In this document: positions 1 through 64,000 of the stretch, piece after piece
Numbering within the stretch: position 1 is the first letter of the stretch
How the letters are laid out: each line of letters starts with the position of its first letter
Translations under genes and position numbers: made by a program
Notes under the pieces: model-generated
The model's database searches: none
Seen by the model: only the letters and a program-made list of their open reading frames with translations
What the model was told of the DNA's origin: nothing
DNA from: Candidatus Aenigmatarchaeota archaeon
GTDB taxonomy: Archaea; Aenigmatarchaeota; Aenigmatarchaeia; QMZP01; QMZT01
Direction of reading: 5' to 3'
Assembly: GCA_026397315.1 (NCBI GenBank)
Contig: JAPLVC010000001.1
Coordinates: 96,001 to 160,000, forward strand
Length of the DNA stretch: 64,000 nt

Positions 1-14
1 AAGTGTAGAAACGT

Positions 15-1085
15 TTATAATCCGCCGGCCAGCTTGTTCATGTCCGGTATCTTGACGCAGTCGCACAGAGTTCCCCCGTGCGCCGAGCATACTTCCGCGT
101 TCTGCATTATCTGCTCGTTGGTTATGCCCGTCACGCTCATGTCCTGCGGGAACGTTATAGCTAGCGTGAATTCTTCTCCCTGAAATTCTGTCTTCTGCAA
201 GATAAGGACCTTGCGCCCGGTCGCGCTTTCTATGCTCGCCTTGAGCGCCTCGTCCATGTAGGCGCTCTCGCTGCCCACCATGTTTATGCCCTGGCTCATA
301 AGTATGCGGACCGTCGGCACGCAGCCTTCGGGCAGCGAAGTCCCGCCTGTGAGGGCCTTGAACTGCTCGTCGTTCATGCCTAGCATCGAAGCCACTCCCT
401 CGGTCACGCTGGGCAGGCCTTTGAAAAACAACACCGAGAAAACAAGCAGGGCTATTATCAAGGCTATGCCGCCCAGCCTGAACGGGTCTGAAAATGGCGT
501 TTTTGCATAGTCTATCTTTTTGACCTCGCCCGTGTATGCTCCCATCACGACGACGGCTTTCTTCTTGTCTTTCTCCAGCAACACTTCCCAGTCCGTGTTC
601 TTGAGATTAGCCTGTTTCGCTTTATACCCTTTCACCAGCGCCTCGGCCGTCTTTTTGACTTCATCTTCCTTGAGCGTGGTAACCTTGCTCTTGACAAGCA
701 GTCCCTCGAGCAGTTTGACGCGCTCCGTGAGCTTCTTCACCATGCTCGTGTCCGTTTCCTCTTCCTCGTCGCGCGTTATGAGGTAGAAGGCTGCGCCAAG
801 GCAGCCGGCCGCTATTATGCCGCCGATGAACAGGTCGAGCTGTATCATCTCGAATATCGTGCCCTTGAAGAAGAACATGAAGCCGCGTATGGCAGCTCCC
901 GCCATGACGCACAGGAAGCCGGCGCCGAGCATGGCTACTATCCTTATGGCGAACGGAATTTTCTTCTTCATGCCGCGAAAAGCGAAGGAGCCGAAAATCC
1001 ACGAGAGAACAAAATACATCACTATCTGAGCGAGCATGAGAAGCTGCGGCAGCGTTTCCATGATGTCCGATAGCGAAAGCGCCAT
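15..1085 (-). CDS. hypothetical membrane protein
   Basis: 356-aa ORF with three N-terminal hydrophobic helices, a central charged region, a further TM helix and a Cys-containing C-terminal domain; host-like codon usage. Confidence 0.75.
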   Translation of the reverse strand: MALSLSDIMETLPQLLMLAQIVMYFVLSWIFGSFAFRGMKKKIPFAIRIVAMLGAGFLCVMAGAAIRGFMFFFKGTIFEMIQLDLFIGGIIAAGCLGAAFYLITRDEEEETDTSMVKKLTERVKLLEGLLVKSKVTTLKEDEVKKTAEALVKGYKAKQANLKNTDWEVLLEKDKKKAVVVMGAYTGEVKKIDYAKTPFSDPFRLGGIALIIALLVFSVLFFKGLPSVTEGVASMLGMNDEQFKALTGGTSLPEGCVPTVRILMSQGINMVGSESAYMDEALKASIESATGRKVLILQKTEFQGEEFTLAITFPQDMSVTGITNEQIMQNAEVCSAHGGTLCDCVKIPDMNKLAGGL

Positions 1086-1106
1086 GAATAATATTTGCCG
1101 GGGCTG

Positions 1107-1343
1107 CTATAAATTGGATATGTTGAAGAAACCGCTCTGCAGGAGCTTGATTATTTTTTCCTCTTCGGGCATGTTCGCGGCAAGCAGTATTTTCAGGTCC
1201 TGCAGCGCCTCCGAGTAGAGTGTAGCGCCGATGGCGTTCGTGTCGCGCAGCTCCCATTCTTTGTCGCGTATTTTCGTGTAGATGAAGAACGCTTTCCCGT
1301 CCGTCGTAATCTTATGCTCCTGTCCCTCAAAAATAGTTTTCAT
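1107..1343 (-). CDS. small hypothetical protein
   Basis: 78-aa ORF directly upstream of and co-oriented with 15..1085; TTTAAA box upstream. Confidence 0.6.
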   Translation of the reverse strand: MKTIFEGQEHKITTDGKAFFIYTKIRDKEWELRDTNAIGATLYSEALQDLKILLAANMPEEEKIIKLLQSGFFNISNL

Positions 1344-1426
1344 TATTTTCTAATTCGGTTAGTACGGATTTAAACATATGTTGTCCCAAGCTCGCCTTTT
1401 TAAATACAGGCCGCCACTATAATCTC

Positions 1427-1481
1427 AAGAACAAGACAGTTCGTCAGGAACTAGCTTGTATCCGCGACATTTCTTGTTCTT
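1427..1481 (+). promoter_or_regulatory. candidate structured 5' leader of rps15 (branched stem)
   Basis: Perfect 10-bp stem AAGAACAAGA(1427-36)/TCTTGTTCTT(1472-81) enclosing AGTTC/GAACT and TGT/ACA hairpins; lies between TATA box TTTAAATA (~1399-1406) and SD AAGGTG. Confidence 0.5.
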
Positions 1482-1513
1482 ATAAATTCCATAAAACGGA
1501 GAAAGGTGTTTAT

Positions 1514-1936
1514 ATGACAGAAAATAATGAGAGCGAAAAGAAAGCGGCCAATTGGGTCGACTATAAACCAAAGGAAATCGAAGACCTTATCATAAAATAC
1601 GCGAAGCAGGGCACAACGAGCGCGCACATAGGCCTGATGCTGCGCGACCAGTACGGCATACCATCGGTGAAAGCGGTCACGAAGAAAACCATCAGCCAGA
1701 TACTGAAGGAAAACAAGGCTTACCCGAAGCTTCCGGAAGACATCCTGAACCTCATGAAGCGTGTCGTCGAACTCCGCGTCCACCTGGAGCGCAACAAGAA
1801 GGACTACCAATCTTACAGGGGCCTCGAATTGGCCGAGTCGAAAATCAGGCGCCTTGCAAAGTATTACAGGAAGAAAGGCATTCTGGCAAAGACTTGGAAA
1901 TACAATTCGGAGCAGGCAAAGCTGTTAATCCGATAA
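1514..1936 (+). CDS. rps15: 30S ribosomal protein uS15 (S15P/S13e)
   Basis: IGLMLRDQYGIP, LPEDILNL, RGLELAESKIRRLAKYY motifs. Confidence 0.97.
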   Translation: MTENNESEKKAANWVDYKPKEIEDLIIKYAKQGTTSAHIGLMLRDQYGIPSVKAVTKKTISQILKENKAYPKLPEDILNLMKRVVELRVHLERNKKDYQSYRGLELAESKIRRLAKYYRKKGILAKTWKYNSEQAKLLIR

Positions 1937-2017
1937 GTCCGAAAATATTTTCAAAATTCAAGCGGCTTTATTTTTCCGCTCACTTTTATTTTTATTGTTT
2001 TTAATAACAATATACAC

Positions 2018-2917
2018 ATGGATAAAACCTACACGGAGAAAATTAAAAGATTATTTTATTTCGCCTGGCTGGAGCTGAAGAGGAACTTGGCCGGTGTCAA
2101 ATATTTTGCGGAAGCTGACGTGACTGACAATTGCAATCTCCGGTGCAGGCATTGCTATCATTTTCACGGCAAAAATGATTTTGAAAAAAAGGAGTTCACG
2201 GCGGCTGAATGGAGAAAAAGGTTCAAAAGTCTGCATGAAACCGGGGTGAGAATTATCATGTTAGTTGGCGGCGAGCCCGCCCTGCGGCAGGACGTTCTCA
2301 TGTTAGCCGACGAAATTTTTCCTATCGTCTACGTCATCACAAATGGTACCATAAGGATACGCGATGACTTCAAGCACATATTATTTGTTTCATTGGAAGG
2401 CGGCCAGAAAATAAACGATTATATTAGAGGAGAGGGCACTTTTCAAAAAACATTGAAAAATTATTCAGGTGACGGGCGTGTTATTATCAACATGACGCTG
2501 CAAATGGAAAATTATAAAGAACTCGAAAAAGTCGTCAAGATAGCAAAGGATAACGGCTTCCGCGGCGTGGTGTGTAATATATGCCAATCGGGAACACACG
2601 CTGACAAAGTCTTATATCAAAAAAGCGTGAAAATTCGTGAGAGGGAAATTATAATTAAAGAGGTCGAACGAGTGAAAGCTTTATATCCGAAAGACTTTCT
2701 TATTAGCAAGTCCATGATAAAATGGTACAAAAAACCAGACCATAAAGATGGGTGCTATTGGAGCAGAGAATGCCTGCATTTCGATGTTTCATGGAACAAA
2801 AGGAGATGTTTTTTAAAAAACGTTGACTGCTCAAACTGCGGATGCTTCGCTGGCACATTTCAAAACCCGCTTTTGACAGCATTAAGGTATCCGCGGGAAA
2901 CAAAAATGCTAGTTTAG
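2018..2917 (+). CDS. radical SAM protein with Cys-rich C-terminal extension
   Basis: CNLRCRHC (CxxxCxxC), GGEP, ITNG, C-terminal C..C..DCSNCGC; AT-rich relative to neighbours. Confidence 0.9.
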   Translation: MDKTYTEKIKRLFYFAWLELKRNLAGVKYFAEADVTDNCNLRCRHCYHFHGKNDFEKKEFTAAEWRKRFKSLHETGVRIIMLVGGEPALRQDVLMLADEIFPIVYVITNGTIRIRDDFKHILFVSLEGGQKINDYIRGEGTFQKTLKNYSGDGRVIINMTLQMENYKELEKVVKIAKDNGFRGVVCNICQSGTHADKVLYQKSVKIREREIIIKEVERVKALYPKDFLISKSMIKWYKKPDHKDGCYWSRECLHFDVSWNKRRCFLKNVDCSNCGCFAGTFQNPLLTALRYPRETKMLV

Positions 2918-2940
2918 ATTGCGCGCGTATGCAGTTTAAC

Positions 2941-4140
2941 CTATTTGTAGTTCTCTTTCACGTATTCTTCCAGCTTGTTCAGCGATTCCTCGAGCACGTT
3001 CATGGGCGGGAGGAACACGATGCGGAAGTGGTCCGGCTTTGGATAGCCGAAACCGGATCCGAAGACTGCTAGAATGTGTTTTTTGTATAAGACGTCCATG
3101 ATGAACTGCTTGTCGTCCTTTATGTCCAGCTCGATTTTCGGGAACGCGTAAAAGGCGCCCTTGGGTTTCGTGCAGGAAAAGCCCTCGATTTCGTTGAAGC
3201 GCTTGTATATCAGGTCGCGTCTCTGCCTGAGTTTCCTGTTCATTTCTGGAATGTGGTCCTGCGGTCCTTCCAACGCTGGTTTAATGGCATACTGGAACGG
3301 GCCCGGCGCGGACAGTCGCGATCTAGCGAGCTTGGAAACAGTCTCCTGAAAATCAGCGCGAAGCTCCTGCGGTCCGCTGAATATCATCCAGCCGACGCGC
3401 CATCCGGGCACGATGTAGTTCTTCGAGAGCCCGTTGAACGTAAGGATGGGAATGTCGTTCGCCAGCGACGCGGTCGAAACGTGCCTGTCGTCGTCGAGCA
3501 GTATCTTGCTGTAAATCTCGTCGGAGAAAATGAGCAGGTTGTACTCGCGCGCGATGTCGATTATCTCTTTCAGCGTTTCTTTGGGGTAGAGCGCGCCCGT
3601 GGGGTTGTTCGGATTGATGAGTATTATGCCTTTCGTTTTAGAGTTGATTTTCTTCCGGATGTCGTCAACGTCCGGCTGCCAGCCTTCCTCTTCGATGCAG
3701 TTGTAGCGGTTGTGCACGGCGCCTATCTTGTTGACGATCGCGGAATAAACCGGGTATCCCGGAATGGGTGTCAGCACGTTCTCGCCGGGGTTGAGCAGCG
3801 CGTTCATCGCCATCTCTATGCCCTCGCTCACGCCGGCCGAGATGAGCACGTCGTTCTTCGTTACGCCTTTGATGCCGTCCCTGGCCGCTTCTTTCACAAT
3901 CGCTTCTCTCGCCTCCTCGATGCCTGCTGAATCCGCGTAATTGTTGAGGTTCTTTTTCATCGCTGTGTAAACGGCCTCCACGAGGTGTGCTGGCGTTACG
4001 AAATCGTAGACGTTCGGGTCGCCTATGTTGAGATGGAGAATCTTCTTACCCTGAGCCTTGAGCTTGTTCGCCTCGACAACGACGTCTCGTATAGCATAAG
4101 TGACCCTGCTCGCCCTTTCGGCCGGGATTATCTTTTTCAT
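2941..4140 (-). CDS. class I/II PLP-dependent aminotransferase (alanine aminotransferase-like)
   Basis: LNIGDP, INPNNPTG, SDEIY, GLSKNYIVPGWRVG (PLP lysine), HFRIVFLP. Confidence 0.92.
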   Translation of the reverse strand: MKKIIPAERASRVTYAIRDVVVEANKLKAQGKKILHLNIGDPNVYDFVTPAHLVEAVYTAMKKNLNNYADSAGIEEAREAIVKEAARDGIKGVTKNDVLISAGVSEGIEMAMNALLNPGENVLTPIPGYPVYSAIVNKIGAVHNRYNCIEEEGWQPDVDDIRKKINSKTKGIILINPNNPTGALYPKETLKEIIDIAREYNLLIFSDEIYSKILLDDDRHVSTASLANDIPILTFNGLSKNYIVPGWRVGWMIFSGPQELRADFQETVSKLARSRLSAPGPFQYAIKPALEGPQDHIPEMNRKLRQRRDLIYKRFNEIEGFSCTKPKGAFYAFPKIELDIKDDKQFIMDVLYKKHILAVFGSGFGYPKPDHFRIVFLPPMNVLEESLNKLEEYVKENYK

Positions 4141-4265
4141 AACATCACCGCCAATAAACCATAACTGAAATATCTGTAATAATCGTCTCTATATTAAATA
4201 CATTAGTCTGGCAAAATTAAAAAGTTAAAAGTAGATTTTCGATAAACCTTTTTTTCAAAAGGTTT

Positions 4266-4964
4266 TTAATCGCAATTCTCGAAGCTTTTTTCCGTGAATG
4301 CTGATATCGCACCGCTCGTGCCGAAGTCCTGCAGTTCCATCTTCGACGTAACGTCTTTGCCGGCAACTGTCATGTTCGTCTCGCTCCAGACAAGCACGAA
4401 AGGCACCTGGCCACTGTACCAGTATTCCCCTATCACGCCACCGATGGCTGTCCTGTATTTGGTGACTGCCACTGATTTGCCTGTCGGGGTCGTGTATGTG
4501 CCCGCGCCAAGTTGCGTTACGCCGCTAGTCGGCTTCTCGTACGGGTCTGACGTGACCGGTAAGGTGTTGGGCGCGGTTGTTAACGAGTTGCAGAGAGTTA
4601 TCTGGCCGAACTTGCTGAGGGAGTAAATCTTCGTCCCGGGTGTGCTGGCATCCTTGCCTTTCTCCCACATGACCAGCGACGAGCCAGAAACCGTCTCCGT
4701 CTCCGTGCCCGTGTACACCACAGCGCCGAGGGTTTTCTCGACGTATTTGTAGGTGAACTCGACCGGCTTGGCGCTTGTCGTGGTCAGGGCAATCTTGGCC
4801 CATGAGCCCGGCTGCGTGACCGGCTGCTGGAAGACGTTCTGAGGCGGCTGATTAGTATTCTGGTCTCCTCCGTTGGTTGCAGGTGCTGCGGGCTGCTGAG
4901 TGCAGCCGCTGGCCAGAACCGTTGCGACTAAAAGCATTGCCAGAACGGCAAATGTTTTTTTCAT
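4266..4964 (-). CDS. putative lipoprotein
   Basis: Start at ATG 4964: MKKTFAVLAMLLVATVLASGC signal with lipobox Cys, then a Q/P/T-rich linker. Confidence 0.75.
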   Translation of the reverse strand: MKKTFAVLAMLLVATVLASGCTQQPAAPATNGGDQNTNQPPQNVFQQPVTQPGSWAKIALTTTSAKPVEFTYKYVEKTLGAVVYTGTETETVSGSSLVMWEKGKDASTPGTKIYSLSKFGQITLCNSLTTAPNTLPVTSDPYEKPTSGVTQLGAGTYTTPTGKSVAVTKYRTAIGGVIGEYWYSGQVPFVLVWSETNMTVAGKDVTSKMELQDFGTSGAISAFTEKSFENCD

Positions 4965-5001
4965 GGTATAGTTTTCGGTTTTCGCCTTATTAATCTGCAG
5001 G

Positions 5002-5685
5002 CTATTCCCAGACGTATTCGAAGCCCCTTTCGCCGAACTTTTTCTCACGATGGGCGAGCGTCCACACGGCCATTATGAGCAGACCGGTGACTATGCCGCC
5101 GACGTGGCCGAAATTCGCCACTCCTGGCTGCAGCCCCATGACGCCGAGGAACGTTTCCTCTATTATCAGGAAGACCAGCAGGACAGCCGCGGGCATGGGA
5201 AAGAAGCCGAAGATATAGACCCATGACCTAGGATATTTGAACGCGTATGCGGCTATCACGCCGAACACCGCCCCGGACGCGCCTATGAGCGAAGCCGTCT
5301 CGCCTGTCAGGAAAAGCGGCATGAGGTAAACGTAAAAAAGAGCCGAGCCTATGCCGGACAGGAAGTAAAGCGCGGCGAACTTTTTCCTGCCGAGTCCCTG
5401 TTCCAACTGGAAGCCGAATATGGCCAGCACGAACATGTTCATAACAAGGTGGACCGGGTAGATTGTTATACCTCCGCTTGCGGTTTCGGCGAACGTGGCG
5501 TGCAGGAACATGTAAGTGATGAACTGATATACATGACCCGCATCGAGTGTAGCCGGATCCAGAGCCAGCGTGTCCTCAAGGATGGGATAAGCTGCTATCT
5601 GCGCGAACCATATCGCTACATTCACCATGATGATGGCGAAAGTGAGCGTTTCGAAAAAAGTGTATTTTCTCCTGACCAGCGCCAT
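5002..5685 (-). CDS. rhomboid family intramembrane serine protease
   Basis: YMFLH, HLVMNM, GASG catalytic Ser, GHVGG catalytic His. Confidence 0.93.
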   Translation of the reverse strand: MALVRRKYTFFETLTFAIIMVNVAIWFAQIAAYPILEDTLALDPATLDAGHVYQFITYMFLHATFAETASGGITIYPVHLVMNMFVLAIFGFQLEQGLGRKKFAALYFLSGIGSALFYVYLMPLFLTGETASLIGASGAVFGVIAAYAFKYPRSWVYIFGFFPMPAAVLLVFLIIEETFLGVMGLQPGVANFGHVGGIVTGLLIMAVWTLAHREKKFGERGFEYVWE

Positions 5686-5689
5686 TCGT

Positions 5690-6391
5690 TCACCTGTTAA
5701 TTTTTTGTTTTGGTTTTGAAACTCTTATCTTATTGGAATTATAATAGGCGCAAATCTTTTTCAGTTCGCATATCCCGCACTTCGGCTTTCGCGTGACGCA
5801 TATTTCCTTGCCGAAGCTGACGAGGCCTAGGTTCACGATGTACCGCCCGCTCTCAGGCACGAGCTTCTCAAGGTTAGCGCGGATTTCTTCGTATCTCGCA
5901 TTCGCCCGCGCGAAGCCGAGCCGCTTGGAGACGACGTCGACATGAACATCTACCGCAATCACAGGCACGCCATACCCATACGAAAGCACGATGTCCGCGG
6001 TCTTGGGCCCGACGCCGTAAAGCGACATCAGCGCCTCTCGCGTGCGCGGGAAGGAGTTTTTGTATTCTTTTTCGAGCGTCCTTGAAATCGCGATTATCTT
6101 TTTCGCCTTCTGGCGGAAGGGACCGGACTGCCGGATGAGCGACTCGAGTTTTGCGCGCCTGAGCTTCAGGATGTCCGCAGGCGTTTTGACCTTCGAGAAT
6201 AAACGTTCGCTGACGACTTCCGTCGTCTCGTCGAGCGCGCGCTGGGACAGCACGGTCGAGATGAGCAGGCGAAACAGGTCGTTGCGCTTCTTGAGAATCG
6301 ACATGTCGACTTCGCGGCCGTATTTTCTCTCAAGGTATGCGAGAACGATACGCATCTTTTGCCTGCATGCTTCTTCCGGCTTCTTGGCCAT
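5690..6391 (-). CDS. nth: endonuclease III (HhH-GPD, 4Fe-4S)
   Basis: LLISTVLSQ, LYGVGPKTA, AVDVHV, C-x6-C-x2-C-x5-C. Confidence 0.92.
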   Translation of the reverse strand: MAKKPEEACRQKMRIVLAYLERKYGREVDMSILKKRNDLFRLLISTVLSQRALDETTEVVSERLFSKVKTPADILKLRRAKLESLIRQSGPFRQKAKKIIAISRTLEKEYKNSFPRTREALMSLYGVGPKTADIVLSYGYGVPVIAVDVHVDVVSKRLGFARANARYEEIRANLEKLVPESGRYIVNLGLVSFGKEICVTRKPKCGICELKKICAYYNSNKIRVSKPKQKINR

Positions 6392-6438
6392 GTAGTTAAT
6401 ATTGGATTGGGATTTTAATTTTCACAGAATCTAGGAGT

Positions 6439-7209
6439 TTATTTTTTGGCCACTTCTTTCATGCTTTTGGACATGTGGTACATGCCGAAGCCTATCGTAA
6501 AGAATGCTATGGTGAATATGATGTCCACCCAGGATGCCGTGTAATATGCGCCTATGCTGGTGGTGTAAGAAAACGCGAAATCTGCCACGGCCTCTATTAT
6601 AAACCCTAGGCTGATTATGCCGAGCGACTTGAAAAGCATGCTGCCGTAGGTGATGGTCAGTATGGCTAAGGCAAATGACAGGAAAACCACGTCCCCAAGC
6701 GGATAAACGACGTTGAGTATTTTCGTGAGCATCGGTACTTCCTCGAAAAGTTTCTCATAAATGAAAATGGGGAATATGACCAAGAACACGAGCAACGGTG
6801 GTATTATGACTTTGGCGACTGTCTTGGCGTCCAGCTTGACTTTGACACTTTTCAGTAGAAGAAAAAGCCCGTACGCTGCAAATGGTATAGTTCCAAGATA
6901 TCCTATGTCCGCCAGGGAAGGATACGGGACCTCCGAGCCAGATATGTTGTAAAAGAACCACACGAGATTTCCCAGCCCCCAAGACAGCAGACCGATTGAG
7001 ATGTAAAAAAGCGACTTTCCGAATGCGCTTTTGAATGTGAAAGTCCTTGCGCTGTCGACGCCGACCCAGGTGCAAATGAACAGGATTATGGTCGTGTTCA
7101 GCAAAAGCAAATATCTTGTTAAAGCGGGGCTGTCCTGGGTCTGCAACATCATTCCTATAACGGTCAATACCGTCAGAATGGACAGCAAAAGTATCTTTTT
7201 TGGCATCAT
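6439..7209 (-). CDS. polytopic membrane protein resembling membrane sensor domains of signalling proteins
   Basis: About 7-8 TM helices; PYPSLADIGYL and VYPLGDVV motifs; no cytoplasmic output domain. Confidence 0.65.
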   Translation of the reverse strand: MMPKKILLLSILTVLTVIGMMLQTQDSPALTRYLLLLNTTIILFICTWVGVDSARTFTFKSAFGKSLFYISIGLLSWGLGNLVWFFYNISGSEVPYPSLADIGYLGTIPFAAYGLFLLLKSVKVKLDAKTVAKVIIPPLLVFLVIFPIFIYEKLFEEVPMLTKILNVVYPLGDVVFLSFALAILTITYGSMLFKSLGIISLGFIIEAVADFAFSYTTSIGAYYTASWVDIIFTIAFFTIGFGMYHMSKSMKEVAKK

Positions 7210-7286
7210 CTGTTATAAAATTTGGTTCCGCCTGAATATAAACTACGTTTAAACACGCAACGTCGCATCCGGCTATCCGTTTCGTC

Positions 7287-8489
7287 TCAGAAATCCCCTA
7301 GTCGCCGCTGTTTCAGGATGATGCTCTTCTTGACGTATTCTGCGACCGGCGTTCTCAGCCGCGGGCCGATGTAGGCCAGCGCTTCGCGGAGCGTCGCGAA
7401 CTTCGCCGGCTTCTGGCGGAGCGCGTTCCTCGTGTTTTCCAGACACTGCCACACGCCGACAGGGATGGTATAGCCTTCATGTATTTCGCGGAAGATGACA
7501 CAGCGCGCTTGCCGCCGCATTTTCTCGAGACCTTCGGCGAGGCCCAGTCGATTCGCATAGAACCCGCCGCCCTGTTCGCTGGCATATGTGGTGCGGCCTT
7601 TGTGGGGCTCGTATTCCTGGGTTATCTCGGGCGCTTTAAGACTCTGCGCCCAGTACGCGCCCGGAGACCAGCACTCGAAATTCTCGTATTCCCAGTTGCC
7701 GGGCATGAGCAGTATCTCGTAATGGTTGTCCAAGTATTCGCTGGAATAGACATGGTAATCGTTTATCGACGGGTAATCCTTGATGTTGCTGATGAGCTGG
7801 TTGGCAAGCATCGTATGCGTGGCTGTTATGCTCCAGCGCGTCGGCACCAGTTTCCGCCGGTCTTTCATTCCAAAGATGCCTGACGAGAGGATTGTTATGA
7901 GCTTGTATATGTCCGTGCCATGCGTGTAAAGCTCGTAGCTGGCTTCGACTGTCTTCATTTCATCGTTGATGATTTTCTCGACTTTCTGCGGCACCTTGGG
8001 GTTGCCAACGACCTTGAACTTGTCTATCGTCCCGGAAGGGCCCATGGGATGGGTGATGTCCGAGAACTCGAAGGACATCTTGGGCACGTTCTTGAACAGT
8101 ATTTCGACATCCGTCGGCTTCGATGCGAGAGCGAGCTCCTGGTTCTGCTCTATGAAGCGCGAGCGGGAGAAGACGTTTTCCCTGAACTGTGACCTGAGGA
8201 GCAGCGAGCGGAACTGGATTATGTCGCCATATGGCATGCCGAACCAGTTCTGGGGGGCGTCGGCAATCTCGGCCTTGCTCGCATCTAACGCGGCCATGGG
8301 CCCTACATACACGTCCGGGTAGAAATTATGGCCGACAAACACGGATGTGCTCGGACCGAAGAAGTCCTTCTTGAGCGAGGACTGGATTTGAGGAGCTAGC
8401 TTAATCTTGGAATATAACGGGCACGTGCGCCAGCCGCAGAGGTTGCGCGAGCCCTTGCACACGATGCATAGCCTGGCCGGAGAAGTCAT
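7287..8489 (-). CDS. nreA: Nre family archaeal DNA repair protein
   Basis: N-terminal CxxCKG..LCG..CP, RRKLVPTRWSITA, IPVGVWQ, C-terminal PIP box QRRLGDF. Confidence 0.93.
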   Translation of the reverse strand: MTSPARLCIVCKGSRNLCGWRTCPLYSKIKLAPQIQSSLKKDFFGPSTSVFVGHNFYPDVYVGPMAALDASKAEIADAPQNWFGMPYGDIIQFRSLLLRSQFRENVFSRSRFIEQNQELALASKPTDVEILFKNVPKMSFEFSDITHPMGPSGTIDKFKVVGNPKVPQKVEKIINDEMKTVEASYELYTHGTDIYKLITILSSGIFGMKDRRKLVPTRWSITATHTMLANQLISNIKDYPSINDYHVYSSEYLDNHYEILLMPGNWEYENFECWSPGAYWAQSLKAPEITQEYEPHKGRTTYASEQGGGFYANRLGLAEGLEKMRRQARCVIFREIHEGYTIPVGVWQCLENTRNALRQKPAKFATLREALAYIGPRLRTPVAEYVKKSIILKQRRLGDF

Positions 8490-8757
8490 ATGATTAATTA
8501 ATATAGTAAAAATTATAAGGCTTTCCGCCTCTCAAAAGGCCGTTTGTGCTGTCTGGATTGCTGCTCGGGCGCCTTATACTTAGAATAGGAAAAATAGGCA
8601 ACTTTAAATTGGAATAAAAAGGATTTATATGTATAACGGTCATATATAAGATTCTTTAAACGGTCCCGCAAAACACCACAAGCGGCCGGCAAAGCCATCC
8701 ATAATGTCGAATGATGTTCAAAAAGTCCTGACACGGACTGAAAAGAGGTATATGCTT

Positions 8758-9093
8758 ATGGAAAAGGACAAAAATATAGACGTATTGGAAGAAATCAAAA
8801 CCGCTGAAAAGGAAGCCAACAGGACGCTCGAGAAAGCACAGGAGCGCAAGAGCGAGATAATTCTTGAGATGCACAACAAGGCAAGGCAGATGGAAGAAAG
8901 AGAGATGGCCAGGATAAAGAGAGAGATGGAAGAGGCGATAAAGAGTTTTGATGCCAAGGCCGACAAGGACAGGGAACGTCTTCTGGCAGACAAGAAAAGC
9001 GAGACTGAGAGGCTCAAGAAATCCGCATCTTCCAAGGTCAGCAAGGCCGTGGAGAACATTAAGAAGGAATTAAACGCCTTCTTGGGAGAGTGA
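8758..9093 (+). CDS. atpH: A/V-type ATP synthase subunit H (peripheral stalk)
   Basis: Charged coiled coil (VLEEIKTAEKEA); first gene of the operon; SD GAGGT; start could also be 8752. Confidence 0.8.
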   Translation: MEKDKNIDVLEEIKTAEKEANRTLEKAQERKSEIILEMHNKARQMEEREMARIKREMEEAIKSFDAKADKDRERLLADKKSETERLKKSASSKVSKAVENIKKELNAFLGE

Positions 9094-10943
9094 AACTGAT
9101 GTTTTTTCCCAATGAGATGAAAAGGATAACGGTAGTTTCCCATAAAATACACCTCCAGGAAGCCGTAAAAGCGCTTTACGACGCCGGCGTCCTGCATCTC
9201 AAGGAATACGTGCCCAGCGAGGGCGATCACTACCCCATAGGAACGCCTATGGAGAACGCGGAGAAAATATCCGAGCTGCTGCTGATGCTCAATTCCATAA
9301 AGACCCAGGTCGACCTGAAAGCCGTGACGAAAACGAAAGCGGAGTTTGACCTGGAAAGGCATGAGAATTTACTCAGAAACTTCCAGGCCGATGTCAACAG
9401 GATCAACGAGGGCATAAAGCAGGCAGAAGATGCGCTGAAAGCCGGCGAGAGGCGCAGGGAAATACTCGAATTCCATTTGAAAGCGGGCGTGCAGAAATTC
9501 GATGCGCTGAAAGGCTACGACTCCCTGGACGTCCTGAACGGCTACGTGCCCGACATCGACGTGCTGAAAGTGAGGATGGCCAACGTGGAGCACGAACTCA
9601 TGGCAGGTGTGGAGAAGATGGCCGGCGGCTTCCCCGTAATAATTTTCGTCAAGAAAAGCGACATGGAAACGGCAAGACATGCGCTAGCGTCGGCGGAGTT
9701 CACCAGAGTCGACGTGGACATGGACTGGAGAACTGCAACGCCTCAGGAGGAGAGCGCCATTTTCACCAAGGAAAGGAATGCCCTGGTGAAGAAGGCTGAC
9801 GACCTCAGGAAAGAGCTGGCCGACTTGACGAAGGCGAAGGGCGGGGAGATTCTGGGAACGGAAGACGCCCTCACGACTGAGATACGCAAGTCGGAAGCGC
9901 CTCTCAAGTTCGCGGTAAGCAATCACAGCTTCATGATCCAGGGATGGGTTCCGAAAGGCAAGGAGTCCAGTCTGGAACAGAAGCTCGCGTCCATAACGGA
10001 CAACATGTATTTCTCCGCGGAGGACGTGGGCGAGGACGAGCCGGCTCCGATACAGCTCAAGAACAAGGGCCCGGTCAAGCCGTTCGAGTTCTTCCTGCGT
10101 TTGTATTCGCTTCCCAGCTACAAGGAAATGGACCCGACCTTTCTCATTTTCCTCACTTACCCCATCATCTTCGGCATAATGATGGGAGACATAGGCTACG
10201 GCCTGGTGCTGTTCCTGGGATTCGCGTTCATCAAATACAAGATGAAGAAGATGCGCTCTGTCGCTTCGGTGCTCATGATTTCATCGCTGTTCAGCATACT
10301 GTTCGGCTTCGTATTTGGAGAATTTTTCGGCTTCGAGGCGATAGGCGGGATAACGCTCCACCCGATGATAGCAAGGGCAGAAGGCCTGAACGCCATGCTG
10401 CCCGTATCCCTCATGATAGGCCTGGTGCACCTGAACTTGGGCATCACGACCGGCCTGATAAACGAGCTGCGCGAGCACAAGCTCAGGCATGCCATGGGCA
10501 AGGCCAGCTGGTTCATACTGGAGGCGGGCGGCATACTCTACCTGATGTCGACATTCTTGAAGATGGAGACCGGAGTCGACCCGAACCTTAGCCTCGGCAT
10601 ATTCCTTGTAGGAGTTGTTTTGTTAACCATAGGCGAGAGCTACCGCGGGCTGATAGAGATTCCAGCGCTCGCCAGCAACGTGCTTTCATACGCTCGTATA
10701 GCGGCGCTAGGGCTTGCCGGCGTGCAGCTGGCGCTGGTCATAAACGGCATGGCGGATGGCATGTTTCATGCGGGGGGAATGTTCATGGTGATGGGGGTCG
10801 CGCTGCTCTTCGCAGGCCATGCGGTGAACATGCTGCTGGCGCTCATGGGCTCGTTCCTGCAGTCGCTCAGGCTCCACTACGTGGAGATGTTTTCAAAGTT
10901 TTATCATGGTGACGGTGAACCTTACAAGCCGTTCGGAAGTTAA
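9090..10943 (+). CDS. atpI: A/V-type ATP synthase subunit I (a)
   Basis: EMDPT, FGIMMGDIGYG, SNVLSYARI, LRLHYVEMFSKFY; start may be ATG 9099. Confidence 0.96.
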   Translation: MKLMFFPNEMKRITVVSHKIHLQEAVKALYDAGVLHLKEYVPSEGDHYPIGTPMENAEKISELLLMLNSIKTQVDLKAVTKTKAEFDLERHENLLRNFQADVNRINEGIKQAEDALKAGERRREILEFHLKAGVQKFDALKGYDSLDVLNGYVPDIDVLKVRMANVEHELMAGVEKMAGGFPVIIFVKKSDMETARHALASAEFTRVDVDMDWRTATPQEESAIFTKERNALVKKADDLRKELADLTKAKGGEILGTEDALTTEIRKSEAPLKFAVSNHSFMIQGWVPKGKESSLEQKLASITDNMYFSAEDVGEDEPAPIQLKNKGPVKPFEFFLRLYSLPSYKEMDPTFLIFLTYPIIFGIMMGDIGYGLVLFLGFAFIKYKMKKMRSVASVLMISSLFSILFGFVFGEFFGFEAIGGITLHPMIARAEGLNAMLPVSLMIGLVHLNLGITTGLINELREHKLRHAMGKASWFILEAGGILYLMSTFLKMETGVDPNLSLGIFLVGVVLLTIGESYRGLIEIPALASNVLSYARIAALGLAGVQLALVINGMADGMFHAGGMFMVMGVALLFAGHAVNMLLALMGSFLQSLRLHYVEMFSKFYHGDGEPYKPFGS

Positions 10944-10958
10944 AATGGAGGTGTGAAT

Positions 10959-11180
10959 ATGTCTGATATAGCAGTAATCGCAGCAGCAGCGACGATATGC
11001 ATAAGTGCGATAGCGACGGCGTGGGCTGAAAAAGAGCTGGGAACGTCGGCGATAGGCGCCATGGCGGAGAAGGAAAGCCTTTTCGCCAAGGGTCTTATCA
11101 TTACGGTCATCCCGGAAACCATAATCATTTTCGGCCTGGTCGTGGCGTTGCAGATAATCGGCATGGCCGGAGGCGCGTAA
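10959..11180 (+). CDS. atpK: A-type ATP synthase subunit K (c), single hairpin
   Basis: Two TM helices, AEKELG...IPETIIIFG with the ion-binding Glu; SD GGAGGTG. Confidence 0.95.
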   Translation: MSDIAVIAAAATICISAIATAWAEKELGTSAIGAMAEKESLFAKGLIITVIPETIIIFGLVVALQIIGMAGGA

Positions 11181-11192
11181 AGGCGAATTGAT

Positions 11193-11756
11193 ATGAGTCT
11201 GAACAAAGTATCATCTGAAATACGGATGAAAGCGGATAAGGAAGCCCAGGGCATACTCGGCGAAGGCAGGAGAGAAGGGGACAAGACAATCGAGGCAACT
11301 AAAAAACGCCTGAAGGAATACGAGAATGCTATGAAAATCGAGATTGAGAACGCTTTAGGGCAGATAAACATGCGAAGCCAGGCCGTCATGAAAAAGCAGC
11401 TCAAAGAATTCGCCATGAACACCAAGAAGGAAATGGTGGAAATGGTTTACAATGAGTTTCTCGACTACCTGAAGAACATGAAGGGGGATGAGAGAACAAG
11501 AATTTACAGGAAGATGGCGGAAAGCACGAAAAGCCAGATAAGCAAACCGGGAGTCGTTTACGTAAGGAAAGACGATATCGCGCTCGTGAAGAAGCTGTTC
11601 AGAGGACTCGAAATCAGGACGCAGGAAATGGAAGGCGGCTTAATGCTGGAAAGCAGCGACGGCAAGGAATTGGTTGACTTCAGGTTCGAGACGCTCGTGG
11701 AATTGCTGAAGGGGCGCACGCTCAAAAGCGTATCAAGGATTATGTTCGGTGAATAA
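11193..11756 (+). CDS. atpE: A/V-type ATP synthase subunit E
   Basis: Operon position; N-terminal coiled coil; GGLMLESSDG..VDFRFE. Confidence 0.9.
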   Translation: MSLNKVSSEIRMKADKEAQGILGEGRREGDKTIEATKKRLKEYENAMKIEIENALGQINMRSQAVMKKQLKEFAMNTKKEMVEMVYNEFLDYLKNMKGDERTRIYRKMAESTKSQISKPGVVYVRKDDIALVKKLFRGLEIRTQEMEGGLMLESSDGKELVDFRFETLVELLKGRTLKSVSRIMFGE

Positions 11757-12962
11757 ATGAGAATACCTTTCAGGAGAAACCCGGAGGGAGCAAAAAAGAG
11801 AATAAAGAGGCTGAGGTTCAAGTCTTACCCTTACACGGTAACGAGGGTAAGGGTGATGAAGTCGAAGCTTCTCGGTGAGGAAGATTACCTCAGGATGAGG
11901 AAGATGGGCCTCAACGAAACGATACGCTTCCTCGAGGAAAGCGAATACAAGCACGAAATAGATTTGCACTCGAAGGAATACCGCGGCGCGGAGCTTATAG
12001 AGCTCGCGCTCAACGAGAATCTCGCCAACGTGATAAACAAGCTGCTTTCAATTTCGCTCCATGAAGAACTGAAAATGCTGATACAGTTCTACTCTCTGAA
12101 ATGGATACTGAACAACATAAAGCTCGTGCTCAGGACGCGCATGAACAAGCTGTCGGAGAGCGACCTGAAATACGGCGTGATCCCGATACAGCCGACGGAT
12201 TATGAGACGTGCATAAAGCTCTACCGCGGCGGAGGAGACGAGTTCATTGAAACGCTGAGCGGCATAACGAGCATAGAGCCGCACAGGCTCAGGGAACTTT
12301 ATGCAGCGAATGACCTGGTCGGGCTGGAGAATGAGATTGACCTGACGTTCTACAACCGCATGATAGAATTGTACAAGAGGATAAAGATGAGGCGATCCGA
12401 CCCTCTGAAGCAGTTCTTCGACAACATCGTCCAGCTCAACAACCTGCGCAACATAGCGAGGTTCAAGAATGAGGGCATAAACGAGGAGACCATACGCAGC
12501 ATGCTGGTCATGGAGCACAAGAGCAAGATCACGGTAAAGACCTCGGTAATATTGATGAAGATGATGAGGTTCAGGGTCAGGCTGATCAAATTCAGGTTCA
12601 AGAAAAGCAAAAGGGAAGACAAGCTCATAGAGGCCATGATAAAGGCCGAGGACATGAAAGCGCTCTTCGATGCGCTGAAAAAAAGCAGGTACAAAGAGCT
12701 CGTCACGCCGGACGTCGAAAAGAACCCGTCGAGGCTCGAAGGGACGATAGACAAGTTCCTGCTGAACTACGCGACGAAGCTTCTGCACAGGAAACCGCTT
12801 TCGGTTTCGCCGATATTCGGTTACCTGCTATGGAAGGAGATAGAGACGAAAAACATCAAGCTGCTCGTCCACGCTAAGGCGATGAATCTCGATGAAAACG
12901 TCGTGGACACCAATCTCATAGTGGTTAATGATTCATGGATGAAGGTGATGAAGCACGCATGA
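11757..12962 (+). CDS. atpC: A/V-type ATP synthase subunit C
   Basis: YPYTVTRVRVMKSKLL, PIFGYLLWKEIETKNIK; carries basic insertions. Confidence 0.92.
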   Translation: MRIPFRRNPEGAKKRIKRLRFKSYPYTVTRVRVMKSKLLGEEDYLRMRKMGLNETIRFLEESEYKHEIDLHSKEYRGAELIELALNENLANVINKLLSISLHEELKMLIQFYSLKWILNNIKLVLRTRMNKLSESDLKYGVIPIQPTDYETCIKLYRGGGDEFIETLSGITSIEPHRLRELYAANDLVGLENEIDLTFYNRMIELYKRIKMRRSDPLKQFFDNIVQLNNLRNIARFKNEGINEETIRSMLVMEHKSKITVKTSVILMKMMRFRVRLIKFRFKKSKREDKLIEAMIKAEDMKALFDALKKSRYKELVTPDVEKNPSRLEGTIDKFLLNYATKLLHRKPLSVSPIFGYLLWKEIETKNIKLLVHAKAMNLDENVVDTNLIVVNDSWMKVMKHA

Positions 12963-12972
12963 AATAGCCGTA

Positions 12973-13269
12973 ATGGGAAGCGAATACTTCACCCTGGGTT
13001 TCCAGGCAGCCGGCGTACGCAACGCGTTCGTCGTGACCAGGGAGACGATAAACAGGAAGTTCGAGGCAGTCATGGAGAGCAAGGACATCGGCATCCTGAT
13101 AATGAACAACGACGATTTCCAGATGCTGCACGAGCGCTCGAAAGAACGCGCATTGGTCCAGGTCAAGCCGACCGTCGTCATACTCTCTCACGACATCTCC
13201 GCGGAGGAGAATCTCCGCATCATGATCAGAAGATCTCTAGGCGTAGATCTTTGGAATAAGAAAGATTGA
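12973..13269 (+). CDS. atpF: A/V-type ATP synthase subunit F
   Basis: FTLGFQAAGV, DIGILI, LRIMIRRSLGVDLW; conserved N-terminal residues (EIAV) are in frame upstream of the ATG (see findings). Confidence 0.92.
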   Translation: MGSEYFTLGFQAAGVRNAFVVTRETINRKFEAVMESKDIGILIMNNDDFQMLHERSKERALVQVKPTVVILSHDISAEENLRIMIRRSLGVDLWNKKD

Positions 13270-13286
13270 AAGGTTAGGTGATATTG

Positions 13287-15050
13287 ATGAAAGGAAAAAC
13301 AGACGCTAGTGCGAAAGGCAGGATTTTCAGGGTATCCGGACCCGTTGTTATAGCTGAGGGCATAGACGCCAGGATGCACGACCTCATGCGCGTCGGCAAA
13401 GAGCAGCTCATGGGCGAGGTCATCCAGATAAATCCGGACAAGATTACCATTCAGGTTTACGAGGACACGTCCGGCATAAAGCCGGATGAGCCCGTCGAGA
13501 ACACGGGCCAGCCGCTTATAGCGGAACTTGGCCCAGGCCTGCTCACGAGCATTTACGACGGCATACAGCGACCGCTTCCCGTGCTTCAGAGCATGATGGG
13601 CGACTACATATTGAGAGGCGCGAAGACGCCGGGCCTTGACAGGAAGAAGAAATGGCATTTCAAGCCGGTCGTCAAGAAAGGCGAGGACGTCAAGGAAGGC
13701 CAGATAATCGGCACCGTCAAGGAAACGAACGTCATCGAACACAAGGTCATGGTGCCTCCTGGCGTCTCTGGCAAGATAAAGGCCATAGAGGAAGGCGACT
13801 TCACCGTCGAAGAAACGGTAGCATCGCTAGCGAACGGCAGGAAGCTGACGATGATGCAGATATGGCCCATTCGCAAGTCGCGCCCGTGCAAGGAAAAGCT
13901 CACTCCAGAAATTCCGCTCATAACAGGTCAGCGCATTCTCGATGCACTGTTCCCGCTCGCGAAAGGCGGTGCAGGCGGCATACCGGGTCCGTTCGGTTCC
14001 GGAAAGACGGTCACGCAGCAGCAGCTTGCGAAATGGTCGGACGCTGATATTGTCGTATACATCGGGTGCGGAGAGCGAGGCAACGAAATGACCGAAGTCC
14101 TCAAGGACTTCCCGAAACTCATAGACCCGAAAACGAACAGGCCGCTCATGGAGAGAACCGTTCTTATCGCGAACACGTCGAACATGCCCGTCGCCGCTAG
14201 GGAAGCTTCCATTTACACTGGCATAACCATCGCTGAATACTACAGGGACATGGGCTACGACGTCGCGCTTATGGCTGATTCGACGAGCCGATGGGCCGAA
14301 GCGATGAGAGAGATCTCGTCACGTCTGGAAGAGATGCCGGGAGAGGAAGGATACCCGGCGTACCTGTCCGCGAGGCTCGCGGAATTCTACGAGCGCGCGG
14401 GAAGGGTGAAGCCGCTTGGCGTGGCCAAGATAGGCTCGGTCAGCATCATCGGCGCGGTATCGCCGCCCGGAGGCGACCTTTCCGAACCCGTGACGCAGTC
14501 GACGCTGCGCGTCGTGAAGACGTTCTGGGCACTGGATGCGAAGCTCGCGCACAGGCGACATTTCCCGTCGATTAACTGGCTCAATTCGTATTCGCTTTAC
14601 GAGACCATACTTGAGCCGTGGTACACGAAGAACGTGGCCGCCGACTGGAAAAGCACAGTCAACGAGTGCAAGAAAATCCTCCAGGAAGAGGACAAGCTGC
14701 AGGAAATCGTGCAGCTGGTCGGTTCCGACGCTTTGCCGGAGAACGAGCAGCTAACGCTCGAAATCGCCAGGATGATACGCGAGTTCTTCCTGCAGCAGAG
14801 CGCTTATCACGAGGTCGACACGTTCTGCGACCTGAGGAAGAGCTACAAGATGATGAAATCCATCCTGCACTACGCCGACAAGGCGAGATACGCGCTGAAG
14901 GCTGGCGTGCACGTCAGGAATCTTCTCGAGATAAAGGCCAGGAACAGGATCGCTGACGCTAAATTCGAGAAGAATCACGAGAAAATACTTTCAGATGCCG
15001 AGCAGGCGATAGACAAGGAAATAGAGTCGCTGCTCATGGAGATCAAGTAG
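13287..15050 (+). CDS. atpA: A/V-type ATP synthase subunit A
   Basis: GPFGSGKT P-loop, [29 protein letters not shown]; no intein. Confidence 0.98.
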
Positions 15051-15060
15051 TCGGGAGGTC

Positions 15061-16584
15061 ATGAACATGGAAATGAAAGAATACAAGACGATAACAAGGA
15101 TTGCGGGTCCTTTGCTTTTTGTGGAGAAGACGCATCCCGTAGGCTACGGAGAGATAGTCAAGGTCACGCTTTCAAACGGAGAGAAGCGGCTGGGCCAGGT
15201 GCTCGACACCTCGAAGGATATCGTGATAATCCAGAGCTTCGAGGGCACGAGCGGCATGGACAAGAAATCGAGCGTCCGCTTCCTCGGAGACGTCATGCGT
15301 TTGAAGGTCTCAGAGGACATGCTGGGCCGCATCCTAAATGGCCGTGGAGAGCCGATAGATAACGGGCCGGAAATAATCCCGGACGAGGAGCTGGACATCA
15401 ACGGAGCCGCGATAAACCCTTACGCGCGCGGTCCGCCTGAGGAGTTCATCCAGACCGGCATCTCGACGATAGACGGCATGAACACGCTGGTCAGGGGGCA
15501 GAAGCTGCCGATATTCTCTGGCAGCGGATTGCCGCACAACGACATCGCGCTGCAGATAGCCAGGCAGGCGAAAGTGCTCGGCGAGAAGGAAACGTTCGCC
15601 GTAATCTTCGCGGCGATGGGCATCACGAACGAGGAAGCGCAGAAATTCATCCGCGACTTCGAGGAGACCGGCGCTATCGAACACGCGGTCGTGTTCCTCA
15701 ACCTAGCTGACGACCCGGCTGTCGAGAGATTAATCACACCGAGGCTCGCGCTAACGACGGCGGAGTTTTTCGCTTACCAGAAGGGCATGCACGTGCTGGT
15801 CATACTCACTGACATGACCAACTACTGCGAGTCGCTGCGTGAGATCAGCTCGGCGAGAGAGGAGATTCCGGGCCGCCGCGGCTACCCGGGATACATGTAT
15901 ACCGACCTCGCGAACATATACGAGCGTGCCGGCATGATAAAAGGCAAGAAGGGCAGCGTCACGCAGATTCCGATCCTTACGATGATAGGCGACGACATCA
16001 CGCATCCGATAGCCGACCTTACGGGCTACATCACCGAAGGGCAGGTGGTGCTGAGCAGGGAGCTGCACATGAAAGGCATATACCCGCCCGTCGATGTTTT
16101 GCCGTCGCTTTCGCGTTTAATGAACCAGGGCATCGGCAAGGGCAAGACCCGAGAAGACCACCGACAAGTGTCCGACCAGCTTTACGCAGGCTACGCAGAA
16201 GGCAGGGACCTCCGCGGTCTTGTGGCGATAGTCGGTGAAGAGGCGTTGTCCGCCAGAGACAGGCGGTTACTAAAGTTCGCAGAGGCTTTCGAGAACACGT
16301 TCGTCCGCCAGGGCATAAAGGAGAATCGAGGCATTGAGAAGACTCTCGACGTCTCATGGAACCTGCTTTCCGTCATACCGAGGGACGAGCTCACGAGGCT
16401 GAGCGAGGACTTCAAGCGTCGCTTCTACAAGGGCGAAGGCGCGGAGCATGCCTACGTGAAAGAAGAAGTTGAAGAGAAGGTGGAGAAACGCGAAACAGAG
16501 AAAGCGGCGCCCAAAAAGGAAATCAAAGAAGCGAAGAAGAAGGCCGCTCCCGTCCACAAGAAACACAAGGCCAAAAAGAAGTGA
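15061..16584 (+). CDS. atpB: A/V-type ATP synthase subunit B with Lys-rich tail
   Basis: [35 protein letters not shown]. Confidence 0.98.
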
Positions 16585-16619
16585 ACGAGGTAAAAACAAG
16601 ATTCGATTCAAGGTGAACT

Positions 16620-17234
16620 ATGACAGACGTAAAGGCGACGAGGTCGGAGCTGCTGAACCTCAAGAGAAAGATTAAGCTGGCTAATGCAGGCCACAAGCTG
16701 CTGAAAAAGAAACGCGATGGATTGATACTGGAATTCTTCGACATACTGAAGAACGCCAGGAACCTGCGCAAGGAACTCAACGAGCGCTATATACTGGCAC
16801 ACAACAAGATGAGGGAATGCACCGCGCTCGATGGTATGGTCAGCATAAAGTCAGTCGCCTTCGCGCTGCGTGAACATCCTGCTATCGAACTTGAAGTGAA
16901 GAACATCATGGGCGTCACCGTGCCGGTGATAAAGGCCGGCAGCATGAGGAAGAACCTCGTCGAGCGCGGATACGGCATGATGTCGACCAGCATGCGCATC
17001 GACGAGATGGTCAAAGGCTACGAATCGCTGCTTGAACAGATAATAACCGCGGCCGAAATCGAAACGACGATGAGGAAGCTGCTCAAGGAGATAGAATCGA
17101 CGAAACGCAGGGTAAACGCCCTCGAATTCGTGGTCATACCGCGCATCAAGAAGGAGGCCGCTTTTATTAACTTCAGACTCGAAGAGATGGAAAGGGAAAA
17201 CATATTCAGGATGAAGAGGATAAAGGGAAAATAA
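16620..17234 (+). CDS. atpD: A/V-type ATP synthase subunit D
   Basis: TRSELL, GHKLLKKKRD, TKRRVNALE. Confidence 0.97.
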   Translation: MTDVKATRSELLNLKRKIKLANAGHKLLKKKRDGLILEFFDILKNARNLRKELNERYILAHNKMRECTALDGMVSIKSVAFALREHPAIELEVKNIMGVTVPVIKAGSMRKNLVERGYGMMSTSMRIDEMVKGYESLLEQIITAAEIETTMRKLLKEIESTKRRVNALEFVVIPRIKKEAAFINFRLEEMERENIFRMKRIKGK

Positions 17235-17244
17235 AGGAGATATT

Positions 17245-17691
17245 ATGAACAACATGACCAAGAAAAGGATCATGGCCATATTCATCGGCGTGGTAATGCT
17301 GGCTTCCATCGCTGAAGTCGCGCTCCTGCGTAACAACCAGACCCAGAACACGGAACCGGCGCAGCTGCCGAACGTCATAAACCGCAAGCTCACCATCACA
17401 GAGATGAGAAGCGTGCTTTTGAGCAGCAGGGCGCTGATAGAGTATTTCTACAACGAATCCTGCAGCGATTGCGCGGCTAAAGAAGCGCTTTATCAGGAAT
17501 TCGCCAACTCCGACAACTTCAACGGCTATGTAGTCGTATCGTATGGTGTCTACAACGAAACGTCAGACTGGCTGCTTGACCTGACGGGCACGCAGACGGA
17601 CCTCACGAACATAACGACCCAGGCCGGCCTGAAGAAGATGTTCTGCGACACTGATATATCCACACTGAAGCCGAACGTCTGCCTGCTCTAG
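17245..17691 (+). CDS. membrane-anchored hypothetical protein with CxxC
   Basis: N-terminal TM helix; YFYNESCSDC thioredoxin-like CxxC. Confidence 0.65.
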   Translation: MNNMTKKRIMAIFIGVVMLASIAEVALLRNNQTQNTEPAQLPNVINRKLTITEMRSVLLSSRALIEYFYNESCSDCAAKEALYQEFANSDNFNGYVVVSYGVYNETSDWLLDLTGTQTDLTNITTQAGLKKMFCDTDISTLKPNVCLL

Positions 17692-17792
17692 AGCCTGTAA
17701 AGCGGGAAAAGAAGACCCAGAAGCTTAATAAATTAGGAAAATCTTATAAATATAACTCAACAGTTATAAAGTTATATTCCGCAGGTGATGCC

Positions 17793-18389
17793 ATGTACAA
17801 GATTTTTGACGTAAGCGACAAGGTAAGAGTTGCGCCGGACAAGTTCGGCCTTAAGCTCCAGGAAGCAGTCAAGACGAGCCTTGAGGAGAAGCTCGAGGGC
17901 TCGATAGACAAGAACCTGGGCGTGATAATGTCCGTAATGTCCGTGGAGAAGATAGGCGAGGGCATTATAATGCCAGGCGATGGAGCGCTGTACTACCCGG
18001 TCGACTTCAAAGTCCTCACGTACGTCCCGGAGCAGCACGAGATGGTGAAAGGCGAGGTAATAGACGTAACGGAATTCGGCGTTTTCGTGCGCCTTGGCCC
18101 GGTGGACGGCATGATACACGTCTCGCAGCTGATGGATGATTTCGTATCTTACGATTCCAAGAATATGATGTTCACGGGCAAGAAGACCAAGAGACGCGTA
18201 AAAGAGAAGTCGGTCGTCATGGCCCGCATAATATCCGTCTCCATGGCGGAGAACCAGTACAAGATAGGCTTGACGACGCGTCAGCCCGGTCTGGGAGCGC
18301 TCGATTGGTTCACGAAGGAAGACGAGGGCAAAGAGGCCGCGCCAGCCAAGAAGGACGAGAAATCCGCCAAGCCGGAAAAGAAAAAGTAA
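17793..18389 (+). CDS. rpo7: RNA polymerase subunit Rpo7 (E')
   Basis: PGDGA, S1 domain FGVFVRLGPVDGMIHVSQ, KIGLTTRQPGLG. Confidence 0.96.
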   Translation: MYKIFDVSDKVRVAPDKFGLKLQEAVKTSLEEKLEGSIDKNLGVIMSVMSVEKIGEGIIMPGDGALYYPVDFKVLTYVPEQHEMVKGEVIDVTEFGVFVRLGPVDGMIHVSQLMDDFVSYDSKNMMFTGKKTKRRVKEKSVVMARIISVSMAENQYKIGLTTRQPGLGALDWFTKEDEGKEAAPAKKDEKSAKPEKKK

Positions 18390-18401
18390 GTGGTGAATTT
18401 T

Positions 18402-18593
18402 ATGGTCGATAAGGAAAAAGTCTGCAAGACATGCAAGAGGTTCGTTTACGACGAGAAATGCCCCGCGTGCGGCACCAAGGACTTCACCAAGACGTGGAAG
18501 GGAATCGTCGTCATAAACGACCCGAACGAGTCTGAGATAGCGAAGCTGCTCGGCATAAACGTGCCGGGCAAATATGCATTGTGGGTGAAATGA
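18402..18593 (+). CDS. spt4: transcription elongation factor Spt4 (RpoE'')
   Basis: CxxC..CPAC zinc ribbon, WKG, SEIAKLLGI..PGKYAL; SD GGTGA. Confidence 0.95.
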   Translation: MVDKEKVCKTCKRFVYDEKCPACGTKDFTKTWKGIVVINDPNESEIAKLLGINVPGKYALWVK

Positions 18594-18916
18594 TGACATT
18601 GAAGATTATAGAGCACAAGAAGAACGCCCTCATGGGGCGTGACGAGGTTAAGGCGTTATACGAGCATCCTGGCAAGCCTACACCGACGCGCGAGGAAATC
18701 CTGCCGTCGCTGGAAAGCGTGCTGAAGATGAGCGGTGAGCACATAATTATCGAAAGGATATTCACTACGAAAGGCAAGGGAGAATCGCTCGTCAAGGCGC
18801 TCGTTTACGAGGAAAAGTCGAAGATGCCGAAGCACAAGCTGGACGTCATCGAGAAGCGCAAGGCAAAGAGAGGCGCGAAGACCGCAGGTGCAGAGGCTAC
18901 AGCGGCCAAGAAGTAA
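18590..18916 (+). CDS. rps24e: 30S ribosomal protein eS24
   Basis: [19 protein letters not shown]; position after spt4. Confidence 0.88.
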
Positions 18917-18941
18917 GCGTTTCGCTAGGAGGAGTGATTGT

Positions 18942-19106
18942 ATGGTTTCGAAATTCTTTCATGTAAAGTGCGAGAAGTGCAAGAACGAGCAGGTTGTTTT
19001 TGAGAAATCCGCGACCATGGTGAAATGCCTGGTATGCGGCGAGGTTCTTGTCAAGCCCACCGGCGGCAAAGCCGTGATAGCGAACGAAGGCGCTTCCGAG
19101 GTCTGA
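18942..19106 (+). CDS. rps27e: 30S ribosomal protein eS27
   Basis: [31 protein letters not shown]. Confidence 0.95.
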
Positions 19107-19107
19107 A

Positions 19108-19860
19108 ATGAAGGACAGACTGCCGAGATACGGGGAACTTGTCGTATGCAGGATAACTAGGATAAACCCGCACTCGGCCATAGCGCAGATAATCGAATAC
19201 GAAACGACGGGCATGATTCACGTCTCAGAGGTTGCGTCGCGCTGGGTAAGGGACATACGAGAGTTCGTCAGGGAAAACGAATACATAGTATGCCGCGTCA
19301 TCGACGTGAGGCCGGAAGGCATTTCCCTTTCGATGAAGCGAGTCCATCGTGAGGACACGGTGCGCAAGCTCAACGAGTTCAAGCGCGAGAAACGCACTGA
19401 GAAACTTTTAGAGATGTCCGCCAAGAGCATCGGCAAAACGCTCGAGCAGGCCAAGAAGGATATAGGAGACTTCATCATCGAGGAATTCGGCTCCTACACC
19501 AAGCTTTTCGAGATCGCGGCGAAGACGCCGGACCTTCTCGACAGGAAAGGCCTGCCGGACAAGTGGTCCAGCGCCATAAAGGACATAGCCAAGAAGAACT
19601 ATTCGGAGAAGATATTCATAGTCAAAGGCCGGCTCAGCCTCATCACAAACGCACCGAATGGCGTGGAAATCATAAAGAAAATCCTGCTTACTGTGAAAGG
19701 CCAGGGCATAAAGGTCCAATACGTCTCGGCGCCGAAATACATGATCGTGGGCGAGGGGAACAACTACAAGGAAGTCGAGGGCAGGATCCGCACAATCTGT
19801 GAGGACGTCGTGAAAGAGTTCAACAAGTTCGGGGAAGCGTCTTTCGAGCTGGAAAAGTAA
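19108..19860 (+). CDS. eif2a: translation initiation factor aIF2 alpha
   Basis: S1 domain GMIHVSEVASRWVRDI, YVSAPKY. Confidence 0.95.
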   Translation: MKDRLPRYGELVVCRITRINPHSAIAQIIEYETTGMIHVSEVASRWVRDIREFVRENEYIVCRVIDVRPEGISLSMKRVHREDTVRKLNEFKREKRTEKLLEMSAKSIGKTLEQAKKDIGDFIIEEFGSYTKLFEIAAKTPDLLDRKGLPDKWSSAIKDIAKKNYSEKIFIVKGRLSLITNAPNGVEIIKKILLTVKGQGIKVQYVSAPKYMIVGEGNNYKEVEGRIRTICEDVVKEFNKFGEASFELEK

Positions 19861-19867
19861 ATATTTT

Positions 19868-20101
19868 TCAGAATAAAGGAATATAATGCTGGTCGTAAGA
19901 TTTGGCTAATTTTTTCCCATCTGCGTTTACTTCGGCCATTACTTTTTTGAGATTGGTACCGGAAACCCTTGTAAATATCGTGTGATCGGGGCCTAAATCT
20001 GTATCGCCTATTATACCGAAAAAGATCTGTCGCATTCTTCCGCTTCTGTCAAAAACATAATTCTTAAGGGCCACAGTACCAGTATATGTTGCGAATGTCA
20101 T
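19868..20101 (-). CDS. small hypothetical protein
   Basis: ATG 20101 (MTFATY...) preceded by GGTGG SD-like motif. Confidence 0.45.
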   Translation of the reverse strand: MTFATYTGTVALKNYVFDRSGRMRQIFFGIIGDTDLGPDHTIFTRVSGTNLKKVMAEVNADGKKLAKSYDQHYIPLF

Positions 20102-20129
20102 AAATCCACCATATTTTAATTTTACAGCA

Positions 20130-20627
20130 CTAGATGTCTGGAATATACAGCAATCCGTTTTCTTTAACGGCTTCAGCGAGCTGGCCGAAATCGTTTGAGT
20201 GATTAAACTTAAGCACCCTGTTTTTGTACAGCTCCCAGCACTGGCTTTCCGTTTCTTTAATTTTCCCGTATCTTTTGGGTGCAAATATACTCATGAAAAT
20301 TTTTCCCGGCTCAGATACGCGGACAGGGTTCACAGCATCGAATTTTACACCGATCAGGCTTTCCATTTCGTCGGGTTTAAACTCCGGCGTTCCGTGAAAT
20401 CCTTCCGGTGAGAGGTTTTCAGTCCTGAAAGACGTGCCGTTTAGCCTTTCGACAAAACCGCTCATGTTTTCAAGAGAATCCCTAGTTTCGACATTAGTGT
20501 AAGCATTACCTACCACATAACCTAAGCCAGCGCCAGCTAAAACAGTGGTCCCGATGTTTAAAAATTTGCGCCTGCTCATGGCTGCATAATCATGGTCTAT
20601 CTCTTTCTTGATTTGGTCCGCGTTCAT
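20130..20627 (-). CDS. hypothetical protein with twin-arginine-like N-terminal motif
   Basis: SRRKFL followed by a hydrophobic helix; SD GGTGA; TATA box upstream. Confidence 0.6.
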   Translation of the reverse strand: MNADQIKKEIDHDYAAMSRRKFLNIGTTVLAGAGLGYVVGNAYTNVETRDSLENMSGFVERLNGTSFRTENLSPEGFHGTPEFKPDEMESLIGVKFDAVNPVRVSEPGKIFMSIFAPKRYGKIKETESQCWELYKNRVLKFNHSNDFGQLAEAVKENGLLYIPDI

Positions 20628-20825
20628 TATCAAATCACCCTCAATTATTTATGACTATTTGTCACTTGTTAATAGTTAAAATATACTACATTATTGGTTC
20701 AAGGGTATATAAAGCTTTCGGTAAACCGGGCTTTTAGCCGAGTGCGGTTTATGCCAATTCTACCTCTAAAGGTATATAAGGCAGAACGTTCAAACAATAT
20801 TATAAAATTCTAAGGGGTGTAAACT

Positions 20826-20981
20826 ATGGCTAAGAAAGTTGCTTTTGGTGGTTACACAATTTGCTTTGCCGGCAGGAAAGAAACTCTTGAAGATGTTTTC
20901 GGCAAGGGCAAGATAACTCCAAGCGAAATGACAAAGAAATTGTGGGTCGTCGTTAAGAGCAAGAAACTCGCAGGAAAGTAA
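20826..20981 (+). CDS. 51-aa basic SWIB/MDM2-like mini-protein (below ORF-track cutoff)
   Basis: MAKKVAFGGYTICFAGRKETLEDVFGKGKITPSEMTKKLWVVVKSKKLAGK*; TATA box TATATAA 20773, SD GGGGTG, T-rich terminator downstream. Confidence 0.8.
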   Translation: MAKKVAFGGYTICFAGRKETLEDVFGKGKITPSEMTKKLWVVVKSKKLAGK

Positions 20982-21109
20982 ACGGGTTTCTTCTCTTGTT
21001 TTTTTCTTTTTGTTTTCATTTATATTTTCGCTTGCTTCCCGTTTAGCTGTTTCTCCGTCGTGGAATATTTATATACTGCCAATAATTCTATAACATCGCT
21101 AGGGAGAAC

Positions 21110-22447
21110 ATGGTACTGGACAAGTTCGGTTCGGGCATAAAGGACGTGTTCAAACGGGTCATGGGACTCGGCGTCGTCGACAAAGAGGCAGTCGAAGCCA
21201 TACTGCGCGATTTGCAGCGGACGATGATACAGTCCGATGTCGACGTCAAGCTCGTGTTCGAGATGACCAAGAGCATAAAGGAAAAGGTCCTCAAAGAAAC
21301 GCCGAAGGGAATGACGCTCAAGGAATTCTTCATCAAGACACTTTACGACGAGATAGTCGGCCTGCTCGGCCGGGAGAAAGGGAAGCTGGAACTGAAGAAC
21401 CAGCGCATACTTCTCGTAGGACTGTTCGGTTCCGGCAAGACGACGACCTGCGGCAAGCTCGCATTATGGTTCAAGAAGCGCGGCCTTTCCGTCGCTCTCG
21501 TCGCCTGCGACACGCACCGCGCGGCTGCGCAGGAACAGCTCAGGCAGCTTGGAAAGCAGCTGGACGTCCATGTTTACGACGAAGGCAAAAAACCTGAAGA
21601 CATCGCCAAGAACGCCGCGCAAAAGGCGAAAGAGGGTGTGGTCATATTCGACTCTGCCGGTCGCGACGCGCTTGATGGCGAACTGGCGAAAGAACTGAAG
21701 AAAATGGGCGAGGTCATAAAGCCCGACGAAGTCTTCCTAGTCATACCCGCGGACATAGGCCAGGCCGCGAGGAAACAGGCGGAAGAATTCAACAAGCTGG
21801 TGGGCATAACCGGCGTGATAATCACCAAGATGGACGGCACGGCAAGAGGCGGCGGATCGCTCGCGGCGACCAGAGTATCAGGCTCGAACGTCCGCATGAT
21901 AGGCGTCGGGGAGAAAGTCGATGACTTCGAGGAATACGATCCGCAGCGCTTCGTCTCGAGGCTCATAGGCTACGGCGACCTGCAGGGACTGCTGGAAAAG
22001 GCTAAGGATGCCGGCGCCGAAGAGACGGCGAAAAAGATGATGGAAGGCAAATTCACGATGAACGAGTTCTTCGAGCAGCTCAACTCGCTGCAGAAGATGG
22101 GCTCGCTATCGAAGGTCATGGACATGATACCGGGCATGTCTGGCGGCGGGATGATGAAGAAGCTGCCGCCGAACTTCCTAGACGTGCAGGAAGGGAAAAT
22201 GAAGAAGTGGAAGCACATAATAAATTCCATGACCAAGTCCGAACGTGACGACCCGGAACTGATAAAGCAGAACCGCATAACGAGAATAGCGAAGGGCTCA
22301 GGCACCCAGCCGTCCGACGTGAAGGAACTTCTTAAGAGCTACGAGCAGATAAAGAAGATGCTGAAAATGACAGGCAGCGCAAAGGCCTTCAAGCGCGGCC
22401 CGCTCGCTAAACTCGCTAAACAGTTCGGCATGGGCGCAATGGGTTAA
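21110..22447 (+). CDS. srp54: signal recognition particle protein SRP54
   Basis: GLFGSGKTT, DTHRAAA, DSAGR, TKMDG, Met-rich M domain with RIAKGSG. Confidence 0.97.
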   Translation: MVLDKFGSGIKDVFKRVMGLGVVDKEAVEAILRDLQRTMIQSDVDVKLVFEMTKSIKEKVLKETPKGMTLKEFFIKTLYDEIVGLLGREKGKLELKNQRILLVGLFGSGKTTTCGKLALWFKKRGLSVALVACDTHRAAAQEQLRQLGKQLDVHVYDEGKKPEDIAKNAAQKAKEGVVIFDSAGRDALDGELAKELKKMGEVIKPDEVFLVIPADIGQAARKQAEEFNKLVGITGVIITKMDGTARGGGSLAATRVSGSNVRMIGVGEKVDDFEEYDPQRFVSRLIGYGDLQGLLEKAKDAGAEETAKKMMEGKFTMNEFFEQLNSLQKMGSLSKVMDMIPGMSGGGMMKKLPPNFLDVQEGKMKKWKHIINSMTKSERDDPELIKQNRITRIAKGSGTQPSDVKELLKSYEQIKKMLKMTGSAKAFKRGPLAKLAKQFGMGAMG

Positions 22448-22572
22448 CCCGATACTTGTTTCTGAGTCGCAGACCGAAAGAAAACCGCACCATTTAAATT
22501 CCCGGCGAACCAATATTTTTATATTAGGTATGAAAATCGAACTTTTGATTTTGCTTCGTGGAGGCTGAGAAT

Positions 22573-25500
22573 ATGAATGTCGGTTGTAACTCTAAGAAAA
22601 TTTTGTTTGGTCTTATTCTGTGTGTGTTTTTGTTTTCGCTCGTATCGTCTGTTTCTGCTGCGGAATATTGCGGCGACGGTACGTGTGAATATAAACAAAA
22701 AAGATTGTACCTGGGACAAACCTATCCGTTTCAGCTTTACGGAGCCAGCCATACCGCAAAATTTAAAAGCTTTAACATCACGAGCAAAAGCTCTGCGGTA
22801 GAAATAGACGGCGTAACTCAGATAATGTTCAGAGGTATAATGTACACTCTCTCTGGCGTTCCTGTATATGAGATGAGTTATAGTTACGATTCTACCGCTT
22901 CAAACGAGAGTTACGTTACTGTGAGATTGGGCGAGTTTGGACAATCATGCTCCAGCGACTGCAACACGCAAAAATGCATGCCTTACGTAGATGGCGTATG
23001 CCCCCAGACATGTTCTCTGGGTGTTGATGCAGACTGCTGCACCAACGCTAGTAAATATTGGCTGCAAACCGACTTTGGATTTTCATGTTATGACAATTTT
23101 TACAATTTATGGTGCAATCCCGAACAGCCATGCAGCAGCACTGCGGATGACTGCTGCCCCAACTGGTGCGCGGCAGGCTCAGACTACGACTGCTGCACAC
23201 AGAAAGGAATGTGCTGGACAAATAATGGCTGTTATACCTGTCAGAATAACACATGCACCGACTCCGACGGCGGCAAGAACTATTACGTGAAGGGAACAAC
23301 TACAGGACCGGGCTATGGTAACACAAGTAAACTAATCACATCCACCGACTATTGCGACGGCAACCTTCTAAAAGAAAGATACTGTGATGAAAATGATAAA
23401 TTTAATTCAGAAGATTACGCCTGCTCATACGGCTGCCTAGATGGCAGATGCAAAACAGGCCCTTATGTATGTGTTGATTATGAAGGTGAGAAAAATTATT
23501 ATAAGAAGGGTACAATTACCAATCAGTTCAATCAAAACTACACAGACTCTTGCACAAATAATACTTTAAGAGAATGGTATTGTGATCAGTACGGATCAGG
23601 CGCAAATGAATATTATGCTTGCCCGAACGGCTGCAAGGACGGAGCTTGTAATAATTTTGTTAACGCGTTAAAAGTAATAACGCCGAACGGCAACGAACAA
23701 TTCACAACAGAAAAGATAATAAAATTTTCTTTCTTAGTTAACTCTTATAAAAGTGGTTTGCTTAAATACTGGATTAAGAATTTTGCTACCGGCACAATTT
23801 ACAACATAGGTTCAGTTAGCGCCATACCATCTGCATTTGGTTACGTATATAACCTTGACTGGAATCTTCCCGTCCTTAAAGGGATGGGTGAAGTAATGCC
23901 TTCTGATGGCAAACAATACAAGGCATTCGTGGAATGGAAAAGTGATGATGGATCTGAAATACTTTCAGACGAAAGCGACAATTATTTCACAATCACTAAC
24001 CCACAGACATGCACAGATTCCGACGGCGGTAAAAATTATTATACGAAAGGAACAGTTACAGATGGCAATGGAGTCTCTACCGATGGTTGCTTTGTCCAAG
24101 GAAATAAAGATCCAAGTGCCCCACCAGAATGTTTTGGGTCCGATGGTACTGGAAATGGTAAGTGTATCAATGAAGGATTCTGCGAGAATGAAAAAACAAA
24201 TTATGCAATAGTTATGTGCCCGAACGGCTGCAAGGACGGGGCATGTGTTGGCGGCGACAACGTTAAAGAGCAGGTCAAGTGCGTTTTTGACGGGGCAACG
24301 GAAGATAACAAATGCTATTCCGATGCCGGCTTCAGCTGCCACGGTATCGGGAGCTGCGTGGCCGACGTCTACGGCAGCAAGGGACAGCAGTTGACGTGGA
24401 AAAGCAGTTGCGGTGGATACGCTTACACCGTAATAGACGGTCAGAACGAATATGCCAATTTCTACTGCAAACCCTCATCGTATTGCGGCAACGGCGTTTG
24501 TGAAATAGGAGAGACCCAGCAGAGCTGTCCTCAGGACTGCGTAAAAAATTGCCCTATATGGATAGACATGAGCTTCAACAAAGAGGTTTACTATCCCGGA
24601 GATTATTTTGAGGTGACCATTAAGCTCTATGACTATAACAAGAAACTGATGCCAAACCACGCCTTCAACCTGTATTACACAAATAATGGCAATGAATATC
24701 CGACATCGACAATGTATACCGACTCTGCCGGCATATACAAATCTTCTTCACAAATACCGAAGGATTTCCATGATTTTGGCGAATTCATCTTCGTGGCTTC
24801 AGCAGCAGAGGAAGGCTGCAATTACGTATATGACAAAGAGAATATTTACATAAACAATCTCGGCAGCTGCGGAGACAGCTACTGCAGCAAAGATGAAAAG
24901 GAACTTGTATGCACGACTACATGCGCCACTTGCCCGGTTGAACCAATCTCGGCTACTTCGAGCGTGGCATCCGCTGCCATAACCGGAGCTATAACGACGG
25001 CTGCGACAAATGATGTTTCGACATGCGGCTGCAATGAATATTGTTATGTGAAATGCGCCCGCGACTGCACGCCAAACTGTGGCAATGGTGTTTGTGATAC
25101 CATAGCATGCCTTGCTGAAGGCTGTCCTGTCCCTGAAAACGAGAAGAACTGCCCGAGCGACTGCGGCACAATCAATTATTGCGGTTCGCAGTCACAGGAC
25201 TATAACTGCGTCTGCCAGGAAGGCTTCAAAAAAGAGAAGTTTGAAGCGCCGTGTTCTGCAGTAACGGAAACTGCAAGCAGTACGGCAATTACAACGACAA
25301 ATAATACGATATGCACAGATTCCGACGGCGGGAAGAACTATTATGTTAAAGGATACTCAACCGGGTCAGATGGGTTGGACGGGACTTGGTCAAAAGAAGA
25401 TAAATGTCTGAAGGGTACGGGCGTTTTGGATTATGTCGAGAGTTGCAGCGGTAATGATTGTTATCTTCATGAGGCTATTTGCATAGGCAATCTTGCAACA

Positions 25501-27624
25501 GTTGAGGTTGGCGTTAAATGCCCGAACGGCTGCAAGGACGGGGCGTGCAACAAAACAAATGAAGAGGCTTATTTTAAATTCACTGATGGACACAATACAT
25601 TTATTTTCAAATTAACAGATTCGAAAAAGATACAAGAAGCTAGAGCCATACTTAATGGAAGCCAAACTAATGCTATACATGTTTCAGGCACAATTGATAA
25701 AAAAAGTATTGAAAAATCCGTTGATTACAATTCGCCATGGAACTATTATCTTATCCCTGCAACAATACATTTTTTTGATAACGCTGTTGAAGTTTGTGAT
25801 GCCAGTATTCAATATCTGGAAGACCATCTAAATGAATCTTGCGGCAGTTTTTTGCCAAATTGTGTGTGGTGTCCTTGGGGTTCTAAACTTATTGAAGAGG
25901 TTAAAATAAATCAAACACAAACCTGCACAGACACCGACGGCGGGATTAACTATGACGTGAGAGGCGATATCGTAGTCGTTTACAGTGATGGCACAGAGTC
26001 AGCATCGTGGGATCAGTGCAATTCGGTGGCGAACATATCCGGATATGGCGTGAATACATTATTGGAAAGATATTGCGGAAATGACCAGATTCAAACAATA
26101 TTCTATAACTGCCCCAACGGCTGCAAGGACGGGGCGTGCATAAAGGCTGATACCTGCACATACTACCGATGTATTCCATCATTCACATACCTTAATTTAC
26201 AGACGGACAAATACTATTACGACATAGGCGAGCAGGTGACAATAAGCACAAATTATTTAGACAAAGAAAAGATGACCTTGCAGGAGCTGACTGTGTCTGT
26301 CAAGGACCCTTACGGCAACCTGCAGGAAATCGTCATGAAGCCTGAATGCAACACGGCTGAAGAGTGCCCGCTATGCAAGCCGGGGGGTTATTGCCCGCCG
26401 TGCAGTAGCGTCACAACATGTCAGTTCAAGGGAGTTTACGCAGGAACAAAGATGGTTGGCCTTTACAGCGTGCAATCAGAAATGGCGATGAATAGCGCGT
26501 ATTTCAGGGTTTATGACTACTCCCTGCTAAAAAAATACCTGATACTCAGCGACATAGACGGCTACGTGTATAAGGATTCAAATTTGATGCAAGGCTCTGA
26601 GGACATCACTGTATATTTAGCGAGATATGAAAAGTCAGGCAAGACTTATGACGCGATGGTTGGTGAATTTGAAAGCAGGGACATCCTGAATAAATATCTT
26701 AGTGAAATTTTGAAATCCAATCCTCCAAGCGAGGAGAAGTTTGGCGGTCAGTACATATATGTTCTGAAAAGCGGCAGCCAGAAGGTATACTTCTGGACAA
26801 ACGGCCCATTCCTGATAGTGATATCCGAGGAGATGTATGCCCAGATGAGTGCTGCTGTCAAATCAGTCATTGAGCCAAGCAGCACGGAGACTTCTACCAG
26901 CATTGCCATCGCTGCAAGCGAGACTGCGACGTCTGCTTCCGGCGGGGGTTTATTCACGGGCATGATAACCGGCATGCCTGTTGCTACTGAATCAACAGAA
27001 AGCTTCAAACACTGCGGCGCGGATTCTGTATCATCTGAATGCGCGTGCATGGAAGGCGAGACTAAAGAGGAATTCATGCCATCATGCAAACAGGGCAGCG
27101 AATGCGAAATGGTCTTACATTACAGATGCGTGCAGAGAGAACCGACAGAACTGATAAATGCATACCTCGACAAATACCCGAGCGATATAAAGGCGACCGG
27201 GACGGAGTGCGAAACGAAGAACGGATACTGCATATACTTCCAGGACTCGTGCAAGGACGGCTTCGAGGATTCGGCTCTCGCGTGCAAGACGAAATCCGAG
27301 AAATGCTGCGTCAAGGAAGTGAACAGGGAAGACTTCATTGAAATTTCGCTGAAGCTTGAAAGCATGAGGGTGAAGATGGACACGTTCGAAACGAAGGCGG
27401 AAGCCCTCGCGGCCTATTACATGTCAGTGGGAGATGAGCAAAGAGCCGCTAAATTCCAGGAAGTGGCAGGCATGCTCTCCATGGCAAAGGAAAAGATAGA
27501 CCGCATAATCACAAAGATAAAGGACAACATGGACGACCTCGAGAGCGTAAGGGAAGAAATAAAAAGCGACATTAAAGGCCTGAGGAGTTACATAAGAAAC
27601 ATTCTTGTAAAGATGGTTTCCTAA
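22573..27624 (+). CDS. giant secreted Cys-rich modular surface protein
   Basis: Signal peptide; five CTDSDGG...CPNGCKDGAC-type modules; CGNGVC repeats; BP74-like insert; C-terminal coiled coil; start inferred at ATG 22573. Confidence 0.85.
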   Translation: MNVGCNSKKILFGLILCVFLFSLVSSVSAAEYCGDGTCEYKQKRLYLGQTYPFQLYGASHTAKFKSFNITSKSSAVEIDGVTQIMFRGIMYTLSGVPVYEMSYSYDSTASNESYVTVRLGEFGQSCSSDCNTQKCMPYVDGVCPQTCSLGVDADCCTNASKYWLQTDFGFSCYDNFYNLWCNPEQPCSSTADDCCPNWCAAGSDYDCCTQKGMCWTNNGCYTCQNNTCTDSDGGKNYYVKGTTTGPGYGNTSKLITSTDYCDGNLLKERYCDENDKFNSEDYACSYGCLDGRCKTGPYVCVDYEGEKNYYKKGTITNQFNQNYTDSCTNNTLREWYCDQYGSGANEYYACPNGCKDGACNNFVNALKVITPNGNEQFTTEKIIKFSFLVNSYKSGLLKYWIKNFATGTIYNIGSVSAIPSAFGYVYNLDWNLPVLKGMGEVMPSDGKQYKAFVEWKSDDGSEILSDESDNYFTITNPQTCTDSDGGKNYYTKGTVTDGNGVSTDGCFVQGNKDPSAPPECFGSDGTGNGKCINEGFCENEKTNYAIVMCPNGCKDGACVGGDNVKEQVKCVFDGATEDNKCYSDAGFSCHGIGSCVADVYGSKGQQLTWKSSCGGYAYTVIDGQNEYANFYCKPSSYCGNGVCEIGETQQSCPQDCVKNCPIWIDMSFNKEVYYPGDYFEVTIKLYDYNKKLMPNHAFNLYYTNNGNEYPTSTMYTDSAGIYKSSSQIPKDFHDFGEFIFVASAAEEGCNYVYDKENIYINNLGSCGDSYCSKDEKELVCTTTCATCPVEPISATSSVASAAITGAITTAATNDVSTCGCNEYCYVKCARDCTPNCGNGVCDTIACLAEGCPVPENEKNCPSDCGTINYCGSQSQDYNCVCQEGFKKEKFEAPCSAVTETASSTAITTTNNTICTDSDGGKNYYVKGYSTGSDGLDGTWSKEDKCLKGTGVLDYVESCSGNDCYLHEAICIGNLATVEVGVKCPNGCKDGACNKTNEEAYFKFTDGHNTFIFKLTDSKKIQEARAILNGSQTNAIHVSGTIDKKSIEKSVDYNSPWNYYLIPATIHFFDNAVEVCDASIQYLEDHLNESCGSFLPNCVWCPWGSKLIEEVKINQTQTCTDTDGGINYDVRGDIVVVYSDGTESASWDQCNSVANISGYGVNTLLERYCGNDQIQTIFYNCPNGCKDGACIKADTCTYYRCIPSFTYLNLQTDKYYYDIGEQVTISTNYLDKEKMTLQELTVSVKDPYGNLQEIVMKPECNTAEECPLCKPGGYCPPCSSVTTCQFKGVYAGTKMVGLYSVQSEMAMNSAYFRVYDYSLLKKYLILSDIDGYVYKDSNLMQGSEDITVYLARYEKSGKTYDAMVGEFESRDILNKYLSEILKSNPPSEEKFGGQYIYVLKSGSQKVYFWTNGPFLIVISEEMYAQMSAAVKSVIEPSSTETSTSIAIAASETATSASGGGLFTGMITGMPVATESTESFKHCGADSVSSECACMEGETKEEFMPSCKQGSECEMVLHYRCVQREPTELINAYLDKYPSDIKATGTECETKNGYCIYFQDSCKDGFEDSALACKTKSEKCCVKEVNREDFIEISLKLESMRVKMDTFETKAEALAAYYMSVGDEQRAAKFQEVAGMLSMAKEKIDRIITKIKDNMDDLESVREEIKSDIKGLRSYIRNILVKMVS
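23620..26139 (+). repeat. dispersed near-identical 23-30 nt repeats inside the surface-protein gene
   Basis: TGCCCGAACGGCTGCAAGGACGG at 23620, 24217, 25519 and 26110 (1 mismatch); TGCACAGATTCCGACGGCGG at 24010 and 25312 with variants at 23253 and 25924. Confidence 0.9.
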
Positions 27625-27635
27625 GGGGGTAGACT

Positions 27636-27902
27636 ATGACGAAAGACCTCTATGACAAAATAGCAGAAGAGGATAAAGGTAAAAAAGAAGGCAAAGGCGG
27701 CTCTAAAAAAATGCTGGCCTTGGTGCTGATAGCGGTGATTGCAGTCGCCGGAGTGGCGGGCTTTTTCATCATGAACGGCGGCCTGCCAAGAGGCGGAGAA
27801 ACAATAGCGAATAAGGATCAGGCGACCGACACGCTTTCCGGCCTTGGCAACGACGTCAATGGATTAGCCGAAGATCTTAAAGGCTTGGAAGGGAATCTTT
27901 AA
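27636..27902 (+). CDS. small single-pass membrane protein
   Basis: Lys-rich N-terminus, one TM helix; SD GGGGT. Confidence 0.7.
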   Translation: MTKDLYDKIAEEDKGKKEGKGGSKKMLALVLIAVIAVAGVAGFFIMNGGLPRGGETIANKDQATDTLSGLGNDVNGLAEDLKGLEGNL

Positions 27903-27903
27903 A

Positions 27904-29247
27904 ATGAACATGAAACTAAAAATTATCTTAGCTTGCACTTTTCTATTTTTCATATTCGTGCCTCTCGTCAGGGCGGACGGCATGGCATTCAATACCGGGT
28001 ATGATTTTTCTTCGAACGCATTGCACGGAGAGAATGTGCAGATAGCCGCGATAAACTATGAAAACGGTATGGAAAAGCTGGTTATAGCGGTAAAGATGGA
28101 CCAGATAAATGACAGTTCTGTCATTTGGATAGTGCCCGTGCCTTCAAAGCCCGAGAATGTAAAAATAAACGTACTCAAAAGCTTCCCGCTATTCGATGGT
28201 TATGAAATAATAAAAGGGGCTAGAAACAAAGTGAACCAGTTCACGAATAATGTCGGATTCGTGGTCATGCTTAACCAATTATGGCCAATTCCTATGATAC
28301 TTTTCGGGACAGGGTTTACTTCGCTTGCATCCCAGGGAGGAGTGCAAGTTTATGCCGAAACCCAGAAAGAAGGCATAACTACACAGGTCGTGACAGCGGA
28401 AACTTCACAGGGCCTTTATGATTACATCAGATCCAAGGGAGTGAACGTAAACTCTGTTTCCATACCTGTCATCGACGAATACATAGGAAAAAATTATTGC
28501 TTCGTAGTAAGCTGGATAAATGCAAAAACCAGTAAGGTTAATTACAATACTCCTTCAATTTTTGTCGAGTTCCCGACGGAGAGGATTTTCTACCCTCTCA
28601 AACCAACGAGCGTTTATGGCGAAAGGACCATACCGGTCATCATTTACATAATGGGCTTCGCCAAGCCGGAATTCTACGACGATATAAAGAGCTACGCAAG
28701 ATACAAATATTTCGTCAGAGAAAGCGGATATGTGCCTGAAAACTGGCCTTCTGAATTTTACAGCAAAGAGGAAGCTGGAAAATTATTTTATTACACCCGC
28801 ATGACCATAGGATATGAAAGAAGTTTCGGCTTTGAACCGGATATGATAAATATACCGACTCCGGCTGCTAGCAAATTCGTAGACGATTTGTGGATGGAAA
28901 AACTTGAAAAGGTACCGCCTGAAATAGAAGCCATTATCGCCAAGGCGGACCTATTGGACGCCATCTCAAAAAACAATTTTCTGCCGGTTGTATGGATCGC
29001 GCTCATGTCAATGATAACAGGAATGATAGCTGGGGTAATTGTGTTCAGGGACTTGAGAATAATCGGCTATGCCATTCTAGGGCTGGCAAACTGCCTGACG
29101 CTGCTCGGAGTGATTGCAGCAACTTACAAATTCATGAAAGATGAAAGCGGCAAAAAGAAAAAGGCTTTCATTATAGTTTTCATGCTGCTTTTCCTTGCGC
29201 TCAATTACGCAGGCCTTATGGTTCTGAGTGCTTTGATTCTAAACTAG
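27904..29247 (+). CDS. DUF2330-like secreted/membrane protein
   Basis: Signal peptide ADG, WIVPVPSKP, IDEYIGKNYCFVV, IFYPLKPTS, C-terminal TM helices. Confidence 0.7.
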   Translation: MNMKLKIILACTFLFFIFVPLVRADGMAFNTGYDFSSNALHGENVQIAAINYENGMEKLVIAVKMDQINDSSVIWIVPVPSKPENVKINVLKSFPLFDGYEIIKGARNKVNQFTNNVGFVVMLNQLWPIPMILFGTGFTSLASQGGVQVYAETQKEGITTQVVTAETSQGLYDYIRSKGVNVNSVSIPVIDEYIGKNYCFVVSWINAKTSKVNYNTPSIFVEFPTERIFYPLKPTSVYGERTIPVIIYIMGFAKPEFYDDIKSYARYKYFVRESGYVPENWPSEFYSKEEAGKLFYYTRMTIGYERSFGFEPDMINIPTPAASKFVDDLWMEKLEKVPPEIEAIIAKADLLDAISKNNFLPVVWIALMSMITGMIAGVIVFRDLRIIGYAILGLANCLTLLGVIAATYKFMKDESGKKKKAFIIVFMLLFLALNYAGLMVLSALILN

Positions 29248-31074
29248 AACCCGCAACGTCCTCGCGCTGATTGCGTAAAGTATTTTCTTTCCCTCGTCGG
29301 ACTTCTTTTTTATGCGCACCTCGCCCTTGCCGCCTATGACAGGCGAGAAGAGATACGTCTCTCCGTCGTATATGTCTATCTGCTTGCCGACGTGCTCATT
29401 CCCCAGTATTATGCTGAACGCCTTGCCGCGCTCGCCTATCTCGAATGAGACGTCATGCTTGAACGTGTTCTGCAGCGGCTCGACCGTGATGCGTATGCCC
29501 GCGCGTCTCTCGAGCTCTTCGATGTTCCTGCCCTTCTTGCCTATGACCTGGGCTATGGCATCGTTGTTGACGCGCAGCACGACGCGGTTGTCCGAGGCGA
29601 ATTCGAGCTCGAAGTTCTCGTCTATCTGGCCCATCTCCTGCTTGATTATCCTCGTCACTTTCTCCACGACGGGCTTCGAGGCTTCCTTTATCGGGATGAC
29701 GACGTTCTCCTCGCCGAATGTGTAAATCTCGTATTCGAGCTTCTTCGTCTCGAAGTCGCGCACTTCCACGACCGGACGGGCGAGATCCGCCTCGGTCATG
29801 CCGCTAGGGACTTTGACGAGCAGGCCAAGCGTGTATATCCTCTCTATCCTGCCGTTGCGTATGTAGATTATCGTGTCGACCACGTGCGGGATCATGCCCA
29901 GCTCGATGCGTCCCATGAATCGCTGGACGGCAGAGATTATGTCGGTCGCGTGCACGACGCCTATCATGCCCACGCCCGCGAGGCGCATGTCCGCGAAGAC
30001 GCGGAAGTCCTTCGTCTTGCGCACTTCATCGAATACGGTGTAGTCCGGCCTCACCAGCAGAAGCATTTCTGCGGTCTTTTCCCAGTCGCCTTCGAGCGGC
30101 GCATACTGCGTTATCTCGGGCCCGACCTGCAGGTCTCGCGGCTGCTCGAACGTCTTGACTATCTTGCCCTTCGCGCACAGGAATTCCGCGACGCTCGCTG
30201 CGAACGTCGATTTTCCCGAGCCCGGTGGCCCTGCTATGAGCACGCCGCGCGTGTCGTTGACTAGCGCGTCCTCGAGGTCCTTGTGCAGGGCGTAGTCTTT
30301 CAGCTCGAGTTTTACGATAGGCCGCACGGCCGTGATTTCAGTCGCGGACGAGAAAGGTGGCCTTGTAATCGCGATCCTGTAGAGCCCCATCTGCACGACC
30401 ATTGCACTAGCGCCTTGTCGGCCTATCTCTATGAACGATGACGGGTCCTTGTGGACTTTCGAAAGTATCTCGTACACGATGGTCTTCAGCTCGTCTTCAT
30501 CGACCAGCTTCTCGCGTATGTGGACCAGCTTGACTTCGCCCGGCTTCCCTCGCTTCGCATACGGCCTTACTCCGACCTTGAGGTGAACCGATTGCGTATC
30601 GGGTGTGAAGAAGCCCTCTATCTTTATTTCCTTGTGGCTGATGTCGTACGGCACGTATTCTATCGATACGTTCTCCGCCTCGCCCACCAGCGCCTGTACA
30701 TAATCGCTGGTCAAAAGCGTAGCGCCTTCCTTGACAGCAAAATCGCGGATCAAAGCGTCGAGACGTCCTTTTTTCGCGAGGCTTATGTCGTCCTGAGACG
30801 GGCGGTCGCCGTCGAACGAGAGCTTGATTTTATGCTTCTCCGCCAGCAGGCGCACCTTCTTTATCTCCTCTAGGCCGCGGAAGCCTATGTCCTTGCCGCG
30901 CGACGCCTGCGCCTGCAGCTCGTCGATTACGATGCGCGGCACGACGATGCGTATGCCGTTCAGCTTGCCCTCCTCTATGAGCTCGGAGAGCTTCCTGTTT
31001 ATCAGCACTGAAGTATCAGGCACGAGCGTTTTAGAGCCAGTATTGGCTATGTTGCGAATAGTATTCATTACCAT
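29239..31074 (-). CDS. PIN-domain P-loop ATPase with KH domain (PINA)
   Basis: VPDTSVL PIN motif, GPPGSGKST, RPDYTVFDEVR, KH motif VIGKKG. Confidence 0.93.
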   Translation of the reverse strand: MVMNTIRNIANTGSKTLVPDTSVLINRKLSELIEEGKLNGIRIVVPRIVIDELQAQASRGKDIGFRGLEEIKKVRLLAEKHKIKLSFDGDRPSQDDISLAKKGRLDALIRDFAVKEGATLLTSDYVQALVGEAENVSIEYVPYDISHKEIKIEGFFTPDTQSVHLKVGVRPYAKRGKPGEVKLVHIREKLVDEDELKTIVYEILSKVHKDPSSFIEIGRQGASAMVVQMGLYRIAITRPPFSSATEITAVRPIVKLELKDYALHKDLEDALVNDTRGVLIAGPPGSGKSTFAASVAEFLCAKGKIVKTFEQPRDLQVGPEITQYAPLEGDWEKTAEMLLLVRPDYTVFDEVRKTKDFRVFADMRLAGVGMIGVVHATDIISAVQRFMGRIELGMIPHVVDTIIYIRNGRIERIYTLGLLVKVPSGMTEADLARPVVEVRDFETKKLEYEIYTFGEENVVIPIKEASKPVVEKVTRIIKQEMGQIDENFELEFASDNRVVLRVNNDAIAQVIGKKGRNIEELERRAGIRITVEPLQNTFKHDVSFEIGERGKAFSIILGNEHVGKQIDIYDGETYLFSPVIGGKGEVRIKKKSDEGKKILYAISARTLRVLV

Positions 31075-31199
31075 AGTATCTCCTCTTAATTCTATATCGT
31101 TTGCATCTAGATTGTATCGACTAAAACCAGCAGCTTATGTTTAATAGCAAAAGAGGTTTAAAAAACTTTTACAGCGCGTTCACAGCGTGTTTTGTGCGC

Positions 31200-32507
31200 T
31201 CACAGCGTATGATGGGAGACTATCGCCTTCTTCACGTCGCTGGCTGCGAGCAGCGTCTCTTTCCCGCTCTTCATGTCGCGCAGCTTGACCTTCTTCTCGG
31301 CGAGCTCCTTCTTGCCCAGGAACACGACGTAAGGAATCCCCAGCGAGTTCGCATAGTTGAGGTTCGAGGATATTCCCCTCTCAAGCAGGTCTATCTCCGT
31401 GCGTATGCCGCTCGCCCTCAACTCGTTCGCCAGCTTTATCGCTTCCTTCAGCGTGCCTATGGGTATGACCAGCGCTTCCGTCACCGTCTTCATCGTCGTC
31501 TTCTTCCTCTCTTTAAGCGCCTCGAAAATGGGCTCGATGCCGAACGAGATGCCGGTCGCCGGATATTCGCCCCGTCCTATGAACATGCCTATCATCTTGT
31601 CGTAGCGGCCGCCACCGGCTGCTGAAGACGTGACTTTCGAGTTGTTCATGAATACCTCGAAGACCGGCCCAGTGTAGTATTCGAGCCCGCGCGCCAGCGA
31701 GAAGTCGAGTTTTATCGCTACGTTCATCAGCTCGCAGTATTCCAGAAGTTCGCGCAGTTCTTTTATGCCCTCTTTCCCGTCTGCTTCGTTTTTCATGAGC
31801 TTCTCCGTCTTCTCAAGCATTTCCAAATTGTTGCCCTTGATTTCCAGAATCTTTAACACGGCGTCTATCGCTTTATCATCGAAGCCTTTCTGCTCCATCT
31901 CTTTCTTCACAACATCGATGCCAAACTTCTCAAGCTTGTCTATCGAGAGAATCGCGTCCATCTTGTTCTCCTTTATGCCCGCGTAGTCGAGAATGCCGTT
32001 CATGAGCTTGCGGTTGTTGACCCTGATGGTTATGTCCATGCTGATTTTCGCGAAGAACTCAGCCACGATAGCCAGAATCTCGGCCTCGGCGAGCATCGAC
32101 TTCGTTCCGACTACGTCGACGTCGCACTGCATGAACTCGCGATATCGTCCGAGCTTGATTGGCCCGTCCCTCCAGACCGGCTGGATTTGATATCGCTTGA
32201 AAGGCTTCGGCAGGTTGGGATTCATGCCCACGACCTTCGCCATCGGAACCGTTAAATCATAGCGTAACGCCAGTTCGCGACCTCCTTGGTCCTCGACCTT
32301 GAATATCTCCTTCATTATTTCAGAACCGCCCGCGAATTTCGCAGACAGCACGTCAATCCTTTCAATAGCCGGAGTTTCCAGTGGCGAGTAGCCGTATTTC
32401 TCGAATATCGCCTTCAGCGTCTCGATTATGCGCTTCCTGGGGATAGCTTCCTCTGGCAAAAAGTCCCTCACTCCTTTCGCGTTGATGGGCTCGAATTTTT
32501 CAGTCAT
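31200..32507 (-). CDS. hisS: histidine--tRNA ligase
   Basis: GVRDFLP, LRYDLTVP, GRYREFMQCD, RGLEYYTG, GGGRYD. Confidence 0.98.
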   Translation of the reverse strand: MTEKFEPINAKGVRDFLPEEAIPRKRIIETLKAIFEKYGYSPLETPAIERIDVLSAKFAGGSEIMKEIFKVEDQGGRELALRYDLTVPMAKVVGMNPNLPKPFKRYQIQPVWRDGPIKLGRYREFMQCDVDVVGTKSMLAEAEILAIVAEFFAKISMDITIRVNNRKLMNGILDYAGIKENKMDAILSIDKLEKFGIDVVKKEMEQKGFDDKAIDAVLKILEIKGNNLEMLEKTEKLMKNEADGKEGIKELRELLEYCELMNVAIKLDFSLARGLEYYTGPVFEVFMNNSKVTSSAAGGGRYDKMIGMFIGRGEYPATGISFGIEPIFEALKERKKTTMKTVTEALVIPIGTLKEAIKLANELRASGIRTEIDLLERGISSNLNYANSLGIPYVVFLGKKELAEKKVKLRDMKSGKETLLAASDVKKAIVSHHTL

Positions 32508-32609
32508 TTTAATCACATGAGCTTGTTGCTATTTTATTATTTTGTTTAGCTGGTATTAATTTCAATTCCGTGCGGCGTCTTAAAAAGAAATCGTTTGAAA
32601 CCGGCGGTA

Positions 32610-32840
32610 TCAGTTAAGCTCGAGCTTTTCTAGCTCTTCGTTGCCGAACGTCGTGACCGCGTCGATATGGCGAGGGTCTTTCTGCAGCACGACGAACACT
32701 TTCTCGAAAATCAGGCCCTCTATCGCCTCGGGCTCGCTCTCCAGCAGGCTCTCCAAATCGAATTCCATCTCCCTCATGATTTCCAGGACTACCTTTTTCA
32801 CCGTGACTTCCATGTCCCTCTCTTCCGTGTTGAATGCCAT
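32610..32840 (-). CDS. small acidic hypothetical protein
   Basis: ORF with host-like codon usage between the phosphoesterase and hisS; start inferred. Confidence 0.55.
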   Translation of the reverse strand: MAFNTEERDMEVTVKKVVLEIMREMEFDLESLLESEPEAIEGLIFEKVFVVLQKDPRHIDAVTTFGNEELEKLELN

Positions 32841-32868
32841 GCTTTCACTTTCTTTCGCTTTTTGGGTT

Positions 32869-33450
32869 CTAAACATCAAATACCGCCACCTTCTGCGAAG
32901 GCAGGTCGACGATCGCTGCCTTCCTGAATTCCGGAAGTGCCGCGTTCACGTATAGCGTGCCCTTGTGCTTCACGACGCCGGCCGATTCGTGTATGTGCCC
33001 GAACACGTGCATTGCGGGCTTCAATCGCTCGATCACGTCTCTCAGCTCCGGCATGCCCGCGTTGCTGCCGAAATAGCTCATGTCGAGTATGTCGTAGGGC
33101 GGGTCGTGCGTTATGATTATGAGCTTCTTGGGGTCCTTCCCTTTTGCGAGCTTCTCTATCTCATCGTAATGGCCGTATTCCACGCCCAGGAAATAGTAAC
33201 CCTTGTGCTCGGCGACCTCATTCACCAGCACCTTTACTCTCTTGCTTCGTGCCTTTAAATGCCTGTCCCAGTTGCCGTGGACGACGAAAGTGATAAAGCT
33301 GGTCGACGCGAACACTTTCGTGGCAAACTCTTCAGACAGGAAGTCGCCGGCATTGACTATCACATCGACTTTCTCCTTCGTCGCGAGCTTTTCGACCCGC
33401 TCGGCTATCTCCAAGTCACGATGATAGTCGGAAACGCACATTATTCTCAT
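32869..33450 (-). CDS. calcineurin-like metallophosphoesterase
   Basis: SDYH, AGD, GNWD, THDPP, FGHIHE. Confidence 0.92.
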   Translation of the reverse strand: MRIMCVSDYHRDLEIAERVEKLATKEKVDVIVNAGDFLSEEFATKVFASTSFITFVVHGNWDRHLKARSKRVKVLVNEVAEHKGYYFLGVEYGHYDEIEKLAKGKDPKKLIIITHDPPYDILDMSYFGSNAGMPELRDVIERLKPAMHVFGHIHESAGVVKHKGTLYVNAALPEFRKAAIVDLPSQKVAVFDV

Positions 33451-33507
33451 AGCAATCCTTTTTCGCGCATGTATTAATAAATTCACAGAGCAGCCAGCCG
33501 CCAGCAG

Positions 33508-34692
33508 TCATGCCAGCAGATCCATGCACACGAGGACGATTGTTTCTGAAAAATGCACGAGTTCAGCGAGAGAAATATATTCATTTGACATGTGGGCAAG
33601 GCCCTTCCCGGGCGAGAAACCGACAGCAGTCACGCCCGCAGCGGCGAGCGGCTTGATGAGAGTCGTTCCTGAAATGCCTATGATCTCCGCCTTCTTCCCC
33701 GTCACCTCGACGACGCGCTTCTTTATCATTCCAATCAGCGCATTGCCGCCGTCGACAGCGACGGGCTTCTGGTCGTCAATCACTTCAAGCGTGAATCTCG
33801 CTTTCTTATTTTTCTTCGCAACAGCGGCAAGCATCCTCTTCACATCGCCTATAATCGCTAGCGACGACTGCGACGGCAGATAGCGGATATCGATAGTCGC
33901 CTCACACTTCGCAGGCACGATATTCGCCGCTTCCCCGCCACGCACAATACCCAGATTCAGCGTCGGAGGCGAGAGAAGCGCATGTTTCTTGAATTTCATC
34001 CGCTTATCATATCCCTTCAAAAGTTTCAAGAATTCAACCATGTGCCAGACAGCGTTTATCCCTTCGTCAGGCGCAGAGCCATGTGCTTGCTTCCCGAACG
34101 ACGTGACTTTCAAAAACAGCAACCCCTTTTCAGCGACGTCTATCTTCCTCAGCTCGTGCTCTATGTCAGGCACAATCGCATACTCAGCAGAAAGTCCGCA
34201 TTCGTCGAGCAGGTAGCGCATGCCAGCTTTTGAGCCTGCTTCTTCATCCGCGACGCATGCGACAATGACCTGGCCGTGAAGCGACGATTCGACTTTCTTC
34301 AGCGTTTTCGCAGCCATGAGTATGCCGGCAAGCGGGCCTTTGTTGTCGACCGCGCCTCTGCCATAAATTTTATCACCATCGACGCGAGCCTTGAATGGGT
34401 TGGAATCCCATCCCTCGCCTGCAGGGACGACATCCATATGGCACGCCAGAAGAAGGCGAGGGTGACCTTTGCCGATATAGCCGATGATGTTCGCCCGTCC
34501 CTTCTCCTTCTCAAATATGCGATAGGCAATCCCTTCAGTCTCGAAGAAGCGTTTCACAACGCCGGCCGCACGCGACTCGTTGCCGGGCGGATTAGTCGTG
34601 TCCTCAGCGATAAGGTCAGAGAGCAGCTTTATGGTCTCGCTCCTCGCAGGCGTCGAAGGGCCTGAAGCATTTGAAGTTTTGCGAATCTCCAT
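33508..34692 (-). CDS. M20 family deacylase (ArgE/DapE-like)
   Basis: HMDVVP, GRGAVDNKG, DEE, GKQAHGS, AHMSNE. Confidence 0.92.
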   Translation of the reverse strand: MEIRKTSNASGPSTPARSETIKLLSDLIAEDTTNPPGNESRAAGVVKRFFETEGIAYRIFEKEKGRANIIGYIGKGHPRLLLACHMDVVPAGEGWDSNPFKARVDGDKIYGRGAVDNKGPLAGILMAAKTLKKVESSLHGQVIVACVADEEAGSKAGMRYLLDECGLSAEYAIVPDIEHELRKIDVAEKGLLFLKVTSFGKQAHGSAPDEGINAVWHMVEFLKLLKGYDKRMKFKKHALLSPPTLNLGIVRGGEAANIVPAKCEATIDIRYLPSQSSLAIIGDVKRMLAAVAKKNKKARFTLEVIDDQKPVAVDGGNALIGMIKKRVVEVTGKKAEIIGISGTTLIKPLAAAGVTAVGFSPGKGLAHMSNEYISLAELVHFSETIVLVCMDLLA

Positions 34693-34839
34693 GATTAATA
34701 TTTCCCGCAGCCATACTAATAACCGATACGTCAGTTAGGACATTGCAAAAATATTCGACAACATTGAAGATGTCTCTCTGCCTGAGAATGAATTTTAATT
34801 TATAAGTCAAAAATTCAAAATTATTCAAGTGTTATTTCC

Positions 34840-35469
34840 ATGGCAGATCCATCTGTGGTGAATGAAACCTTTATACAATTATTAGTGGTAGTCGTATTTG
34901 TTTTGATTTACTCTACTTTCATATATTATTTTGCTGGATCGAAACGAAAAGCAATAGAACAGAGAAAAAAACGTTTTTACAAAGCATTGGTAGAAGGTTT
35001 AAAAAATAATTCCATAGAATCAATAGATGATGTTATAAACGTTTACAAAGGTATTTCTGGGTTAAGTTCAGAAAATTTAACATACAGATATCATTTAAGT
35101 AAATATTTGCGTCAATTTATGTATGAAATTATTTCTAAAAATAAATTATTAATTGAATCCGAACTGGATGATGAAACAATAATAAAATGGAAAGTTAAAA
35201 TATCTAAATTTATTGAGAAAAATGAAGAATTTTCTCCATATGCAGATATACCTGCGGCAGAAAGAAATGTTCTAAGTGATATTTCAGTATTTATTGAGAA
35301 AAAGGATACAGAATCAATAAAAAGGAAAATAGGTGAATTAGCTGGAATGATTCAAGCCAGACAGGATGATATGAATAAAATTAGAAATATAAACAACTGG
35401 ACAATTCCACTTTCAGTGATAGGTCTTGTGTTAACGGTTATATTTGGTATATTAGCAATCACCACTTAA
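34840..35469 (+). CDS. AT-rich hypothetical protein with N- and C-terminal TM helices
   Basis: 209-aa ORF with composition strongly unlike host genes. Confidence 0.75.
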   Translation: MADPSVVNETFIQLLVVVVFVLIYSTFIYYFAGSKRKAIEQRKKRFYKALVEGLKNNSIESIDDVINVYKGISGLSSENLTYRYHLSKYLRQFMYEIISKNKLLIESELDDETIIKWKVKISKFIEKNEEFSPYADIPAAERNVLSDISVFIEKKDTESIKRKIGELAGMIQARQDDMNKIRNINNWTIPLSVIGLVLTVIFGILAITT

Positions 35470-35507
35470 TCAATTGAAAATTATTTATCTGGATCTCAAT
35501 TTCGAAA

Positions 35508-35561
35508 AACCGCTATATACTCGGTGCGTGCTCAGAAGAAAACGTATCGGTACTGGCGGTT
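35508..35561. repeat. imperfect hairpin AAC...GTT (attC-like)
   Basis: AACCGCTA/TGGCGGTT and CGGTGCGT/ACGTATCG arms with bulged bases, between two AT-rich ORFs. Confidence 0.45.
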
Positions 35562-35618
35562 AGTGAATGAAAATGTTTAAACATAGTAATTTATATCCCA
35601 TTCCAAATTCTCAAATAT

Positions 35619-36428
35619 ATGATAAAATCTTTATTACCTGAAGATTGGCACAAGATAATAATTTCAGTTGAAAAACACGATAAAATTAATGATATATATT
35701 TTCCAATAGGAACAGGGTTTCTGATAGGGTATAAAGGATTCACCGTTTTTGTAACTGCTAAACACATAGCTGAAATCATGGATAAAAATGAAGATATTTA
35801 TTTAGCTTGGAATGCAAATGATAGTTCAATAATAAGAAAGAATTTCGAAAATTTAAAAAATGATTCAGAGTGGATATTTCACGAAAATTCTCAAATCGAT
35901 ATAGCAGTAAGATTTTTTAAATTATATTCCGAGTCAGATGATGTGAGAGTATTGGCTGAAAACCTTTTTGAAAGCTTTGAAGATGTAATGGAAGGAGATG
36001 ATATTTTATTTCTTGGTTTTCCACTTCACATTTCAGAACCTAATAAAATCCACCCGGTGGTTAGAAGTGGTATAATAGCATATAGAAAAGAAAATAAAAA
36101 CTTCCTGATAGATGCAAATGTTTTTCCTGGAAGTAGTGGAAGTCCTGTTTTTTTAAAAACAAGTGCAATAACATATGAAAAAGGAAATTTCAACTTGGGT
36201 AAAGTTAGAATACCAAAATTAGTTGGAATAATAATCGAAGCTTTACTTTATGATGACATCGCAATTAGTCAGCAAACAAAAAGGCATGTGGTTACTTTTT
36301 CAGAAAATGCTGGTTTTGGTGTTGTCTTATCTGTGGATTTAATAAATGATATACTAGAAAGTCAAAATTTTCAAATGCTATTTGAAAAAATAAAAAAAAT
36401 AGACGCTGAAATAAATAAAGATAAATGA
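35619..36428 (+). CDS. trypsin-like serine protease (AT-rich)
   Basis: GTGF, TAKH (His), IDIA (Asp), PGSSGSPV (Ser); no signal peptide. Confidence 0.85.
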   Translation: MIKSLLPEDWHKIIISVEKHDKINDIYFPIGTGFLIGYKGFTVFVTAKHIAEIMDKNEDIYLAWNANDSSIIRKNFENLKNDSEWIFHENSQIDIAVRFFKLYSESDDVRVLAENLFESFEDVMEGDDILFLGFPLHISEPNKIHPVVRSGIIAYRKENKNFLIDANVFPGSSGSPVFLKTSAITYEKGNFNLGKVRIPKLVGIIIEALLYDDIAISQQTKRHVVTFSENAGFGVVLSVDLINDILESQNFQMLFEKIKKIDAEINKDK

Positions 36429-36483
36429 ATAAAAGATAATTCAATTAATTTTATTGTAAAAATCATTGCTGTATAATCTCTAA

Positions 36484-36684
36484 TTATTTTTTTCTTTTTA
36501 TGGGTATTATTGAGCCTGCCATATACGCAATTACCATTAAAACAATTCCAATCAGTCCTAACACGAGAAGGCTACTCCAATCATTCACATCTTTGCTAAA
36601 ATCTTTAAAGGCGACTAATGCTTGAATAAATGCAGTTAATGCTAAAATCAAAGTTGCTTTCTCAACCATATTTTCTTTAGTCAT
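36484..36684 (-). CDS. small two-TM protein (AT-rich)
   Basis: 66 aa, two hydrophobic helices; directly downstream of mbf1. Confidence 0.55.
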   Translation of the reverse strand: MTKENMVEKATLILALTAFIQALVAFKDFSKDVNDWSSLLVLGLIGIVLMVIAYMAGSIIPIKRKK

Positions 36685-36693
36685 GTTTACCGT

Positions 36694-37077
36694 CTATTTA
36701 ACATACAATTCCAATCGATAAAATCGTTCTATCCTCTTTGCTGTTGCGTCGTCGGGCTTGAAGCCGCCCTCGATGCGCTTGTACATCTGGCGGGAGATGT
36801 TCATCTTGTCCGCGGCCTCGTCCTGGGTGAGATTCGCTTTTTCGCGTGCATGGCGGATTTTTGACGAGAAGTCTTGCGCTAGCTCGCTGTCGCTTTCTAT
36901 CGATTCCGCCCTGGGCGCGCTAGAGATGCTGTGCTGGGGCTGGAGGAATACCTTTTTCGGCTGGTAGACTTCCTTGCCGAGCTTCGCGCAGTCTTCGCAC
37001 ACGCTGAGAATGACGCCGTCGATTTCGGCTTTTTTTGCGCCAGAAGTATCCTTTCCGCAAACCTCGCATTCAGACAT
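36694..37077 (-). CDS. archaeal multiprotein bridging factor 1 (aMBF1)
   Basis: CEVCG..IDG..VCEDC..G zinc ribbon plus Cro-type HTH IRHAREKANLTQDEAA. Confidence 0.9.
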   Translation of the reverse strand: MSECEVCGKDTSGAKKAEIDGVILSVCEDCAKLGKEVYQPKKVFLQPQHSISSAPRAESIESDSELAQDFSSKIRHAREKANLTQDEAADKMNISRQMYKRIEGGFKPDDATAKRIERFYRLELYVK

Positions 37078-37125
37078 AGAAATGCGCACTCTCTTATCGC
37101 TTGGTTAAAATTCAATTGGCTTAGC

Positions 37126-38274
37126 TTAGTAAGCTATGCCCACCTTGACGCCATTGATTTCCCAGCTGCCCGTGCCTGCGAACGATATCGTGTTGGCTCC
37201 CTCGATTACGTCGCTGGATGTGAAGTCGAGCGTATTCGCGCCCGCACGCACTGACTGTATGTTGAGCTGGTTGTCGTTTATCTTTATGTTCAGGACGCCC
37301 TGCTTGTATGTGCTGTTCACGACGAACTCGATGCGTCCTTTGCCATTCGCCTTGAGCAGGTTCAGGTTCTCGCTGGTCACTGTGAAGTCGCGCTCTTTTA
37401 CAGAGCTGCCTGCAGCGACGACCACGTCGAACTCAGCATCGTCAATCTCGTATACGCTGTCCGACTTGAATGAAAGCACGTTGTCGCCTATCTTGAGCAT
37501 GTTGCCGATTTGGGAATACTGGAACTCCTTGGACACGACGTGCTCTGGATTCGAGGAGCTGTATATGTCGTTGCCGTTGAGCTTGACGCGTATCAGGCCG
37601 GACTGCCCGCTGGTTGTGTAGAACTTGAGCACGCCCTTGCTCCACGTTTCCACTTCGTTGGGATATATCTTGAATGACATGAACTTCTCCGGTCCGTATT
37701 CTGCGACGACTGCGAAGTTCTGGAGGCCGTAATATGTCGAGGCCCAGAAATACATGCCGGGCGTCGATGCGCTCAGCTCTAACGTATTCGATTCTTTCAC
37801 GTCGGCCGGGTCTATAACAATATCATACCTGTTGAGATTCGCCAGCTTCTCGAAAACGACCTTGTCGTTCCATTTTACAATAAGGTTTCCATATAGGTTA
37901 GTCTCTCCCATGTCGAACGATACCTTTACGTCGCGTATGCTGCCGAGCACGTTCGGGTCGACGTATATCTCGAACTTCTTGGGATCGCCGCCGAAATACC
38001 CTTGGGAAACGCCGAGATTCGGAAGGCTCTTGAGCGTGTCGGACTGGGTCTCTCCGAGCGTGAAGGATCCGAATCGTATCGCCCTGACGACTTCGTTCTG
38101 CGAGACGCCTACGTTGCCCAGATCGAAAGAAGCAAGAGACTTGTAGTTTCCAGTGGCTCCGCCGCCCTGGCCGGGCCAGTTGCCTTCGGCCATCTGGGCC
38201 AGAGGTCCGCCTACGACCATGAGCGCCGCTATCGCCACGAGCGCTATTATCAGAATAACGATGAACTCGTCCAT
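37126..38274 (-). CDS. membrane-anchored beta-rich hypothetical protein
   Basis: N-terminal TM helix, beta-strand-rich ectodomain, host codon usage. Confidence 0.75.
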   Translation of the reverse strand: MDEFIVILIIALVAIAALMVVGGPLAQMAEGNWPGQGGGATGNYKSLASFDLGNVGVSQNEVVRAIRFGSFTLGETQSDTLKSLPNLGVSQGYFGGDPKKFEIYVDPNVLGSIRDVKVSFDMGETNLYGNLIVKWNDKVVFEKLANLNRYDIVIDPADVKESNTLELSASTPGMYFWASTYYGLQNFAVVAEYGPEKFMSFKIYPNEVETWSKGVLKFYTTSGQSGLIRVKLNGNDIYSSSNPEHVVSKEFQYSQIGNMLKIGDNVLSFKSDSVYEIDDAEFDVVVAAGSSVKERDFTVTSENLNLLKANGKGRIEFVVNSTYKQGVLNIKINDNQLNIQSVRAGANTLDFTSSDVIEGANTISFAGTGSWEINGVKVGIAY

Positions 38275-38384
38275 ATTGATTCTATCGGGAGAATGCTTTA
38301 AATCTTTATTTTATACGCCTCCACAAATTAAATCAGGTAGTGTATAAGCTGAACGCGGGAGCGATACGGAAGCAACGTGAAAAC

Positions 38385-39389
38385 ATGAAAATACTGCACA
38401 GGGACATGAAGGAGCAGGTGCTGAAGCTCCACCCCGAGACCATGGAGGATCTGTGGCATCTCGAGAAAGTGATTGAGCCCGGCGATCTGATTACCTCTAG
38501 GACTCTCCGCAAGACTTCGATTAAAAGCGGCGGCGACTACGAATACGGCGATAAGAAGCCCATGGTCCTGACCATACGCCTGGAGAAGATGGAACTGCAG
38601 AAGGACTCCGGCGTGCTTCGACTGAGCGGGCCCATCGCATCAGGTCCGCCTGAAGTGCCGCTCAATTCTTACCATTCCATGAGCATAGAGGTAGGCAGCG
38701 TGCTGTCCATACAGAAGAAGCGGTGGAAGTCGCATCAGCTCGACAGGCTGGAGAAGGCGAAGGTGAAGAAGGCGAAGCTGCTCATATGCGTGCTCGACAG
38801 GGAGGACGCAGATTTCGCTGTCCTCAGCGAGGCTGGCATAGAGATGAAGGCGAGCGTGACCAATTACGACAGGGAACACATGGAAAAGTATTATGAGGAG
38901 ATAATAGCGTATCTCAAGACGCAGGATTCGCAAACGATAGTGATTGGCGGGCCGGGGTTCGAGCGCGAGAACCTGCAGCGTCACATAAGGGCTAACCACA
39001 AGGACTTCGCCAAGAACATCATAGTGGAGCACGCGAGTTCGACGGGCATGAACGGCGTGCAGGAGATACTCAAGAAATCCGCTAACCGCATTTTAAAAGA
39101 GACGCGCGTCGCGAAGGAAGCGGAATACGTCAATGAAGTGATGAAGCGCATAAAGACGGACGGCTTAGTTGTGTACGGGCCGAAAGAGACTGCTAAGGCG
39201 GTAGCGATGGGCGCGGTCGAGACGCTGCTAGTCTCGCAGGAAAAGGTCGATGAATTCGAGCATCTGATGGAAGCGGAGGAGAAAATGGCCGGGAACGTCG
39301 TCGTCATAGCGAGCGACCACGAGCTGGGCGAGCAGTTCCTGCACCTCGGCGGGATCGCAGGTTTTCTGAGATTCAAGACGGATTTTTAA
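38385..39389 (+). CDS. pelA: pelota/Dom34 ribosome rescue factor
   Basis: EDLWHL, GPGF, YGPKE..GAVETLL, LGGIAGFLRF. Confidence 0.95.
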   Translation: MKILHRDMKEQVLKLHPETMEDLWHLEKVIEPGDLITSRTLRKTSIKSGGDYEYGDKKPMVLTIRLEKMELQKDSGVLRLSGPIASGPPEVPLNSYHSMSIEVGSVLSIQKKRWKSHQLDRLEKAKVKKAKLLICVLDREDADFAVLSEAGIEMKASVTNYDREHMEKYYEEIIAYLKTQDSQTIVIGGPGFERENLQRHIRANHKDFAKNIIVEHASSTGMNGVQEILKKSANRILKETRVAKEAEYVNEVMKRIKTDGLVVYGPKETAKAVAMGAVETLLVSQEKVDEFEHLMEAEEKMAGNVVVIASDHELGEQFLHLGGIAGFLRFKTDF

Positions 39390-39402
39390 ATCTCTTTAAA
39401 AT

Positions 39403-42400
39403 CTATTTTTTGCTTATCAGCACGAAGTAAAGCGCCCCTGCCAAAAGTATGAGTGCTATCGCTGCCGAATCGCCGAGCTCTGAGAAGTTGGGCGGCATGT
39501 CTACTCTGATATCGACAGTGTCCTCGTCGGAAAGCGTTATGTCGTTCTGGGAGATGCCGTTTAACTGAAGTAAAAATCCTTCCATGGCCGGCACCAGCCT
39601 GGCGTAGATAATCTTTTCTTCAGCCGGATTGAGCACCATGCTGATATTGGTCGCGTCGTTCTCCACGAACCTGCCGTAGTTGGGCGCTAGCGCTAGCGTA
39701 ATGTTGTCTGCCTGGTCGTGTATGTTCCTTATCTCCAGCGCTATCAGGTCCGCGGAGCCGAGGATTGTCCTGTATTCATCGACGACGAGGAAGTTGCAGA
39801 TGGAGTGGTAATATACGGAGTAATAGAAGTAACTGTTCGGCGCGCTGGGAGGCAGGTATTCCATCATCGTCGAATTCTGCGCCATGATGTAGTAGTCGAC
39901 TTCGCGGATGCTCTCGGCTTCGGAAACGTTTATTTTTATGGTGACGTTGCACTGCCTCGTGTTGTAGCATCTCGCTTCCGTCCACTGCAAAGGCAGCATG
40001 CCTAGAGTGTGGTTCGCGTAGAAAACCGTGATGTTTATGTTTTCCGTAACTGAAGGCAGGGCGGAGACGCTTATAATAACGTTCCTCCTGTTCGGGACTT
40101 TGCCACCGTTCCTGACGTTGAGTTTGGTCGTGTTCTCTGTCAAAGAGAATGACACGAGCTTCGGTATGTATACGGTTATGTTCGCGTCCCATGCCGGCTT
40201 GGACTCGACGTTGCCAGCGATATCGGTAGCGACCGACTTGAAGAAGAACGTGTAGTTGTTCGGGTCCTGAACCCACCACAGTTCCTTGGTTGTGTCGAAC
40301 GTGTATAGCGTGAGGTTGGTGCACGCGCCTCCGGCGAAGGGTATGGTGTAGTTCTCGCTGGAGCACTGGCCGTTGTTATTGTTGCAATACCTGTATACTA
40401 CGTTGTAGCATTTCACCCCGCTGTGTGCGTCGCTGCCGCTCCAGGAAATGTTGAAGACCTTGTTCATGACGAAGGCGCCGGAACTGGGACTAATCATCTG
40501 GGACGAGGGGCTCACGTAATCTATGCCCACCCTGGTTACAACGACGTTTACGTTGTTGCCCTTGGTGTCGTTGGACCAGACCCTGAAAGTGTAGTTGTTG
40601 GCGTTCGTGTTCGGCGCGACGGACGTGATGACGAATGGCGCGTCATATATGTCGCCGCTCTCCAGGGTCATCTGTGTCCACGTGCCGTTCGTCGTCGAGT
40701 TCTCCCAGCGGTAGCGCACGCTCGCGACGCCCTGGCTGTCCGTGACGGTCGCTGTCACGTCGAAGCTTGTTCTGAACCATTTCGGGGTAGGTTTGGTTAT
40801 GGTTATGGCGGGAGGCTGCCTGTCTATGCGGACGTTGTTGACGGTCGCGCTGCCGACGTTGCCTATCGTGTCGTTGGCGCTCACGTTTATCGTGTAGTAG
40901 CCGTCGGAAACGGCAAGCACGCTGAACGTCGCTATGTAAGCGTTGCCGATATTACGCGTTATGGGTATCCATGGGCCATTAGCTGTCGAATTCTGCCACC
41001 TGTATCTAGCGCCGCTTATGGGCGAATACGTGTCCGTCACCGTGGCGTTGACCGCGAAATCCGCGTTGTAAATGTCGTTCTGTTTTGGAGTGTTTATGAT
41101 TATGGAAGGCCCCGATTTGTCGACGGCAAAGGTGCGGGCAACGCTGTCCTCTTTAAGCGTCCATCCATCATTGGCGAAGAAGTCAGAGTAGAGGCCGCAG
41201 TAGTCCACTGTCCATATGCCCTCAGGGTCGCCGGATTTTATGGTGTAGTTATACGAGGCGTCAGTGCCCCAGTTGTCGAAAATGATTTTGTTGCTATTGG
41301 GCTTTATGACAGAGCATTCGGAAAGGATGGTAAAGCCGGAAGGCGACTTTGTGACGCCCGTGAGGTTTATCCTGAAAGTGTAGCCGACGCCGTACGAGCC
41401 GGCCGGGTAAACATAAGAAGCCCAGTTGCCAGTGACCTTTGTCGAAACGCCGCCGGTTATGCATGATGTGAAGCTGTTGCCGCAGACGGCGTCGTCGTCG
41501 CATTTGTATGAGCCCGTCCTGCCGCAGTTCTGGTTTATCCACACCCGCTCGTTACCGCTGCCTGCGGCCAGGACGCTGCAGTTGAGCATGCACCCTCCGC
41601 TGTAGCAGTTGCCGCTCGTGGCGTTGCATATGCCAGGCGTGAACAGGCAGGGCTGCCCGCAAACCAGTCCCTGGCACGCGTTCGTCTCGAGGTGGAAAGT
41701 GTTGCTCTGTTTCGCCGCCTCCGTGTTGCCGGCGCTGTCATTCGAATAGAAGCATACCTTGAGTTCGCATATCTTGCCGAAGGGACAGGTGACGTTTTTC
41801 TTTACACTACCGGCGTTTACCGTTATATATGTTCCCGCGGTCACGCAGTCCTGGGTGGAGTTTATGATTTTGTATCTCGTCTTGCTGCACCAAGCGCCAC
41901 CGGTGTCCAAGCATTCGAGCGTGAATTCCGTCCAGTTCTGGCCAGGGTAATCGCCGCCGTTCGGGATTATCGCCGTAATCGGCGCTGTCATATCCTTCCA
42001 AATGCCGTTGGAACATATCCCGCCATGCAATGGAATCGGGTACGGGTCGCCGTTGCTGTAGCAGATGCCGTCTGAGACACAATCGTTCGCCTGGTCGCAG
42101 CAGGCGTCGTCGCTCGTGCTGTTGGTGCAGACGAAACCGTCGCAGACTCTCGTTCTTACGTGCTCGCTGGGATCGTCGCCGCAGCAGCATGACGTCTGGA
42201 CTCCGGCTGTCATGGGGTCGCAGTCATCGCCGCCGAGGGTCCATCTGTTCGCGCCGGCGCACGTGTTGCACGTGTGGCTCGTGGCGTCCGGGTCGTATGT
42301 CTTCGAGGCGCATGAATCGAGGCCTGGGCATCCGTCCGCGCTGTCGACGGGGTAATATTCGATGTAATTGCACGAGTTCACAGCAGCGCCGCAGGTGCCT

Positions 42401-43524
42401 AAACAATAGTCGGTCCCGCCGCCCGTGCCCGCGGCAGTCGAAAAAGCGCCGCTCGCGCAGCCAGCTGCAGTTTTAGGGGTGCACGTTCCTATGGCAGTCG
42501 GGTCGTCGCCGGAGTCGGTATCGGTGGCAGCGACTTCGAATCCGGAGCATGTGTATGGTTTGCTGGGGCACGAAGCGCCGCTTGCATAATATTCCGTAAG
42601 TGCTGCTGCCGACGCGCACACGTCGGCATAAGGCGTGCTCTGGCACGCGCTGGGAGAGCTAGGAGAGCAGGTTGTGTAATCGGTGCACGTGCCCGCGGTT
42701 CTCGGCACGTCGCCGGCGTCGGAATCAACAGAAACTTTTGCGGCGCAGTCCTCGGAACCCGCGACCGTGTAGGTGCATGTGCAGGTTGAAGAGGTAGCGC
42801 ACGAATAATCCCTGTTCTCCCTGATATTCACGTTGCAGTAAAGCCACCCGTCAGCCGGGCAACCGCTGTCCGCGGCACAGGCCGCGTTGCATCTCCCCAC
42901 TGAGCAATAGGCAGCGCCGCTGTCGCCGCATTTGCATGTTGGCGGCCCCCCACCGATCAACGCATCGCATGCCCTGTCTTGCCTTCTTCCGGGATTGGTG
43001 ACACAAGTGGATGAGCAACCGCTGGCCGCATCGCATTCCGCACCGCAAGCAACTGAACATATCGTCGTGCAGCCCGTGCCCACCGAGCAGGTGTAGGCTC
43101 CGCAGTCCGATGTGCCTGAGCATGCGCCACCGGTGCACGTCTTACTCATACAACCGTCGCTTGTGCATGTCTTCGTGCAGTCTGTAGCGAAGCCTGTTGT
43201 GCATGAACAACTCGTGCATGCCGTGTTGCATGTTCTGCCTCCCATCAAGGTGCTGCTGCTGCTGCAGTAATCCGGGCAGTCGGTGTTGGTAATGCACTCT
43301 GCATCGCAGTCCATAATTGAACAAGCTTCGCTTACGATGCACGTTGCACAACCCGATCCCAGATGTCTGCACTCATTGACAGCACAATAATTATCACACC
43401 CCGCGCATTCTATGCACGTGTCGCCGCAGTACAGAGCAGCATCCGCATAAGTGGCCGCTGTCAGCGACAAAAATAGGATAAATATCCCAAGAAAGCAAAC
43501 TGCTTTGCAAGATGACGCCTTCAT
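39403..43524 (-). CDS. large Cys-rich / Ig-like surface glycoprotein with C-terminal anchor
   Basis: Signal peptide, dense Cys-rich region, tandem Ig-like repeats (DKSGPSI, DRQPPAI; YRWQNST/YRWENST), many NxS/T sequons, C-terminal TM plus KK. Confidence 0.85.
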   Translation of the reverse strand: MKASSCKAVCFLGIFILFLSLTAATYADAALYCGDTCIECAGCDNYCAVNECRHLGSGCATCIVSEACSIMDCDAECITNTDCPDYCSSSSTLMGGRTCNTACTSCSCTTGFATDCTKTCTSDGCMSKTCTGGACSGTSDCGAYTCSVGTGCTTICSVACGAECDAASGCSSTCVTNPGRRQDRACDALIGGGPPTCKCGDSGAAYCSVGRCNAACAADSGCPADGWLYCNVNIRENRDYSCATSSTCTCTYTVAGSEDCAAKVSVDSDAGDVPRTAGTCTDYTTCSPSSPSACQSTPYADVCASAAALTEYYASGASCPSKPYTCSGFEVAATDTDSGDDPTAIGTCTPKTAAGCASGAFSTAAGTGGGTDYCLGTCGAAVNSCNYIEYYPVDSADGCPGLDSCASKTYDPDATSHTCNTCAGANRWTLGGDDCDPMTAGVQTSCCCGDDPSEHVRTRVCDGFVCTNSTSDDACCDQANDCVSDGICYSNGDPYPIPLHGGICSNGIWKDMTAPITAIIPNGGDYPGQNWTEFTLECLDTGGAWCSKTRYKIINSTQDCVTAGTYITVNAGSVKKNVTCPFGKICELKVCFYSNDSAGNTEAAKQSNTFHLETNACQGLVCGQPCLFTPGICNATSGNCYSGGCMLNCSVLAAGSGNERVWINQNCGRTGSYKCDDDAVCGNSFTSCITGGVSTKVTGNWASYVYPAGSYGVGYTFRINLTGVTKSPSGFTILSECSVIKPNSNKIIFDNWGTDASYNYTIKSGDPEGIWTVDYCGLYSDFFANDGWTLKEDSVARTFAVDKSGPSIIINTPKQNDIYNADFAVNATVTDTYSPISGARYRWQNSTANGPWIPITRNIGNAYIATFSVLAVSDGYYTINVSANDTIGNVGSATVNNVRIDRQPPAITITKPTPKWFRTSFDVTATVTDSQGVASVRYRWENSTTNGTWTQMTLESGDIYDAPFVITSVAPNTNANNYTFRVWSNDTKGNNVNVVVTRVGIDYVSPSSQMISPSSGAFVMNKVFNISWSGSDAHSGVKCYNVVYRYCNNNNGQCSSENYTIPFAGGACTNLTLYTFDTTKELWWVQDPNNYTFFFKSVATDIAGNVESKPAWDANITVYIPKLVSFSLTENTTKLNVRNGGKVPNRRNVIISVSALPSVTENINITVFYANHTLGMLPLQWTEARCYNTRQCNVTIKINVSEAESIREVDYYIMAQNSTMMEYLPPSAPNSYFYYSVYYHSICNFLVVDEYRTILGSADLIALEIRNIHDQADNITLALAPNYGRFVENDATNISMVLNPAEEKIIYARLVPAMEGFLLQLNGISQNDITLSDEDTVDIRVDMPPNFSELGDSAAIALILLAGALYFVLISKK

Positions 43525-43562
43525 ATTCTAAGTTTGGATTTTGTTTATTATATACTTTGTTT

Positions 43563-44168
43563 CTAAAGCTTGGTTCTCGTTTTTCTTTTACCCCACTCGA
43601 CTATCAGCGCGTGGAACTCCTTGTATAAAGCGACGTCTTTGGGCAGGCGGCTCTCGAAATGCGCGCGCAGCGCTTCGTAATTCGCTGGTTCCATGCCGAG
43701 CGAGCGCACGAAGCGTTTCGTGTATGAATCGATTACGAAATACGGCCTGCCGCATGCGTAGAGCAGGATTGAGTCGCACGTCTCCGGGCCGACTCCTTTG
43801 ACTTTCAGCAGTTCGTGTCTTTCAATTCTTTTGAAATCATTGAAGCTGCCGTATGAAAGGATGAATTGCGCGAGTGTTTTCAGACGAATGGCCTTCTGCC
43901 TGTAAAATCCGCTGGGCCGGACGAGCTGCTCCAGACGGCGACTGCTGATTTTCAGCGTGGCTTCAGGCGTCACGACGTTGCTTTTTATCAGGTTGTCGAG
44001 CGCCTTCTCGACGTTGCGCCAGTTAGTATTTTGTGTGAGTATCGCGCCGACACAGACTTCCCATTCCTTCGGGGCGAATCCTCGTCGCATCGGCCACCAG
44101 GCCTGCGGGCCGTACTCTTTGAGCAGCTTTTCGTATTCTTTGTGCAAACTGGCCGTTCTGCGTGCCAT
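43563..44168 (-). CDS. HhH-GPD endonuclease III-like protein without Fe-S motif
   Basis: GPQAWWP, GAILTQNTNWRNV, VKGVGPETCDSILLYA, EFHALIVE. Confidence 0.9.
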   Translation of the reverse strand: MARRTASLHKEYEKLLKEYGPQAWWPMRRGFAPKEWEVCVGAILTQNTNWRNVEKALDNLIKSNVVTPEATLKISSRRLEQLVRPSGFYRQKAIRLKTLAQFILSYGSFNDFKRIERHELLKVKGVGPETCDSILLYACGRPYFVIDSYTKRFVRSLGMEPANYEALRAHFESRLPKDVALYKEFHALIVEWGKRKTRTKL

Positions 44169-44214
44169 GGGAATATTTTAAAGCAGGAAAATAAAACTTC
44201 ATGCGGTGAAGGGA

Positions 44215-44958
44215 ATGAAAGTTGACGGCATCGGATTCGACTATGGGAACACGCTGGTCAGCGACCCCTTCGAAAGGGTCATGAAGCTAAAGGCGCTGGA
44301 TTTCGTGCGCGTGCTGGAGGCGAACGGCTACGAAGTCGTTGGCAGGAAGTTCGTCAAGGCCTGGGCGGAAATAAACAAGAATGTGAACTACCCGTACTGC
44401 TCTCATTTTTCGCAGGAAATCCCGCTAATAAAGGCGCTGCTCGAATTGCTCGGCGTGAAGAAAAACGACCGCAACAAGCTCAGCCAGCCGCTGCTGGCAA
44501 CGTACAGGAGCGGCCTGAAATACGTAATGAGAAACGACAAAGGCATAACGCATGTCGGAGACGTGCTTGCCGAGCTGAAGCGACGGGGGAAAAAGCTGAT
44601 GATACTGTCGAACGAGAGGATGGACACCATCGACATTCAACTGCGCTGGACCGGCCTGTGGCGCTATTTCGACAGGATAATCGTCTCCGAGCGGCTGAAA
44701 GCGGAGAAGCCGGACCCGCGACTGTTCACCTACATGATGAAGGCGTTCGGCATGCCGAAAGAGCGCATCCTGTATGTAGGCGACGACCCGGAGAGGGACA
44801 TAAAACCAGCGAAACTGCTGGGCATGAAGGCCGTCATGCTGGAGCAGCCGCAGGAATTGGGCAACACTTGGAGGAACTACACAACCACGCTCGCTGATAA
44901 CGAGAAGCCGGACCATGTGATAAAGGATTTGGCAGAGCTGCTGCAAATAGTCAAGTAA
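44215..44958 (+). CDS. HAD-superfamily hydrolase
   Basis: FDYGNTL, ILSN, EKPDP, VGDDPERDI. Confidence 0.88.
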   Translation: MKVDGIGFDYGNTLVSDPFERVMKLKALDFVRVLEANGYEVVGRKFVKAWAEINKNVNYPYCSHFSQEIPLIKALLELLGVKKNDRNKLSQPLLATYRSGLKYVMRNDKGITHVGDVLAELKRRGKKLMILSNERMDTIDIQLRWTGLWRYFDRIIVSERLKAEKPDPRLFTYMMKAFGMPKERILYVGDDPERDIKPAKLLGMKAVMLEQPQELGNTWRNYTTTLADNEKPDHVIKDLAELLQIVK

Positions 44959-44980
44959 GCGTTGCTAGCGCCCGCTAGCG

Positions 44981-46378
44981 CTACTTGTATTTTATTCTGG
45001 AATATATGACGAAGAACAACACGAAGAACGGCAGGATTTCGAGACGGCCGAGCAACATGCCCGCCATCAGTATTATTTTGCCAACCGGGTTCATGGCGGC
45101 GATGTTTATCGTGCTCAGGCCGACCGTGCCTTCAGCCGAAGCAGAGACGAAGAACGCGTCCGTCGTCGCGTAGCCCATGAAACTTAACGCCAGCGACGAG
45201 ACTATGAGCAGGAATATGTACGTGAACGAGAACAGGGATATTACCGTCAGCTCCTGGTCGTCTATTGTCCTGCCGTTGAATTTGAACGGGACGACCGCCG
45301 AGCTGGGATAGAATATTTTCTTGCTTATCCACGTCATGGCTTTGCCTAAGACGCCGACCCTGACCAGTTTCAGTCCGCCCGCCAGCGAACCGGCGAAGCC
45401 GCCGATTACCATGGCCATGACCAGCAGGACCTTGGCGATGTCCGTATATCCTGTAAGACCTGTGGTGAAACTTGTCGATGTCAGCGACGCCAGCGTGTGG
45501 AACACGCCGCTCCTCAGTGGCTCGCCGACTGTCGCGAGCAGCGAAAACGAGACGAGCGATGCGAATACGACAGCGAACAGCCAGAACAGCTGCGTCTCAC
45601 TGCTCCTGATGTATGACGAAAAGTCTTTTTTGAAGAGCTTCTTGTGCATGAATATCGAGGTCGCGCCGAGTATCGAAAGCACGATTGCGACCAGTTCTAT
45701 CGACGGGCTGGCGTAATAGCCGAGCGACTGGTTCCTCACCGAGAAGCCGCCATTCGAAATCGCAGTCATGGCGTGGTTTACCGAGTCGAATACGGGCATG
45801 CCTACCAGCACGAACAGGAGGATGCCAAGACACGTGTAAATGCCGTAAATCATGAACACTTTTTTCACGCCGAGCAGGACGTTCGTCTCGATTCTGTGCA
45901 TCTTCGCCTCGGCCTTGTACATATAGTATGCGGACATGCCCGGGGACGAGAGCAAGAGAATTATCGCCAGTAACATGCCAGCTCCGCCCAGCCATTGCGT
46001 AAGCGAACGCCAGAACAGTATGGAATGCGGCAGGCTTTCCGGGCTGGCTGTGGTGAATCCCGTCGCAGTGAACCCGGAGACGGATTCGAAGACCGCGTCC
46101 AGCGGCTGCATGTGGTCCAGATAGGCGATAGATCCGAGCAGTGAGACGACGATGAAGGCCAGCCCCGCGAGAATCATGGCAGAGCCGAGCGTGAGGTTCT
46201 CCCGCCTGAACTTTTTGATGAGGATGACGCCGCACAAGAAAGACACGAAAGCCCCGAGGAAGAACGGGATGAACACGTTCTCGTCGTAAACGAGGCTTAC
46301 TATCGCTGGTAGCAGCATCGCGACCGCCAGAAATATGAGGATGAAGCCGAGATATGAAAAAACGGATTTCCAGTTCAT
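44981..46378 (-). CDS. trkH: TrkH potassium uptake protein
   Basis: FESVSGFTATG, WRSLTQWLGG, GGLK, GRLEI. Confidence 0.93.
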   Translation of the reverse strand: MNWKSVFSYLGFILIFLAVAMLLPAIVSLVYDENVFIPFFLGAFVSFLCGVILIKKFRRENLTLGSAMILAGLAFIVVSLLGSIAYLDHMQPLDAVFESVSGFTATGFTTASPESLPHSILFWRSLTQWLGGAGMLLAIILLLSSPGMSAYYMYKAEAKMHRIETNVLLGVKKVFMIYGIYTCLGILLFVLVGMPVFDSVNHAMTAISNGGFSVRNQSLGYYASPSIELVAIVLSILGATSIFMHKKLFKKDFSSYIRSSETQLFWLFAVVFASLVSFSLLATVGEPLRSGVFHTLASLTSTSFTTGLTGYTDIAKVLLVMAMVIGGFAGSLAGGLKLVRVGVLGKAMTWISKKIFYPSSAVVPFKFNGRTIDDQELTVISLFSFTYIFLLIVSSLALSFMGYATTDAFFVSASAEGTVGLSTINIAAMNPVGKIILMAGMLLGRLEILPFFVLFFVIYSRIKYK

Positions 46379-46453
46379 AATTTATAATGTAAATAAGAGT
46401 AATAATAAATTGAGCTTTGCGGTTTTTTCGCGTTGGACTGACAGGTTGGCTAT

Positions 46454-47992
46454 ATGGGAAAGAAAAAAGGCTTCATGCACATCATCGAAGTTCTGCTCGT
46501 GGTCATACTCGTTTTCTTCGCTTTCAGCCAGTTCTCCTCGATACCCGATACGGGCGGCGAGTGGCCGAAAACCAAGCTTTCGCTTCTGGCCAGCGACTCG
46601 CTGAAGATGCTGGACGCGAAAGGAGTGGACTGGTTCAACCAGACCCAGCTGAGAAGCGCGCTGAACGGCACGATTCCCGAGAACATGATTTATTCCATAA
46701 GGCTGCAGAACGTGATAAAGCCGGTGATAAAGATTGGCTGCCTCTGCAGCGACAACGAGTTCAATCGAACTAGATTCATGCTGTCGCCGGGATGGACGGT
46801 CATAAACGGCGTCAACACGTCTTTCGAACTGGTACAGGTAAAGAGCCTCGACGAAGCGTTCTCGCTGGAATACGACGTAACGCTGGTGAACGGCTACACG
46901 AACCTCGGGCCTGCATATTCCGCGCTGAGGAATTTCGTCTCCTACGACAAGGGTGTGATCGAGATATTCGACAGGATAGGCCAGGACGACTCGCCCGCTA
47001 ATGTCCAGGCCAACGTTTTCGGCATCGTGACCGGGTCAAAGGCTTCCGACGGCACCGGCATGATTTTTTCGGTTTCGAGTTCGCAGAGCGGCAGGGACAC
47101 CAACAAGATTTATGAGAACTACGTGCACGCCCCGGTCTTCTACGACGTTTTCGACAGGCTCGACCAGTGGGCGGGAACCGCGGATTTGAACACGGGCGTG
47201 GGCAAACCAGCGCCTTCACTGAGGCTGAGCGCCAGCGACTGCGGCAGCGGGCAACTTGCCTTCACGCGCTTCTACGACAGCTTCAGTAACGGGGAAATCG
47301 ACTTCGACCTTCGCCTCAACAGCGGTTCGGCCCTGACCATCGCTTTCGGGAAGAGTGGCGTTAGCGAATACTTGGCCACGATATCCGGCAACTCGTCGCT
47401 GGGGTATGATGCTTTCTACCAGAGGGAGCCCATGCACTCCATAGGGACCAACACTTCGCATCTCACGCCCATAAATGCGTGGAGCCACGTGAAAATAATA
47501 TCCAGCATGGGCGAGCTCACGCTTTACAACAACGGCGTCAGAGTCGCGAGCGCTCAGTCAGCCGGCCTGACCGGCTCCAACATAACGCTCTACAACAAGT
47601 GCGCGAACGCCATGATCGACAACATGAGGATCACGCTGGTCGAGAAAAGCGAGCTGGCCAACTTCCTCGACAACGAGAACATAACCCAGGTGACCGGCAA
47701 CCAGAACAAGATACTGCTCGTGCAGAAGGGTTCCGGCCTGCCTGGAGCCGTCATAAACTACAACATCGAGGATATAGGCAAGGGCAGGACTGCATGGATT
47801 TCCAACATGACGACCATAAACGGGGACTACAGCAACCTGGTAAAAGCGATAGTCATGTGGGCCGCGGGCAGCGAATACACGCCCGTGAAAGCGAACCTCA
47901 ACCAGCCCGTCACAGCCTTCATGTACAAGTCGCTAGGCAACGACATGCAGCAGAACGCGAAAATAATTCTAGAGATAGACTATATTTACTGA
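46454..47992 (+). CDS. class III signal peptide (pilin-like) protein with beta-sandwich domain
   Basis: KKKG|FMHIIE prepilin-type cleavage motif plus TM helix; LamG-like WSHVKI..TLYNNG. Confidence 0.7.
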   Translation: MGKKKGFMHIIEVLLVVILVFFAFSQFSSIPDTGGEWPKTKLSLLASDSLKMLDAKGVDWFNQTQLRSALNGTIPENMIYSIRLQNVIKPVIKIGCLCSDNEFNRTRFMLSPGWTVINGVNTSFELVQVKSLDEAFSLEYDVTLVNGYTNLGPAYSALRNFVSYDKGVIEIFDRIGQDDSPANVQANVFGIVTGSKASDGTGMIFSVSSSQSGRDTNKIYENYVHAPVFYDVFDRLDQWAGTADLNTGVGKPAPSLRLSASDCGSGQLAFTRFYDSFSNGEIDFDLRLNSGSALTIAFGKSGVSEYLATISGNSSLGYDAFYQREPMHSIGTNTSHLTPINAWSHVKIISSMGELTLYNNGVRVASAQSAGLTGSNITLYNKCANAMIDNMRITLVEKSELANFLDNENITQVTGNQNKILLVQKGSGLPGAVINYNIEDIGKGRTAWISNMTTINGDYSNLVKAIVMWAAGSEYTPVKANLNQPVTAFMYKSLGNDMQQNAKIILEIDYIY

Positions 47993-48040
47993 AAGCCACA
48001 AACCGCGCAACATTTTTAAATAATGCCGCCAATATTTGTT

Positions 48041-48352
48041 ATGGCTTTCCACAACAAAGAGGGCGAGTATTCTGAGGTAGTAAGGGTGCGCATGCCCCGC
48101 GGCACCGAGCTCATCGGAGTCGTCGAGGAGATGCTGGGCGCGGGGCGTTTCAGGATAAAATGCAACGACAAGTTCACGCGCATGTGCAGGGTGTCCGGCA
48201 AATTCAAGCGCAAGCAGTGGATAAGGCCTGGTGACGTCGTCTTAGTCAGGCCATGGGTTGTCGAGATCAACGAAAAGGGCGACGTGGTCTGGAAATACAG
48301 GCGCGCGGAAGTCGACTGGCTCAGGAAAAGAGGCATGATGCAGAACGTCTGA
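48041..48352 (+). CDS. eif1a: translation initiation factor aIF-1A
   Basis: GVVEEMLG..CND..RMCRVSGK, WIRPGDVVLVRPW, KGDVVWKY. Confidence 0.95.
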   Translation: MAFHNKEGEYSEVVRVRMPRGTELIGVVEEMLGAGRFRIKCNDKFTRMCRVSGKFKRKQWIRPGDVVLVRPWVVEINEKGDVVWKYRRAEVDWLRKRGMMQNV

Positions 48353-48409
48353 GCCGCGTTTTCTAACGAAACTCAAATATTTAAGTTTGCGTAAGAACTA
48401 AATCTCTTT

Positions 48410-48910
48410 ATGATTGATGAGGTAAAAATCCCGGATCTAAGGAAAGGGGTGCTCATAGGGCCGGAAGGCTCTGTCAAGAAGGGCATAGAGAAGCGCACGC
48501 GCACGATCATAACAGTGAACGACTGCGTCGAGATAAACGGCGAGGCGCTTGACGTGATGAAGGCCAAAGAAATCGTCAAAGCGATCGGCCGCGGCTTCGC
48601 GCCGGACAAGGCGCTTAAGCTCATGAGCGATGACTATCGACTGGTCATCATAAGCCTCGGGCACGAGACTGAACGTCTCATGAAGAGGACTTTATCCAGA
48701 GTGATAGGCAGCGACGGCAAAGCGAAGAAGACAATCGAACTCCTGACCACAACGGATATATGCGTGTACGGCAAAACAATTTCTATCATAGGAAAATGGG
48801 ACAATGTTGACCGGGCTAACGAGGCGTTAGAGCTGCTTATAGAGGGCAAGCCCCATGCTTACGTCTACAAGCGGCTTGAGAGCCAGAAAGAAGGGGAAGA
48901 AAAGGAATGA
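48410..48910 (+). CDS. KH-domain pre-rRNA processing protein Dim2/Pno1
   Basis: [35 protein letters not shown]. Confidence 0.92.
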
Positions 48911-50652
48911 GGAAAGGCGCGGAGGAAATGGCCAGGGACCAGAGGGAAATCTCGGTCTCGGAATTCTTCGAGAAGAACCGCCATCTGCTGGGGTATGACA
49001 ACAAGGCGAAAGCGCTTCTCATGATTGTTAAAGAAGGCGTAGACAATTCGCTTGACGCCGCCGAAGAGGCTGGCATACTGCCCGACATTTACGTCGGGGT
49101 GAAGCAGCTGGCCGATGAGAAATACGAGATAATCATAAAGGACAACGGTCCGGGCATCGTGGAAAAGCAGATAGGCAGGATTTTCGGCAAGCTGCTCTAC
49201 GGCTCGAAGTTTCACAAATTAAAACAGAATCGCGGTCAGCAGGGCATCGGCATATCCGCCGCGACGCTGTACACGCAGCTCACCACGGGCGAGCCGCTGG
49301 AGATACGCACGTCCACCGGCGACGGCAGGATTTTCAAGTACAAGATAAAAGTCGACGTGCGCAAGAACGAGCCTATCATACTTGAAAGCGAGACGGAGGC
49401 GGGGGACGGATGGCGAGGCGTGCAGCTGAAATTCGTGACAGAAGGGATATACAGGGAGCACAAGCAATCGATCGCGGAATACGTTAAGCAGACTGCGATA
49501 GCGAATCCTCATGCGCATATAGTCTTCGAATCGCCTACAGGCAGAGCGGAATACAAGAGGGCTATAGAGCACATGCCTCCCGAAGCGAAGGAGATAATGC
49601 CCCACCTGCACGGCGTCGAGCTGGGCGTCTTCACCCGCATGCTGAGGGACACGCAAGCGCGCACGTTCGTCAGCTTCCTGACCAGCGAATTCACGAAAGT
49701 CGGAAGAGTCACGGCAAAAGATATATGCCAGAAAGCCGGCATCGAAGAGGGCAGGAAGCCGAAGAAAGTGACAGACGATGAAGCTAGACGAATAATAGAG
49801 GTCATAAAAACTGTCAAGCTGCTCAAGCCACCGACGGACTGCCTGTCGCCGCTCGGCGAAAGCGTCATAAAGGAGAGCCTGAAAAAAGAGCTCGCCCCGG
49901 AATGGGTCGACGCGGTGACGCGCCCACCCGAAGTCTACCGCGGCTGGCCTTTCCAGATCGAAGTGGGCATCGCCTACGCCGGCTCGATAGCGGAGCCGAA
50001 AGTCATGCGCTTCGCGAACCGCGTGCCACTGCTATACCAGCAGGGCGACTGCGCCATTACGAAGTCCATCGCGGATATTGAATGGAGGCGCTATGGACTA
50101 GCGAACTTCATGAAAAACAACACCGACAACCCCGAGCCGGTCGCGATATTCGTGCACCTTTTCTCGGTCTGGGTGCCGTTCACTTCCGAGTCGAAAGAAG
50201 CCATCGCGTCCTACCCGATCATAATCAAGGAGATAAAGCTCGCGCTGCAGGAATGCGCGCGCAAGCTCGGTCTTTACCTATCGGGCAAAAGGAGGAGCGA
50301 GTATCACCTGCAAAGGATACAGACTTTCGAGCGCTACGCAGACGAAACGGCGAACGCTCTTTCCGAGCTCACGGACGTCAGCAAGGAAAAAATAAAGAAT
50401 GATATTTTCGAGCTCATAAATTCGAAAAAACATAAATTAACGGAGGCAGAAGATGGAGAAAACCAGGGAAAAGGAGTCGAAGGAAACGTCGGAAGCGATA
50501 GAAGCGAGGAAACTGCACGATCTGGGAAAGGACGTGTTAAATCAGATAGAGAAAAAGGAAAGCCCAAAAATAGAGTTTCCGGTCAGGTCACTCTCGAACA
50601 TTTACTTCGACGAGAAGAACGGCCTGATCCAGCTGGGGGACAAGAAGAGTGA
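48907..50652 (+). CDS. top6B: DNA topoisomerase VI subunit B
   Basis: [39 protein letters not shown]. Confidence 0.97.
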
Positions 50653-51574
50653 AAGGCTCTATTTCAACGCCGCCCACACCAGGAAGTTCATGCAGACCCT
50701 CATGGTCGCGGCGGAATGCAAGAAGATACGCGAGCAGGGCGTAACCACGACGATTCGTGACCTTTATTACGCGCTGAAACGCACCATACCAGGCACGCGC
50801 GAGAACACGTTCGAGGAGCAGGACGAGAGCGACCCGGTCATCGAAGATCTCGAAGCGATGCTCAACTCCCTCCGCGAGAATCTTAACCTGAAAGCCGACC
50901 GCAAGGGCTACATGGCAGGCAACGTCATGCTTAATGACATGGGCGACAGGATAAACTGCGCCAAGATGGGCAGCTCCGGATGGGCGATACCCAGCAACGT
51001 CGAAAACGACATAATAAAGTTCGAGGACGTCAAGGCCGACTACGTGCTGGTCATAGAGAAGGACGCCGTCTGGCAGCGTTTGAATGAAGACAAGTTCTGG
51101 AAGAAACATAATTGTCTTATAATCACGGGTAAAGGGCAGCCTGCGAGGGGCACGCGCCGCCTCATAAACCGCCTCCACCACGAGCACAAGCTGCCCGTCT
51201 ACGTGATGTGCGACGCAGACTGCTACGGATATTATATTTACTCGGTAATCAAGCAGGGCTCGATCAACCTTTCCTTCCTTTCCGACAGGCTGGGCACGCC
51301 TGACGCCAAATACATCGGGCTGACGACACTGGACGTCGAGAAGTTCTCCATCCCTCATAACGTGACCATAAAAATGACGAATCTCGATGTCAAGCGCACG
51401 AAAGAGCTGATGCAGTATGTCTGGTTCAAACCAAAGGAGTGGCAGAAGGAGCTGAAGAACATGCTGCATTTCAACCACAAGCTGGAGCTTGAAGCGCTGT
51501 CGTCGAAGGGGATAAAGTTCATCTCGGAGAAATACCTGCCGGAGAAGATAAAACAGGAAGACTTCCTGCCTTAA
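50453..51574 (+). CDS. top6A: DNA topoisomerase VI subunit A
   Basis: IRDLYY catalytic Tyr, VIEKDA, GKGQP, DADCYG TOPRIM motif; SD GGAGG. Confidence 0.97.
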
Positions 51575-52017
51575 CGGTTTTTGTAATATTTCGGGCCGCC
51601 GCTGTTGGTGCCTTTTTCGAGAATTTCGAGATTATTTTCAATGTCACTCTCGCGTCTAATACGTTTCATGCTATCCGTATTCATGAGCCTTTCGTGCTGC
51701 ATTTTTTTCATTTTTCCCGTTATTCCACTGTAAGCGCCTTTTAAGCCGCACCATGCACCATACGCAACAATAGCACTCAGCGCTAAAAGCGCTCCTTTAC
51801 CCACAATATCGCTCGCCTCTTCGCTAAGCGGCGGGATCAGAGGCTTGAAGTTCGGGTTCTCGGGTAGGCCCACAAGCTTTTTTGTCTGCTGGAGCTGCGC
51901 TTCTTTGACTCTGCGAGCTTGGCCTATATAGTCAGCTATTGTACCCACATTGTAGCTTTTGAAATAAGCGTCTATGCCACTGCCGTTCAAAACAACAGGA
52001 TAATTTGATAGACTCAT
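51571..52017 (-). CDS. orphan single-TM hypothetical protein
   Basis: 148-aa ORF with one hydrophobic helix; SD GAGTGA and TATA box upstream. Confidence 0.6.
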   Translation of the reverse strand: MSLSNYPVVLNGSGIDAYFKSYNVGTIADYIGQARRVKEAQLQQTKKLVGLPENPNFKPLIPPLSEEASDIVGKGALLALSAIVAYGAWCGLKGAYSGITGKMKKMQHERLMNTDSMKRIRRESDIENNLEILEKGTNSGGPKYYKNR

Positions 52018-52143
52018 ACAATCACTCGATTTTAAGTGATTTGTTTTATAGGTTTATAAATGTTACTTAATAGTGGTGAAGCTTTTTCTAATTTAAACGG
52101 GGCAGAACCTTTTTATTGCTGGTGCGGTTTAATTGATACTATT

Positions 52144-52247
52144 GTCCCGGTAGCTCAGCTGGCAGAGCGTTCGGCTGTTAACCGAAAGGTCGCACATGAG
52201 CTGGGGAACCATCTCGTGGACTAAAGGTTCGAATCCTGCCCGGGACG
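52144..52247 (+). tRNA. tRNA-Asn(GTT) with 31-nt intron in the T-stem (50/51; 52194-52224)
   Basis: Acceptor GTCCCGG/CCGGGAC; anticodon arm TTCGG-CTGTTAA-CCGAA; splicing restores GCAGG-TTCGAAT-CCTGC; BHB-like GGTC/GACT helix with GCA and AAA bulges. Confidence 0.93.
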
Positions 52248-52254
52248 TTAAAAA

Positions 52255-52274
52255 TGAGGGCTAACGCACCCTCA
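52255..52274 (+). terminator. hairpin plus T-rich tract after tRNA-Asn
   Basis: TGAGGG/CCCTCA stem followed by ATTTATTTTT. Confidence 0.45.
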
Positions 52275-52332
52275 ATTTATTTTTGTTAGAAATAGTTACA
52301 ACCAAATATAAAATTTTCAAGAAGTTTGGCTA

Positions 52333-52349
52333 TTGTCCACCTAGGACAA
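52333..52349. promoter_or_regulatory. palindromic operator-like site TTGTCC-N5-GGACAA
   Basis: Perfect 6+6 inverted repeat just upstream of BRE/TATA-like CAGAAAGGTTTAAAA. Confidence 0.4.
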
Positions 52350-52426
52350 ACATCACAGAAAGGTTTAAAATGATAAAACCTGATGTTAGTAATAACCTTT
52401 TTGAATCTTATACCCAATAAAAGACC

Positions 52427-52705
52427 ATGGAGCTTTTCGACGTGGTCGACAGGCACTGCAACATCCGCCTTCTCAAGACCAACTGCAACTTCAGGTTATG
52501 CGAGAAGCCGCCTGAGAAGGAAATGCTTATTTTCGAGATGACCATGAACACGGCCAAGAAGAAGGACATAATCTCCCTTTACCTCTGCCGCGAGCACTAC
52601 AATGAGATGGAAAAGGCACTTGAGAGCGTTATCGGCAGGTTCAGGAACGGCCGCGTCTACAGGATAAAGCAGATGGACGATAAGATAAACGTGGTTAGAT
52701 ATTGA
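52427..52705 (+). CDS. small putative zinc-binding protein
   Basis: CNFRLC and LCREH motifs; host-like codon usage. Confidence 0.6.
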   Translation: MELFDVVDRHCNIRLLKTNCNFRLCEKPPEKEMLIFEMTMNTAKKKDIISLYLCREHYNEMEKALESVIGRFRNGRVYRIKQMDDKINVVRY

Positions 52706-52730
52706 TTAAATAACAACACAAATTATTTTT

Positions 52731-53513
52731 ATGGGCTCTATTGTCACCTTAAATGATGTACTGAAAATCTACAAATCACAAAAAGCAGGCGAGATAGCTC
52801 TGAAGCCTTACAATAAATGGTTTCCTTTAAAGCCCTCACCGGAGCTAGCAGGCGTAGTTGCAGATTTGATATGTGACGGTCATCTTCAGGGCAATCCAAA
52901 ATGGAGAATAGATTTTACCTTCAAAATAAACGAAGAAAAGCTGAGATTCGAAAGGAAAATTGAAAAAATATTTGGTGTTAAAGGAAAAGCGAGGCCTTGT
53001 TATTCCAATATGTGGGGAGAAAGTTACAATTACGGTGTGAATTGCAAACCTCTGGCTAAAACTCTTTTTCTATGCGGAGTTCCCAGCGGCAACAAGGTGC
53101 TGGGAAATTTCGCTTTTCCTAAATGGATTCTTGAAAATAAAAATTATTTCAAAGAATTCACGAAAAGATTTTATAATTGCGAGGGCACTTGCTGGGGAGG
53201 TAAAAGCCCGGGCATAGGCTTTGAGATGTGGAAAGAAACTGGTAAAATCGACAATTTAAAAGAATTTCTGGAAGTCATAAGATGTGGCCTGAAAAAATTT
53301 TTCGATATAAAAACGACGGAAATTTTCACGACAAGTTCCGTGCATAACAGAAAGGATGGCTATGTGACAAGGCCTCTGAGGTTTTATATAAAAAGAAAAG
53401 AGTCTATATTTAAATTCTATAGAGATATAGGATTTGAATACGAAAAACAAAATAAATTGAAAAACATAATAGAAAATTGGGGCAGAACCTCTGTGGGAAC
53501 TGAAGTGCCATAA
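52731..53513 (+). mobile_element. free-standing two-motif LAGLIDADG homing endonuclease-like gene
   Basis: LAGVVADLICDG and FTKRFYNCEG helices, GVPSGNK..FPKWI, FYRDIGF; AT-rich; no intein splicing motifs. Confidence 0.85.
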
Positions 53514-53620
53514 CAGTAGCTCAGCCCGGGAGAGCGCTCGTATGTAGCGGGAATAATGAATCCCGCTTCATGGCGAAGCTGAAGACCGATAGGTCGTGGG
53601 TTCAAATCCCACCTGTCCCA
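53495..53620 (+). tRNA. tRNA-Phe(GAA) with two BHB introns: 4/5 (53499-53513) and 30/31 (53541-53577)
   Basis: Splicing gives GGGACAG/CTGTCCC acceptor, GCTC/GAGC D-stem, CTCGG-CTGAAGA-CCGAT anticodon arm and GTGGG-TTCAAAT-CCCAC T-arm; BHBs GTGG/CCAT (bulges GAA, AAC) and CGCT/GGCG (bulges CGT, AAG). Confidence 0.9.
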
Positions 53621-53656
53621 TATTTTATTTTTATTCTTTCCATCGAATCATTCTCT

Positions 53657-54730
53657 ATGAAAAAGATCGCCGAAGGCAAAGCAAAACTTTACGTTCCAGA
53701 CGAATCGCTGACGAAGGACTCGGAAACTTTCTACAACTCGGCCATGGAGCATCAGCGTAACGTGACGATCGCTTGCGTGCGGCTTGCTGGCTCGAAGGAC
53801 GCGCTGGATCCGCTAGCGGCGACCGGCGTGCGCGGCATCCGCCTGTTAAAGGAAGCAGGCGTCGCCAAAGTCGTGCTCAACGACGTCAGCCCCGCAGCCA
53901 TAAAACTCGTGCGCAGGAATCTCGTGCTCAACAAGATAAAAAAGTCATCTTATGAAATCTCCAGGAAGGACGCGAACGAGCTTTTCCTCGAAAAAAGGCG
54001 CTACAACTTCGTCGACATAGACCCTTTCGGCTCGCCCATCAAGTTCCTGAGAAGCGTCTCTTATGCACTCAGGAAGGACTCGCTGCTGGGCGTGACCGCT
54101 ACTGATTCCGGCGCGCTCGCAGGCAAGTTCGCCGACGCCTGCTTCAGGCGCTACGGCGTTTTCGTGTGCGCCACGGACTTCCCGAAAGAGCTGGGCGTGC
54201 GCGTGCTCATCACTTCGATTCTCAAAAACCTCGCGACGCACGAGATGACTTTCGAGCCGCTGTATTCGCATGCGAACCACTATTTCCGCGTTATCGGACG
54301 CGTCTCGTACGGGCCGGACAAGAACGTCTCCAAAATAAAAATGGTCTCGTACTGCCCGCAGTGCCATAACAGGAAAATCGGTGTCGAGAGCGTATGCGAT
54401 AACTGCAAAGGCGAAATGAAACATATCGGTCCCATATGGACGGGAAAAATCCATGACAGCGAATTTTGTAAAAAGCTGCTGGAAAATTTCGAATTCTCCG
54501 GGAAAAGGGAGATAGAGCTTTCCGCGGCAGAGATAGACCATCCGTTCTATTACGACCTCCACATGCTGGCCCAGTCACTCAAGACCAGCCCTCCGCGCAT
54601 GGAAAAGCTCATCGAAAAGCTGAGAGCGAAAGGCTTCGAGGCGTCGAGAACGCACTTGGAACTCAGGGCCGTAAAAACTAATGCGGGCATAAAAGCAATA
54701 TCAGTCTTGATAGCGGCCGGTAAGAAGTGA
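53657..54730 (+). CDS. trm1: tRNA (guanine26-N2)-dimethyltransferase
   Basis: FYNSAM..R, LAATGVRGIR, VDIDPFGSP, VTATD, GPIWTG; start at MKKIAEG. Confidence 0.95.
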   Translation: MKKIAEGKAKLYVPDESLTKDSETFYNSAMEHQRNVTIACVRLAGSKDALDPLAATGVRGIRLLKEAGVAKVVLNDVSPAAIKLVRRNLVLNKIKKSSYEISRKDANELFLEKRRYNFVDIDPFGSPIKFLRSVSYALRKDSLLGVTATDSGALAGKFADACFRRYGVFVCATDFPKELGVRVLITSILKNLATHEMTFEPLYSHANHYFRVIGRVSYGPDKNVSKIKMVSYCPQCHNRKIGVESVCDNCKGEMKHIGPIWTGKIHDSEFCKKLLENFEFSGKREIELSAAEIDHPFYYDLHMLAQSLKTSPPRMEKLIEKLRAKGFEASRTHLELRAVKTNAGIKAISVLIAAGKK

Positions 54731-55120
54731 TATTTTATCCTTTTGTTGTCTCGTGAATTCTCTTTCAAGTATCGCATTGAATCTCTGCGCGTCCCATATG
54801 TTTATGTTGCGGTAAACTCCCAGCACGCACACGTCGTGCGGTTTCAGTTCAGCTTCTTCTATCATATCAACTGGTATCTTTATCGAGCCGTCACAAATTT
54901 CCACGGACCTGTTGCTTTCAGAAAGTCTTTCCGGATTGGCCTGGACGTGTTTTTTGTCCCAACCACGTCTCACTAGCTGAAGGTATAGCTCTTTGATTCC
55001 ATGATTCTGGAGCAAGTACTGAAGTTTTGGGGAAAGGGTGAGAGTGAGGCCGTCAAAATCGCTTCCCTCGGTGTAGTTTCCCCGGAAAATATAGTTACAG
55101 CATTTTAGCATGAAAATCAC
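54701..55120 (-). CDS. divergent MraZ-like (SpoVT/AbrB-fold) protein
   Basis: FRGNY N-terminus and VEICDGSIKIP..AEL..VCVLGV..INIWD resemble the MraZ repeats. Confidence 0.55.
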   Translation of the reverse strand: MIFMLKCCNYIFRGNYTEGSDFDGLTLTLSPKLQYLLQNHGIKELYLQLVRRGWDKKHVQANPERLSESNRSVEICDGSIKIPVDMIEEAELKPHDVCVLGVYRNINIWDAQRFNAILEREFTRQQKDKISLLTGRYQD

Positions 55121-55157
55121 GTTAAAAGGAAATCGCAGTAAATTTTAAAAAGCGAGT

Positions 55158-56108
55158 CTACTCCACGAGCTCTTCTTCTTCCTTGACCTTTTCCTCGACC
55201 TCGTCTTTTATGCCAAGGCGCTCGACTATCTCCTTGTAACGATTTCGAATGGTCACTTCGGTCACGCCTATCGCGTCCGCGACTTCGCGCTGCGTCTTTT
55301 TCTTGCCTTCGAGAACAGCTGCAATGTAAAGTGCCGCAGCCGCGACGCCTATCGGTCCCTTTCCGCTGGTCACGTCGTAGCGCATCGCTTCGTCAAGGAC
55401 CTTGACAGCCTTGACCTGGATTTTCTCGTCCAGACCAAGCAGCGAGCCGAATCTCGGGATGTAATCCTGCGGCTTTGCCGGCAGTATGCGGATGTCAAGC
55501 TTCCTGGAAATATAACGGTAGGTCTTGCCTATGTCCCTCTTGGCGATGCCTGAAGCCTTCGAAATCTCGTCCAACGTCCTCGGCGCGCCCTCTTCACGGC
55601 AAGTCGTGTATAGTAACGCCGCGATTATCGATTCGGTCGAGCGGCCGCGCACCAATCCCTTTTCGACGGCCTTTTCGTAAAGCTTGGCCACTTTCTCGTG
55701 GACGGCCTGGGACAAATTCAAGTATGAAATGAGCCTCTGCAACTCTGAGAATGCGAACGAGAGATTACGATCCTTCGACTTTATCAGTCTCTTGTGCCAT
55801 TTGGAAAGCCTGTAATACTGCGCACGCTTTTTCGCAGCGACCTTGAACAACTCGCCTCGTCCCTTGCCTATCTCAGTCGTCAGCCCCTGATCGTGTTTCG
55901 TCACTGTAAGTGGCGCACCGGTTCTCACGCGTCGCGAGCGCTGGCTGTCGTCGAACGCTCTCCATTCCTGCGTCGTGTCGATCATTGAAGAATTAATAAC
56001 AAGGCCGCAGCTGCCGCATGTCATCTCGCCGCGCGAAGAATCATAACGTAAATTAGTGGATTTGCACTCAGGACACTTTTGCTTTTTCTCATCAGTTTTT
56101 GGGCACAT
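55158..56108 (-). CDS. tfb: transcription initiation factor IIB
   Basis: CPEC..CGSCG zinc ribbon, EWRAF, RTGAP, GLVRGRS, VTEVTIRNRYKE. Confidence 0.97.
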   Translation of the reverse strand: MCPKTDEKKQKCPECKSTNLRYDSSRGEMTCGSCGLVINSSMIDTTQEWRAFDDSQRSRRVRTGAPLTVTKHDQGLTTEIGKGRGELFKVAAKKRAQYYRLSKWHKRLIKSKDRNLSFAFSELQRLISYLNLSQAVHEKVAKLYEKAVEKGLVRGRSTESIIAALLYTTCREEGAPRTLDEISKASGIAKRDIGKTYRYISRKLDIRILPAKPQDYIPRFGSLLGLDEKIQVKAVKVLDEAMRYDVTSGKGPIGVAAAALYIAAVLEGKKKTQREVADAIGVTEVTIRNRYKEIVERLGIKDEVEEKVKEEEELVE

Positions 56109-56323
56109 GTTACTCCCTTTAAGTGATTATAGCGAGATAAACGTTAATATATCTTATAGTTTACTCATTTATAAAGATTTGTATGGTTCAGTGTATACTA
56201 CTCCATGGCTTTCTGTTTGCATGATATCGGTTTTGCGTGTTACGCCTCAGGAGTGTCTTATTATTAGTCAAAGTATTTATAAGCGCAGGTTAATATTACT
56301 AAATTAAGTTTTGAGGTCTCTTT

Positions 56324-56713
56324 ATGAGCGAAAGGGTAGCAACAGTGAAAGACTTGAAGCCAGGTTCGTATGTCATGATAGATGACGAGCCCTGCAGAGT
56401 TCTTAAGATATCCACATCAAAACCGGGCAAGCACGGCGCTACGAAGGCGCGAGTCGAGGCGGTCGGTGTGTTCGACGAGAAGAAGCGCACGCTGATGAAG
56501 CCCACGTCCGCTGGATGCAACGTGCCGATAATCCTCAAGAAGGGAGCGCAGGTCATTTCCATATCAGGCAACATGGCCCAGCTCATGAACCTCGAGGATT
56601 ACTCGATGTTCGACTGCGAGATTCCTGCGGATCTTAAGGACAATGTCCAGCCAGGCAAAGAAGTGGAATACTGGGAAATAGGCGACAGAAAAGTTATAAA
56701 ACAGGCCAGATAA
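56324..56713 (+). CDS. eif5a: translation factor aIF5A
   Basis: SKPGKHGATKAR hypusine loop. Confidence 0.97.
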   Translation: MSERVATVKDLKPGSYVMIDDEPCRVLKISTSKPGKHGATKARVEAVGVFDEKKRTLMKPTSAGCNVPIILKKGAQVISISGNMAQLMNLEDYSMFDCEIPADLKDNVQPGKEVEYWEIGDRKVIKQAR

Positions 56714-56831
56714 GGCGGAATGCCTGCAATTTTTCCCTTGTTTATTTGTAATATTATTGTTTTGCCCGTTCGTCAAGTTTAAACAAAAGTCTTATATACC
56801 CTTCGTTTTTTAATAATATCAGGTGATTTGT

Positions 56832-56906
56832 TTGCTGCTTGAAGATGAAGGCGATGAGCCGGGTGTTGGAGACGACGAAGAGACGGAAGAAGAGGAGGAT
56901 CTCTAA
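56832..56906 (+). CDS. 24-aa highly acidic peptide (not in ORF track)
   Basis: TTG start, (M)LLEDEGDEPGVGDDEETEEEEDL*; TATA box CTTATATA 56791; SD AGGTGA 56821. Confidence 0.45.
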   Translation: MLLEDEGDEPGVGDDEETEEEEDL

Positions 56907-56913
56907 TACCTAA

Positions 56914-58659
56914 TTAATTTTTCTTATTTTTTATAATATTGCTAGTCTTGTAATCGCCCAGTTTTTCCCTGATTCTCACAATTTTACACACAATGCCATC
57001 TTCAGCCAGAAGCTTCGCTAGCGCTTTCTCGTCAGCCTTCTGGTCATGGCCCAGCGCTATGATATCCGGCATAGCCCACATTATCGTTTTTAAATAACTG
57101 CTTTCTTCTTTGCCCAAAAATGCACCGTCAACATAAGATATTTCTTCCATGACGGCCAATCGTTGCTTTTCCTCGTTAATAGGTAATCTTCCCTTAAAAT
57201 TTTTTGCAGTTTGATCTCTGGCTATTATGACTATCAACAAATCTCCCAATAATTTGGCGGATTTAAGCAAATGTAAATGTCCTGGATGTACTATATCAAA
57301 AACTCCTCCAGTAAGAACAACCTTGAATTTCATCCTACCTTTCTCATTTAGTGAATATTTTCCTGGGAGAAAACCAATTAATGACGATCTTCCTCGACTG
57401 CCTAAAAAAACTCTATCGCTCATCTTATTTACAAGACCTTCACGTAGGAGTTTGCTAACTATCCTTGCCGTTCTAGTATATGTTCTTTGACATTTTAAAG
57501 ATAATTCGGGTATTGTGAAAAAACCATATCTGAGTTCTAAAAGGTATGCTTTTTTTAAAAATTCAACAGAAGCTTTACTGTTAGGAAATTGATATTGTTG
57601 ATAGGAAGATAAAGCAACTTTTAATTTTTCCTTTTTATATTTCAAATCAGAACCAATTTTGGTTTCAAATTTAATAAGCTCACTTCTGTTGTCTATGTTT
57701 ATTTGCCAAACGCTAGAATCTGATTTGATTCCTTTGAACTTGGGTCCCACATATTCTATTCCGACTTTATCCAAAAGTTTGCAATCGCCCAACAGCAGAG
57801 GGGGTGGGGTTTTTTTGTCCCTGTTTACCAATCTTAATACAATTGACCGATGTTTCTTTTTTTGATTAAAATAAACAGAACCATCATCGTCAAAACATCT
57901 TCTAATAAAAGTCGTCAAAAATTTTTCATCGTTACCGAAAACAAAATTCGGAATATTCTGTTTATGTTTTTTCAAGTCCCTTTTAAACAAGCAAAGTGTT
58001 ACTAATGCAATAATCGCAGGTAATTTTATTGTATGGTTTGTTAAACTTTTATTCCAACCACCTTTAGGTTCTTCGATTTGACCAAAAATATTAAAAGCAG
58101 CATCCAAGAAGCTTTTTCTCATTAGAAATGCCTCTTTTTCATCACTTGCTTTTTTCTTCGTGTAGGCTGTGAAATTTTCATTTAAAAAGCCATCATGCAT
58201 GATTGAAGAGATATATAGAGCGCCATTATTTGTATTGAAATTGAAAGGTAGTTTGGGATTCAAAATGCTTTTCCTATAAGTTCCTTTGGGTGTTGTTAAT
58301 TCAAGAATATCTTGGTTCTTGATCAATTTAAAATTGTTAATATAATAAAGTATTTTTATCAAAAGAGACAATTTAATAAACTTTCCTTTATCTAGATTGT
58401 ATAAGGCAGGGCAGTATCTTTGTCTTATCTTCTCTCCCAAAAACCTGCCAAACTCTGTCAGATTTTTAAAACCTCCCGTTTTTAAGGATAGAAAAATTAG
58501 CTCACGCCCCTTTTTTTCTGTTAATCTTAAGCTGGTTGAAGGGTGCAAATTCCACAAAAATACAATTCCGGTATTTGGTGGTTTATTGAAAAAATCTTGA
58601 GATAACAATTTTTCATTGAAATTCTCAAACGCTTCTTTTAAAAAATCAATTTCAACCAT
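56914..58659 (-). CDS. ribL: LAGLIDADG + wHTH protein fused in frame to FAD synthase RibL
   Basis: YISSIMHDG and FIRRCFDDDG helices; C-terminal 139 aa (ATG 57333) with GGVFDIVHPGH, ARD, PDIIALGHDQ, KTSNI. Confidence 0.85.
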   Translation of the reverse strand: MVEIDFLKEAFENFNEKLLSQDFFNKPPNTGIVFLWNLHPSTSLRLTEKKGRELIFLSLKTGGFKNLTEFGRFLGEKIRQRYCPALYNLDKGKFIKLSLLIKILYYINNFKLIKNQDILELTTPKGTYRKSILNPKLPFNFNTNNGALYISSIMHDGFLNENFTAYTKKKASDEKEAFLMRKSFLDAAFNIFGQIEEPKGGWNKSLTNHTIKLPAIIALVTLCLFKRDLKKHKQNIPNFVFGNDEKFLTTFIRRCFDDDGSVYFNQKKKHRSIVLRLVNRDKKTPPPLLLGDCKLLDKVGIEYVGPKFKGIKSDSSVWQINIDNRSELIKFETKIGSDLKYKKEKLKVALSSYQQYQFPNSKASVEFLKKAYLLELRYGFFTIPELSLKCQRTYTRTARIVSKLLREGLVNKMSDRVFLGSRGRSSLIGFLPGKYSLNEKGRMKFKVVLTGGVFDIVHPGHLHLLKSAKLLGDLLIVIIARDQTAKNFKGRLPINEEKQRLAVMEEISYVDGAFLGKEESSYLKTIMWAMPDIIALGHDQKADEKALAKLLAEDGIVCKIVRIREKLGDYKTSNIIKNKKN

Positions 58660-58742
58660 ATATAATATTATATTGAATTTAGATATTTAAAACTTGGCAA
58701 GCAAATATTATCAAGTAATAATTTATAATGGTGGTAGATGAG

Positions 58743-58919
58743 TTACTTCTTAAGGCTCATCGCATCGACGGGGCAGAAGTTCACGCAGGCAGCGCAGTTC
58801 ACGCATCTCTTCGCGTCGCATTCTATGCCGTGCTCAGTGAGGTCCAGCGCGAGCTTCGGGCAGACCGCCACGCATCCGCCGCATCGAAGGCACTTGTTCT
58901 TGTCCGTTAACGCAACCAT
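58743..58919 (-). CDS. 2[4Fe-4S] ferredoxin
   Basis: CLRCGGCVAVCP and CVNCAACVNFCP. Confidence 0.95.
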   Translation of the reverse strand: MVALTDKNKCLRCGGCVAVCPKLALDLTEHGIECDAKRCVNCAACVNFCPVDAMSLKK

Positions 58920-59031
58920 AAACATCACCCATTTAGACAGAAGCAGATGCAATCTGCTTCATTCGCTTAATAGGTTATTTTTTAAACTGCGAGCTTAAAT
59001 ATTTGAAATAACCAGTGCAAAAGGTGACGTC

Positions 59032-59964
59032 ATGGCAGAGGGTTACGGTTTCGGCAAAATCATTTTGTTCGGCGAGCATTTCGTCGTCTACGGCCTGCCC
59101 GCGATAGCTTCGGCCATAGGGGATAAAACCATCGCCACAGTCGAGACGTCGAAAAAATTCGAACTGGTCGACAAGCGGCCAGCGACAGACGGATACAAGG
59201 TGACCAAGAAAGACGAGATGGACCGCTCGATGAAGCTCATACTCGACTTCATGAAAATCAATCCCGTCAAAACGCCGGTCAAAATCACGCTGTCAGGCAA
59301 CCTCTTCTGCACGAGCGGCATAGGGGCGAGCGCCGCGATGGCGACATCGATTGCCCGCGCCTTTTCAGAACATTTCAACCTCAGTCTCAATGACGAACAG
59401 GTGAACAGGATTTCATACGAAGGAGAGAAAGGTTCGGCAGGCACGCCTTCGGGCATCGATAACACCTGCGCGACTTTCGGTGGCCTGTTATGGTTCGAGA
59501 AGAACCTGAAAGGCGGCGAGAACAGGATGGAGCTGATAAAGGCGAAGAAGCCGATAGAAATCGTGCTTGGCAACACCGGCATATCGCAGGAGACGAAGCT
59601 CGTCGTCGAGGACGTAAAAAAAGCGAGAGAAGCGGACCCGAAGCGATACGAACGCATATTCAGCGATTACATGAAGCTTGTGAAAGAGGCGAGAGGCGTT
59701 ATCGAGCGAGGAGACATCAAAAGGCTCGGCGCGCTTATGGACGAGAACCACCGTCTGCTGAAGGAAATGGGTCTTTCGTGCGTCCAGGCTGAAGATATAA
59801 TAAGCGTCGCCAAGGCGAACGGCGCGGCTGGCGCGAAGATAACAGGCACCGGCCGCGGCGGTTATGTGATACTGCTCACGCCGGGAAAAGCGGTTCAGGA
59901 CAAAGTGGCGAAAGCGATAGAGACGAAGGGTTACAAGACGCTCAAGACGGAAATCGGCGTTTAA
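59032..59964 (+). CDS. mvk: mevalonate kinase
   Basis: GKIILFGEHFVVYG, SGIGASAA, GTPSGIDN, GAKITGTGRGG. Confidence 0.95.
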   Translation: MAEGYGFGKIILFGEHFVVYGLPAIASAIGDKTIATVETSKKFELVDKRPATDGYKVTKKDEMDRSMKLILDFMKINPVKTPVKITLSGNLFCTSGIGASAAMATSIARAFSEHFNLSLNDEQVNRISYEGEKGSAGTPSGIDNTCATFGGLLWFEKNLKGGENRMELIKAKKPIEIVLGNTGISQETKLVVEDVKKAREADPKRYERIFSDYMKLVKEARGVIERGDIKRLGALMDENHRLLKEMGLSCVQAEDIISVAKANGAAGAKITGTGRGGYVILLTPGKAVQDKVAKAIETKGYKTLKTEIGV

Positions 59965-60065
59965 TATTCGACGATTGGCGTCTTTCAACAATTTAAAATA
60001 AGAACCCAATTTTTCTATTAAGAATATTGAATATCAAACGGTTGAAAGAGTTCAGGGTGATTTTG

Positions 60066-61346
60066 ATGAACATGAGGGAATTCGTCGATTTGCTGGACAA
60101 GAAGGGATTGCTTGTAAAAGTCAGCAAGCCAGTCGATACCAAATACGAGATTTCGACCATAGTCAAGATGCTAGCGGGAAAGCCCGTGCTTTTCGAGCAC
60201 GTCAAAGGTCATGACATGCCGGTCGTATCGAATGTCTGCTCGACGCGCGACCTCGTCTGTCTCGGCCTCGATATCGACAAGAAGGACCTCATAGCGAAGC
60301 TCACGCATGCGATCGAGAACCCGGCGGAGCCGACGAAGAAAGTGTCGCACGAATATCACGAGCTGGAATGCGATTTGCACAAGCTTCCGATTCTGACTTA
60401 CTATCCAAAGGACGGCGGGCCGTACATTGCGTCCGGCATCGCTATCGCCAGGGACGCAGAACACGGCACGAACGCTTCTTACCATAGGGCCATGATTCTC
60501 GGCAAGGACAGGATGGTGCTTCGCATTCTCGAACGCCACCTGAACGAGTACAAGAAGCGCGGGCTCAAGGAATTCGCCTTCTGCATAGGCAATCCCACGA
60601 CCGTTCTGATTGGGGCTGCGATTTCGGCTGAACTTGGAAAAAACGAGCTTGCGATAGCGAACGCGCTGCATGAGACGCATACCATCGAACTGAACGGGCA
60701 TATTGTCCCTGAGAGCGAGATAGTGATGATATGCGAGTTCACTGGCGAGCTCGCCGAGGAGGGGCCGTTCCTCGACCTGACCGAGACTTTCGACATAGTC
60801 AGAAAACAGTCTGTGGTGCGCGTCAAGAAAATCTACGCGAAGAAAAACGCGCTCTTCCACGCGCTGCTTCCCGGTGATTTAGAACACAAGATTCTCATGG
60901 GTATGCCGAGAGAGCCGACGATATTCCGCGAGGTGAACAAGGTCTGCGACTGCCGCGACGTTTACATCACGCCCGGCGGATGCTCATGGCTGCACGGAGC
61001 GGTCAAGATTCACAAGAAGCACGACGATGACGGGCGCAAGGCGATAGAAGCCGCGTTCAAGGGTCACGCTTCGATGAAGCACGTTTTCGTCGTCGACGAC
61101 GACATAAACATTGAAGAGCCGAAGGAAATTGAGTGGGCGCTAGCGACGCGTTTCCAGGGTGACAAGGACATGATAGTCAGAACGAAAGAGAAAGGCTCGT
61201 CCCTCGATCCTTCGTCTGACATGGCGACGCGCGAGACGACTAAAGTCGGCTTCGACCTTACAAAGCCGCTCGTCTCGAAGGGCAAGGATTTCAGCAGACC
61301 CGAGCTGCCCATGAAAATAAATCTTGAAGATTACTTGGTGGAGTAG
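60066..61346 (+). CDS. ubiD: UbiD-family prFMN decarboxylase, probable anhydromevalonate phosphate decarboxylase
   Basis: DGGPYI, SYHR, EGPFLD, GGCSWLH, VVDDDI, EWALATR, GSSLDPS; operon with mvk and AcnX. Confidence 0.92.
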   Translation: MNMREFVDLLDKKGLLVKVSKPVDTKYEISTIVKMLAGKPVLFEHVKGHDMPVVSNVCSTRDLVCLGLDIDKKDLIAKLTHAIENPAEPTKKVSHEYHELECDLHKLPILTYYPKDGGPYIASGIAIARDAEHGTNASYHRAMILGKDRMVLRILERHLNEYKKRGLKEFAFCIGNPTTVLIGAAISAELGKNELAIANALHETHTIELNGHIVPESEIVMICEFTGELAEEGPFLDLTETFDIVRKQSVVRVKKIYAKKNALFHALLPGDLEHKILMGMPREPTIFREVNKVCDCRDVYITPGGCSWLHGAVKIHKKHDDDGRKAIEAAFKGHASMKHVFVVDDDINIEEPKEIEWALATRFQGDKDMIVRTKEKGSSLDPSSDMATRETTKVGFDLTKPLVSKGKDFSRPELPMKINLEDYLVE

Positions 61347-61673
61347 ATGCGCATGCTAACTGCAGGAAAGGGCAAATACAAAGTATGGCTGAAAGAAGCG
61401 AGGCAGGGGAAGGACTTGGTGCTCTTTCTCGGCGGCGGCGAGAGGACACATATAGGATCAGTCGTCGTGTGCGCTCCAGGGAAACCAGCGAAAGTCATCA
61501 ACAGGAAAGGCCATTACGATTGGATGGTCGCCATGCCCATAGCGGAGAAAAAGAGCAGAAAGACAAAGAAGGCGGTCGTGTGCATAGCCGGGATTCACGT
61601 TAACAATGCTAGCAAAAAAGAGATAGAGATTCTCAAAAAGAACTGTAAAAAAATAGAGGATTATATTAGATGA
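61347..61673 (+). CDS. LpdD-like prenylated-flavin chaperone
   Basis: GKDLVLFLGGG..HIGSV, GHYD, VVCIAGIHVNNA..EI motifs; starts immediately after the ubiD stop. Confidence 0.7.
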   Translation: MRMLTAGKGKYKVWLKEARQGKDLVLFLGGGERTHIGSVVVCAPGKPAKVINRKGHYDWMVAMPIAEKKSRKTKKAVVCIAGIHVNNASKKEIEILKKNCKKIEDYIR

Positions 61674-62260
61674 GTCTTATGAAGCGGAACAAGTGGTATA
61701 AAATTTTACTCAAGGAAGCCGAAATGTATTTGAAAAAAGCACCAAAAGTTTCGCCAGTGCACAAATCCGATCACCTGAAAAGGGTCTGGAAGAGGTCGGA
61801 GATCCTGTGCAAGAGTCTGAACTGCGATCCTGATGTCATGGTTGCGGCATGCCTTCTTCATGATCTTGGAAGGCATCACGGGCTCGAAATACACGGAAGG
61901 AAATCAGCCGAACTCGCAAAGCCCATACTTGAAAGGCATAACTTTCCCAGGGACAAAATACCCAAAGTCCTGGATGCGATAGCTCAGCATGACTATAATT
62001 TTCCGCCTGCCGAAAGAAAATCAATAGAGTCCAAGATTCTTTACGATGCCGACAAAATGGACGCTTTCGGAACAGTGGGCATTTACAGGCACTTGCTATT
62101 CATTGAGGCGGGCAGGATAAGGATGAACGAGGTCATTCCACTGCTAGAAAAAAGATGGACTGGTTTAACGCTGATTGAAAGCAGAAAAATCGCAAAGGAG
62201 GATTACGAATACACAGTTAACTTTTTTAAAAGCTTGCAAAAAGAATTGAAGGAGGCATGA
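61670..62260 (+). CDS. HD-domain phosphohydrolase
   Basis: HKSDH..RV, LLHDLG, AQH, LYDADKMDA. Confidence 0.9.
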   Translation: MSLMKRNKWYKILLKEAEMYLKKAPKVSPVHKSDHLKRVWKRSEILCKSLNCDPDVMVAACLLHDLGRHHGLEIHGRKSAELAKPILERHNFPRDKIPKVLDAIAQHDYNFPPAERKSIESKILYDADKMDAFGTVGIYRHLLFIEAGRIRMNEVIPLLEKRWTGLTLIESRKIAKEDYEYTVNFFKSLQKELKEA

Positions 62261-62263
62261 ATT

Positions 62264-63445
62264 ATGTATCTCACTAAAGAACAGGAGAATATGCTTAATG
62301 GCGGGCACGGCGAAGTCGTCGAAAGGCAAATGCGGCTGCTTGTGCGGCTCGGCGAAATATACAAGGCCGACAAGATGATAGACGTCGGCTCCGTGCAGGT
62401 CGCCGGCGTTTCATACAAGTCGATAGGCGACCCGGGTCTCGAGTTCCTCGAGGATATTGCTCACAAAGGAGCGAAGGTCAAGGTCCTGACTTTTTTGAAT
62501 CCCGCGGGTATGGACATGGAGAACTGGAGGGAAATAGGCTTCCCCGAAAGCTTCGCGACGATGCAGAAGAAGGTTATGGACGCGTTCGAGCAGATGGGCA
62601 TCGTCATGTCAGCGACATGCACGCCATATCTCGCCGGCAACCTGCCTCGCTTCCGCGAGCACATCGCATGGTCCGAGAGCTCGGCTGTTTCATTTTCCAA
62701 TTCAGTAATTGGTGCAAGGACGAACCGTGAAGGCGGACCGTCCGCACTGGCGGCTGCGATATGCGGCTTCACTCCGAACTACGGCCTGCACCTCGACGAG
62801 AACAGGAAGCCCCACATGCTCGTGAAAGTCGACGCGAAGCTGGAATACAACTCGGATTTCGGCGCGCTCGGCTACCACGTAGGCAAGATCGCCGGCAGCA
62901 AGATTCCTTATTTCACCGGCATAAAGAACGCGAACACCGACAATCTCAAAGCGCTCGGCGCTGCGATGGCGGCCAGCGGGGCTGTCGCTCTCTATCATGC
63001 GGAAGGTCTTACGCCAGAAGCGAGCACGATGGAAACGAAAGGCCTCGAGATCATAGAGGTCGGCGAGAAGGAGCTGAAAGAAGCGTATGCGAAACTCAAC
63101 ACGGGCAAGGACCCGGACCTCGTCGTCGTGGGATGCCCGCACGCATCGCTCAGGGAGATAATAACAATCGCGAAAAAAATCGATGGCAAGCACCTGAAAA
63201 AGCCGTTCTGGATATGCACCTCGCGCGTCATGAAGGACGCTGCGACGCGCATGGGCCTGACGGCAACGATAGAGAAAGCAGGCGGAAAAATCGTGGCTGA
63301 TACGTGCATGGTCGTCTCGCCCATCGAGGAAATGGGCTTCAAGACGACCGGAGTCGACTCTGGAAAAGCGGGAAACTATCTTCCCGGCTTCTGCAAGCAG
63401 AGCGTCGTGTTCAAGAACATAGACGATCTGATAAAATCCGGATGA
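62264..63445 (+). CDS. aconitase X large subunit, probable phosphomevalonate dehydratase
   Basis: GVSYKSIG, CTPY, WSESSA..NS..GARTNRE, GCPH, DTCMVV (three Cys ligands). Confidence 0.93.
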   Translation: MYLTKEQENMLNGGHGEVVERQMRLLVRLGEIYKADKMIDVGSVQVAGVSYKSIGDPGLEFLEDIAHKGAKVKVLTFLNPAGMDMENWREIGFPESFATMQKKVMDAFEQMGIVMSATCTPYLAGNLPRFREHIAWSESSAVSFSNSVIGARTNREGGPSALAAAICGFTPNYGLHLDENRKPHMLVKVDAKLEYNSDFGALGYHVGKIAGSKIPYFTGIKNANTDNLKALGAAMAASGAVALYHAEGLTPEASTMETKGLEIIEVGEKELKEAYAKLNTGKDPDLVVVGCPHASLREIITIAKKIDGKHLKKPFWICTSRVMKDAATRMGLTATIEKAGGKIVADTCMVVSPIEEMGFKTTGVDSGKAGNYLPGFCKQSVVFKNIDDLIKSG

Positions 63446-63494
63446 CGACTTGAATTTATGTTCAAGGTCGTCTTTCGAAGGAAATGGTGATGTC

Positions 63495-63893
63495 ATGACG
63501 AAAGAAGTTATGAAAGGAAGAAGCATTTCGCCTGGGAAAGCGGAAGGCGAAGCGATAGTTTCGAAGACGCCGCTCGGATTCTACGGCGGCATCGATGCAA
63601 AAACGGGCATCGTCATCGAGAAGGGTCATGAGCTTGAGGGAAAGAACGTCAAAGATAAGATTCTCGTTTTCCCCACAGGCAAGGGCTCGACGGTCGGCTC
63701 TTACGTCATATATGGACTGAAAAAGAACGGCGTCGCTCCCAAGGCGATAATCAACAAGGAGACGGAAACCATCGTCGCTACGGGCGTGATTCTCGCCGAC
63801 ATACCGTGCGTCGACCAGATAGACATAGAGAAGCTGAACACGGGCGACAGGCTGAAAGTCGACGCAACGAAGGGAACGGTAGAGCATGCGTGA
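63495..63893 (+). CDS. aconitase X small (swiveling, DUF126) subunit
   Basis: GGIDAKTG, KILVFPTGKGSTVGSY, IVATGVIL. Confidence 0.93.
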   Translation: MTKEVMKGRSISPGKAEGEAIVSKTPLGFYGGIDAKTGIVIEKGHELEGKNVKDKILVFPTGKGSTVGSYVIYGLKKNGVAPKAIINKETETIVATGVILADIPCVDQIDIEKLNTGDRLKVDATKGTVEHA

Positions 63894-64000
63894 CGCTTCA
63901 GAAAAGGAAAGAATCATAGTCGGCATTTCAGGCAGTTCATGCGCCATCCTTGGCGTGCGCTTTCTCGAGGTCGCAAAAAAGCTCGGCTTGGAGACGCATC
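63886..64000 (+). CDS. ubiX: UbiX flavin prenyltransferase (5' part, runs off the window)
   Basis: MRDASEKERIIVGISGSSCAILGVRFLEV..ETH matches the UbiX N-terminus; operon context. Confidence 0.85.
   Translation, partial: MRDASEKERIIVGISGSSCAILGVRFLEVAKKLGLETH

What the first reader, a model, noticed from the sequence alone, without database searches (positions are those of the whole stretch)
52706..53620. LAGLIDADG gene interlocked with a double-intron tRNA-Phe: its last five codons are the acceptor-stem intron
Seen: an AT-rich free-standing LAGLIDADG ORF (52731-53513) runs into tRNA-Phe. The 15-nt 4/5 intron (ACT GAA GTG CCA TAA) is in phase and supplies the ORF's last four residues and stop codon. 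After splicing the frame would end GGA CAG TAG, so both isoforms terminate. The only clear TATA box (TTAAATAA 52706) sits ~25 nt before the ORF's ATG, and none is evident before the tRNA. The ORF start TTATGGG resembles the tRNA 5' end (GTGGG) and is complementary to the intron's CCATAA. Inference: the endonuclease gene inserted between a tRNA promoter and the tRNA and is co-transcribed with it. tRNA 5' processing at 53495 would remove its stop codon and limit expression. The micro-introns could protect the resident tRNA from cutting and co-spread with the nuclease, a form of collaborative homing. This would be a mechanism for spreading non-canonical archaeal tRNA introns.
Basis: partly seen in the sequence, partly recalled or inferred. 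Interest (0 to 1): 0.85.

Follow-up and report, generated by a model that had tools for sequence, protein, structure and literature searches.

The report
Homing nuclease shielded by tRNA intron
A selfish DNA-cutting gene has inserted into the front end of the only phenylalanine-tRNA gene of a tiny (DPANN) archaeon and carries a replacement front end split by a 15-base intron; across dozens of relatives the gene goes with such an intron or with point changes at the same spot, which gives a testable route by which odd archaeal tRNA introns spread.

Summary
Observation confirmed. A 260-aa two-motif LAGLIDADG gene (52731-53513) ends in the 15-nt 4/5 bulge-helix-bulge (BHB) intron of tRNA-Phe; a second intron lies at 30/31. 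Host: Aenigmatarchaeota.

All 76 non-redundant members of the protein clade adjoin tRNA-Phe, in three orientations. 62 have an intron at 4/5 (3/4) or 9/10, against 13/129 and 2/109 nuclease-less alleles. Of 14 parsed carriers without such an intron, 13 have substitutions in nt 1-14 and one a D-loop intron. Two congeners have the empty, intron-less allele. A 1.55-kb tract is 90-99.5% identical to a host whose flanking genes are 80-85% identical. dN/dS is about 0.13.

Refinements: the gene inserted into the tRNA 5' part (its first codons are a relic of nt 1-16); a leader copy of the acceptor strand probably helps splicing; the stop-in-intron is lineage-specific.

Best reading: archaeal collaborative homing (0.7). 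Cleavage and expression are untested. No paper found; this scan reported the same family earlier on other DNA (e1-3182072).

The parts
52705..52713 (+). TATA-like box, homologous to the tRNA-Phe promoter of the empty allele, now in front of the nuclease gene
   Evidence: alignment with G002 empty allele
52731..53513 (+). Free-standing two-motif LAGLIDADG endonuclease gene, 260 aa; acidic residues D49 and E151 invariant
52733..52748 (+). Decayed relic of tRNA-Phe nt 1-16 forming the first codons of the ORF (here only nt 1-3, 12-14 and 16 still match; much clearer in relatives)
53479..53485 (+). Leader copy of the 5' acceptor strand (pairs 7/7 with the 3' acceptor strand, one G.U); proposed surrogate acceptor stem of the unspliced precursor; also codes for W-G-R
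53491..53494 (+). Leader bases needed for the BHB of the 4/5 intron, so splicing must precede 5' trimming
   Evidence: BHB geometry is established knowledge
53495..53498 (+). tRNA-Phe exon 1 (nt 1-4)
53499..53513 (+). 15-nt BHB intron at 4/5; encodes the last four residues and the stop codon of the nuclease
53514..53540 (+). tRNA-Phe exon 2 (nt 5-30)
53541..53577 (+). 37-nt BHB intron at 30/31 (hairpin; sequence varies among relatives, absent in some carriers)
53578..53620 (+). tRNA-Phe exon 3 with anticodon GAA, to discriminator A73; the only tRNA-Phe found in the genome
52100..53650 (.). Apparent gene-conversion tract shared with the diverged host of L066 (tRNA-Asn, 92-aa ORF, nuclease, tRNA-Phe)
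52144..52247 (+). tRNA-Asn(GUU) with a 30-nt BHB intron at 50/51 (52194-52223), on the side facing a second nuclease gene
52265..52419 (+). Internally deleted remnant of a second LAGLIDADG-like gene (intact in G003, nonsense stop in L066)

Best explanation
This is a mobile homing cassette. The LAGLIDADG protein cuts intron-less tRNA-Phe genes at a site that spans roughly nt 1-16 (inferred). Repair from the carrier allele copies in the nuclease gene together with a replacement tRNA 5' end (inferred from the tract and the empty alleles). The cassette sits inside the old tRNA gene: the old promoter, the leader AT plus G1, and decayed nt 1-16 now supply its promoter, start codon and first codons (shown as sequence similarity). 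The replacement end is immune because a BHB micro-intron splits the site (here 4/5, elsewhere 9/10); carriers without the intron have base changes there instead. The host's splicing endonuclease removes the intron. The BHB needs leader bases, and a leader copy of the acceptor strand holds the 3' acceptor strand away until splicing is done (modelled only). Here nuclease mRNA and pre-tRNA are probably one transcript, so splicing and RNase P cutting would remove the stop codon. When the nuclease decays, the intron stays, leaving orphan non-canonical introns.
For: LAGLIDADG fold (pLDDT 92.7; Foldseek E 2e-9 to intein endonucleases, also I-SceI, I-DmoI), PF14528 in 27/34 homologues, invariant D49/E151, dN/dS 0.07-0.25. 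All 76 rows of the clade (SH-aLRT 99) adjoin tRNA-Phe in tandem, divergent or convergent layout; sister rows adjoin tRNA-Pro, -Trp, -Ile, -Arg, -Leu. 5' intron in 62/76 (52/63 at 70% identity). Aenigmatarchaeota sample: 10/10 carriers (7 genera) vs 13/129 non-carriers. Nanobdellota sample: 3/4 vs 2/109. The link holds when stratified by other introns in the same tRNA: 42/44 vs 10/104 and 22/34 vs 4/125. Intron-less carriers: 13/14 depart from the consensus nt 1-3 and 8-14 vs 24/148 in background; nt 3 not G in 6/14 vs 0/148; the 14th has an intron after A14. Empty intron-less alleles in congeners G002 and G004. Window vs L066: nuclease 97.6%, tRNA-Phe with introns 98.6%, but trm1 80%, topo VI-A 82%, TFB 85%. 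ORF-start relic in 23 tandem 4/5 loci: 65-91% match at nt 11-15, 0-17% at nt 7-10, codon 5 CTC in 18/21 vs 2% of other Leu codons. Leader copy 7/7 in 18/42 tandem and 5/12 nuclease-less intron alleles vs 0/124 intron-less. EndA and an RNase P RNA candidate are in the genome.
Against: No cleavage, target map or transcript data. Loci are kin, so the P values overstate. Nuclease-less congeners in carrier genera often have the same 9/10 intron (3 of 5), so the order of arrival is open. The shared tract also held a second nuclease gene next to tRNA-Asn, which could have driven it, and L066 is one metagenome contig. ViennaRNA does not make the window's own 4/5 BHB the most stable fold (helix probability 0.2-0.3 after intron 2 is removed). 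The relic is weak in the window itself (6/15 matches). Background patterns needed an intact D-arm and missed 37-47% of genomes.
Confidence: 0.7

Rival explanations
1. Hitch-hiking without protection: the nuclease is an active homing enzyme, but its site is destroyed by the insertion itself or lies elsewhere nearby; the intron is only co-converted.
For: In tandem loci the insertion splits promoter and tRNA, so it could itself remove a junction site. Within the host family the 30/31 intron also travels with the cassette although it is not family-wide.
Against: In about 20 divergent loci the gene lies upstream on the other strand and the tRNA gene is not split, yet 4/5 introns dominate. Intron-less carriers have substitutions in the same 14 nt. 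Two different intron positions recur in separate branches.
Confidence: 0.14
2. Domesticated protein: it now serves the host as a maturase-like helper for the hard-to-splice acceptor-stem intron or as a regulator of the tRNA gene.
For: Purifying selection; LAGLIDADG maturases are among the fold matches (bI3 maturase 2ab5, and 1p8k); co-occurrence with 5' introns.
Against: Patchy presence (9/251 and 5/251 genomes at the strict cut-off); the same introns exist without the gene; decayed copies occur (G018); a lateral-transfer tract; both acidic catalytic positions invariant.
Confidence: 0.06
3. Lineage effect: intron-rich DPANN lineages also collect nuclease genes beside tRNAs, with no causal link.
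For: The genome has many introns in other tRNAs; nuclease-less congeners share 9/10 introns.
Against: The link holds within strata of other-intron load and within genera g1 and g6 (carriers G000, G003, G018 with intron; G002, G004, G009, G014 without); nuclease clades match tRNA identity.
Confidence: 0.05
4. Long-intron reading: the real 5' exon is at the ORF start and the whole gene lies in a 780-nt 4/5 intron, like rRNA-intron enzymes (I-DmoI type).
For: The start codon region pairs 4/4 with the intron's 3' helix strand here, and gives a 7/7 acceptor stem in 11 relatives.
Against: In the window this exon gives a C4.U69 mismatch (6/7) and in G003 5/7; a complete local exon with its own BHB exists in every parsed locus; the relic extends to nt 11-16, which a 4-nt exon does not explain.
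Confidence: 0.05

Closest known systems
Collaborative homing: F-CphI and the psbA group I intron of cyanophage S-PM2 (PMC6083498; PMC2988022)
   Same: Free-standing nuclease gene beside a conserved gene whose ORF-less intron is proposed to block self-cleavage and to be mobilised by the nuclease.
   Different: Here a cellular archaeal chromosome, a LAGLIDADG enzyme, a tRNA gene and a 13-55-nt protein-spliced BHB intron; the gene took over the tRNA promoter and 5' end; immunity can also come from substitutions; cleavage is not shown.
Intronless homing by T4 seg/mob genes, SegB in the tRNA cluster (PMC2988022)
   Same: Free-standing, optional gene near tRNA genes, use of host promoters, transcript processing proposed to limit expression, co-conversion of flanks.
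   Different: GIY-YIG/HNH enzymes in phage; SegB's listed target is the tRNA intergenic region; no tRNA introns.
LAGLIDADG enzymes in archaeal rRNA BHB introns (I-DmoI, I-Tsp061I; fold matches; PMC6125680)
   Same: Monomeric two-motif LAGLIDADG fold; partnership with a BHB intron.
   Different: There the ORF lies inside the intron; here only the last five codons overlap a 15-nt intron, and in most relatives none do.
Non-canonical tRNA introns of Thermoproteales, incl. position 3/4, and 'intron transposition' (PMC4090602)
   Same: BHB introns in the acceptor stem and anticodon stem; several introns per tRNA.
   Different: The review states that the mechanism of transposition is unknown; no nuclease partner is named there ('homing' does not occur in it).
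Caldiarchaeum tRNA-Thr insertion (Sugahara et al. 2012, PMC3293823)
   Same: A mobile element leaves a stranded tRNA 5' fragment upstream and rebuilds the tRNA with an extra intron.
   Different: A putative recombinase/integrase element with att-like repeats, one locus; here a homing-type nuclease family across several DPANN phyla with a decayed, coding relic.

Membership tests
LAGLIDADG homing endonuclease (monomeric, two motifs) | Two LAGLIDADG helices, each ending in an acidic catalytic residue | tested here: met
   Motifs end at D49-G50 and E151-G152; D49, G50 and E151 invariant in 34 homologues; helices 37-49 and 137-151 in the model
LAGLIDADG homing endonuclease (monomeric, two motifs) | LAGLIDADG fold or profile match | tested here: met
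   Foldseek E 2e-9 to 3e-6 to LAGLIDADG structures; PF14528 in 27/34 homologues but not in the query alone; profile hit to intein endonucleases
LAGLIDADG homing endonuclease (monomeric, two motifs) | Site-specific DNA cleavage of the empty allele | not testable with these tools
   Needs purified protein
LAGLIDADG homing endonuclease (monomeric, two motifs) | Optional presence with empty alleles and signs of lateral spread | tested here: met
   Empty alleles in G002, G004; 9/251 and 5/251 genomes; conversion tract
Archaeal BHB tRNA intron | 4-bp helix flanked by two 3-nt bulges with splice sites after the second bulge base | tested here: met
   Both introns; compensatory helix variants in L038, L060, L151
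Archaeal BHB tRNA intron | Removal restores a canonical tRNA; host has EndA | tested here: met
   ARAGORN on the spliced sequence; EndA at G000:C1
Archaeal BHB tRNA intron | Splicing shown at the RNA level | not testable with these tools
   No reads could be examined
Collaborative homing system | Free-standing nuclease gene next to a gene with an ORF-less intron | tested here: met
   62/76 loci
Collaborative homing system | The intron interrupts the nuclease's recognition site | tested here: inconclusive
   Introns at 4/5, 9/10, after A14 and substitutions at nt 3 and 10-13 all fall in nt 1-16, but the site is inferred, not mapped
Collaborative homing system | Enzyme cuts the intron-less allele and not the intron-containing one | not testable with these tools
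   Needs an in vitro assay
Collaborative homing system | Nuclease and intron move together | tested here: met
   The near-identical tract in two diverged hosts includes gene and intron; one clear case only
Intron-encoded archaeal homing endonuclease (I-DmoI type) | ORF lies inside the spliced intron | tested here: not met
   Only 5 of 261 codons overlap the intron; the long-intron alternative gives a mismatched acceptor stem here
tRNA-integrating elements (integrase, att repeats) | Duplicated tRNA end flanking the element | tested here: inconclusive
   A decayed relic of nt 1-16 at the ORF start in relatives, weak in the window
tRNA-integrating elements (integrase, att repeats) | Integrase or recombinase gene in the element | tested here: not met
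   The insertion holds one ORF, with a LAGLIDADG fold

The most novel reading that the evidence does not exclude
DPANN archaea carry a broad set of free-standing LAGLIDADG cassettes, each clade aimed at one end of one tRNA gene. Their arms race with the host selects and spreads BHB micro-introns at the targeted end (with a surrogate acceptor strand to let them splice), and nuclease decay leaves the introns behind. This would be a main source of non-canonical tRNA introns in these lineages and, to my knowledge, the first collaborative homing system in a cellular genome with protein-spliced tRNA introns.
Probability: 0.45. Interest if true: 0.9.

Novelty: new variant of a known kind. Interest (0 to 1): 0.8.

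Why it matters
How archaeal tRNA genes gain introns at odd positions is an open question: a 2014 review calls the mechanism of intron transposition unknown (PMC4090602), and a 2026 preprint on Asgard tRNAs finds no single route and does not mention homing (10.64898/2026.10.13.758758). This locus names an enzyme, a predicted target (tRNA-Phe nt 1-16), a natural empty allele from the same genus and natural resistant alleles, so one cleavage assay can test the idea. It also suggests that homing and gene conversion occur between DPANN lineages whose genes are only 80-85% identical. It predicts a new RNA device, a surrogate acceptor strand that lets acceptor-stem introns splice, and points to a set of unstudied meganucleases with predictable tRNA-gene targets.

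Tried and rejected
ARAGORN found no tRNA in the window: the introns hide them. Pfam on the query alone gave no LAGLIDADG hit. RNA evidence: no RNA holder listed, so no reads were laid. The bacterial promoter scan is not suited to archaea and was not used. My TATA regex finds only 43-69% of ordinary tRNA promoters, so it cannot exclude an internal promoter. Nested splicing that uses the leader copy as exon 1 (7/8 intron) was rejected by inspection: no central helix forms before or after removal of the 4/5 intron. 'Stop codon in the intron is a conserved design' was rejected (G018 has lost that stop). 'The 30/31 intron is the shield' was rejected as family-wide. The careful tree did not finish; the quick IQ-TREE tree with SH-aLRT only was used, with midpoint root, so no order of events is claimed. 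One MAFFT run timed out and was replaced by pairwise alignments. Ten literature searches found no description of tRNA-adjacent LAGLIDADG genes in DPANN; most subscription journals are not covered. HARP (PF08745) was not found in the genome. No complex prediction was run: no protein-protein claim is made.

Full report
1. The observation. The ORF at 52731-53513 encodes 260 aa and is AT-rich. tRNA-Phe starts at 53495. A 15-nt insertion at 4/5 (53499-53513) begins on a codon boundary and supplies the last four residues and the stop. A 37-nt insertion lies at 30/31 (53541-53577). Removing both gives a canonical tRNA-Phe(GAA), the only one found in a 91% complete, 1.05-Mb genome. Both insertions have full BHB geometry; the 4/5 helix uses leader bases -2 and -1. 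The genome encodes EndA and an RNase P RNA candidate below the Rfam cut-off. The closest named relative (94%) is from a Candidatus Aenigmatarchaeota MAG.

2. The protein. Pfam misses the query, but 27 of 34 homologues match LAGLIDADG_3. The profile hits intein endonucleases in the PDB. The AlphaFold model (pLDDT 92.7) matches monomeric LAGLIDADG structures. The acidic residues of both motifs, D49 and E151, are invariant. dN/dS among close relatives is 0.07-0.25. Residues 255-260, the part coded by the tRNA end and intron, are disordered in the model and are not conserved across the family.

3. The family sits beside tRNA-Phe. I fetched homologous loci from genomes and metagenomes without regard to tRNAs. 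At 90% identity they form a clade of 76 rows (SH-aLRT 99, quick tree), and all 76 adjoin tRNA-Phe: 47 tandem upstream, 25 divergent upstream, 4 convergent or probably so. More distant rows adjoin tRNA-Pro, -Trp, -Ile, -Arg or -Leu. A fixed neighbour with varying position and orientation is what a free-standing homing endonuclease with a conserved target gene would give (PMC2988022). This is inference.

4. The 5' intron tracks the nuclease. 62 of the 76 have a BHB intron at 4/5 (3/4 in three) or 9/10; at 70% identity, 52 of 63. For background I located tRNA-Phe by D-arm patterns in two GTDB samples of 251 genomes. Aenigmatarchaeota: 10 of 10 carriers (7 genera, 5 families; one gene broken) against 13 of 129 non-carriers (some loci read by eye). 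Nanobdellota: 3 of 4 against 2 of 109. The link remains when tRNAs are split by whether they have other introns: 42/44 vs 10/104, and 22/34 vs 4/125. Within genus g1, carriers G000 and G003 have the intron and G002 and G004 have neither; within g6, G018 has both and G009 and G014 neither. Against a simple story: three of five nuclease-less congeners in the 9/10 genera have the same intron. This fits nuclease loss or introns arriving first. Kin are not independent, so P values overstate.

5. Carriers without the intron are changed at the same place. Of 14 parsed intron-less carrier alleles, 13 differ from the consensus at nt 1-3 or 8-14, and the last has an intron right after A14, as has L043. 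In an unbiased pattern search 24 of 148 listed non-carriers differ, and none has a base other than G at nt 3, against 6 of 14 carriers (counted by eye). These rows are scattered over at least eight places in the tree. So every parsed carrier is altered in nt 1-16, the length of a LAGLIDADG site. This points to the target and is the strongest indirect support for protection.

6. Footprint of movement. The window and metagenome contig L066 are 97.6% identical in the nuclease gene, 98.6% in tRNA-Phe with both introns, 97% at tRNA-Asn and 92% in the 92-aa ORF. They are only 80% identical in trm1, 82% in topo VI-A and 85% in TFB, as far apart as either is from nuclease-less congeners. G003 is closer in the flanks (87-92%) but further in the nuclease (93%). 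The tract runs from about 52100 to 53650 and ends just behind tRNA-Phe. Caveats: it is one contig, and the tract once held a second nuclease gene behind tRNA-Asn that could also have driven it.

7. Anatomy of the cassette. The empty allele in G002 has the 92-aa ORF, a TATA box, about 33 nt, an intron-less tRNA-Phe and trm1. The same TATA region precedes the nuclease ATG in the window. In 23 tandem 4/5 loci the bases from the G of the start codon match the own tRNA at nt 2-3 (83%, 74%) and nt 11-15 (65-91%) but hardly at nt 7-10 (0-17%), where the tRNA would put an in-frame stop. Codon 5 is CTC in 18 of 21 Leu cases against 2% elsewhere; divergent loci show no such match. So the gene inserted after about nt 16, kept promoter and old 5' end as its start, and carries a new 5' end. 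In the window the relic is faint (nt 1-3, 12-14, 16). Earlier scan notes on other tRNAs suggested this cassette reading; I tested it here on this family.

8. A surrogate acceptor strand. Bases 53479-53485 pair 7/7 with the 3' acceptor strand. Such a copy (7/7) occurs in 18 of 42 tandem and 5 of 12 nuclease-less intron alleles, in none of 124 intron-less alleles and in none of the divergent loci, and it follows each host's own stem sequence. Replacing it by A's in silico lowers the mean BHB-helix probability from 0.58 to 0.33 over 38 loci, mostly for 9/10 introns. In the window the BHB is not the most stable fold; forcing it costs 1.2 kcal/mol with the copy and 4.8 without. The copy may be a duplication scar kept for this role; 22 of 34 differences from the own strand keep pairing. 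This is a model, not shown.

9. Expression. No TATA-like box lies 26-40 nt before G1 or the leader copy in the window or its clade, but candidates exist 86 and 112 nt before G1. If there is one transcript, EndA cuts it inside the ORF end, ligation gives a new stop two codons on, and RNase P then removes it. That follows from established processing but is not shown. The stop position is not conserved (30 before G1, 14 in the intron, 7 in the exon), so the five-codon overlap is best read as the first stop that the frame met, kept in one clade (64-100% identity).

10. Comparison with what is known. It works like collaborative homing of F-CphI and the psbA intron (PMC6083498) and like T4 intronless homing. 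Membership in collaborative homing is met for layout and co-movement, inconclusive for the site and untestable for cleavage. It is not an intron-encoded enzyme of the I-DmoI type and not an integrase element like the Caldiarchaeum tRNA-Thr insertion (PMC3293823). Acceptor-stem introns are known (3/4, Thermoproteales), with the spreading mechanism unknown (PMC4090602). Ten searches found no paper on this arrangement. This scan noted the same family before on other DNA (e1-3182072); that is not independent support.

11. Verdict. Real feature; new variant of a known kind. Best explanation 0.70; hitch-hiking 0.14; domestication 0.06; lineage effect 0.05; long intron 0.05. Interest 0.8, because enzyme, predicted target, empty allele and resistant alleles are all in hand for a direct test of how non-canonical tRNA introns spread.

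Noticed in passing
window 52265-52419; L031:1822-2691; L066:1821-2690: Remnant of a second LAGLIDADG-like gene behind tRNA-Asn: intact in G003, nonsense stop in L066, about 700 bp deleted in the window. All three keep the 50/51 intron; L146 and L005 lack both gene and intron. One locus shows the decay series.
   Followed up: partly
window 52099-52110 and 53479-53490: The same 12-mer precedes the tRNA-Asn TATA box and forms the leader copy before tRNA-Phe; its 11-nt core occurs only at these two places in the genome. Not conserved in L146, L005, L007; may be chance.
   Followed up: partly
G000:C1:57446-58170 (-): Another LAGLIDADG gene whose stop codon lies in nt 3-5 of an intron-less tRNA-Ser(GCU).
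   Followed up: partly
G000:C7:138749-139453: A relative (32%) of the Asn-side nuclease ends next to the tRNA-like gene at C7:139474-139531.
   Followed up: no
L162, L164-L168, L170, L171, L177, L065: Sister nuclease clades sit directly upstream of tRNA-Arg, -Trp, -Pro, -Leu and a probable tRNA-Ile; several of these tRNAs appear by eye to have 3/4 or other 5' introns.
   Followed up: partly
L151:1647-2204: The tRNA splicing endonuclease gene lies directly behind the nuclease-tRNA-Phe cassette in this host.
   Followed up: no
G018 (L010, L438): Nuclease with an internal in-frame deletion of about 65 residues and a contig break; its 4/5 intron has lost the stop codon.
   Followed up: partly
L430 (G155:C20): Nuclease-less tRNA-Phe with a 9/10 intron and three tandem copies of tRNA nt 1-9 at its 5' end.
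   Followed up: no
divergent loci, e.g. L061, L117, L136: These 4/5 alleles lack the acceptor-strand copy; many have a leader complementary to the D-stem strand instead, a second way to extend the BHB.
   Followed up: partly
window 56914-58659 (-): 581-aa ORF with a weak LAGLIDADG_3 match (E 0.055) fused to a cytidylyltransferase domain.
   Followed up: no
G000 tRNA genes, e.g. C7:151079, C6:6262, C1:55652, C7:84511: Hairpin repeats like those in tRNA introns also occur in 5' leaders and trailers.
   Followed up: no
L005, L007, L148 upstream of tRNA-Phe: Unrelated short ORFs are inserted between the 92-aa ORF and the tRNA-Phe promoter in other family members; the site is an insertion hotspot.
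   Followed up: no
L043, L049, L050, L052, L057: Records titled Methanosarcinales or Deltaproteobacteria carry this nuclease within a mostly Woesearchaeota part of the tree; mislabelled bins or transfer.
   Followed up: no
L313:1189-2376 (-): The EndA gene is long (395 aa), suggesting a fused multi-unit type.
   Followed up: no

Follow-up and report, generated by a model that had tools for sequence, protein, structure and literature searches.

An AT-rich LAGLIDADG endonuclease module fused in frame to a mosaic ribL gene on the chromosome of a DPANN archaeon

The usual view is that homing endonucleases persist in essential genes under cover of self-splicing introns or inteins. In fungal mitochondria, mORFs, i.e., LAGLIDADG or GIY-YIG endonuclease ORFs associated with neither an intron nor an intein, enter conserved protein genes together with a foreign gene end, and the resulting hybrids (atp6 of Allomyces macrogynus; atp6, atp9, cox2 and nad3 of Glomus sp.) have an inserted end of foreign phylogeny and a remainder that matches the sister taxon (PMC3630166). 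The seg and mob genes of T4-like phages encode free-standing homing endonucleases, whose intronless homing co-converts flanking markers (PMC2988022). Two further systems combine comparable domains: WhiA (DUF199), in which a LAGLIDADG core that has lost its catalytic acidic residues is tethered to a C-terminal HTH (PMC3384342), and the archaeal RbkR, composed of a wHTH and a riboflavin kinase (PMC5397151). Our literature search found the splicing-free gene hybrid published for fungal mitochondria only, and no paper describing it for archaeal chromosomes. The ribL fusion described here resembles the mORF hybrids in that an endonuclease ORF is joined to a foreign gene end with incongruent phylogeny. 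It differs from them in its location on an archaeal chromosome, in the end that is replaced (the 5' end, with the endonuclease N-terminal, whereas mORFs replace the 3' end), in the lack of a stranded native end (one remains at the second element of the same genome, locus L052), and in the recurrence of the fused architecture in three lineages.

The fused gene was analysed within a window of 64 kb (contig JAPLVC010000001.1) from G000, a metagenome assembly with a completeness of 91%. A single open frame of 581 codons on the minus strand (P0001; 56914..58659, stop codon included) runs from the endonuclease module into ribL without an intervening stop, as the earlier note had read it, and since a stop is expected about every 13 codons in a random frame at a GC of ~0.32, this ORF is not a product of chance. 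Pfam assigned CTP_transf_like to residues 449-577 (E 8e-19) and, weakly, LAGLIDADG_3 to residues 249-336. The AT-richness that had been pointed out is borne out along the gene: its GC is 0.26-0.38 over most of its length versus 0.50-0.59 in the flanks, and its GC3 is 0.10-0.40 versus 0.65-0.74 in six host genes. Judged from composition and alignment, ~1.67 kb of foreign AT-rich DNA (57070..58742; GC ~0.32 vs. ~0.53) has taken the place of the beginning of ribL, the one gene of RibL type that was found in this small DPANN archaeon.

The nuclease module starts with a helical HTH-like domain (approximately residues 30-110; 58330..58572, minus strand), which is predicted by the modelled secondary structure and coincides with HTH_3/HTH_26 matches in the relative P0059. 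Two LAGLIDADG helices follow on the same strand, motif 1 at residues 144-159 (...YISSIMHDGFL; 58183..58230) and motif 2 at residues 245-262 (...FIRRCFDDDGSV; 57874..57927), and both keep the acidic residue, D156 in IMHDG and D259 in FDDDGS. The first position is D in 146/146 aligned family representatives, the second D or E in 148/148, and both are acidic in 144/144. A winged-helix domain with its wing/linker (approximately residues 362-441; 57337..57576, minus strand) closes the module; it is helical and wHTH-like in the model, the fused relative P0045 weakly matches TrmB-type wHTH at this place, and the winged helix of P0001 has homologues in free-standing family members, as their C-terminal wHTH, and in wHTH-RibL proteins, as their N-extension. 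The two motif helices with their acidic residues and the wHTH, originally noticed by eye, were thus recovered. When the AlphaFold model of P0001 (pLDDT 75, pTM 0.68) was compared with the PDB by Foldseek, the matches were LAGLIDADG homing endonucleases, namely intein endonuclease domains (TliVMA, E 4e-7; PI-PkoII; PI-SceI; also PI-PfuI) and I-Tsp061I, with a probability of 1.00 for TliVMA, PI-PkoII, PI-SceI and I-Tsp061I, and WhiA was also among them. By its predicted fold and its acidic residues the module is a monomeric two-motif LAGLIDADG endonuclease. It shares the two-domain core and the catalytic acidic residues with intein and archaeal-intron enzymes (PI-SceI, PI-PfuI, TliVMA, I-Tsp061I, I-DmoI), but adds the N-terminal HTH-like and C-terminal wHTH domains and has neither a Hint splicing domain nor an intron, so that the host protein is permanently fused and not restored by splicing. 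With WhiA it shares the LAGLIDADG core followed by a C-terminal HTH, whereas the family of P0001 retains the acidic residues in all of the 144 representatives and is patchily distributed among 41 related genomes. The LAGLIDADG_3 score of P0001 (14.2 bits) is below the cut-off of 22.5 bits, which is exceeded by the relatives P0031 (31.3), P0015 (25.2) and P0020 (23.2), and two well-conserved family positions deviate (N to K near residue 168/169; G228 to D); in view of these two features, the P0001 copy could be inactive.

An empty counterpart of the locus is present in G003, a genome of the same genus (locus L003), with the same order mevalonate kinase-ferredoxin-ribL-aIF5A and no insert. This order is conserved across the genus and the family, in which ribL encodes 130-155 aa, and an unoccupied ferredoxin-ribL site of the kind anticipated earlier was found in G001-G004 and in other family members; among 41 genomes, only G000 is occupied. 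DNA alignments with L003 showed that the foreign segment takes the place of the native ferredoxin-ribL spacer (24 nt in G003) and of the first ~86 native ribL codons: identity is ~93-97% on both sides, and divergence runs from the ferredoxin stop to ribL codon 530 (numbered in the fused frame). Both junctions, mapped to within a few bases, are sharp and coincide with the GC3 shift. The right junction lies inside ribL, at codon 530/531, where the foreign tract ends in a conserved motif; the left one follows directly on the stop codon of the native 2x[4Fe-4S] ferredoxin gene (58743..58952, minus strand; Pfam Fer4 families; 96.7% aa identity to G003), and between this stop and the element no remnant of the native spacer or of the native beginning of ribL was seen. 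With its position exactly at this stop and the lack of a remnant, and with unrelated upstream genes at the other fused loci (L026 and L029), the left junction gives homologous repair no evident basis on this side; the unrelated genes rule out the ferredoxin as a common upstream neighbour behind the left crossover. Terminal repeats or a target-site duplication at the insert were not found beyond short AT-rich chance matches, and Pfam detected no transposase domain in P0001, which excludes a transposon or insertion sequence. The segment begins with an 83-nt leader (58660..58742, minus strand) that has no counterpart in G003 and in which we read a TATA-like TTTAAATA (58684-58691), ~28 nt upstream of the ATG of the fused ORF; this suggests that the element may carry its own promoter and specify a leaderless mRNA. 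The proposal that the element captures the expression of its host gene is therefore doubtful, as the element brings its own leader and separates ribL from the ferredoxin gene.

The RibL domain of the fused ORF (PF01467, E 8e-19) contains the HPGH motif, has 3GLV as its best solved relative (E 1e-31 over the whole domain) and is orthologous by synteny to the 137-aa ribL product of G003. No RibL-specific NCBIfam model matched P0001 above its cut-off, so the name RibL rests on homology and synteny. The two other PF01467 genes of the genome are NMNAT-like and PPAT-like, which leaves the fusion as the only RibL-type gene found. This domain is a mosaic. Its 5' two thirds, residues 443-530 including the HPGH nucleotidyltransferase motif (57070..57333, minus strand), have 39.5% aa identity to G003, although G003 and other members of its genus and family share 65-71%; its 3' third, residues 531-581 with the stop codon, from the conserved PDIIALGHDQ onwards (56914..57069, minus strand), has 90% identity. 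Separate trees of the two parts were incongruent: residues 443-530 cluster with the RibLs of fused and wHTH-fused genes (support 94/87), a placement within the own genus being rejected (p-AU 0.03), whereas residues 531-581 are sister to G003 (98/99*). The tract of divergence from G003, the conflicting trees and the two levels of identity support the earlier claim that the 5' piece of ribL came with the element, with two amendments: the AT-rich part is not the first third of ribL but approximately two thirds of it (88 of 139 codons), and it is a diverged foreign homologue rather than a recoded, i.e., synonymously rewritten, piece. RibL was also thought to keep its own Met (57333) and an SD-like AAGGTAGG. 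Met443 exists, but inside the foreign segment and not as the native start; P0031, P0045 and G035, which are fused or wHTH-RibL relatives, have R, K or L there, which rules out a conserved internal start, and AAGGTAGG simply encodes a KGR motif that fused relatives and most wHTH-RibL relatives conserve. The protein collections yielded no close donor (>40% identity), and a word-indexed search with the foreign wHTH and RibL part recovered only P0001 itself, a 236-aa wHTH-RibL and a 130-aa RibL.

An exhaustive profile search, but not the first full-length search, revealed the same fused architecture in two other metagenomic lineages, P0031 (three samples; 37% end-to-end identity to P0001) and P0045 (two samples; 32%), and the linker/wing sequence across the domain boundary is conserved among the fused proteins. 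The element at L026 is, like the one described here, strongly AT-rich relative to its host, and motif 2 of P0045 reads DDEAN in place of DDxGS. Three proteins, G035, G007 and P0160, consist of a wHTH and a RibL domain and have no nuclease core; their RibL domains group with the fused type, and the wHTH matches the endonuclease-family profile (E 1.3e-7). The family of the nuclease module comprises 1730 representatives at E<=1e-3, with a length of ~390-440 aa in most of the 150 that were listed, and those members with a named source or read context are free-standing genes of DPANN archaea. Twenty family loci are on genome contigs, mostly in DPANN assemblies, and none of these free-standing members has RibL within 4 kb. 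GC was lower than in the flanks in 12 of the 13 members compared. The endonuclease tree is sorted by the adjacent gene, with clades for Nre (99/99*), LeuRS (100/100*), L24e/S28e (98/96*), eIF6 (99/98*) and RibL (96/93*), and according to the taxon labels of the records the Nre clade crosses phyla (Aenigmatarchaeota, Micrarchaeota). P0050, to which the nuclease module is most closely related, breaks off at the YKKEK motif, and another relative, G018:C26, is degenerate with two TAA stops. G000 carries a second true member at another place (L052). Its site is unoccupied in G004, and the element comes with a substitute 3' end for a radical-SAM gene and with a relic left stranded. The suggestion of a family of elements at the 5' edges of conserved genes, made from this locus and a tRNA-Phe gene nearby, holds in so far as Nre and LeuRS genes have related endonuclease genes at their 5' edge, in the same orientation, and the tree is sorted by target; the endonuclease at tRNA-Phe, however, is related only distantly, as a LAGLIDADG protein (hhalign probability 44%). 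ARAGORN reported zero tRNA genes in the whole window where Rfam gave two tRNA matches of 104 nt, which indicates that ARAGORN misses the intron-bearing tRNA genes of this window.

On balance, we favour as probable, though well short of certain, that P0001 contains a LAGLIDADG homing endonuclease of the free-standing type (HTH-like domain, two LAGLIDADG domains, winged helix) fused N-terminally to its target ribL, and that this homing-type element arrived by gene conversion together with a 5' piece of the donor ribL. The nuclease would cut ribL alleles that lack the element, within the 5' part of the gene or close to it, the element-bearing copy would serve as template for the repair of the break, and the endonuclease gene and the donor's flanking ribL would be copied in together as one co-conversion tract. 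The resulting hybrid would consist of a leader with a TATA-like box of its own, the endonuclease module, foreign RibL 1-88 and native RibL 89-139, and the diverged foreign piece might no longer carry the target site. As the genome yielded no other RibL-type gene, FAD synthase activity is presumably provided by the 581-aa fusion, with translation of RibL depending on the start codon of the element. Co-conversion of flanking donor sequence during double-strand-break repair, as in T4-like phages, would explain the mosaic target gene, and in both systems the endonuclease gene lies between or beside conserved genes. The phage enzymes, however, are of the GIY-YIG or HNH type, are translated separately and act in phage co-infections, whereas the putative ribL enzyme is LAGLIDADG-type, translationally fused to its target and situated in a cellular genome.

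The closest structural matches being intein endonuclease domains (TliVMA, PI-PkoII, PI-SceI, PI-PfuI), one might think of a non-canonical intein or a self-cleaving N-terminal domain that releases free RibL. We consider this extremely improbable: P0001 gave no match to Hint/intein families in Pfam even at E<=1, begins with the element and hence has no N-extein, shows no HN|C/S/T at the junction with RibL, and is mostly helical with few short strands in the N-terminal third of its model, unlike the beta-rich Hint fold, the structural matches to inteins spanning the endonuclease core only. The absence of intein motifs had already been remarked on before any such search, and the intein reading is rejected. 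It is also very unlikely that a chimeric assembly, a missed stop or a frameshift joined two separate genes. The genome is metagenome-assembled and the exact protein was found on a single contig only, but a chimera would have to involve two separate joins, each leading back into one and the same host locus, five further contigs, from five samples, independently show the in-frame architecture, and the sequence across the domain boundary is conserved.

The main competing explanation, to which we give a minor but by no means negligible chance, is a domesticated bifunctional protein, whose LAGLIDADG-wHTH part would be only a DNA-binding or regulatory domain on an FAD synthase and whose gene would have arrived, with no nuclease action, by ordinary horizontal transfer and homologous recombination. 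NadR and BirA are enzyme-regulator fusions of cofactor pathways, and like these and RbkR, P0001 and the wHTH-RibL proteins G035, G007 and P0160 have a winged helix N-terminal to a cofactor-pathway enzyme. Consistent with such a protein are the fused architecture kept at 32-37% identity in three lineages, a persistence over deep divergence that also fits selection for two functions; the existence of wHTH-RibL proteins without a nuclease core whose RibL groups with the fused type; the altered motif 2 of P0045; the known archaeal wHTH-riboflavin kinase regulator RbkR (PMC5397151); and WhiA, in which a LAGLIDADG core with an HTH can be a transcription factor (PMC3384342). However, domestication of the WhiA type loses the catalytic acidic residues, both of which are kept here and throughout the family; NadR, BirA and RbkR have no nuclease core, whereas the wHTH here matches the endonuclease family; searches for the element in the genus (four other genomes, 84-90% complete) and in the order (40 related genomes) were negative; both this element and that at L026 are strongly AT-rich relative to their hosts; and a riboflavin regulator would not explain the sister clades at unrelated housekeeping genes. 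A once-active homing endonuclease that is now inert at this locus, its fusion being tolerated only because the C-terminal RibL works, is an unlikely alternative to the homing element. The two deviating positions and the weak LAGLIDADG_3 score of P0001 would fit such a passenger, as would the degenerate relatives G018:C26 and P0050, and decay after fixation is predicted by the homing-endonuclease life cycle (PMC13619312). On the other hand, 442 AT-rich codons have stayed open with both catalytic residues and all domains intact, and the strong contrast in composition with the host suggests a recent arrival.

We tentatively extend the favoured homing-element reading in a direction that is doubtful as a whole, namely that the in-frame fusion is a persistence strategy and the wHTH-RibL proteins are its decay products. 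If this were true, any loss or silencing of the endonuclease gene would cost the cell an essential enzyme, because this gene encodes the N-terminus of the only FAD synthase and the element has replaced the start and promoter context that the target had of its own; this would constitute a splicing-free alternative to inteins. The wHTH-RibL proteins would then be fusions whose nuclease core was deleted and whose winged helix was kept, possibly reused as a flavin-responsive regulator, and would make visible how a selfish nuclease can turn into an enzyme-regulator fusion. The locus is a clean natural experiment in which two genomes from a single genus carry the occupied and the empty allele, respectively, and endonuclease-gene hybrids of this kind can mislead single-gene phylogenies and the annotation of small archaeal genomes. 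More generally, DPANN archaea harbour a large, apparently undescribed LAGLIDADG-wHTH family, whose clades track specific housekeeping genes and which may for this reason be a ready source of new natural meganuclease specificities, and the permanent fusion of a nuclease to an enzyme raises the question of whether a selfish gene can make itself indispensable.

The gene at window positions 56914-58659 (minus strand) is a single open frame of 581 codons, encoding a protein (P0001) in which a LAGLIDADG-type module is joined to the FAD synthase RibL; the in-frame fusion described in the earlier note is thus confirmed, with two corrections. A Pfam search placed a cytidylyltransferase-like domain (PF01467) at residues 449-577 (E 8e-19) and a weak LAGLIDADG_3 match at residues 249-336 (E 0.055), and gave no Hint or intein family down to E<=1, in line with no Hint block having been visible earlier. 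The fused gene is AT-rich (GC 0.26-0.38 versus 0.50-0.59 in the flanks; GC3 0.10-0.40 versus 0.65-0.74 in six neighbouring host genes) and lies among genes for a 2x[4Fe-4S] ferredoxin, a GHMP-family (mevalonate) kinase, aIF5A and TFB. The same-genus genome G003 has the identical order TFB-aIF5A-ribL-ferredoxin-mevalonate kinase (L003) with an empty allele, its 137-aa ribL starting 24 nt past the ferredoxin stop; this order is kept across the family, and among the 41 genomes compared the insert occurs in the window's genome only. In DNA alignments the left junction falls immediately behind the ferredoxin stop (58743-58745) and the right one within ribL (57069/57070), at the conserved PDIIALGHDQ. 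Outside both junctions the window and G003 are ~93-97% identical (proteins: aIF5A 96%, ferredoxin 96.7%, mevalonate kinase 93.5%), and neither terminal repeats nor a target-site duplication flank the segment.

RibL itself falls into two parts with incongruent histories. Residues 531-581 share 90% identity with G003 and are sister to it in the tree (support 98/99), whereas residues 443-530 share 39.5% (over this part G003 shares 65-71% with other members of its genus and family) and cluster with the RibLs of fused and winged-helix (wHTH)-fused genes (94/87). Trees constrained to hold the N part within its own genus were rejected (p-AU 0.03), as were those placing the C part with the fused type (p-AU 0.016), and the shift in GC3 along ribL coincides with the right junction region. 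The AT-rich segment is foreign, and ribL is a hybrid gene. Junction, identity and tree evidence therefore give a foreign tract of 88 of the 139 RibL codons, so that the foreign 5' piece proposed earlier holds, at about two thirds of the gene and not one third.

The first homologues found of the N-terminal module were three stand-alone proteins of 388-422 aa, and their alignment with P0001 residues 1-445 displayed two motifs, ...ISAILHDGGI and ...QAFDDDGSV. From this alignment, AlphaFold gave a model (pLDDT 75, pTM 0.68) that matched solved LAGLIDADG homing endonucleases, namely the intein endonuclease domains TliVMA, PI-PkoII, PI-SceI and PI-PfuI and the archaeal intron enzyme I-Tsp061I, as well as WhiA; the model identifies the module as a LAGLIDADG endonuclease-type protein, with a mostly helical HTH-like domain at residues about 30-110 and a winged-helix domain at about 362-441. 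Exhaustive profile search extended the family to 1730 representatives at E<=1e-3 (158 at E<=1e-30), and most of the best 150 are 390-440 aa long.

Twenty loci with free-standing family members were located in genome contigs, mostly of assemblies that bear the labels of DPANN phyla (Aenigmatarchaeota, Nanoarchaeota, Woesearchaeota and Micrarchaeota). Five (L040, L041, L044, L046, L047) are titled 'uncultured Methanosarcinales' (TPA bins); their endonucleases cluster with those of Woesearchaeota, and these labels may be unreliable. Among 13 family genes examined, 12 have GC below their flanks and eight abut or overlap a co-oriented downstream gene, Nre in four loci (L031, L032, L035, L038) and LeuRS in three (L040, L041, L042); further members lie after eIF6 (eIF6/FtsY-adjoining, L036, L024) or between the rpl24e and rps28e/rpl7ae genes (L022, L023, L033). 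In the endonuclease tree the members group by adjoining gene (Nre 99/99, LeuRS 100/100, L24e/S28e 98/96, eIF6 99/98, RibL 96/93), the Nre clade spans Aenigmatarchaeota and Micrarchaeota as judged by the records' taxon labels, and one eIF6-clade member (L039) has a different context. The low-GC zone reaches 100-250 nt into the downstream gene in several loci, which is no more than suggestive. In its behaviour the family resembles target-specific homing endonucleases. Contig L022, which carries the family member P0003, also has a 480-aa ORF (7936-9378, minus strand) with a faint LAGLIDADG_3 match, overlapping the 3' end of a Glu/Gln-tRNA synthetase gene (9332-10999), and the related L023 has this synthetase without the ORF. 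A family member in the same-family genome G018 (C26:3002-3700, L053) has two TAA stops in its frame and is probably undergoing decay.

A second member in the window's genome (311 aa, hhalign probability 98.6%, without wHTH; L052:1525-2460, minus strand, L052 being contig C4:104992-108909) sits in an AT-rich island of roughly 1.05 kb (L052 about 1400-2600) between radical-SAM and Sua5/YrdC genes, which are 33 nt apart in the empty site of G004; in G003 the same insert is present. The radical-SAM gene ends in an AT-rich replacement 3' end, ...DIEKIKNTDLYRKTYEGFL, and on the far side of the endonuclease gene lies a stranded, diverged second copy of the last ~19 radical-SAM codons, ...DIESIKKSEVYKKTYEGFV, exactly the layout of fungal mORFs. 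The tRNA-Phe-associated endonuclease 3.5 kb from the fused gene (P0002), suggested earlier to belong to the same family, proved only a distant LAGLIDADG relative (hhalign probability 44%). Within 52731-53616, its AT-rich 260-aa ORF most resembles the endonuclease portion of an RtcB with an intein (NCBIfam E 8.5e-11) and runs into a 104-nt Rfam tRNA match (53513-53616); ARAGORN calls neither this match nor a second one of 104 nt at 52144-52247.

The same end-to-end architecture recurs in P0031 (558 aa; 37% identical; in assemblies from three samples) and P0045 (586 aa; 32%; two samples), which form one endonuclease clade (96/93) with P0001 and the truncated P0050; at locus L026 the entire fused gene is likewise AT-rich (GC 0.31 versus 0.42 in the flanks). 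To the nuclease module of P0001, P0050 (ENA ERZ23498361, a 1591-bp contig) is the most closely related protein (38% identity); it begins with the same N-terminal MxExxFLKEAFxNF and ends at a YKKEK motif, the next ORF beginning 160 nt downstream; it could be a split intermediate. Shorter wHTH-RibL proteins of about 210-236 aa without a nuclease core occur in G035 (L004:1477-2163, minus strand), in G007 (L017 about 1482-2114) and as P0160. The C-terminal part of the endonuclease-family profile recognises the extension of the G035 protein (E 1.3e-7), and the RibL domains of these proteins are outliers in their own taxonomic families, grouping with the fused type.

These short proteins may have arisen by decay of the full element or as independent fusions of a regulator in the flavin pathway. 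The main rival explanation for the fused gene is a domesticated enzyme-regulator fusion, which we consider rather unlikely. WhiA, a domesticated LAGLIDADG regulator, has lost the catalytic acidic residues (PMC3384342), whereas both positions are acidic in all 144 of the best 150 family representatives that cover both motifs (D156 always D; 259 D or E). Nuclease activity of the P0001 copy is not assured, because two conserved family positions are altered in it. The reading of the fused gene as a mobile endonuclease element is largely supported and probably correct. Of the two corrections to the earlier observation, one is the length of the foreign ribL tract, given above, and the other is how Met443 and its 'SD' are to be read. 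This residue (57333) and an 'SD-like' AAGGTAGG had been read as RibL's own start; however, P0031, P0045 and G035 do not keep this Met at their domain boundary, and AAGGTAGG codes for a KGR motif conserved in fused and most wHTH-RibL relatives. The comparison therefore lends no support to a conserved internal start from which a short RibL would be made.

Under the mobile-element reading, nuclease-driven gene conversion would have copied the element together with a donor ribL 5' tract into the lineage, and the target site would be lost through the divergence of that tract. The element-borne leader of 83 nt, with TTTAAATA about 28 nt before the ATG, suggests that the element has its own leaderless transcript, and RibL would be produced at the C-terminus of a 66-kDa fusion protein. 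The 1.05-Mb, 91%-complete assembly yielded no second gene of RibL type, its remaining two PF01467 genes being NMNAT-like and PPAT-like. Cleavage, the target site, use of the promoter and the enzyme activity of the fusion are all inferred. The left junction is unexplained, because it lies exactly at the ferredoxin stop without a native relic, and the known fused genes have unrelated upstream neighbours. Co-conversion is known from free-standing endonucleases of T4 (PMC2988022), and the closest published parallel to the ribL hybrid is provided by the mobile endonuclease ORFs (mORFs) of fungal mitochondria, which insert with a foreign gene end and give rise to hybrids that are expressed, one of which runs on in phase with no stop (PMC3630166). 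In full-text literature searches on LAGLIDADG and DPANN or its phyla, nothing on such elements came up. What is new here is that the target enzyme carries a translational fusion at its N-terminus, that this fusion recurs in three lineages, and that the replacement is complete, leaving no relic.

Follow-up and report, generated by a model that had tools for sequence, protein, structure and literature searches.

Near the end of the 64,000 nt stretch of archaeal DNA that we have analyzed (the window), two small genes lie between those coding for a UbiD-type decarboxylase and for the large subunit of AcnX. What do their products contribute to the mevalonate pathway encoded around them? The pathway is already known, and so is the family of the first product, a predicted chaperone of the LpdD type. 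The new part is the second product, an accessory putative hydrolase with an HD domain. The best overall explanation we can offer is a mevalonate operon with an LpdD chaperone and an HD enzyme acting on prenyl phosphates, a proposal which we consider tentative.

An operon for the lower mevalonate pathway

A nine-gene operon begins at positions 59032–64000 of the window, in the order MVK-UbiD-LpdD-HD-AcnXL-AcnXS-UbiX-IPK-IDI2. The UbiX gene crosses the window end, while IPK and IDI2 are wholly outside the window. The following features are found:

59032..59964, + strand: mevalonate kinase (MVK), 310 aa, operon gene 1; TIGR00549, 231.5 bits (cut-off 163)
60027..61346, + strand: UbiD-family decarboxylase, 439 aa; PF01977, PF20695, PF20696; TIGR00148, 316.6 bits (cut-off 244.85)
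61347..61673, + strand: LpdD-like protein, 108 aa; PF21758, E 3.8e-24
61670..62260, + strand: putative HD-domain phosphohydrolase, 196 aa; PF01966, E 3e-14, 53.7 bits (cut-off 22)
62264..63445, + strand: AcnX large subunit, phosphomevalonate dehydratase, 393 aa; PF04412, E 1e-162
63450..63893, + strand: AcnX small (swivel) subunit, 147 aa; PF01989, E 5e-35; NF003046, 186 bits (cut-off 163)
63886..64000, + strand: UbiX flavin prenyltransferase, first ~38 codons; PF02441, E 6e-42
L002:4887-5459 (locus extended past the window): UbiX, whole gene; TIGR00421, 243 bits (cut-off 108.9)
L002:5450-6274 (past the window): IPK; NF040647, 201.6 bits (cut-off 120)
L002:6271-7293 (past the window): type-2 IDI (IDI2); TIGR02151, 404.9 bits (cut-off 281.3)

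The first-pass annotation had recognized a modified mevalonate operon, and this is borne out: the genes it named are all present on the + strand with the coordinates given above, and all enzymes of the lower archaeal route score above curated cut-offs. MVK has GHMP kinase N and C domains. Inspection of the sequence 5' of its gene reveals an AT-rich, TATA-like stretch and GGTGA. Judging from its sequence, AcnX is of the heterodimeric DUF521/AcnX type, not of the 579-residue proline-dehydratase type, and the best solved relative of its large subunit is 7cnr (E 7e-115). AcnX Type-II is described as a mevalonate 5-phosphate dehydratase in PMC8184944. MVK, both AcnX subunits, UbiD, UbiX and IPK are each single-copy and co-oriented; the single UbiD match in the host genome is the decarboxylase of the operon. 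In over 60 related loci, UbiD has MVK on one side and AcnX on the other, and from its gene context we infer that the UbiD of this operon is the anhydromevalonate phosphate decarboxylase.

The roles of the pathway genes rest on family membership and conserved gene order. On this basis, what the operon encodes is the lower part of the anhydromevalonate phosphate (archaeal) mevalonate pathway, in a DPANN archaeon which is probably an Aenigmatarchaeote. MVK would convert mevalonate to mevalonate 5-phosphate, which AcnX would dehydrate. The UbiD enzyme would decarboxylate the AcnX product to isopentenyl phosphate, this would be phosphorylated by IPK, and IDI2 would then isomerize the IPK product. 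UbiX would produce prFMNH2. As for the upper pathway, HMM and tblastn searches of the host genome give no match to HMG-CoA reductase. An assembly gap is the likely reason, since three out of three genomes of the genus have the enzyme and the host genome is 91% complete.

The two extra genes had been described as translationally coupled between ubiD and acnX, and the junctions are in fact tight. The UbiD stop codon, TAG, is followed without any gap by the ATG of the LpdD-like gene, ATGA combines the stop of LpdD with the start of HD, and the HD stop is 3 nt ahead of the AcnXL ATG, with GGAGG upstream. The UbiX start also overlaps the AcnXS stop. Gene callers elsewhere use alternative starts 2–3 codons inward: ATG 61353 for the LpdD-like protein (~105–106 aa) and ATG 61679 for the HD protein (193 aa). 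These alternative starts shift the intergenic gaps by a few bases.

The LpdD-like protein

According to its sequence and structure model, the protein which starts at 61347 is a true member of the LpdD family. Its resemblance to LpdD was already suggested in the first-pass annotation, and HMM match, fold and metal ligands all confirm it. The protein scores 85 bits against PF21758 (LpdD / PAC_bac; gathering cut-off 27) over residues 8–103, and matches the LpdD chains 8p4w, 8pzh and 8po5 with an E value of 0.004. The AlphaFold2 model (pLDDT 93.7) has the LpdD fold, a beta-sandwich with two helices, like that of the Pba3/4 proteasome chaperones. The best six Foldseek matches are all LpdD chains (TM 0.82–0.84, E 1e-7), followed by PAC3 and PAC4 (TM 0.5–0.6).

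LpdD of Lactiplantibacillus plantarum is the prFMNH2-binding chaperone of the gallate decarboxylase LpdC. Its Mn ligands are H35, H61 and D63, and the H35A variant loses prFMNH2 binding under the conditions used (PMC10865409). These three residues align to H35, H56 and D58 of the archaeal protein. H35 and H56 are invariant across 14 archaeal homologues, and position 58 is D in 12 of them and E in the other two. UbiD is directly upstream of the LpdD-like gene in all 41 archaeal loci, which come from MAGs labelled Aenigmatarchaeota, Thermoplasmatota, Thermococci and Methanomicrobia. By analogy, the protein is probably a prFMNH2-binding chaperone: it would bind the prFMNH2 made by UbiX and hand it over to the decarboxylase, like LpdD with the UbiD enzymes of bacteria. 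Our literature search found no paper on LpdD in archaea, nor any connecting it with the mevalonate pathway.

The HD protein and the distribution of its gene

The product of the next gene is a predicted metal-dependent phosphohydrolase of the YpgQ/YedJ/2pq7 group. It matches 2pq7 (E 6e-11), YedJ (E 1e-10) and YpgQ (E 8e-6). Its structure model (pLDDT 94.6) has the all-helical fold typical of small HD proteins like YpgQ. The top 13 Foldseek matches are YpgQ, 2pq7, 3djb, 2pjq, YedJ, 3b57, 3dto and 2qgs, with TM 0.65–0.76; the best are YpgQ, 2pq7 and 3djb (TM 0.68–0.76). Sequence comparison makes it a relative of E. coli YedJ, not an orthologue: the equivalog NF007515 gives 57.5 bits, with a cut-off of 286. 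Six residues are invariant: H35, H64, D65, H75, H107 and D128. Of these, H35, H64, D65 and D128 align to the YpgQ Mn ligands H29, H58, D59 and D124. No Nudix family matches the HD protein in profile searches, and any likeness to a Nudix IPP/DMAPP hydrolase would be functional only. The fusion search did not find the HD protein itself as part of longer proteins, which is weak evidence. A profile search of 1.8 billion representatives gives fusions only in more distant HD paralogues, with Nudix, thymidylate kinase, nucleotide pyrophosphatase, YjbR and MFS as partners.

In the host lineage, ~600 bp with the HD gene were recently inserted, precisely in the slot between UbiD and AcnX. In a close-relative locus (L083), 40 bp are found in place of window positions 61649–62251. 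The GC content of the HD gene is 43.8%, compared to 53–56% in the flanking genes. Neither of the two closest relatives, whose operon proteins are 85–95% identical, has the gene, nor has any of the four other same-genus genomes searched. A gene so recently inserted and missing in the nearest relatives is dispensable. LpdD is also missing from one of these genomes, so that neither of the two genes is required.

The recurrent link of this HD subfamily with ubiD, ubiX and acnX holds in our neighborhood survey: at least three separate HD clades adjoin UbiD or UbiX. In the clade of the HD protein (clade A, members 43–67% identical), 15 of 16 loci are inside a UbiD/AcnX/UbiX operon, in three kinds of position: UbiD-HD-AcnXL, AcnXL-HD-AcnXS and UbiX-HD. 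One strict orthologue (L010) is away from the operon. A second clade, 31–33% identical, takes the corresponding slot in six genomes from a different genus, and a third one forms an HD-LpdD-UbiX-UbiD cluster in three out of four genomes from a different archaeal class. Within the phylum, strict orthologues are found in five genomes, all of them among the 47 (out of 201) which have UbiD.

Other relatives have different neighbors. The next outgroup of the clade (G118, 42% identical) is part of a classical HMGR-MVK-MDD cluster, and neither UbiD nor UbiX was found in its genome, which is 92% complete. The paralogous HD genes of 19 other genomes of the phylum have no mevalonate neighbors, G118 being the exception. 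The closest bacterial relatives form a sister clade in Syntrophorhabdales, anaerobes which degrade aromatic compounds. No conserved neighbor appears in the 13 loci surveyed there, and UbiD is within 10 kb in only one.

The slot itself is also filled by other genes. HAD phosphatases are found between UbiD and AcnXL in other DPANN operons, one of which has both HAD and HD. Elsewhere the slot contains unrelated genes, for example a SAM methyltransferase. In several Thermoplasmatota loci there is a ~1.2-kb gap between LpdD and AcnX; a hidden accessory gene was ruled out here, since the gap corresponds to a TruD gene on the opposite strand.

Possible substrates of the HD enzyme

Being a dispensable, recently acquired putative metal-dependent phosphohydrolase, the HD protein would cleave a phosphoanhydride bond. 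Our leading guess is that it may act on a C5 prenyl phosphate, which we would not put higher than a working proposal. The recurrence of UbiD neighbors across HD clades and the precise insertion in the slot point this way, as does the fact that the protein keeps the Mn ligands found in the pyrophosphohydrolase YpgQ. The specific conversion of DMAPP to DMAP, to be used as prenyl donor by UbiX, is possible but doubtful. DMAP is the one metabolite which joins isoprenoid precursors to UbiX. On the other hand, HAD phosphatases fill the same slot elsewhere, the Syntrophorhabdales sister clade has no conserved neighbors, the L010 orthologue is outside the operon, and nucleotide substrates are suggested both by the fusions in the distant family and by the measured activity of YpgQ. 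We have found no paper connecting the HD domain with UbiX and DMAP.

Methanosarcina mazei reportedly has an IPP/DMAPP-specific Nudix hydrolase, of which NCBIfam NF041653 (Nud_hyd_Meth) may be the model. The first-pass annotation suggested that the HD enzyme might be a non-homologous replacement of this hydrolase, an idea which in this form our results do not support. Among the 11 clade A operons for which the flanking DNA suffices, five have an IDI1-like Nudix gene as well, often adjoining ubiX (as in L008 and L009), so HD and Nudix are not alternatives. The HD outgroup in a classical mevalonate cluster, from a genome where UbiD and UbiX were not found, and the recent insertion of a dispensable gene, missing in the nearest relatives, also argue against replacement. 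IDI1-like Nudix genes are found in many related operons, with weak matches to NF041653. The host genome contains no IDI1-like Nudix, which counts in favor of the prenyl-phosphate reading. Its only Nudix gene adjoins that of a cysteine desulfurase, and the product is similar to diphosphatases of ADP-ribose or NAD; we have rejected it as an isoprenoid enzyme, because nothing ties it to isoprenoid metabolism.

A more general proposal would be that small phosphohydrolases not related in fold, namely two or three HD clades, HAD and IDI1-like Nudix, were repeatedly recruited beside UbiD and UbiX in archaeal mevalonate operons, as prFMN synthesis would need a dedicated DMAPP-to-DMAP step. The HD protein would then be a new, non-Nudix prenyl-diphosphate phosphohydrolase, forming with LpdD a self-contained module for prFMN supply and delivery. 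We regard this proposal as speculative.

Flavin or other nucleotides are another kind of substrate, in place of prenyl phosphates. The enzyme might, for example, split FAD into FMN and AMP, feeding UbiX and type-2 IDI, or clear aberrant nucleotides. In fact, YpgQ, the sole characterized relative, is a (d)NTP pyrophosphohydrolase, but a weak one (kcat/KM 91–281 per M per s, PMC8177086), so nucleotides may not be the true substrates of the family. Nucleotide-related domains (Nudix, thymidylate kinase, nucleotide pyrophosphatase) are fused to members of the wider family. An FMN-dependent enzyme, either UbiX or IDI2, is within ~10 kb of HD in most surveyed loci, and the UbiD-less G118 cluster has IDI2 ~0.5 kb away, on the opposite strand. 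However, the position of the HD gene is tied to UbiD, not to IDI2, and the CTP-dependent riboflavin kinase of the host genome can provide FMN directly from riboflavin. We consider nucleotide substrates rather unlikely.

Equally unlikely is a valve or regulator with no special tie to prFMN, which would hydrolyze a phosphate ester or anhydride of the mevalonate pathway (IPP, IP or mevalonate phosphate) to stop a toxic build-up or to balance pools. The G118 relative would fit, with its classical mevalonate cluster and a genome where neither UbiD nor UbiX was found, and so would the HAD-type phosphatases in the UbiD-AcnXL slot of other DPANN operons, including the one with HAD and HD, and the patchy distribution of a dispensable gene. 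Nevertheless, the HD-LpdD-UbiX-UbiD cluster of the third clade has no other mevalonate gene beside it, and a hydrolase that turns IPP into IP beside IPK would drive a futile cycle.

The recent, lower-GC insertion, missing in close relatives, might also suggest a neutral passenger: a housekeeping hydrolase with no functional tie to the operon, in an intergenic slot tolerant enough to take a SAM methyltransferase or, in Thermoplasmatota, TruD on the other strand. This is very unlikely, given that three separate HD clades have reached the neighborhood of UbiD or UbiX and that clade A has kept its place in 15 of 16 cases across a deep divergence (43–67% identity). Finally, it is highly improbable that the protein is a di-metal redox enzyme which matures or repairs prFMN like bacterial PhdC, for example by oxidizing prFMNH2 or its radical form: the six invariant residues do give the H..HD..H..H..D pattern which PMC8177086 regards as diagnostic of a dinuclear site, the gene is directly 3' of UbiD and LpdD, and bacteria have dedicated prFMN maturases (PMC13040415), but no oxygenase is found among the closest structural relatives and in the G118 genome no UbiD was found on whose cofactor the relative could act.

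Comparison with known systems

The operon gives a physiological context to a widespread HD subfamily with eight solved structures but without a convincing substrate. LpdD offers a direct way to test whether chaperone-assisted prFMN loading is common in archaeal lipid synthesis. For each isoprene unit formed, the archaeal mevalonate route spares one ATP, and it is being engineered into production strains, whose weak point is the activation of the prFMN-dependent decarboxylase. Operons with a prFMNH2 chaperone and a possible hydrolase for the prenyl donor or cofactor name specific genes to add to such strains.

The operon shares its enzyme set (MVK, AcnX-type, UbiD-type, UbiX, IPK) with the trans-anhydromevalonate 5-phosphate route of Aeropyrum pernix and Methanosarcina mazei. 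Here, however, all genes of the lower pathway are in a single operon. LpdD and HD are extra: as far as our literature searches show they are not in the published scheme, and they point to steps missing from it.

The archaeal LpdD-like protein and L. plantarum LpdD (PDB 8PO5, 8PZO, 8PZH, 8P4W) belong to the same Pfam family and have a common fold (TM 0.82–0.84). The three Mn ligands and the GIHV motif are kept, and UbiD and UbiX are gene neighbors in both cases. On the other hand, the archaeal protein is only 22–23% identical and ~20 residues shorter, and its gene is 3' of the UbiD gene, while that of L. plantarum is 3' of the UbiX gene. The partner in L. plantarum is an aromatic acid decarboxylase; here it would be an aliphatic decarboxylase from central lipid metabolism.

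The HD protein is similar in size and fold (TM 0.66–0.76) to Bacillus subtilis YpgQ (5DQV), 2PQ7 and YedJ (3GW7), with common H, HD and D metal ligands and 20–26% identity. It has two extra histidines, H75 and H107, which are missing in YpgQ, and the genes around its own belong to isoprenoid and prFMN metabolism instead of nucleotide metabolism. The supply of DMAP to UbiX, the job proposed for the HD enzyme, is that of the M. mazei Nudix hydrolase, but the HD protein comes from an unrelated superfamily.

The mevalonate operon and its surroundings

The window is G000:C3:96001-160000, and an operon starts at its position 59032 on the + strand. It contains genes for mevalonate kinase (MVK), a UbiD-family decarboxylase, a 108 amino acid protein, an HD protein, the large and small AcnX subunits (AcnX-L and AcnX-S) and the first 38 codons of UbiX. 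The contig past the window (L002) contains the remaining UbiX, whose whole gene spans L002:4887-5459, followed by isopentenyl phosphate kinase (IPK) and a type-2 IPP isomerase (IDI2); the strand switches afterwards. Every operon enzyme exceeds curated NCBIfam/Pfam cut-offs, and the gene junctions are tight (TAG-ATG, an ATGA overlap, a 3-nt gap). This is the gene set that the first-pass annotation had described, except that UbiX is truncated at the window edge. The two accessory genes are:

window 61347-61673 (+), 108 amino acid LpdD-like protein
window 61670-62260 (+), HD protein

The nearest homologues of these two proteins are labelled Aenigmatarchaeota, Iainarchaeota/Diapherotrites and Altiarchaeota, which identifies the source as a DPANN archaeon.

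The pathway is the archaeal mevalonate route known from the literature. The genome (G000; 1.05 Mb, seven contigs, 91% complete) has one UbiD, and all nine operon genes are single-copy. Neither a Pfam HMM nor tblastn recovered an HMG-CoA reductase from this 91%-complete assembly. The enzyme is present in all three same-genus genomes examined, so its absence is probably an assembly gap and not a sign of mevalonate scavenging.

The large AcnX subunit (within window 62264-63893) is 69–78% identical to Thermoplasmatota sequences and just 44–53% identical to most other DPANN sequences (comparison of loci L089-L119), whereas MVK and UbiX are nearest to DPANN: the operon has a mosaic, transfer-rich history. 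The UbiD and IDI2 genes of L084, which is the closest near-complete relative and has a 1.1-Mb contig, are each broken over two or three frames (L084:6660-8000, 11714-12746), which corresponds either to sequencing indels or to decaying genes. A 581 amino acid protein (window 56914-58659, -) is transcribed away from the operon. Its C-terminal 130 residues form a cytidylyl/adenylyltransferase-like domain, its N-terminal 440 residues match nothing, and the region around it (57000-59000) has 35% GC, compared with about 52% in its surroundings. On the 3' side of the operon (L002:8671-16604) we find a 1207 amino acid protein that consists of PAS domains over nearly its whole length. A 7TM-Cache-HAMP sensor and a HAMP histidine kinase are also encoded there, together with a solute-binding protein: many signalling genes for a 1-Mb genome.

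The LpdD-like protein

The 108 amino acid protein matches Pfam PF21758 (E 3.8e-24), a family named "bacterial proteasome assembling chaperone-like", and also gives a direct match to solved LpdD chains (E 0.004). The six best PDB matches of its AlphaFold2 model (pLDDT 93.7) are LpdD structures (TM 0.82-0.84), with proteasome chaperones far below. LpdD folds like Pba3/4 and coordinates Mn through H35, H61 and D63, and the H35A mutant loses prFMNH2 binding under the conditions used (PMC10865409). These ligands align to H35, H56 and D58 of our protein; among 14 archaeal homologues both histidines are invariant and position 58 is either D or E. With each species represented by one genome, a scan finds relatives at 41 archaeal loci, directly downstream of UbiD in every case. 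In these loci, LpdD is usually just upstream of AcnX, contig permitting, and MVK is usually upstream of UbiD. Sequence, fold and context establish the protein, as far as they can, as a member of the LpdD family, a resemblance already suggested in the first-pass annotation. By analogy, it probably acts as a chaperone that brings prFMN, the prenylated flavin cofactor, to the decarboxylase. LpdD is dispensable, since in another genome of the same genus (G186) UbiD abuts AcnX, with neither LpdD nor HD.

The family itself is already published, its context is not: our literature search found no papers that place LpdD in archaea or in the mevalonate pathway. Methanosarcina acetivorans is the only one of 14 named control genomes with PF21758 matches. 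It is genetically tractable, a host in which the chaperone idea can be tested.

Acquisition and recurrence of the HD gene

The window is 87% identical to L083, the closest relative, in two aligned segments (58743-61648 and 62252-64000). The unaligned 603 bp, which contain the HD gene and the last LpdD codons, correspond to 40 bp in L083, and the break is also found in L084. The HD gene has 43.8% GC (GC3 51%), while MVK, UbiD and AcnX-L have 53–56% (GC3 70–72%). Searches of both relatives' genomes, and of four other same-genus genomes, found no HD orthologue. Strict orthologues (>280 bits) are present in just 5 of the 201 sampled genomes of the phylum, with an intermediate relative in one more. 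The break, the low GC and the absence from relatives indicate that the gene is a recent acquisition and is dispensable.

In spite of this patchy occurrence, the link between the HD gene and the operon is strong. HD proteins 48–67% identical to ours are found in 16 species-representative loci, and in 15 of them the gene is inside the operon: between UbiD and AcnX-L, between the AcnX subunits (L015, L016) or directly after UbiX (L017). L033, where the gene is represented by its 3' end only, has the same arrangement as the other operon loci. The orthologue at L003:7187-7762 belongs to an HD-only operon. The exception is L010, where HD and the UbiD and UbiX genes are on separate contigs. The 16 sequences form one group (clade A) in a maximum-likelihood tree. 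Its sister is a Syntrophorhabdales clade, whose HD genes have no conserved neighbours. The trees were built in the quick search mode, with SH-aLRT as the sole measure of support; in them, long branches lead to clade B and to the sequence from the DPANN genome G118.

A second HD clade (31–33% identical, split off by starred branches) occupies the same interval between UbiD and AcnX-L in six genomes of another genus. The survey of UbiD loci, which covers most of the 47 UbiD-positive genomes in the phylum sample, adds one genome with a very divergent HD gene immediately before MVK. A third clade belongs to a small archaeal class labelled Methanocellales, where three of four genomes have the order HD-LpdD-UbiX-UbiD close to GGGP synthase:

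L043:9941-12821, L151 and L152, HD-LpdD-UbiX-UbiD cluster; genes upstream of it: GGGP synthase, DUF131, NAD kinase, nucleoside deoxyribosyltransferase-like gene

The MAGs with this cluster have 1.3–1.9 Mb; one has two near-identical copies, one without LpdD. The surveyed genomes are mostly MAGs and related ones are non-independent samples. A chance origin of three independent recruitments is hard to credit. Linkage with ubiX, on which the first-pass proposal for the HD enzyme depended, is thus recurrent.

Possible roles of the HD enzyme

The protein contains the HD domain PF01966. Among solved structures, both sequence and fold bring it closest to 2pq7, YedJ, Lin1889, 3djb and YpgQ, and its score is far under the YedJ equivalog cut-off. 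Activity has been measured for YpgQ alone: it hydrolyses (d)NTPs weakly, as a Mn-dependent pyrophosphohydrolase whose ligands are H29, H58, D59 and D124 (PMC8177086). They align to H35, H64, D65 and D128 of our protein, all invariant in the clade. H75 and H107 are also invariant; they are missing in YpgQ and present in 2pq7. They complete the H..HD..H..H..D pattern, linked to two-metal sites (PMC8177086), and may mark a putative site of this type here. The subfamily is structurally well-sampled and functionally obscure. All our statements on the function of LpdD and HD are based on homology and gene order.

The first-pass annotation proposed that the HD enzyme may convert DMAPP to DMAP, the prenyl donor of many UbiX enzymes. 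DMAP is the one metabolite joining the isoprenoid end of the operon, where IDI2 makes DMAPP, to UbiX. The evidence pulls in different directions. In favour we count phosphoanhydride cleavage by the HD family, the HD clade found with LpdD, UbiX and UbiD alone, and the absence from G000 of the IDI1-like Nudix type. Against it, or at the least against the replacement discussed below, we count other genes in the same interval and an HD gene in a genome where no UbiD was found:

L163:6011-6664 (-), HAD_2 phosphatase between UbiD and AcnX-L, DPANN mevalonate operon
L167:1771-2424 (+), HAD_2 phosphatase between UbiD and AcnX-L, DPANN mevalonate operon
L014:8335-9015 (+), HAD gene in tandem with the HD gene between UbiD and AcnX-L
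L171:6219-6869 (-), SAM-dependent methyltransferase between UbiD and AcnX-L
L130 (G118:C81:22000-39000), genes 5629-14509, classical mevalonate cluster: two HMGR-like genes, GHMP kinase, MDD-like decarboxylase, second GHMP kinase, HD

HAD_2 phosphatases occupy this interval in three other operons. We read it as a variable accessory region where selection has favoured several small hydrolases, HD among them. The G118 protein is the next outgroup of the HD clade (42% identical), and its HMGR-GHMP-MDD-GHMP cluster is back to back with Nudix-IDI2-polyprenyl synthase; neither UbiD nor UbiX was found in this genome (92% complete).

The first-pass annotation had also proposed that HD would replace the Nudix hydrolase of Methanosarcina. 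As stated, this is not supported: 5 of the 11 clade A operons with enough flank also carry an IDI1-like Nudix. Such genes, IDI1-like or YfcD-like, are common in these DPANN mevalonate operons, and all are under the cut-offs of the IDI models and of NF041653 (Nud_hyd_Meth), which they match below threshold. They adjoin UbiX in L008, L009, L172 and L173, and IPK or IDI2 elsewhere:

L008:7643-8140, IDI1-like/YfcD-like Nudix
L009:7067-7585, IDI1-like/YfcD-like Nudix
L172:1226-1810 (-), IDI1-like/YfcD-like Nudix
L173:10446-11027, IDI1-like/YfcD-like Nudix
L168:11089-11700, IDI1-like/YfcD-like Nudix
L016:11803-12336, IDI1-like/YfcD-like Nudix

Several lack a cysteine at what we take to be the catalytic position of IDI1, as in E. 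coli Idi, and may hydrolyse prenyl diphosphates instead of acting as isomerases. Others may be isomerases, so the co-occurrence weakens the replacement idea without refuting it.

On balance, a C5 prenyl phosphate is a possible substrate, somewhat short of an even chance, and DMAP supply as the physiological role is more doubtful. Fusions of the wider HD family to nucleotide-handling domains also count against DMAP supply and point to nucleotide substrates. A flavin or nucleotide substrate we consider unlikely; the riboflavin kinase in G000 lowers the appeal of an FAD-to-FMN role, yet does not remove it. A function as a pathway valve is equally unlikely. There is little room for a mere passenger gene, and slightly less for a cofactor maturase.

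Our literature search did not find the embedding of HD in mevalonate/prFMN operons, its three separate recruitments or its precise recent insertion; as far as we have searched, they are new. The operon is of interest for accessory steps of prFMN-dependent isoprenoid synthesis that can be put to the test, rather than as a new type of system.
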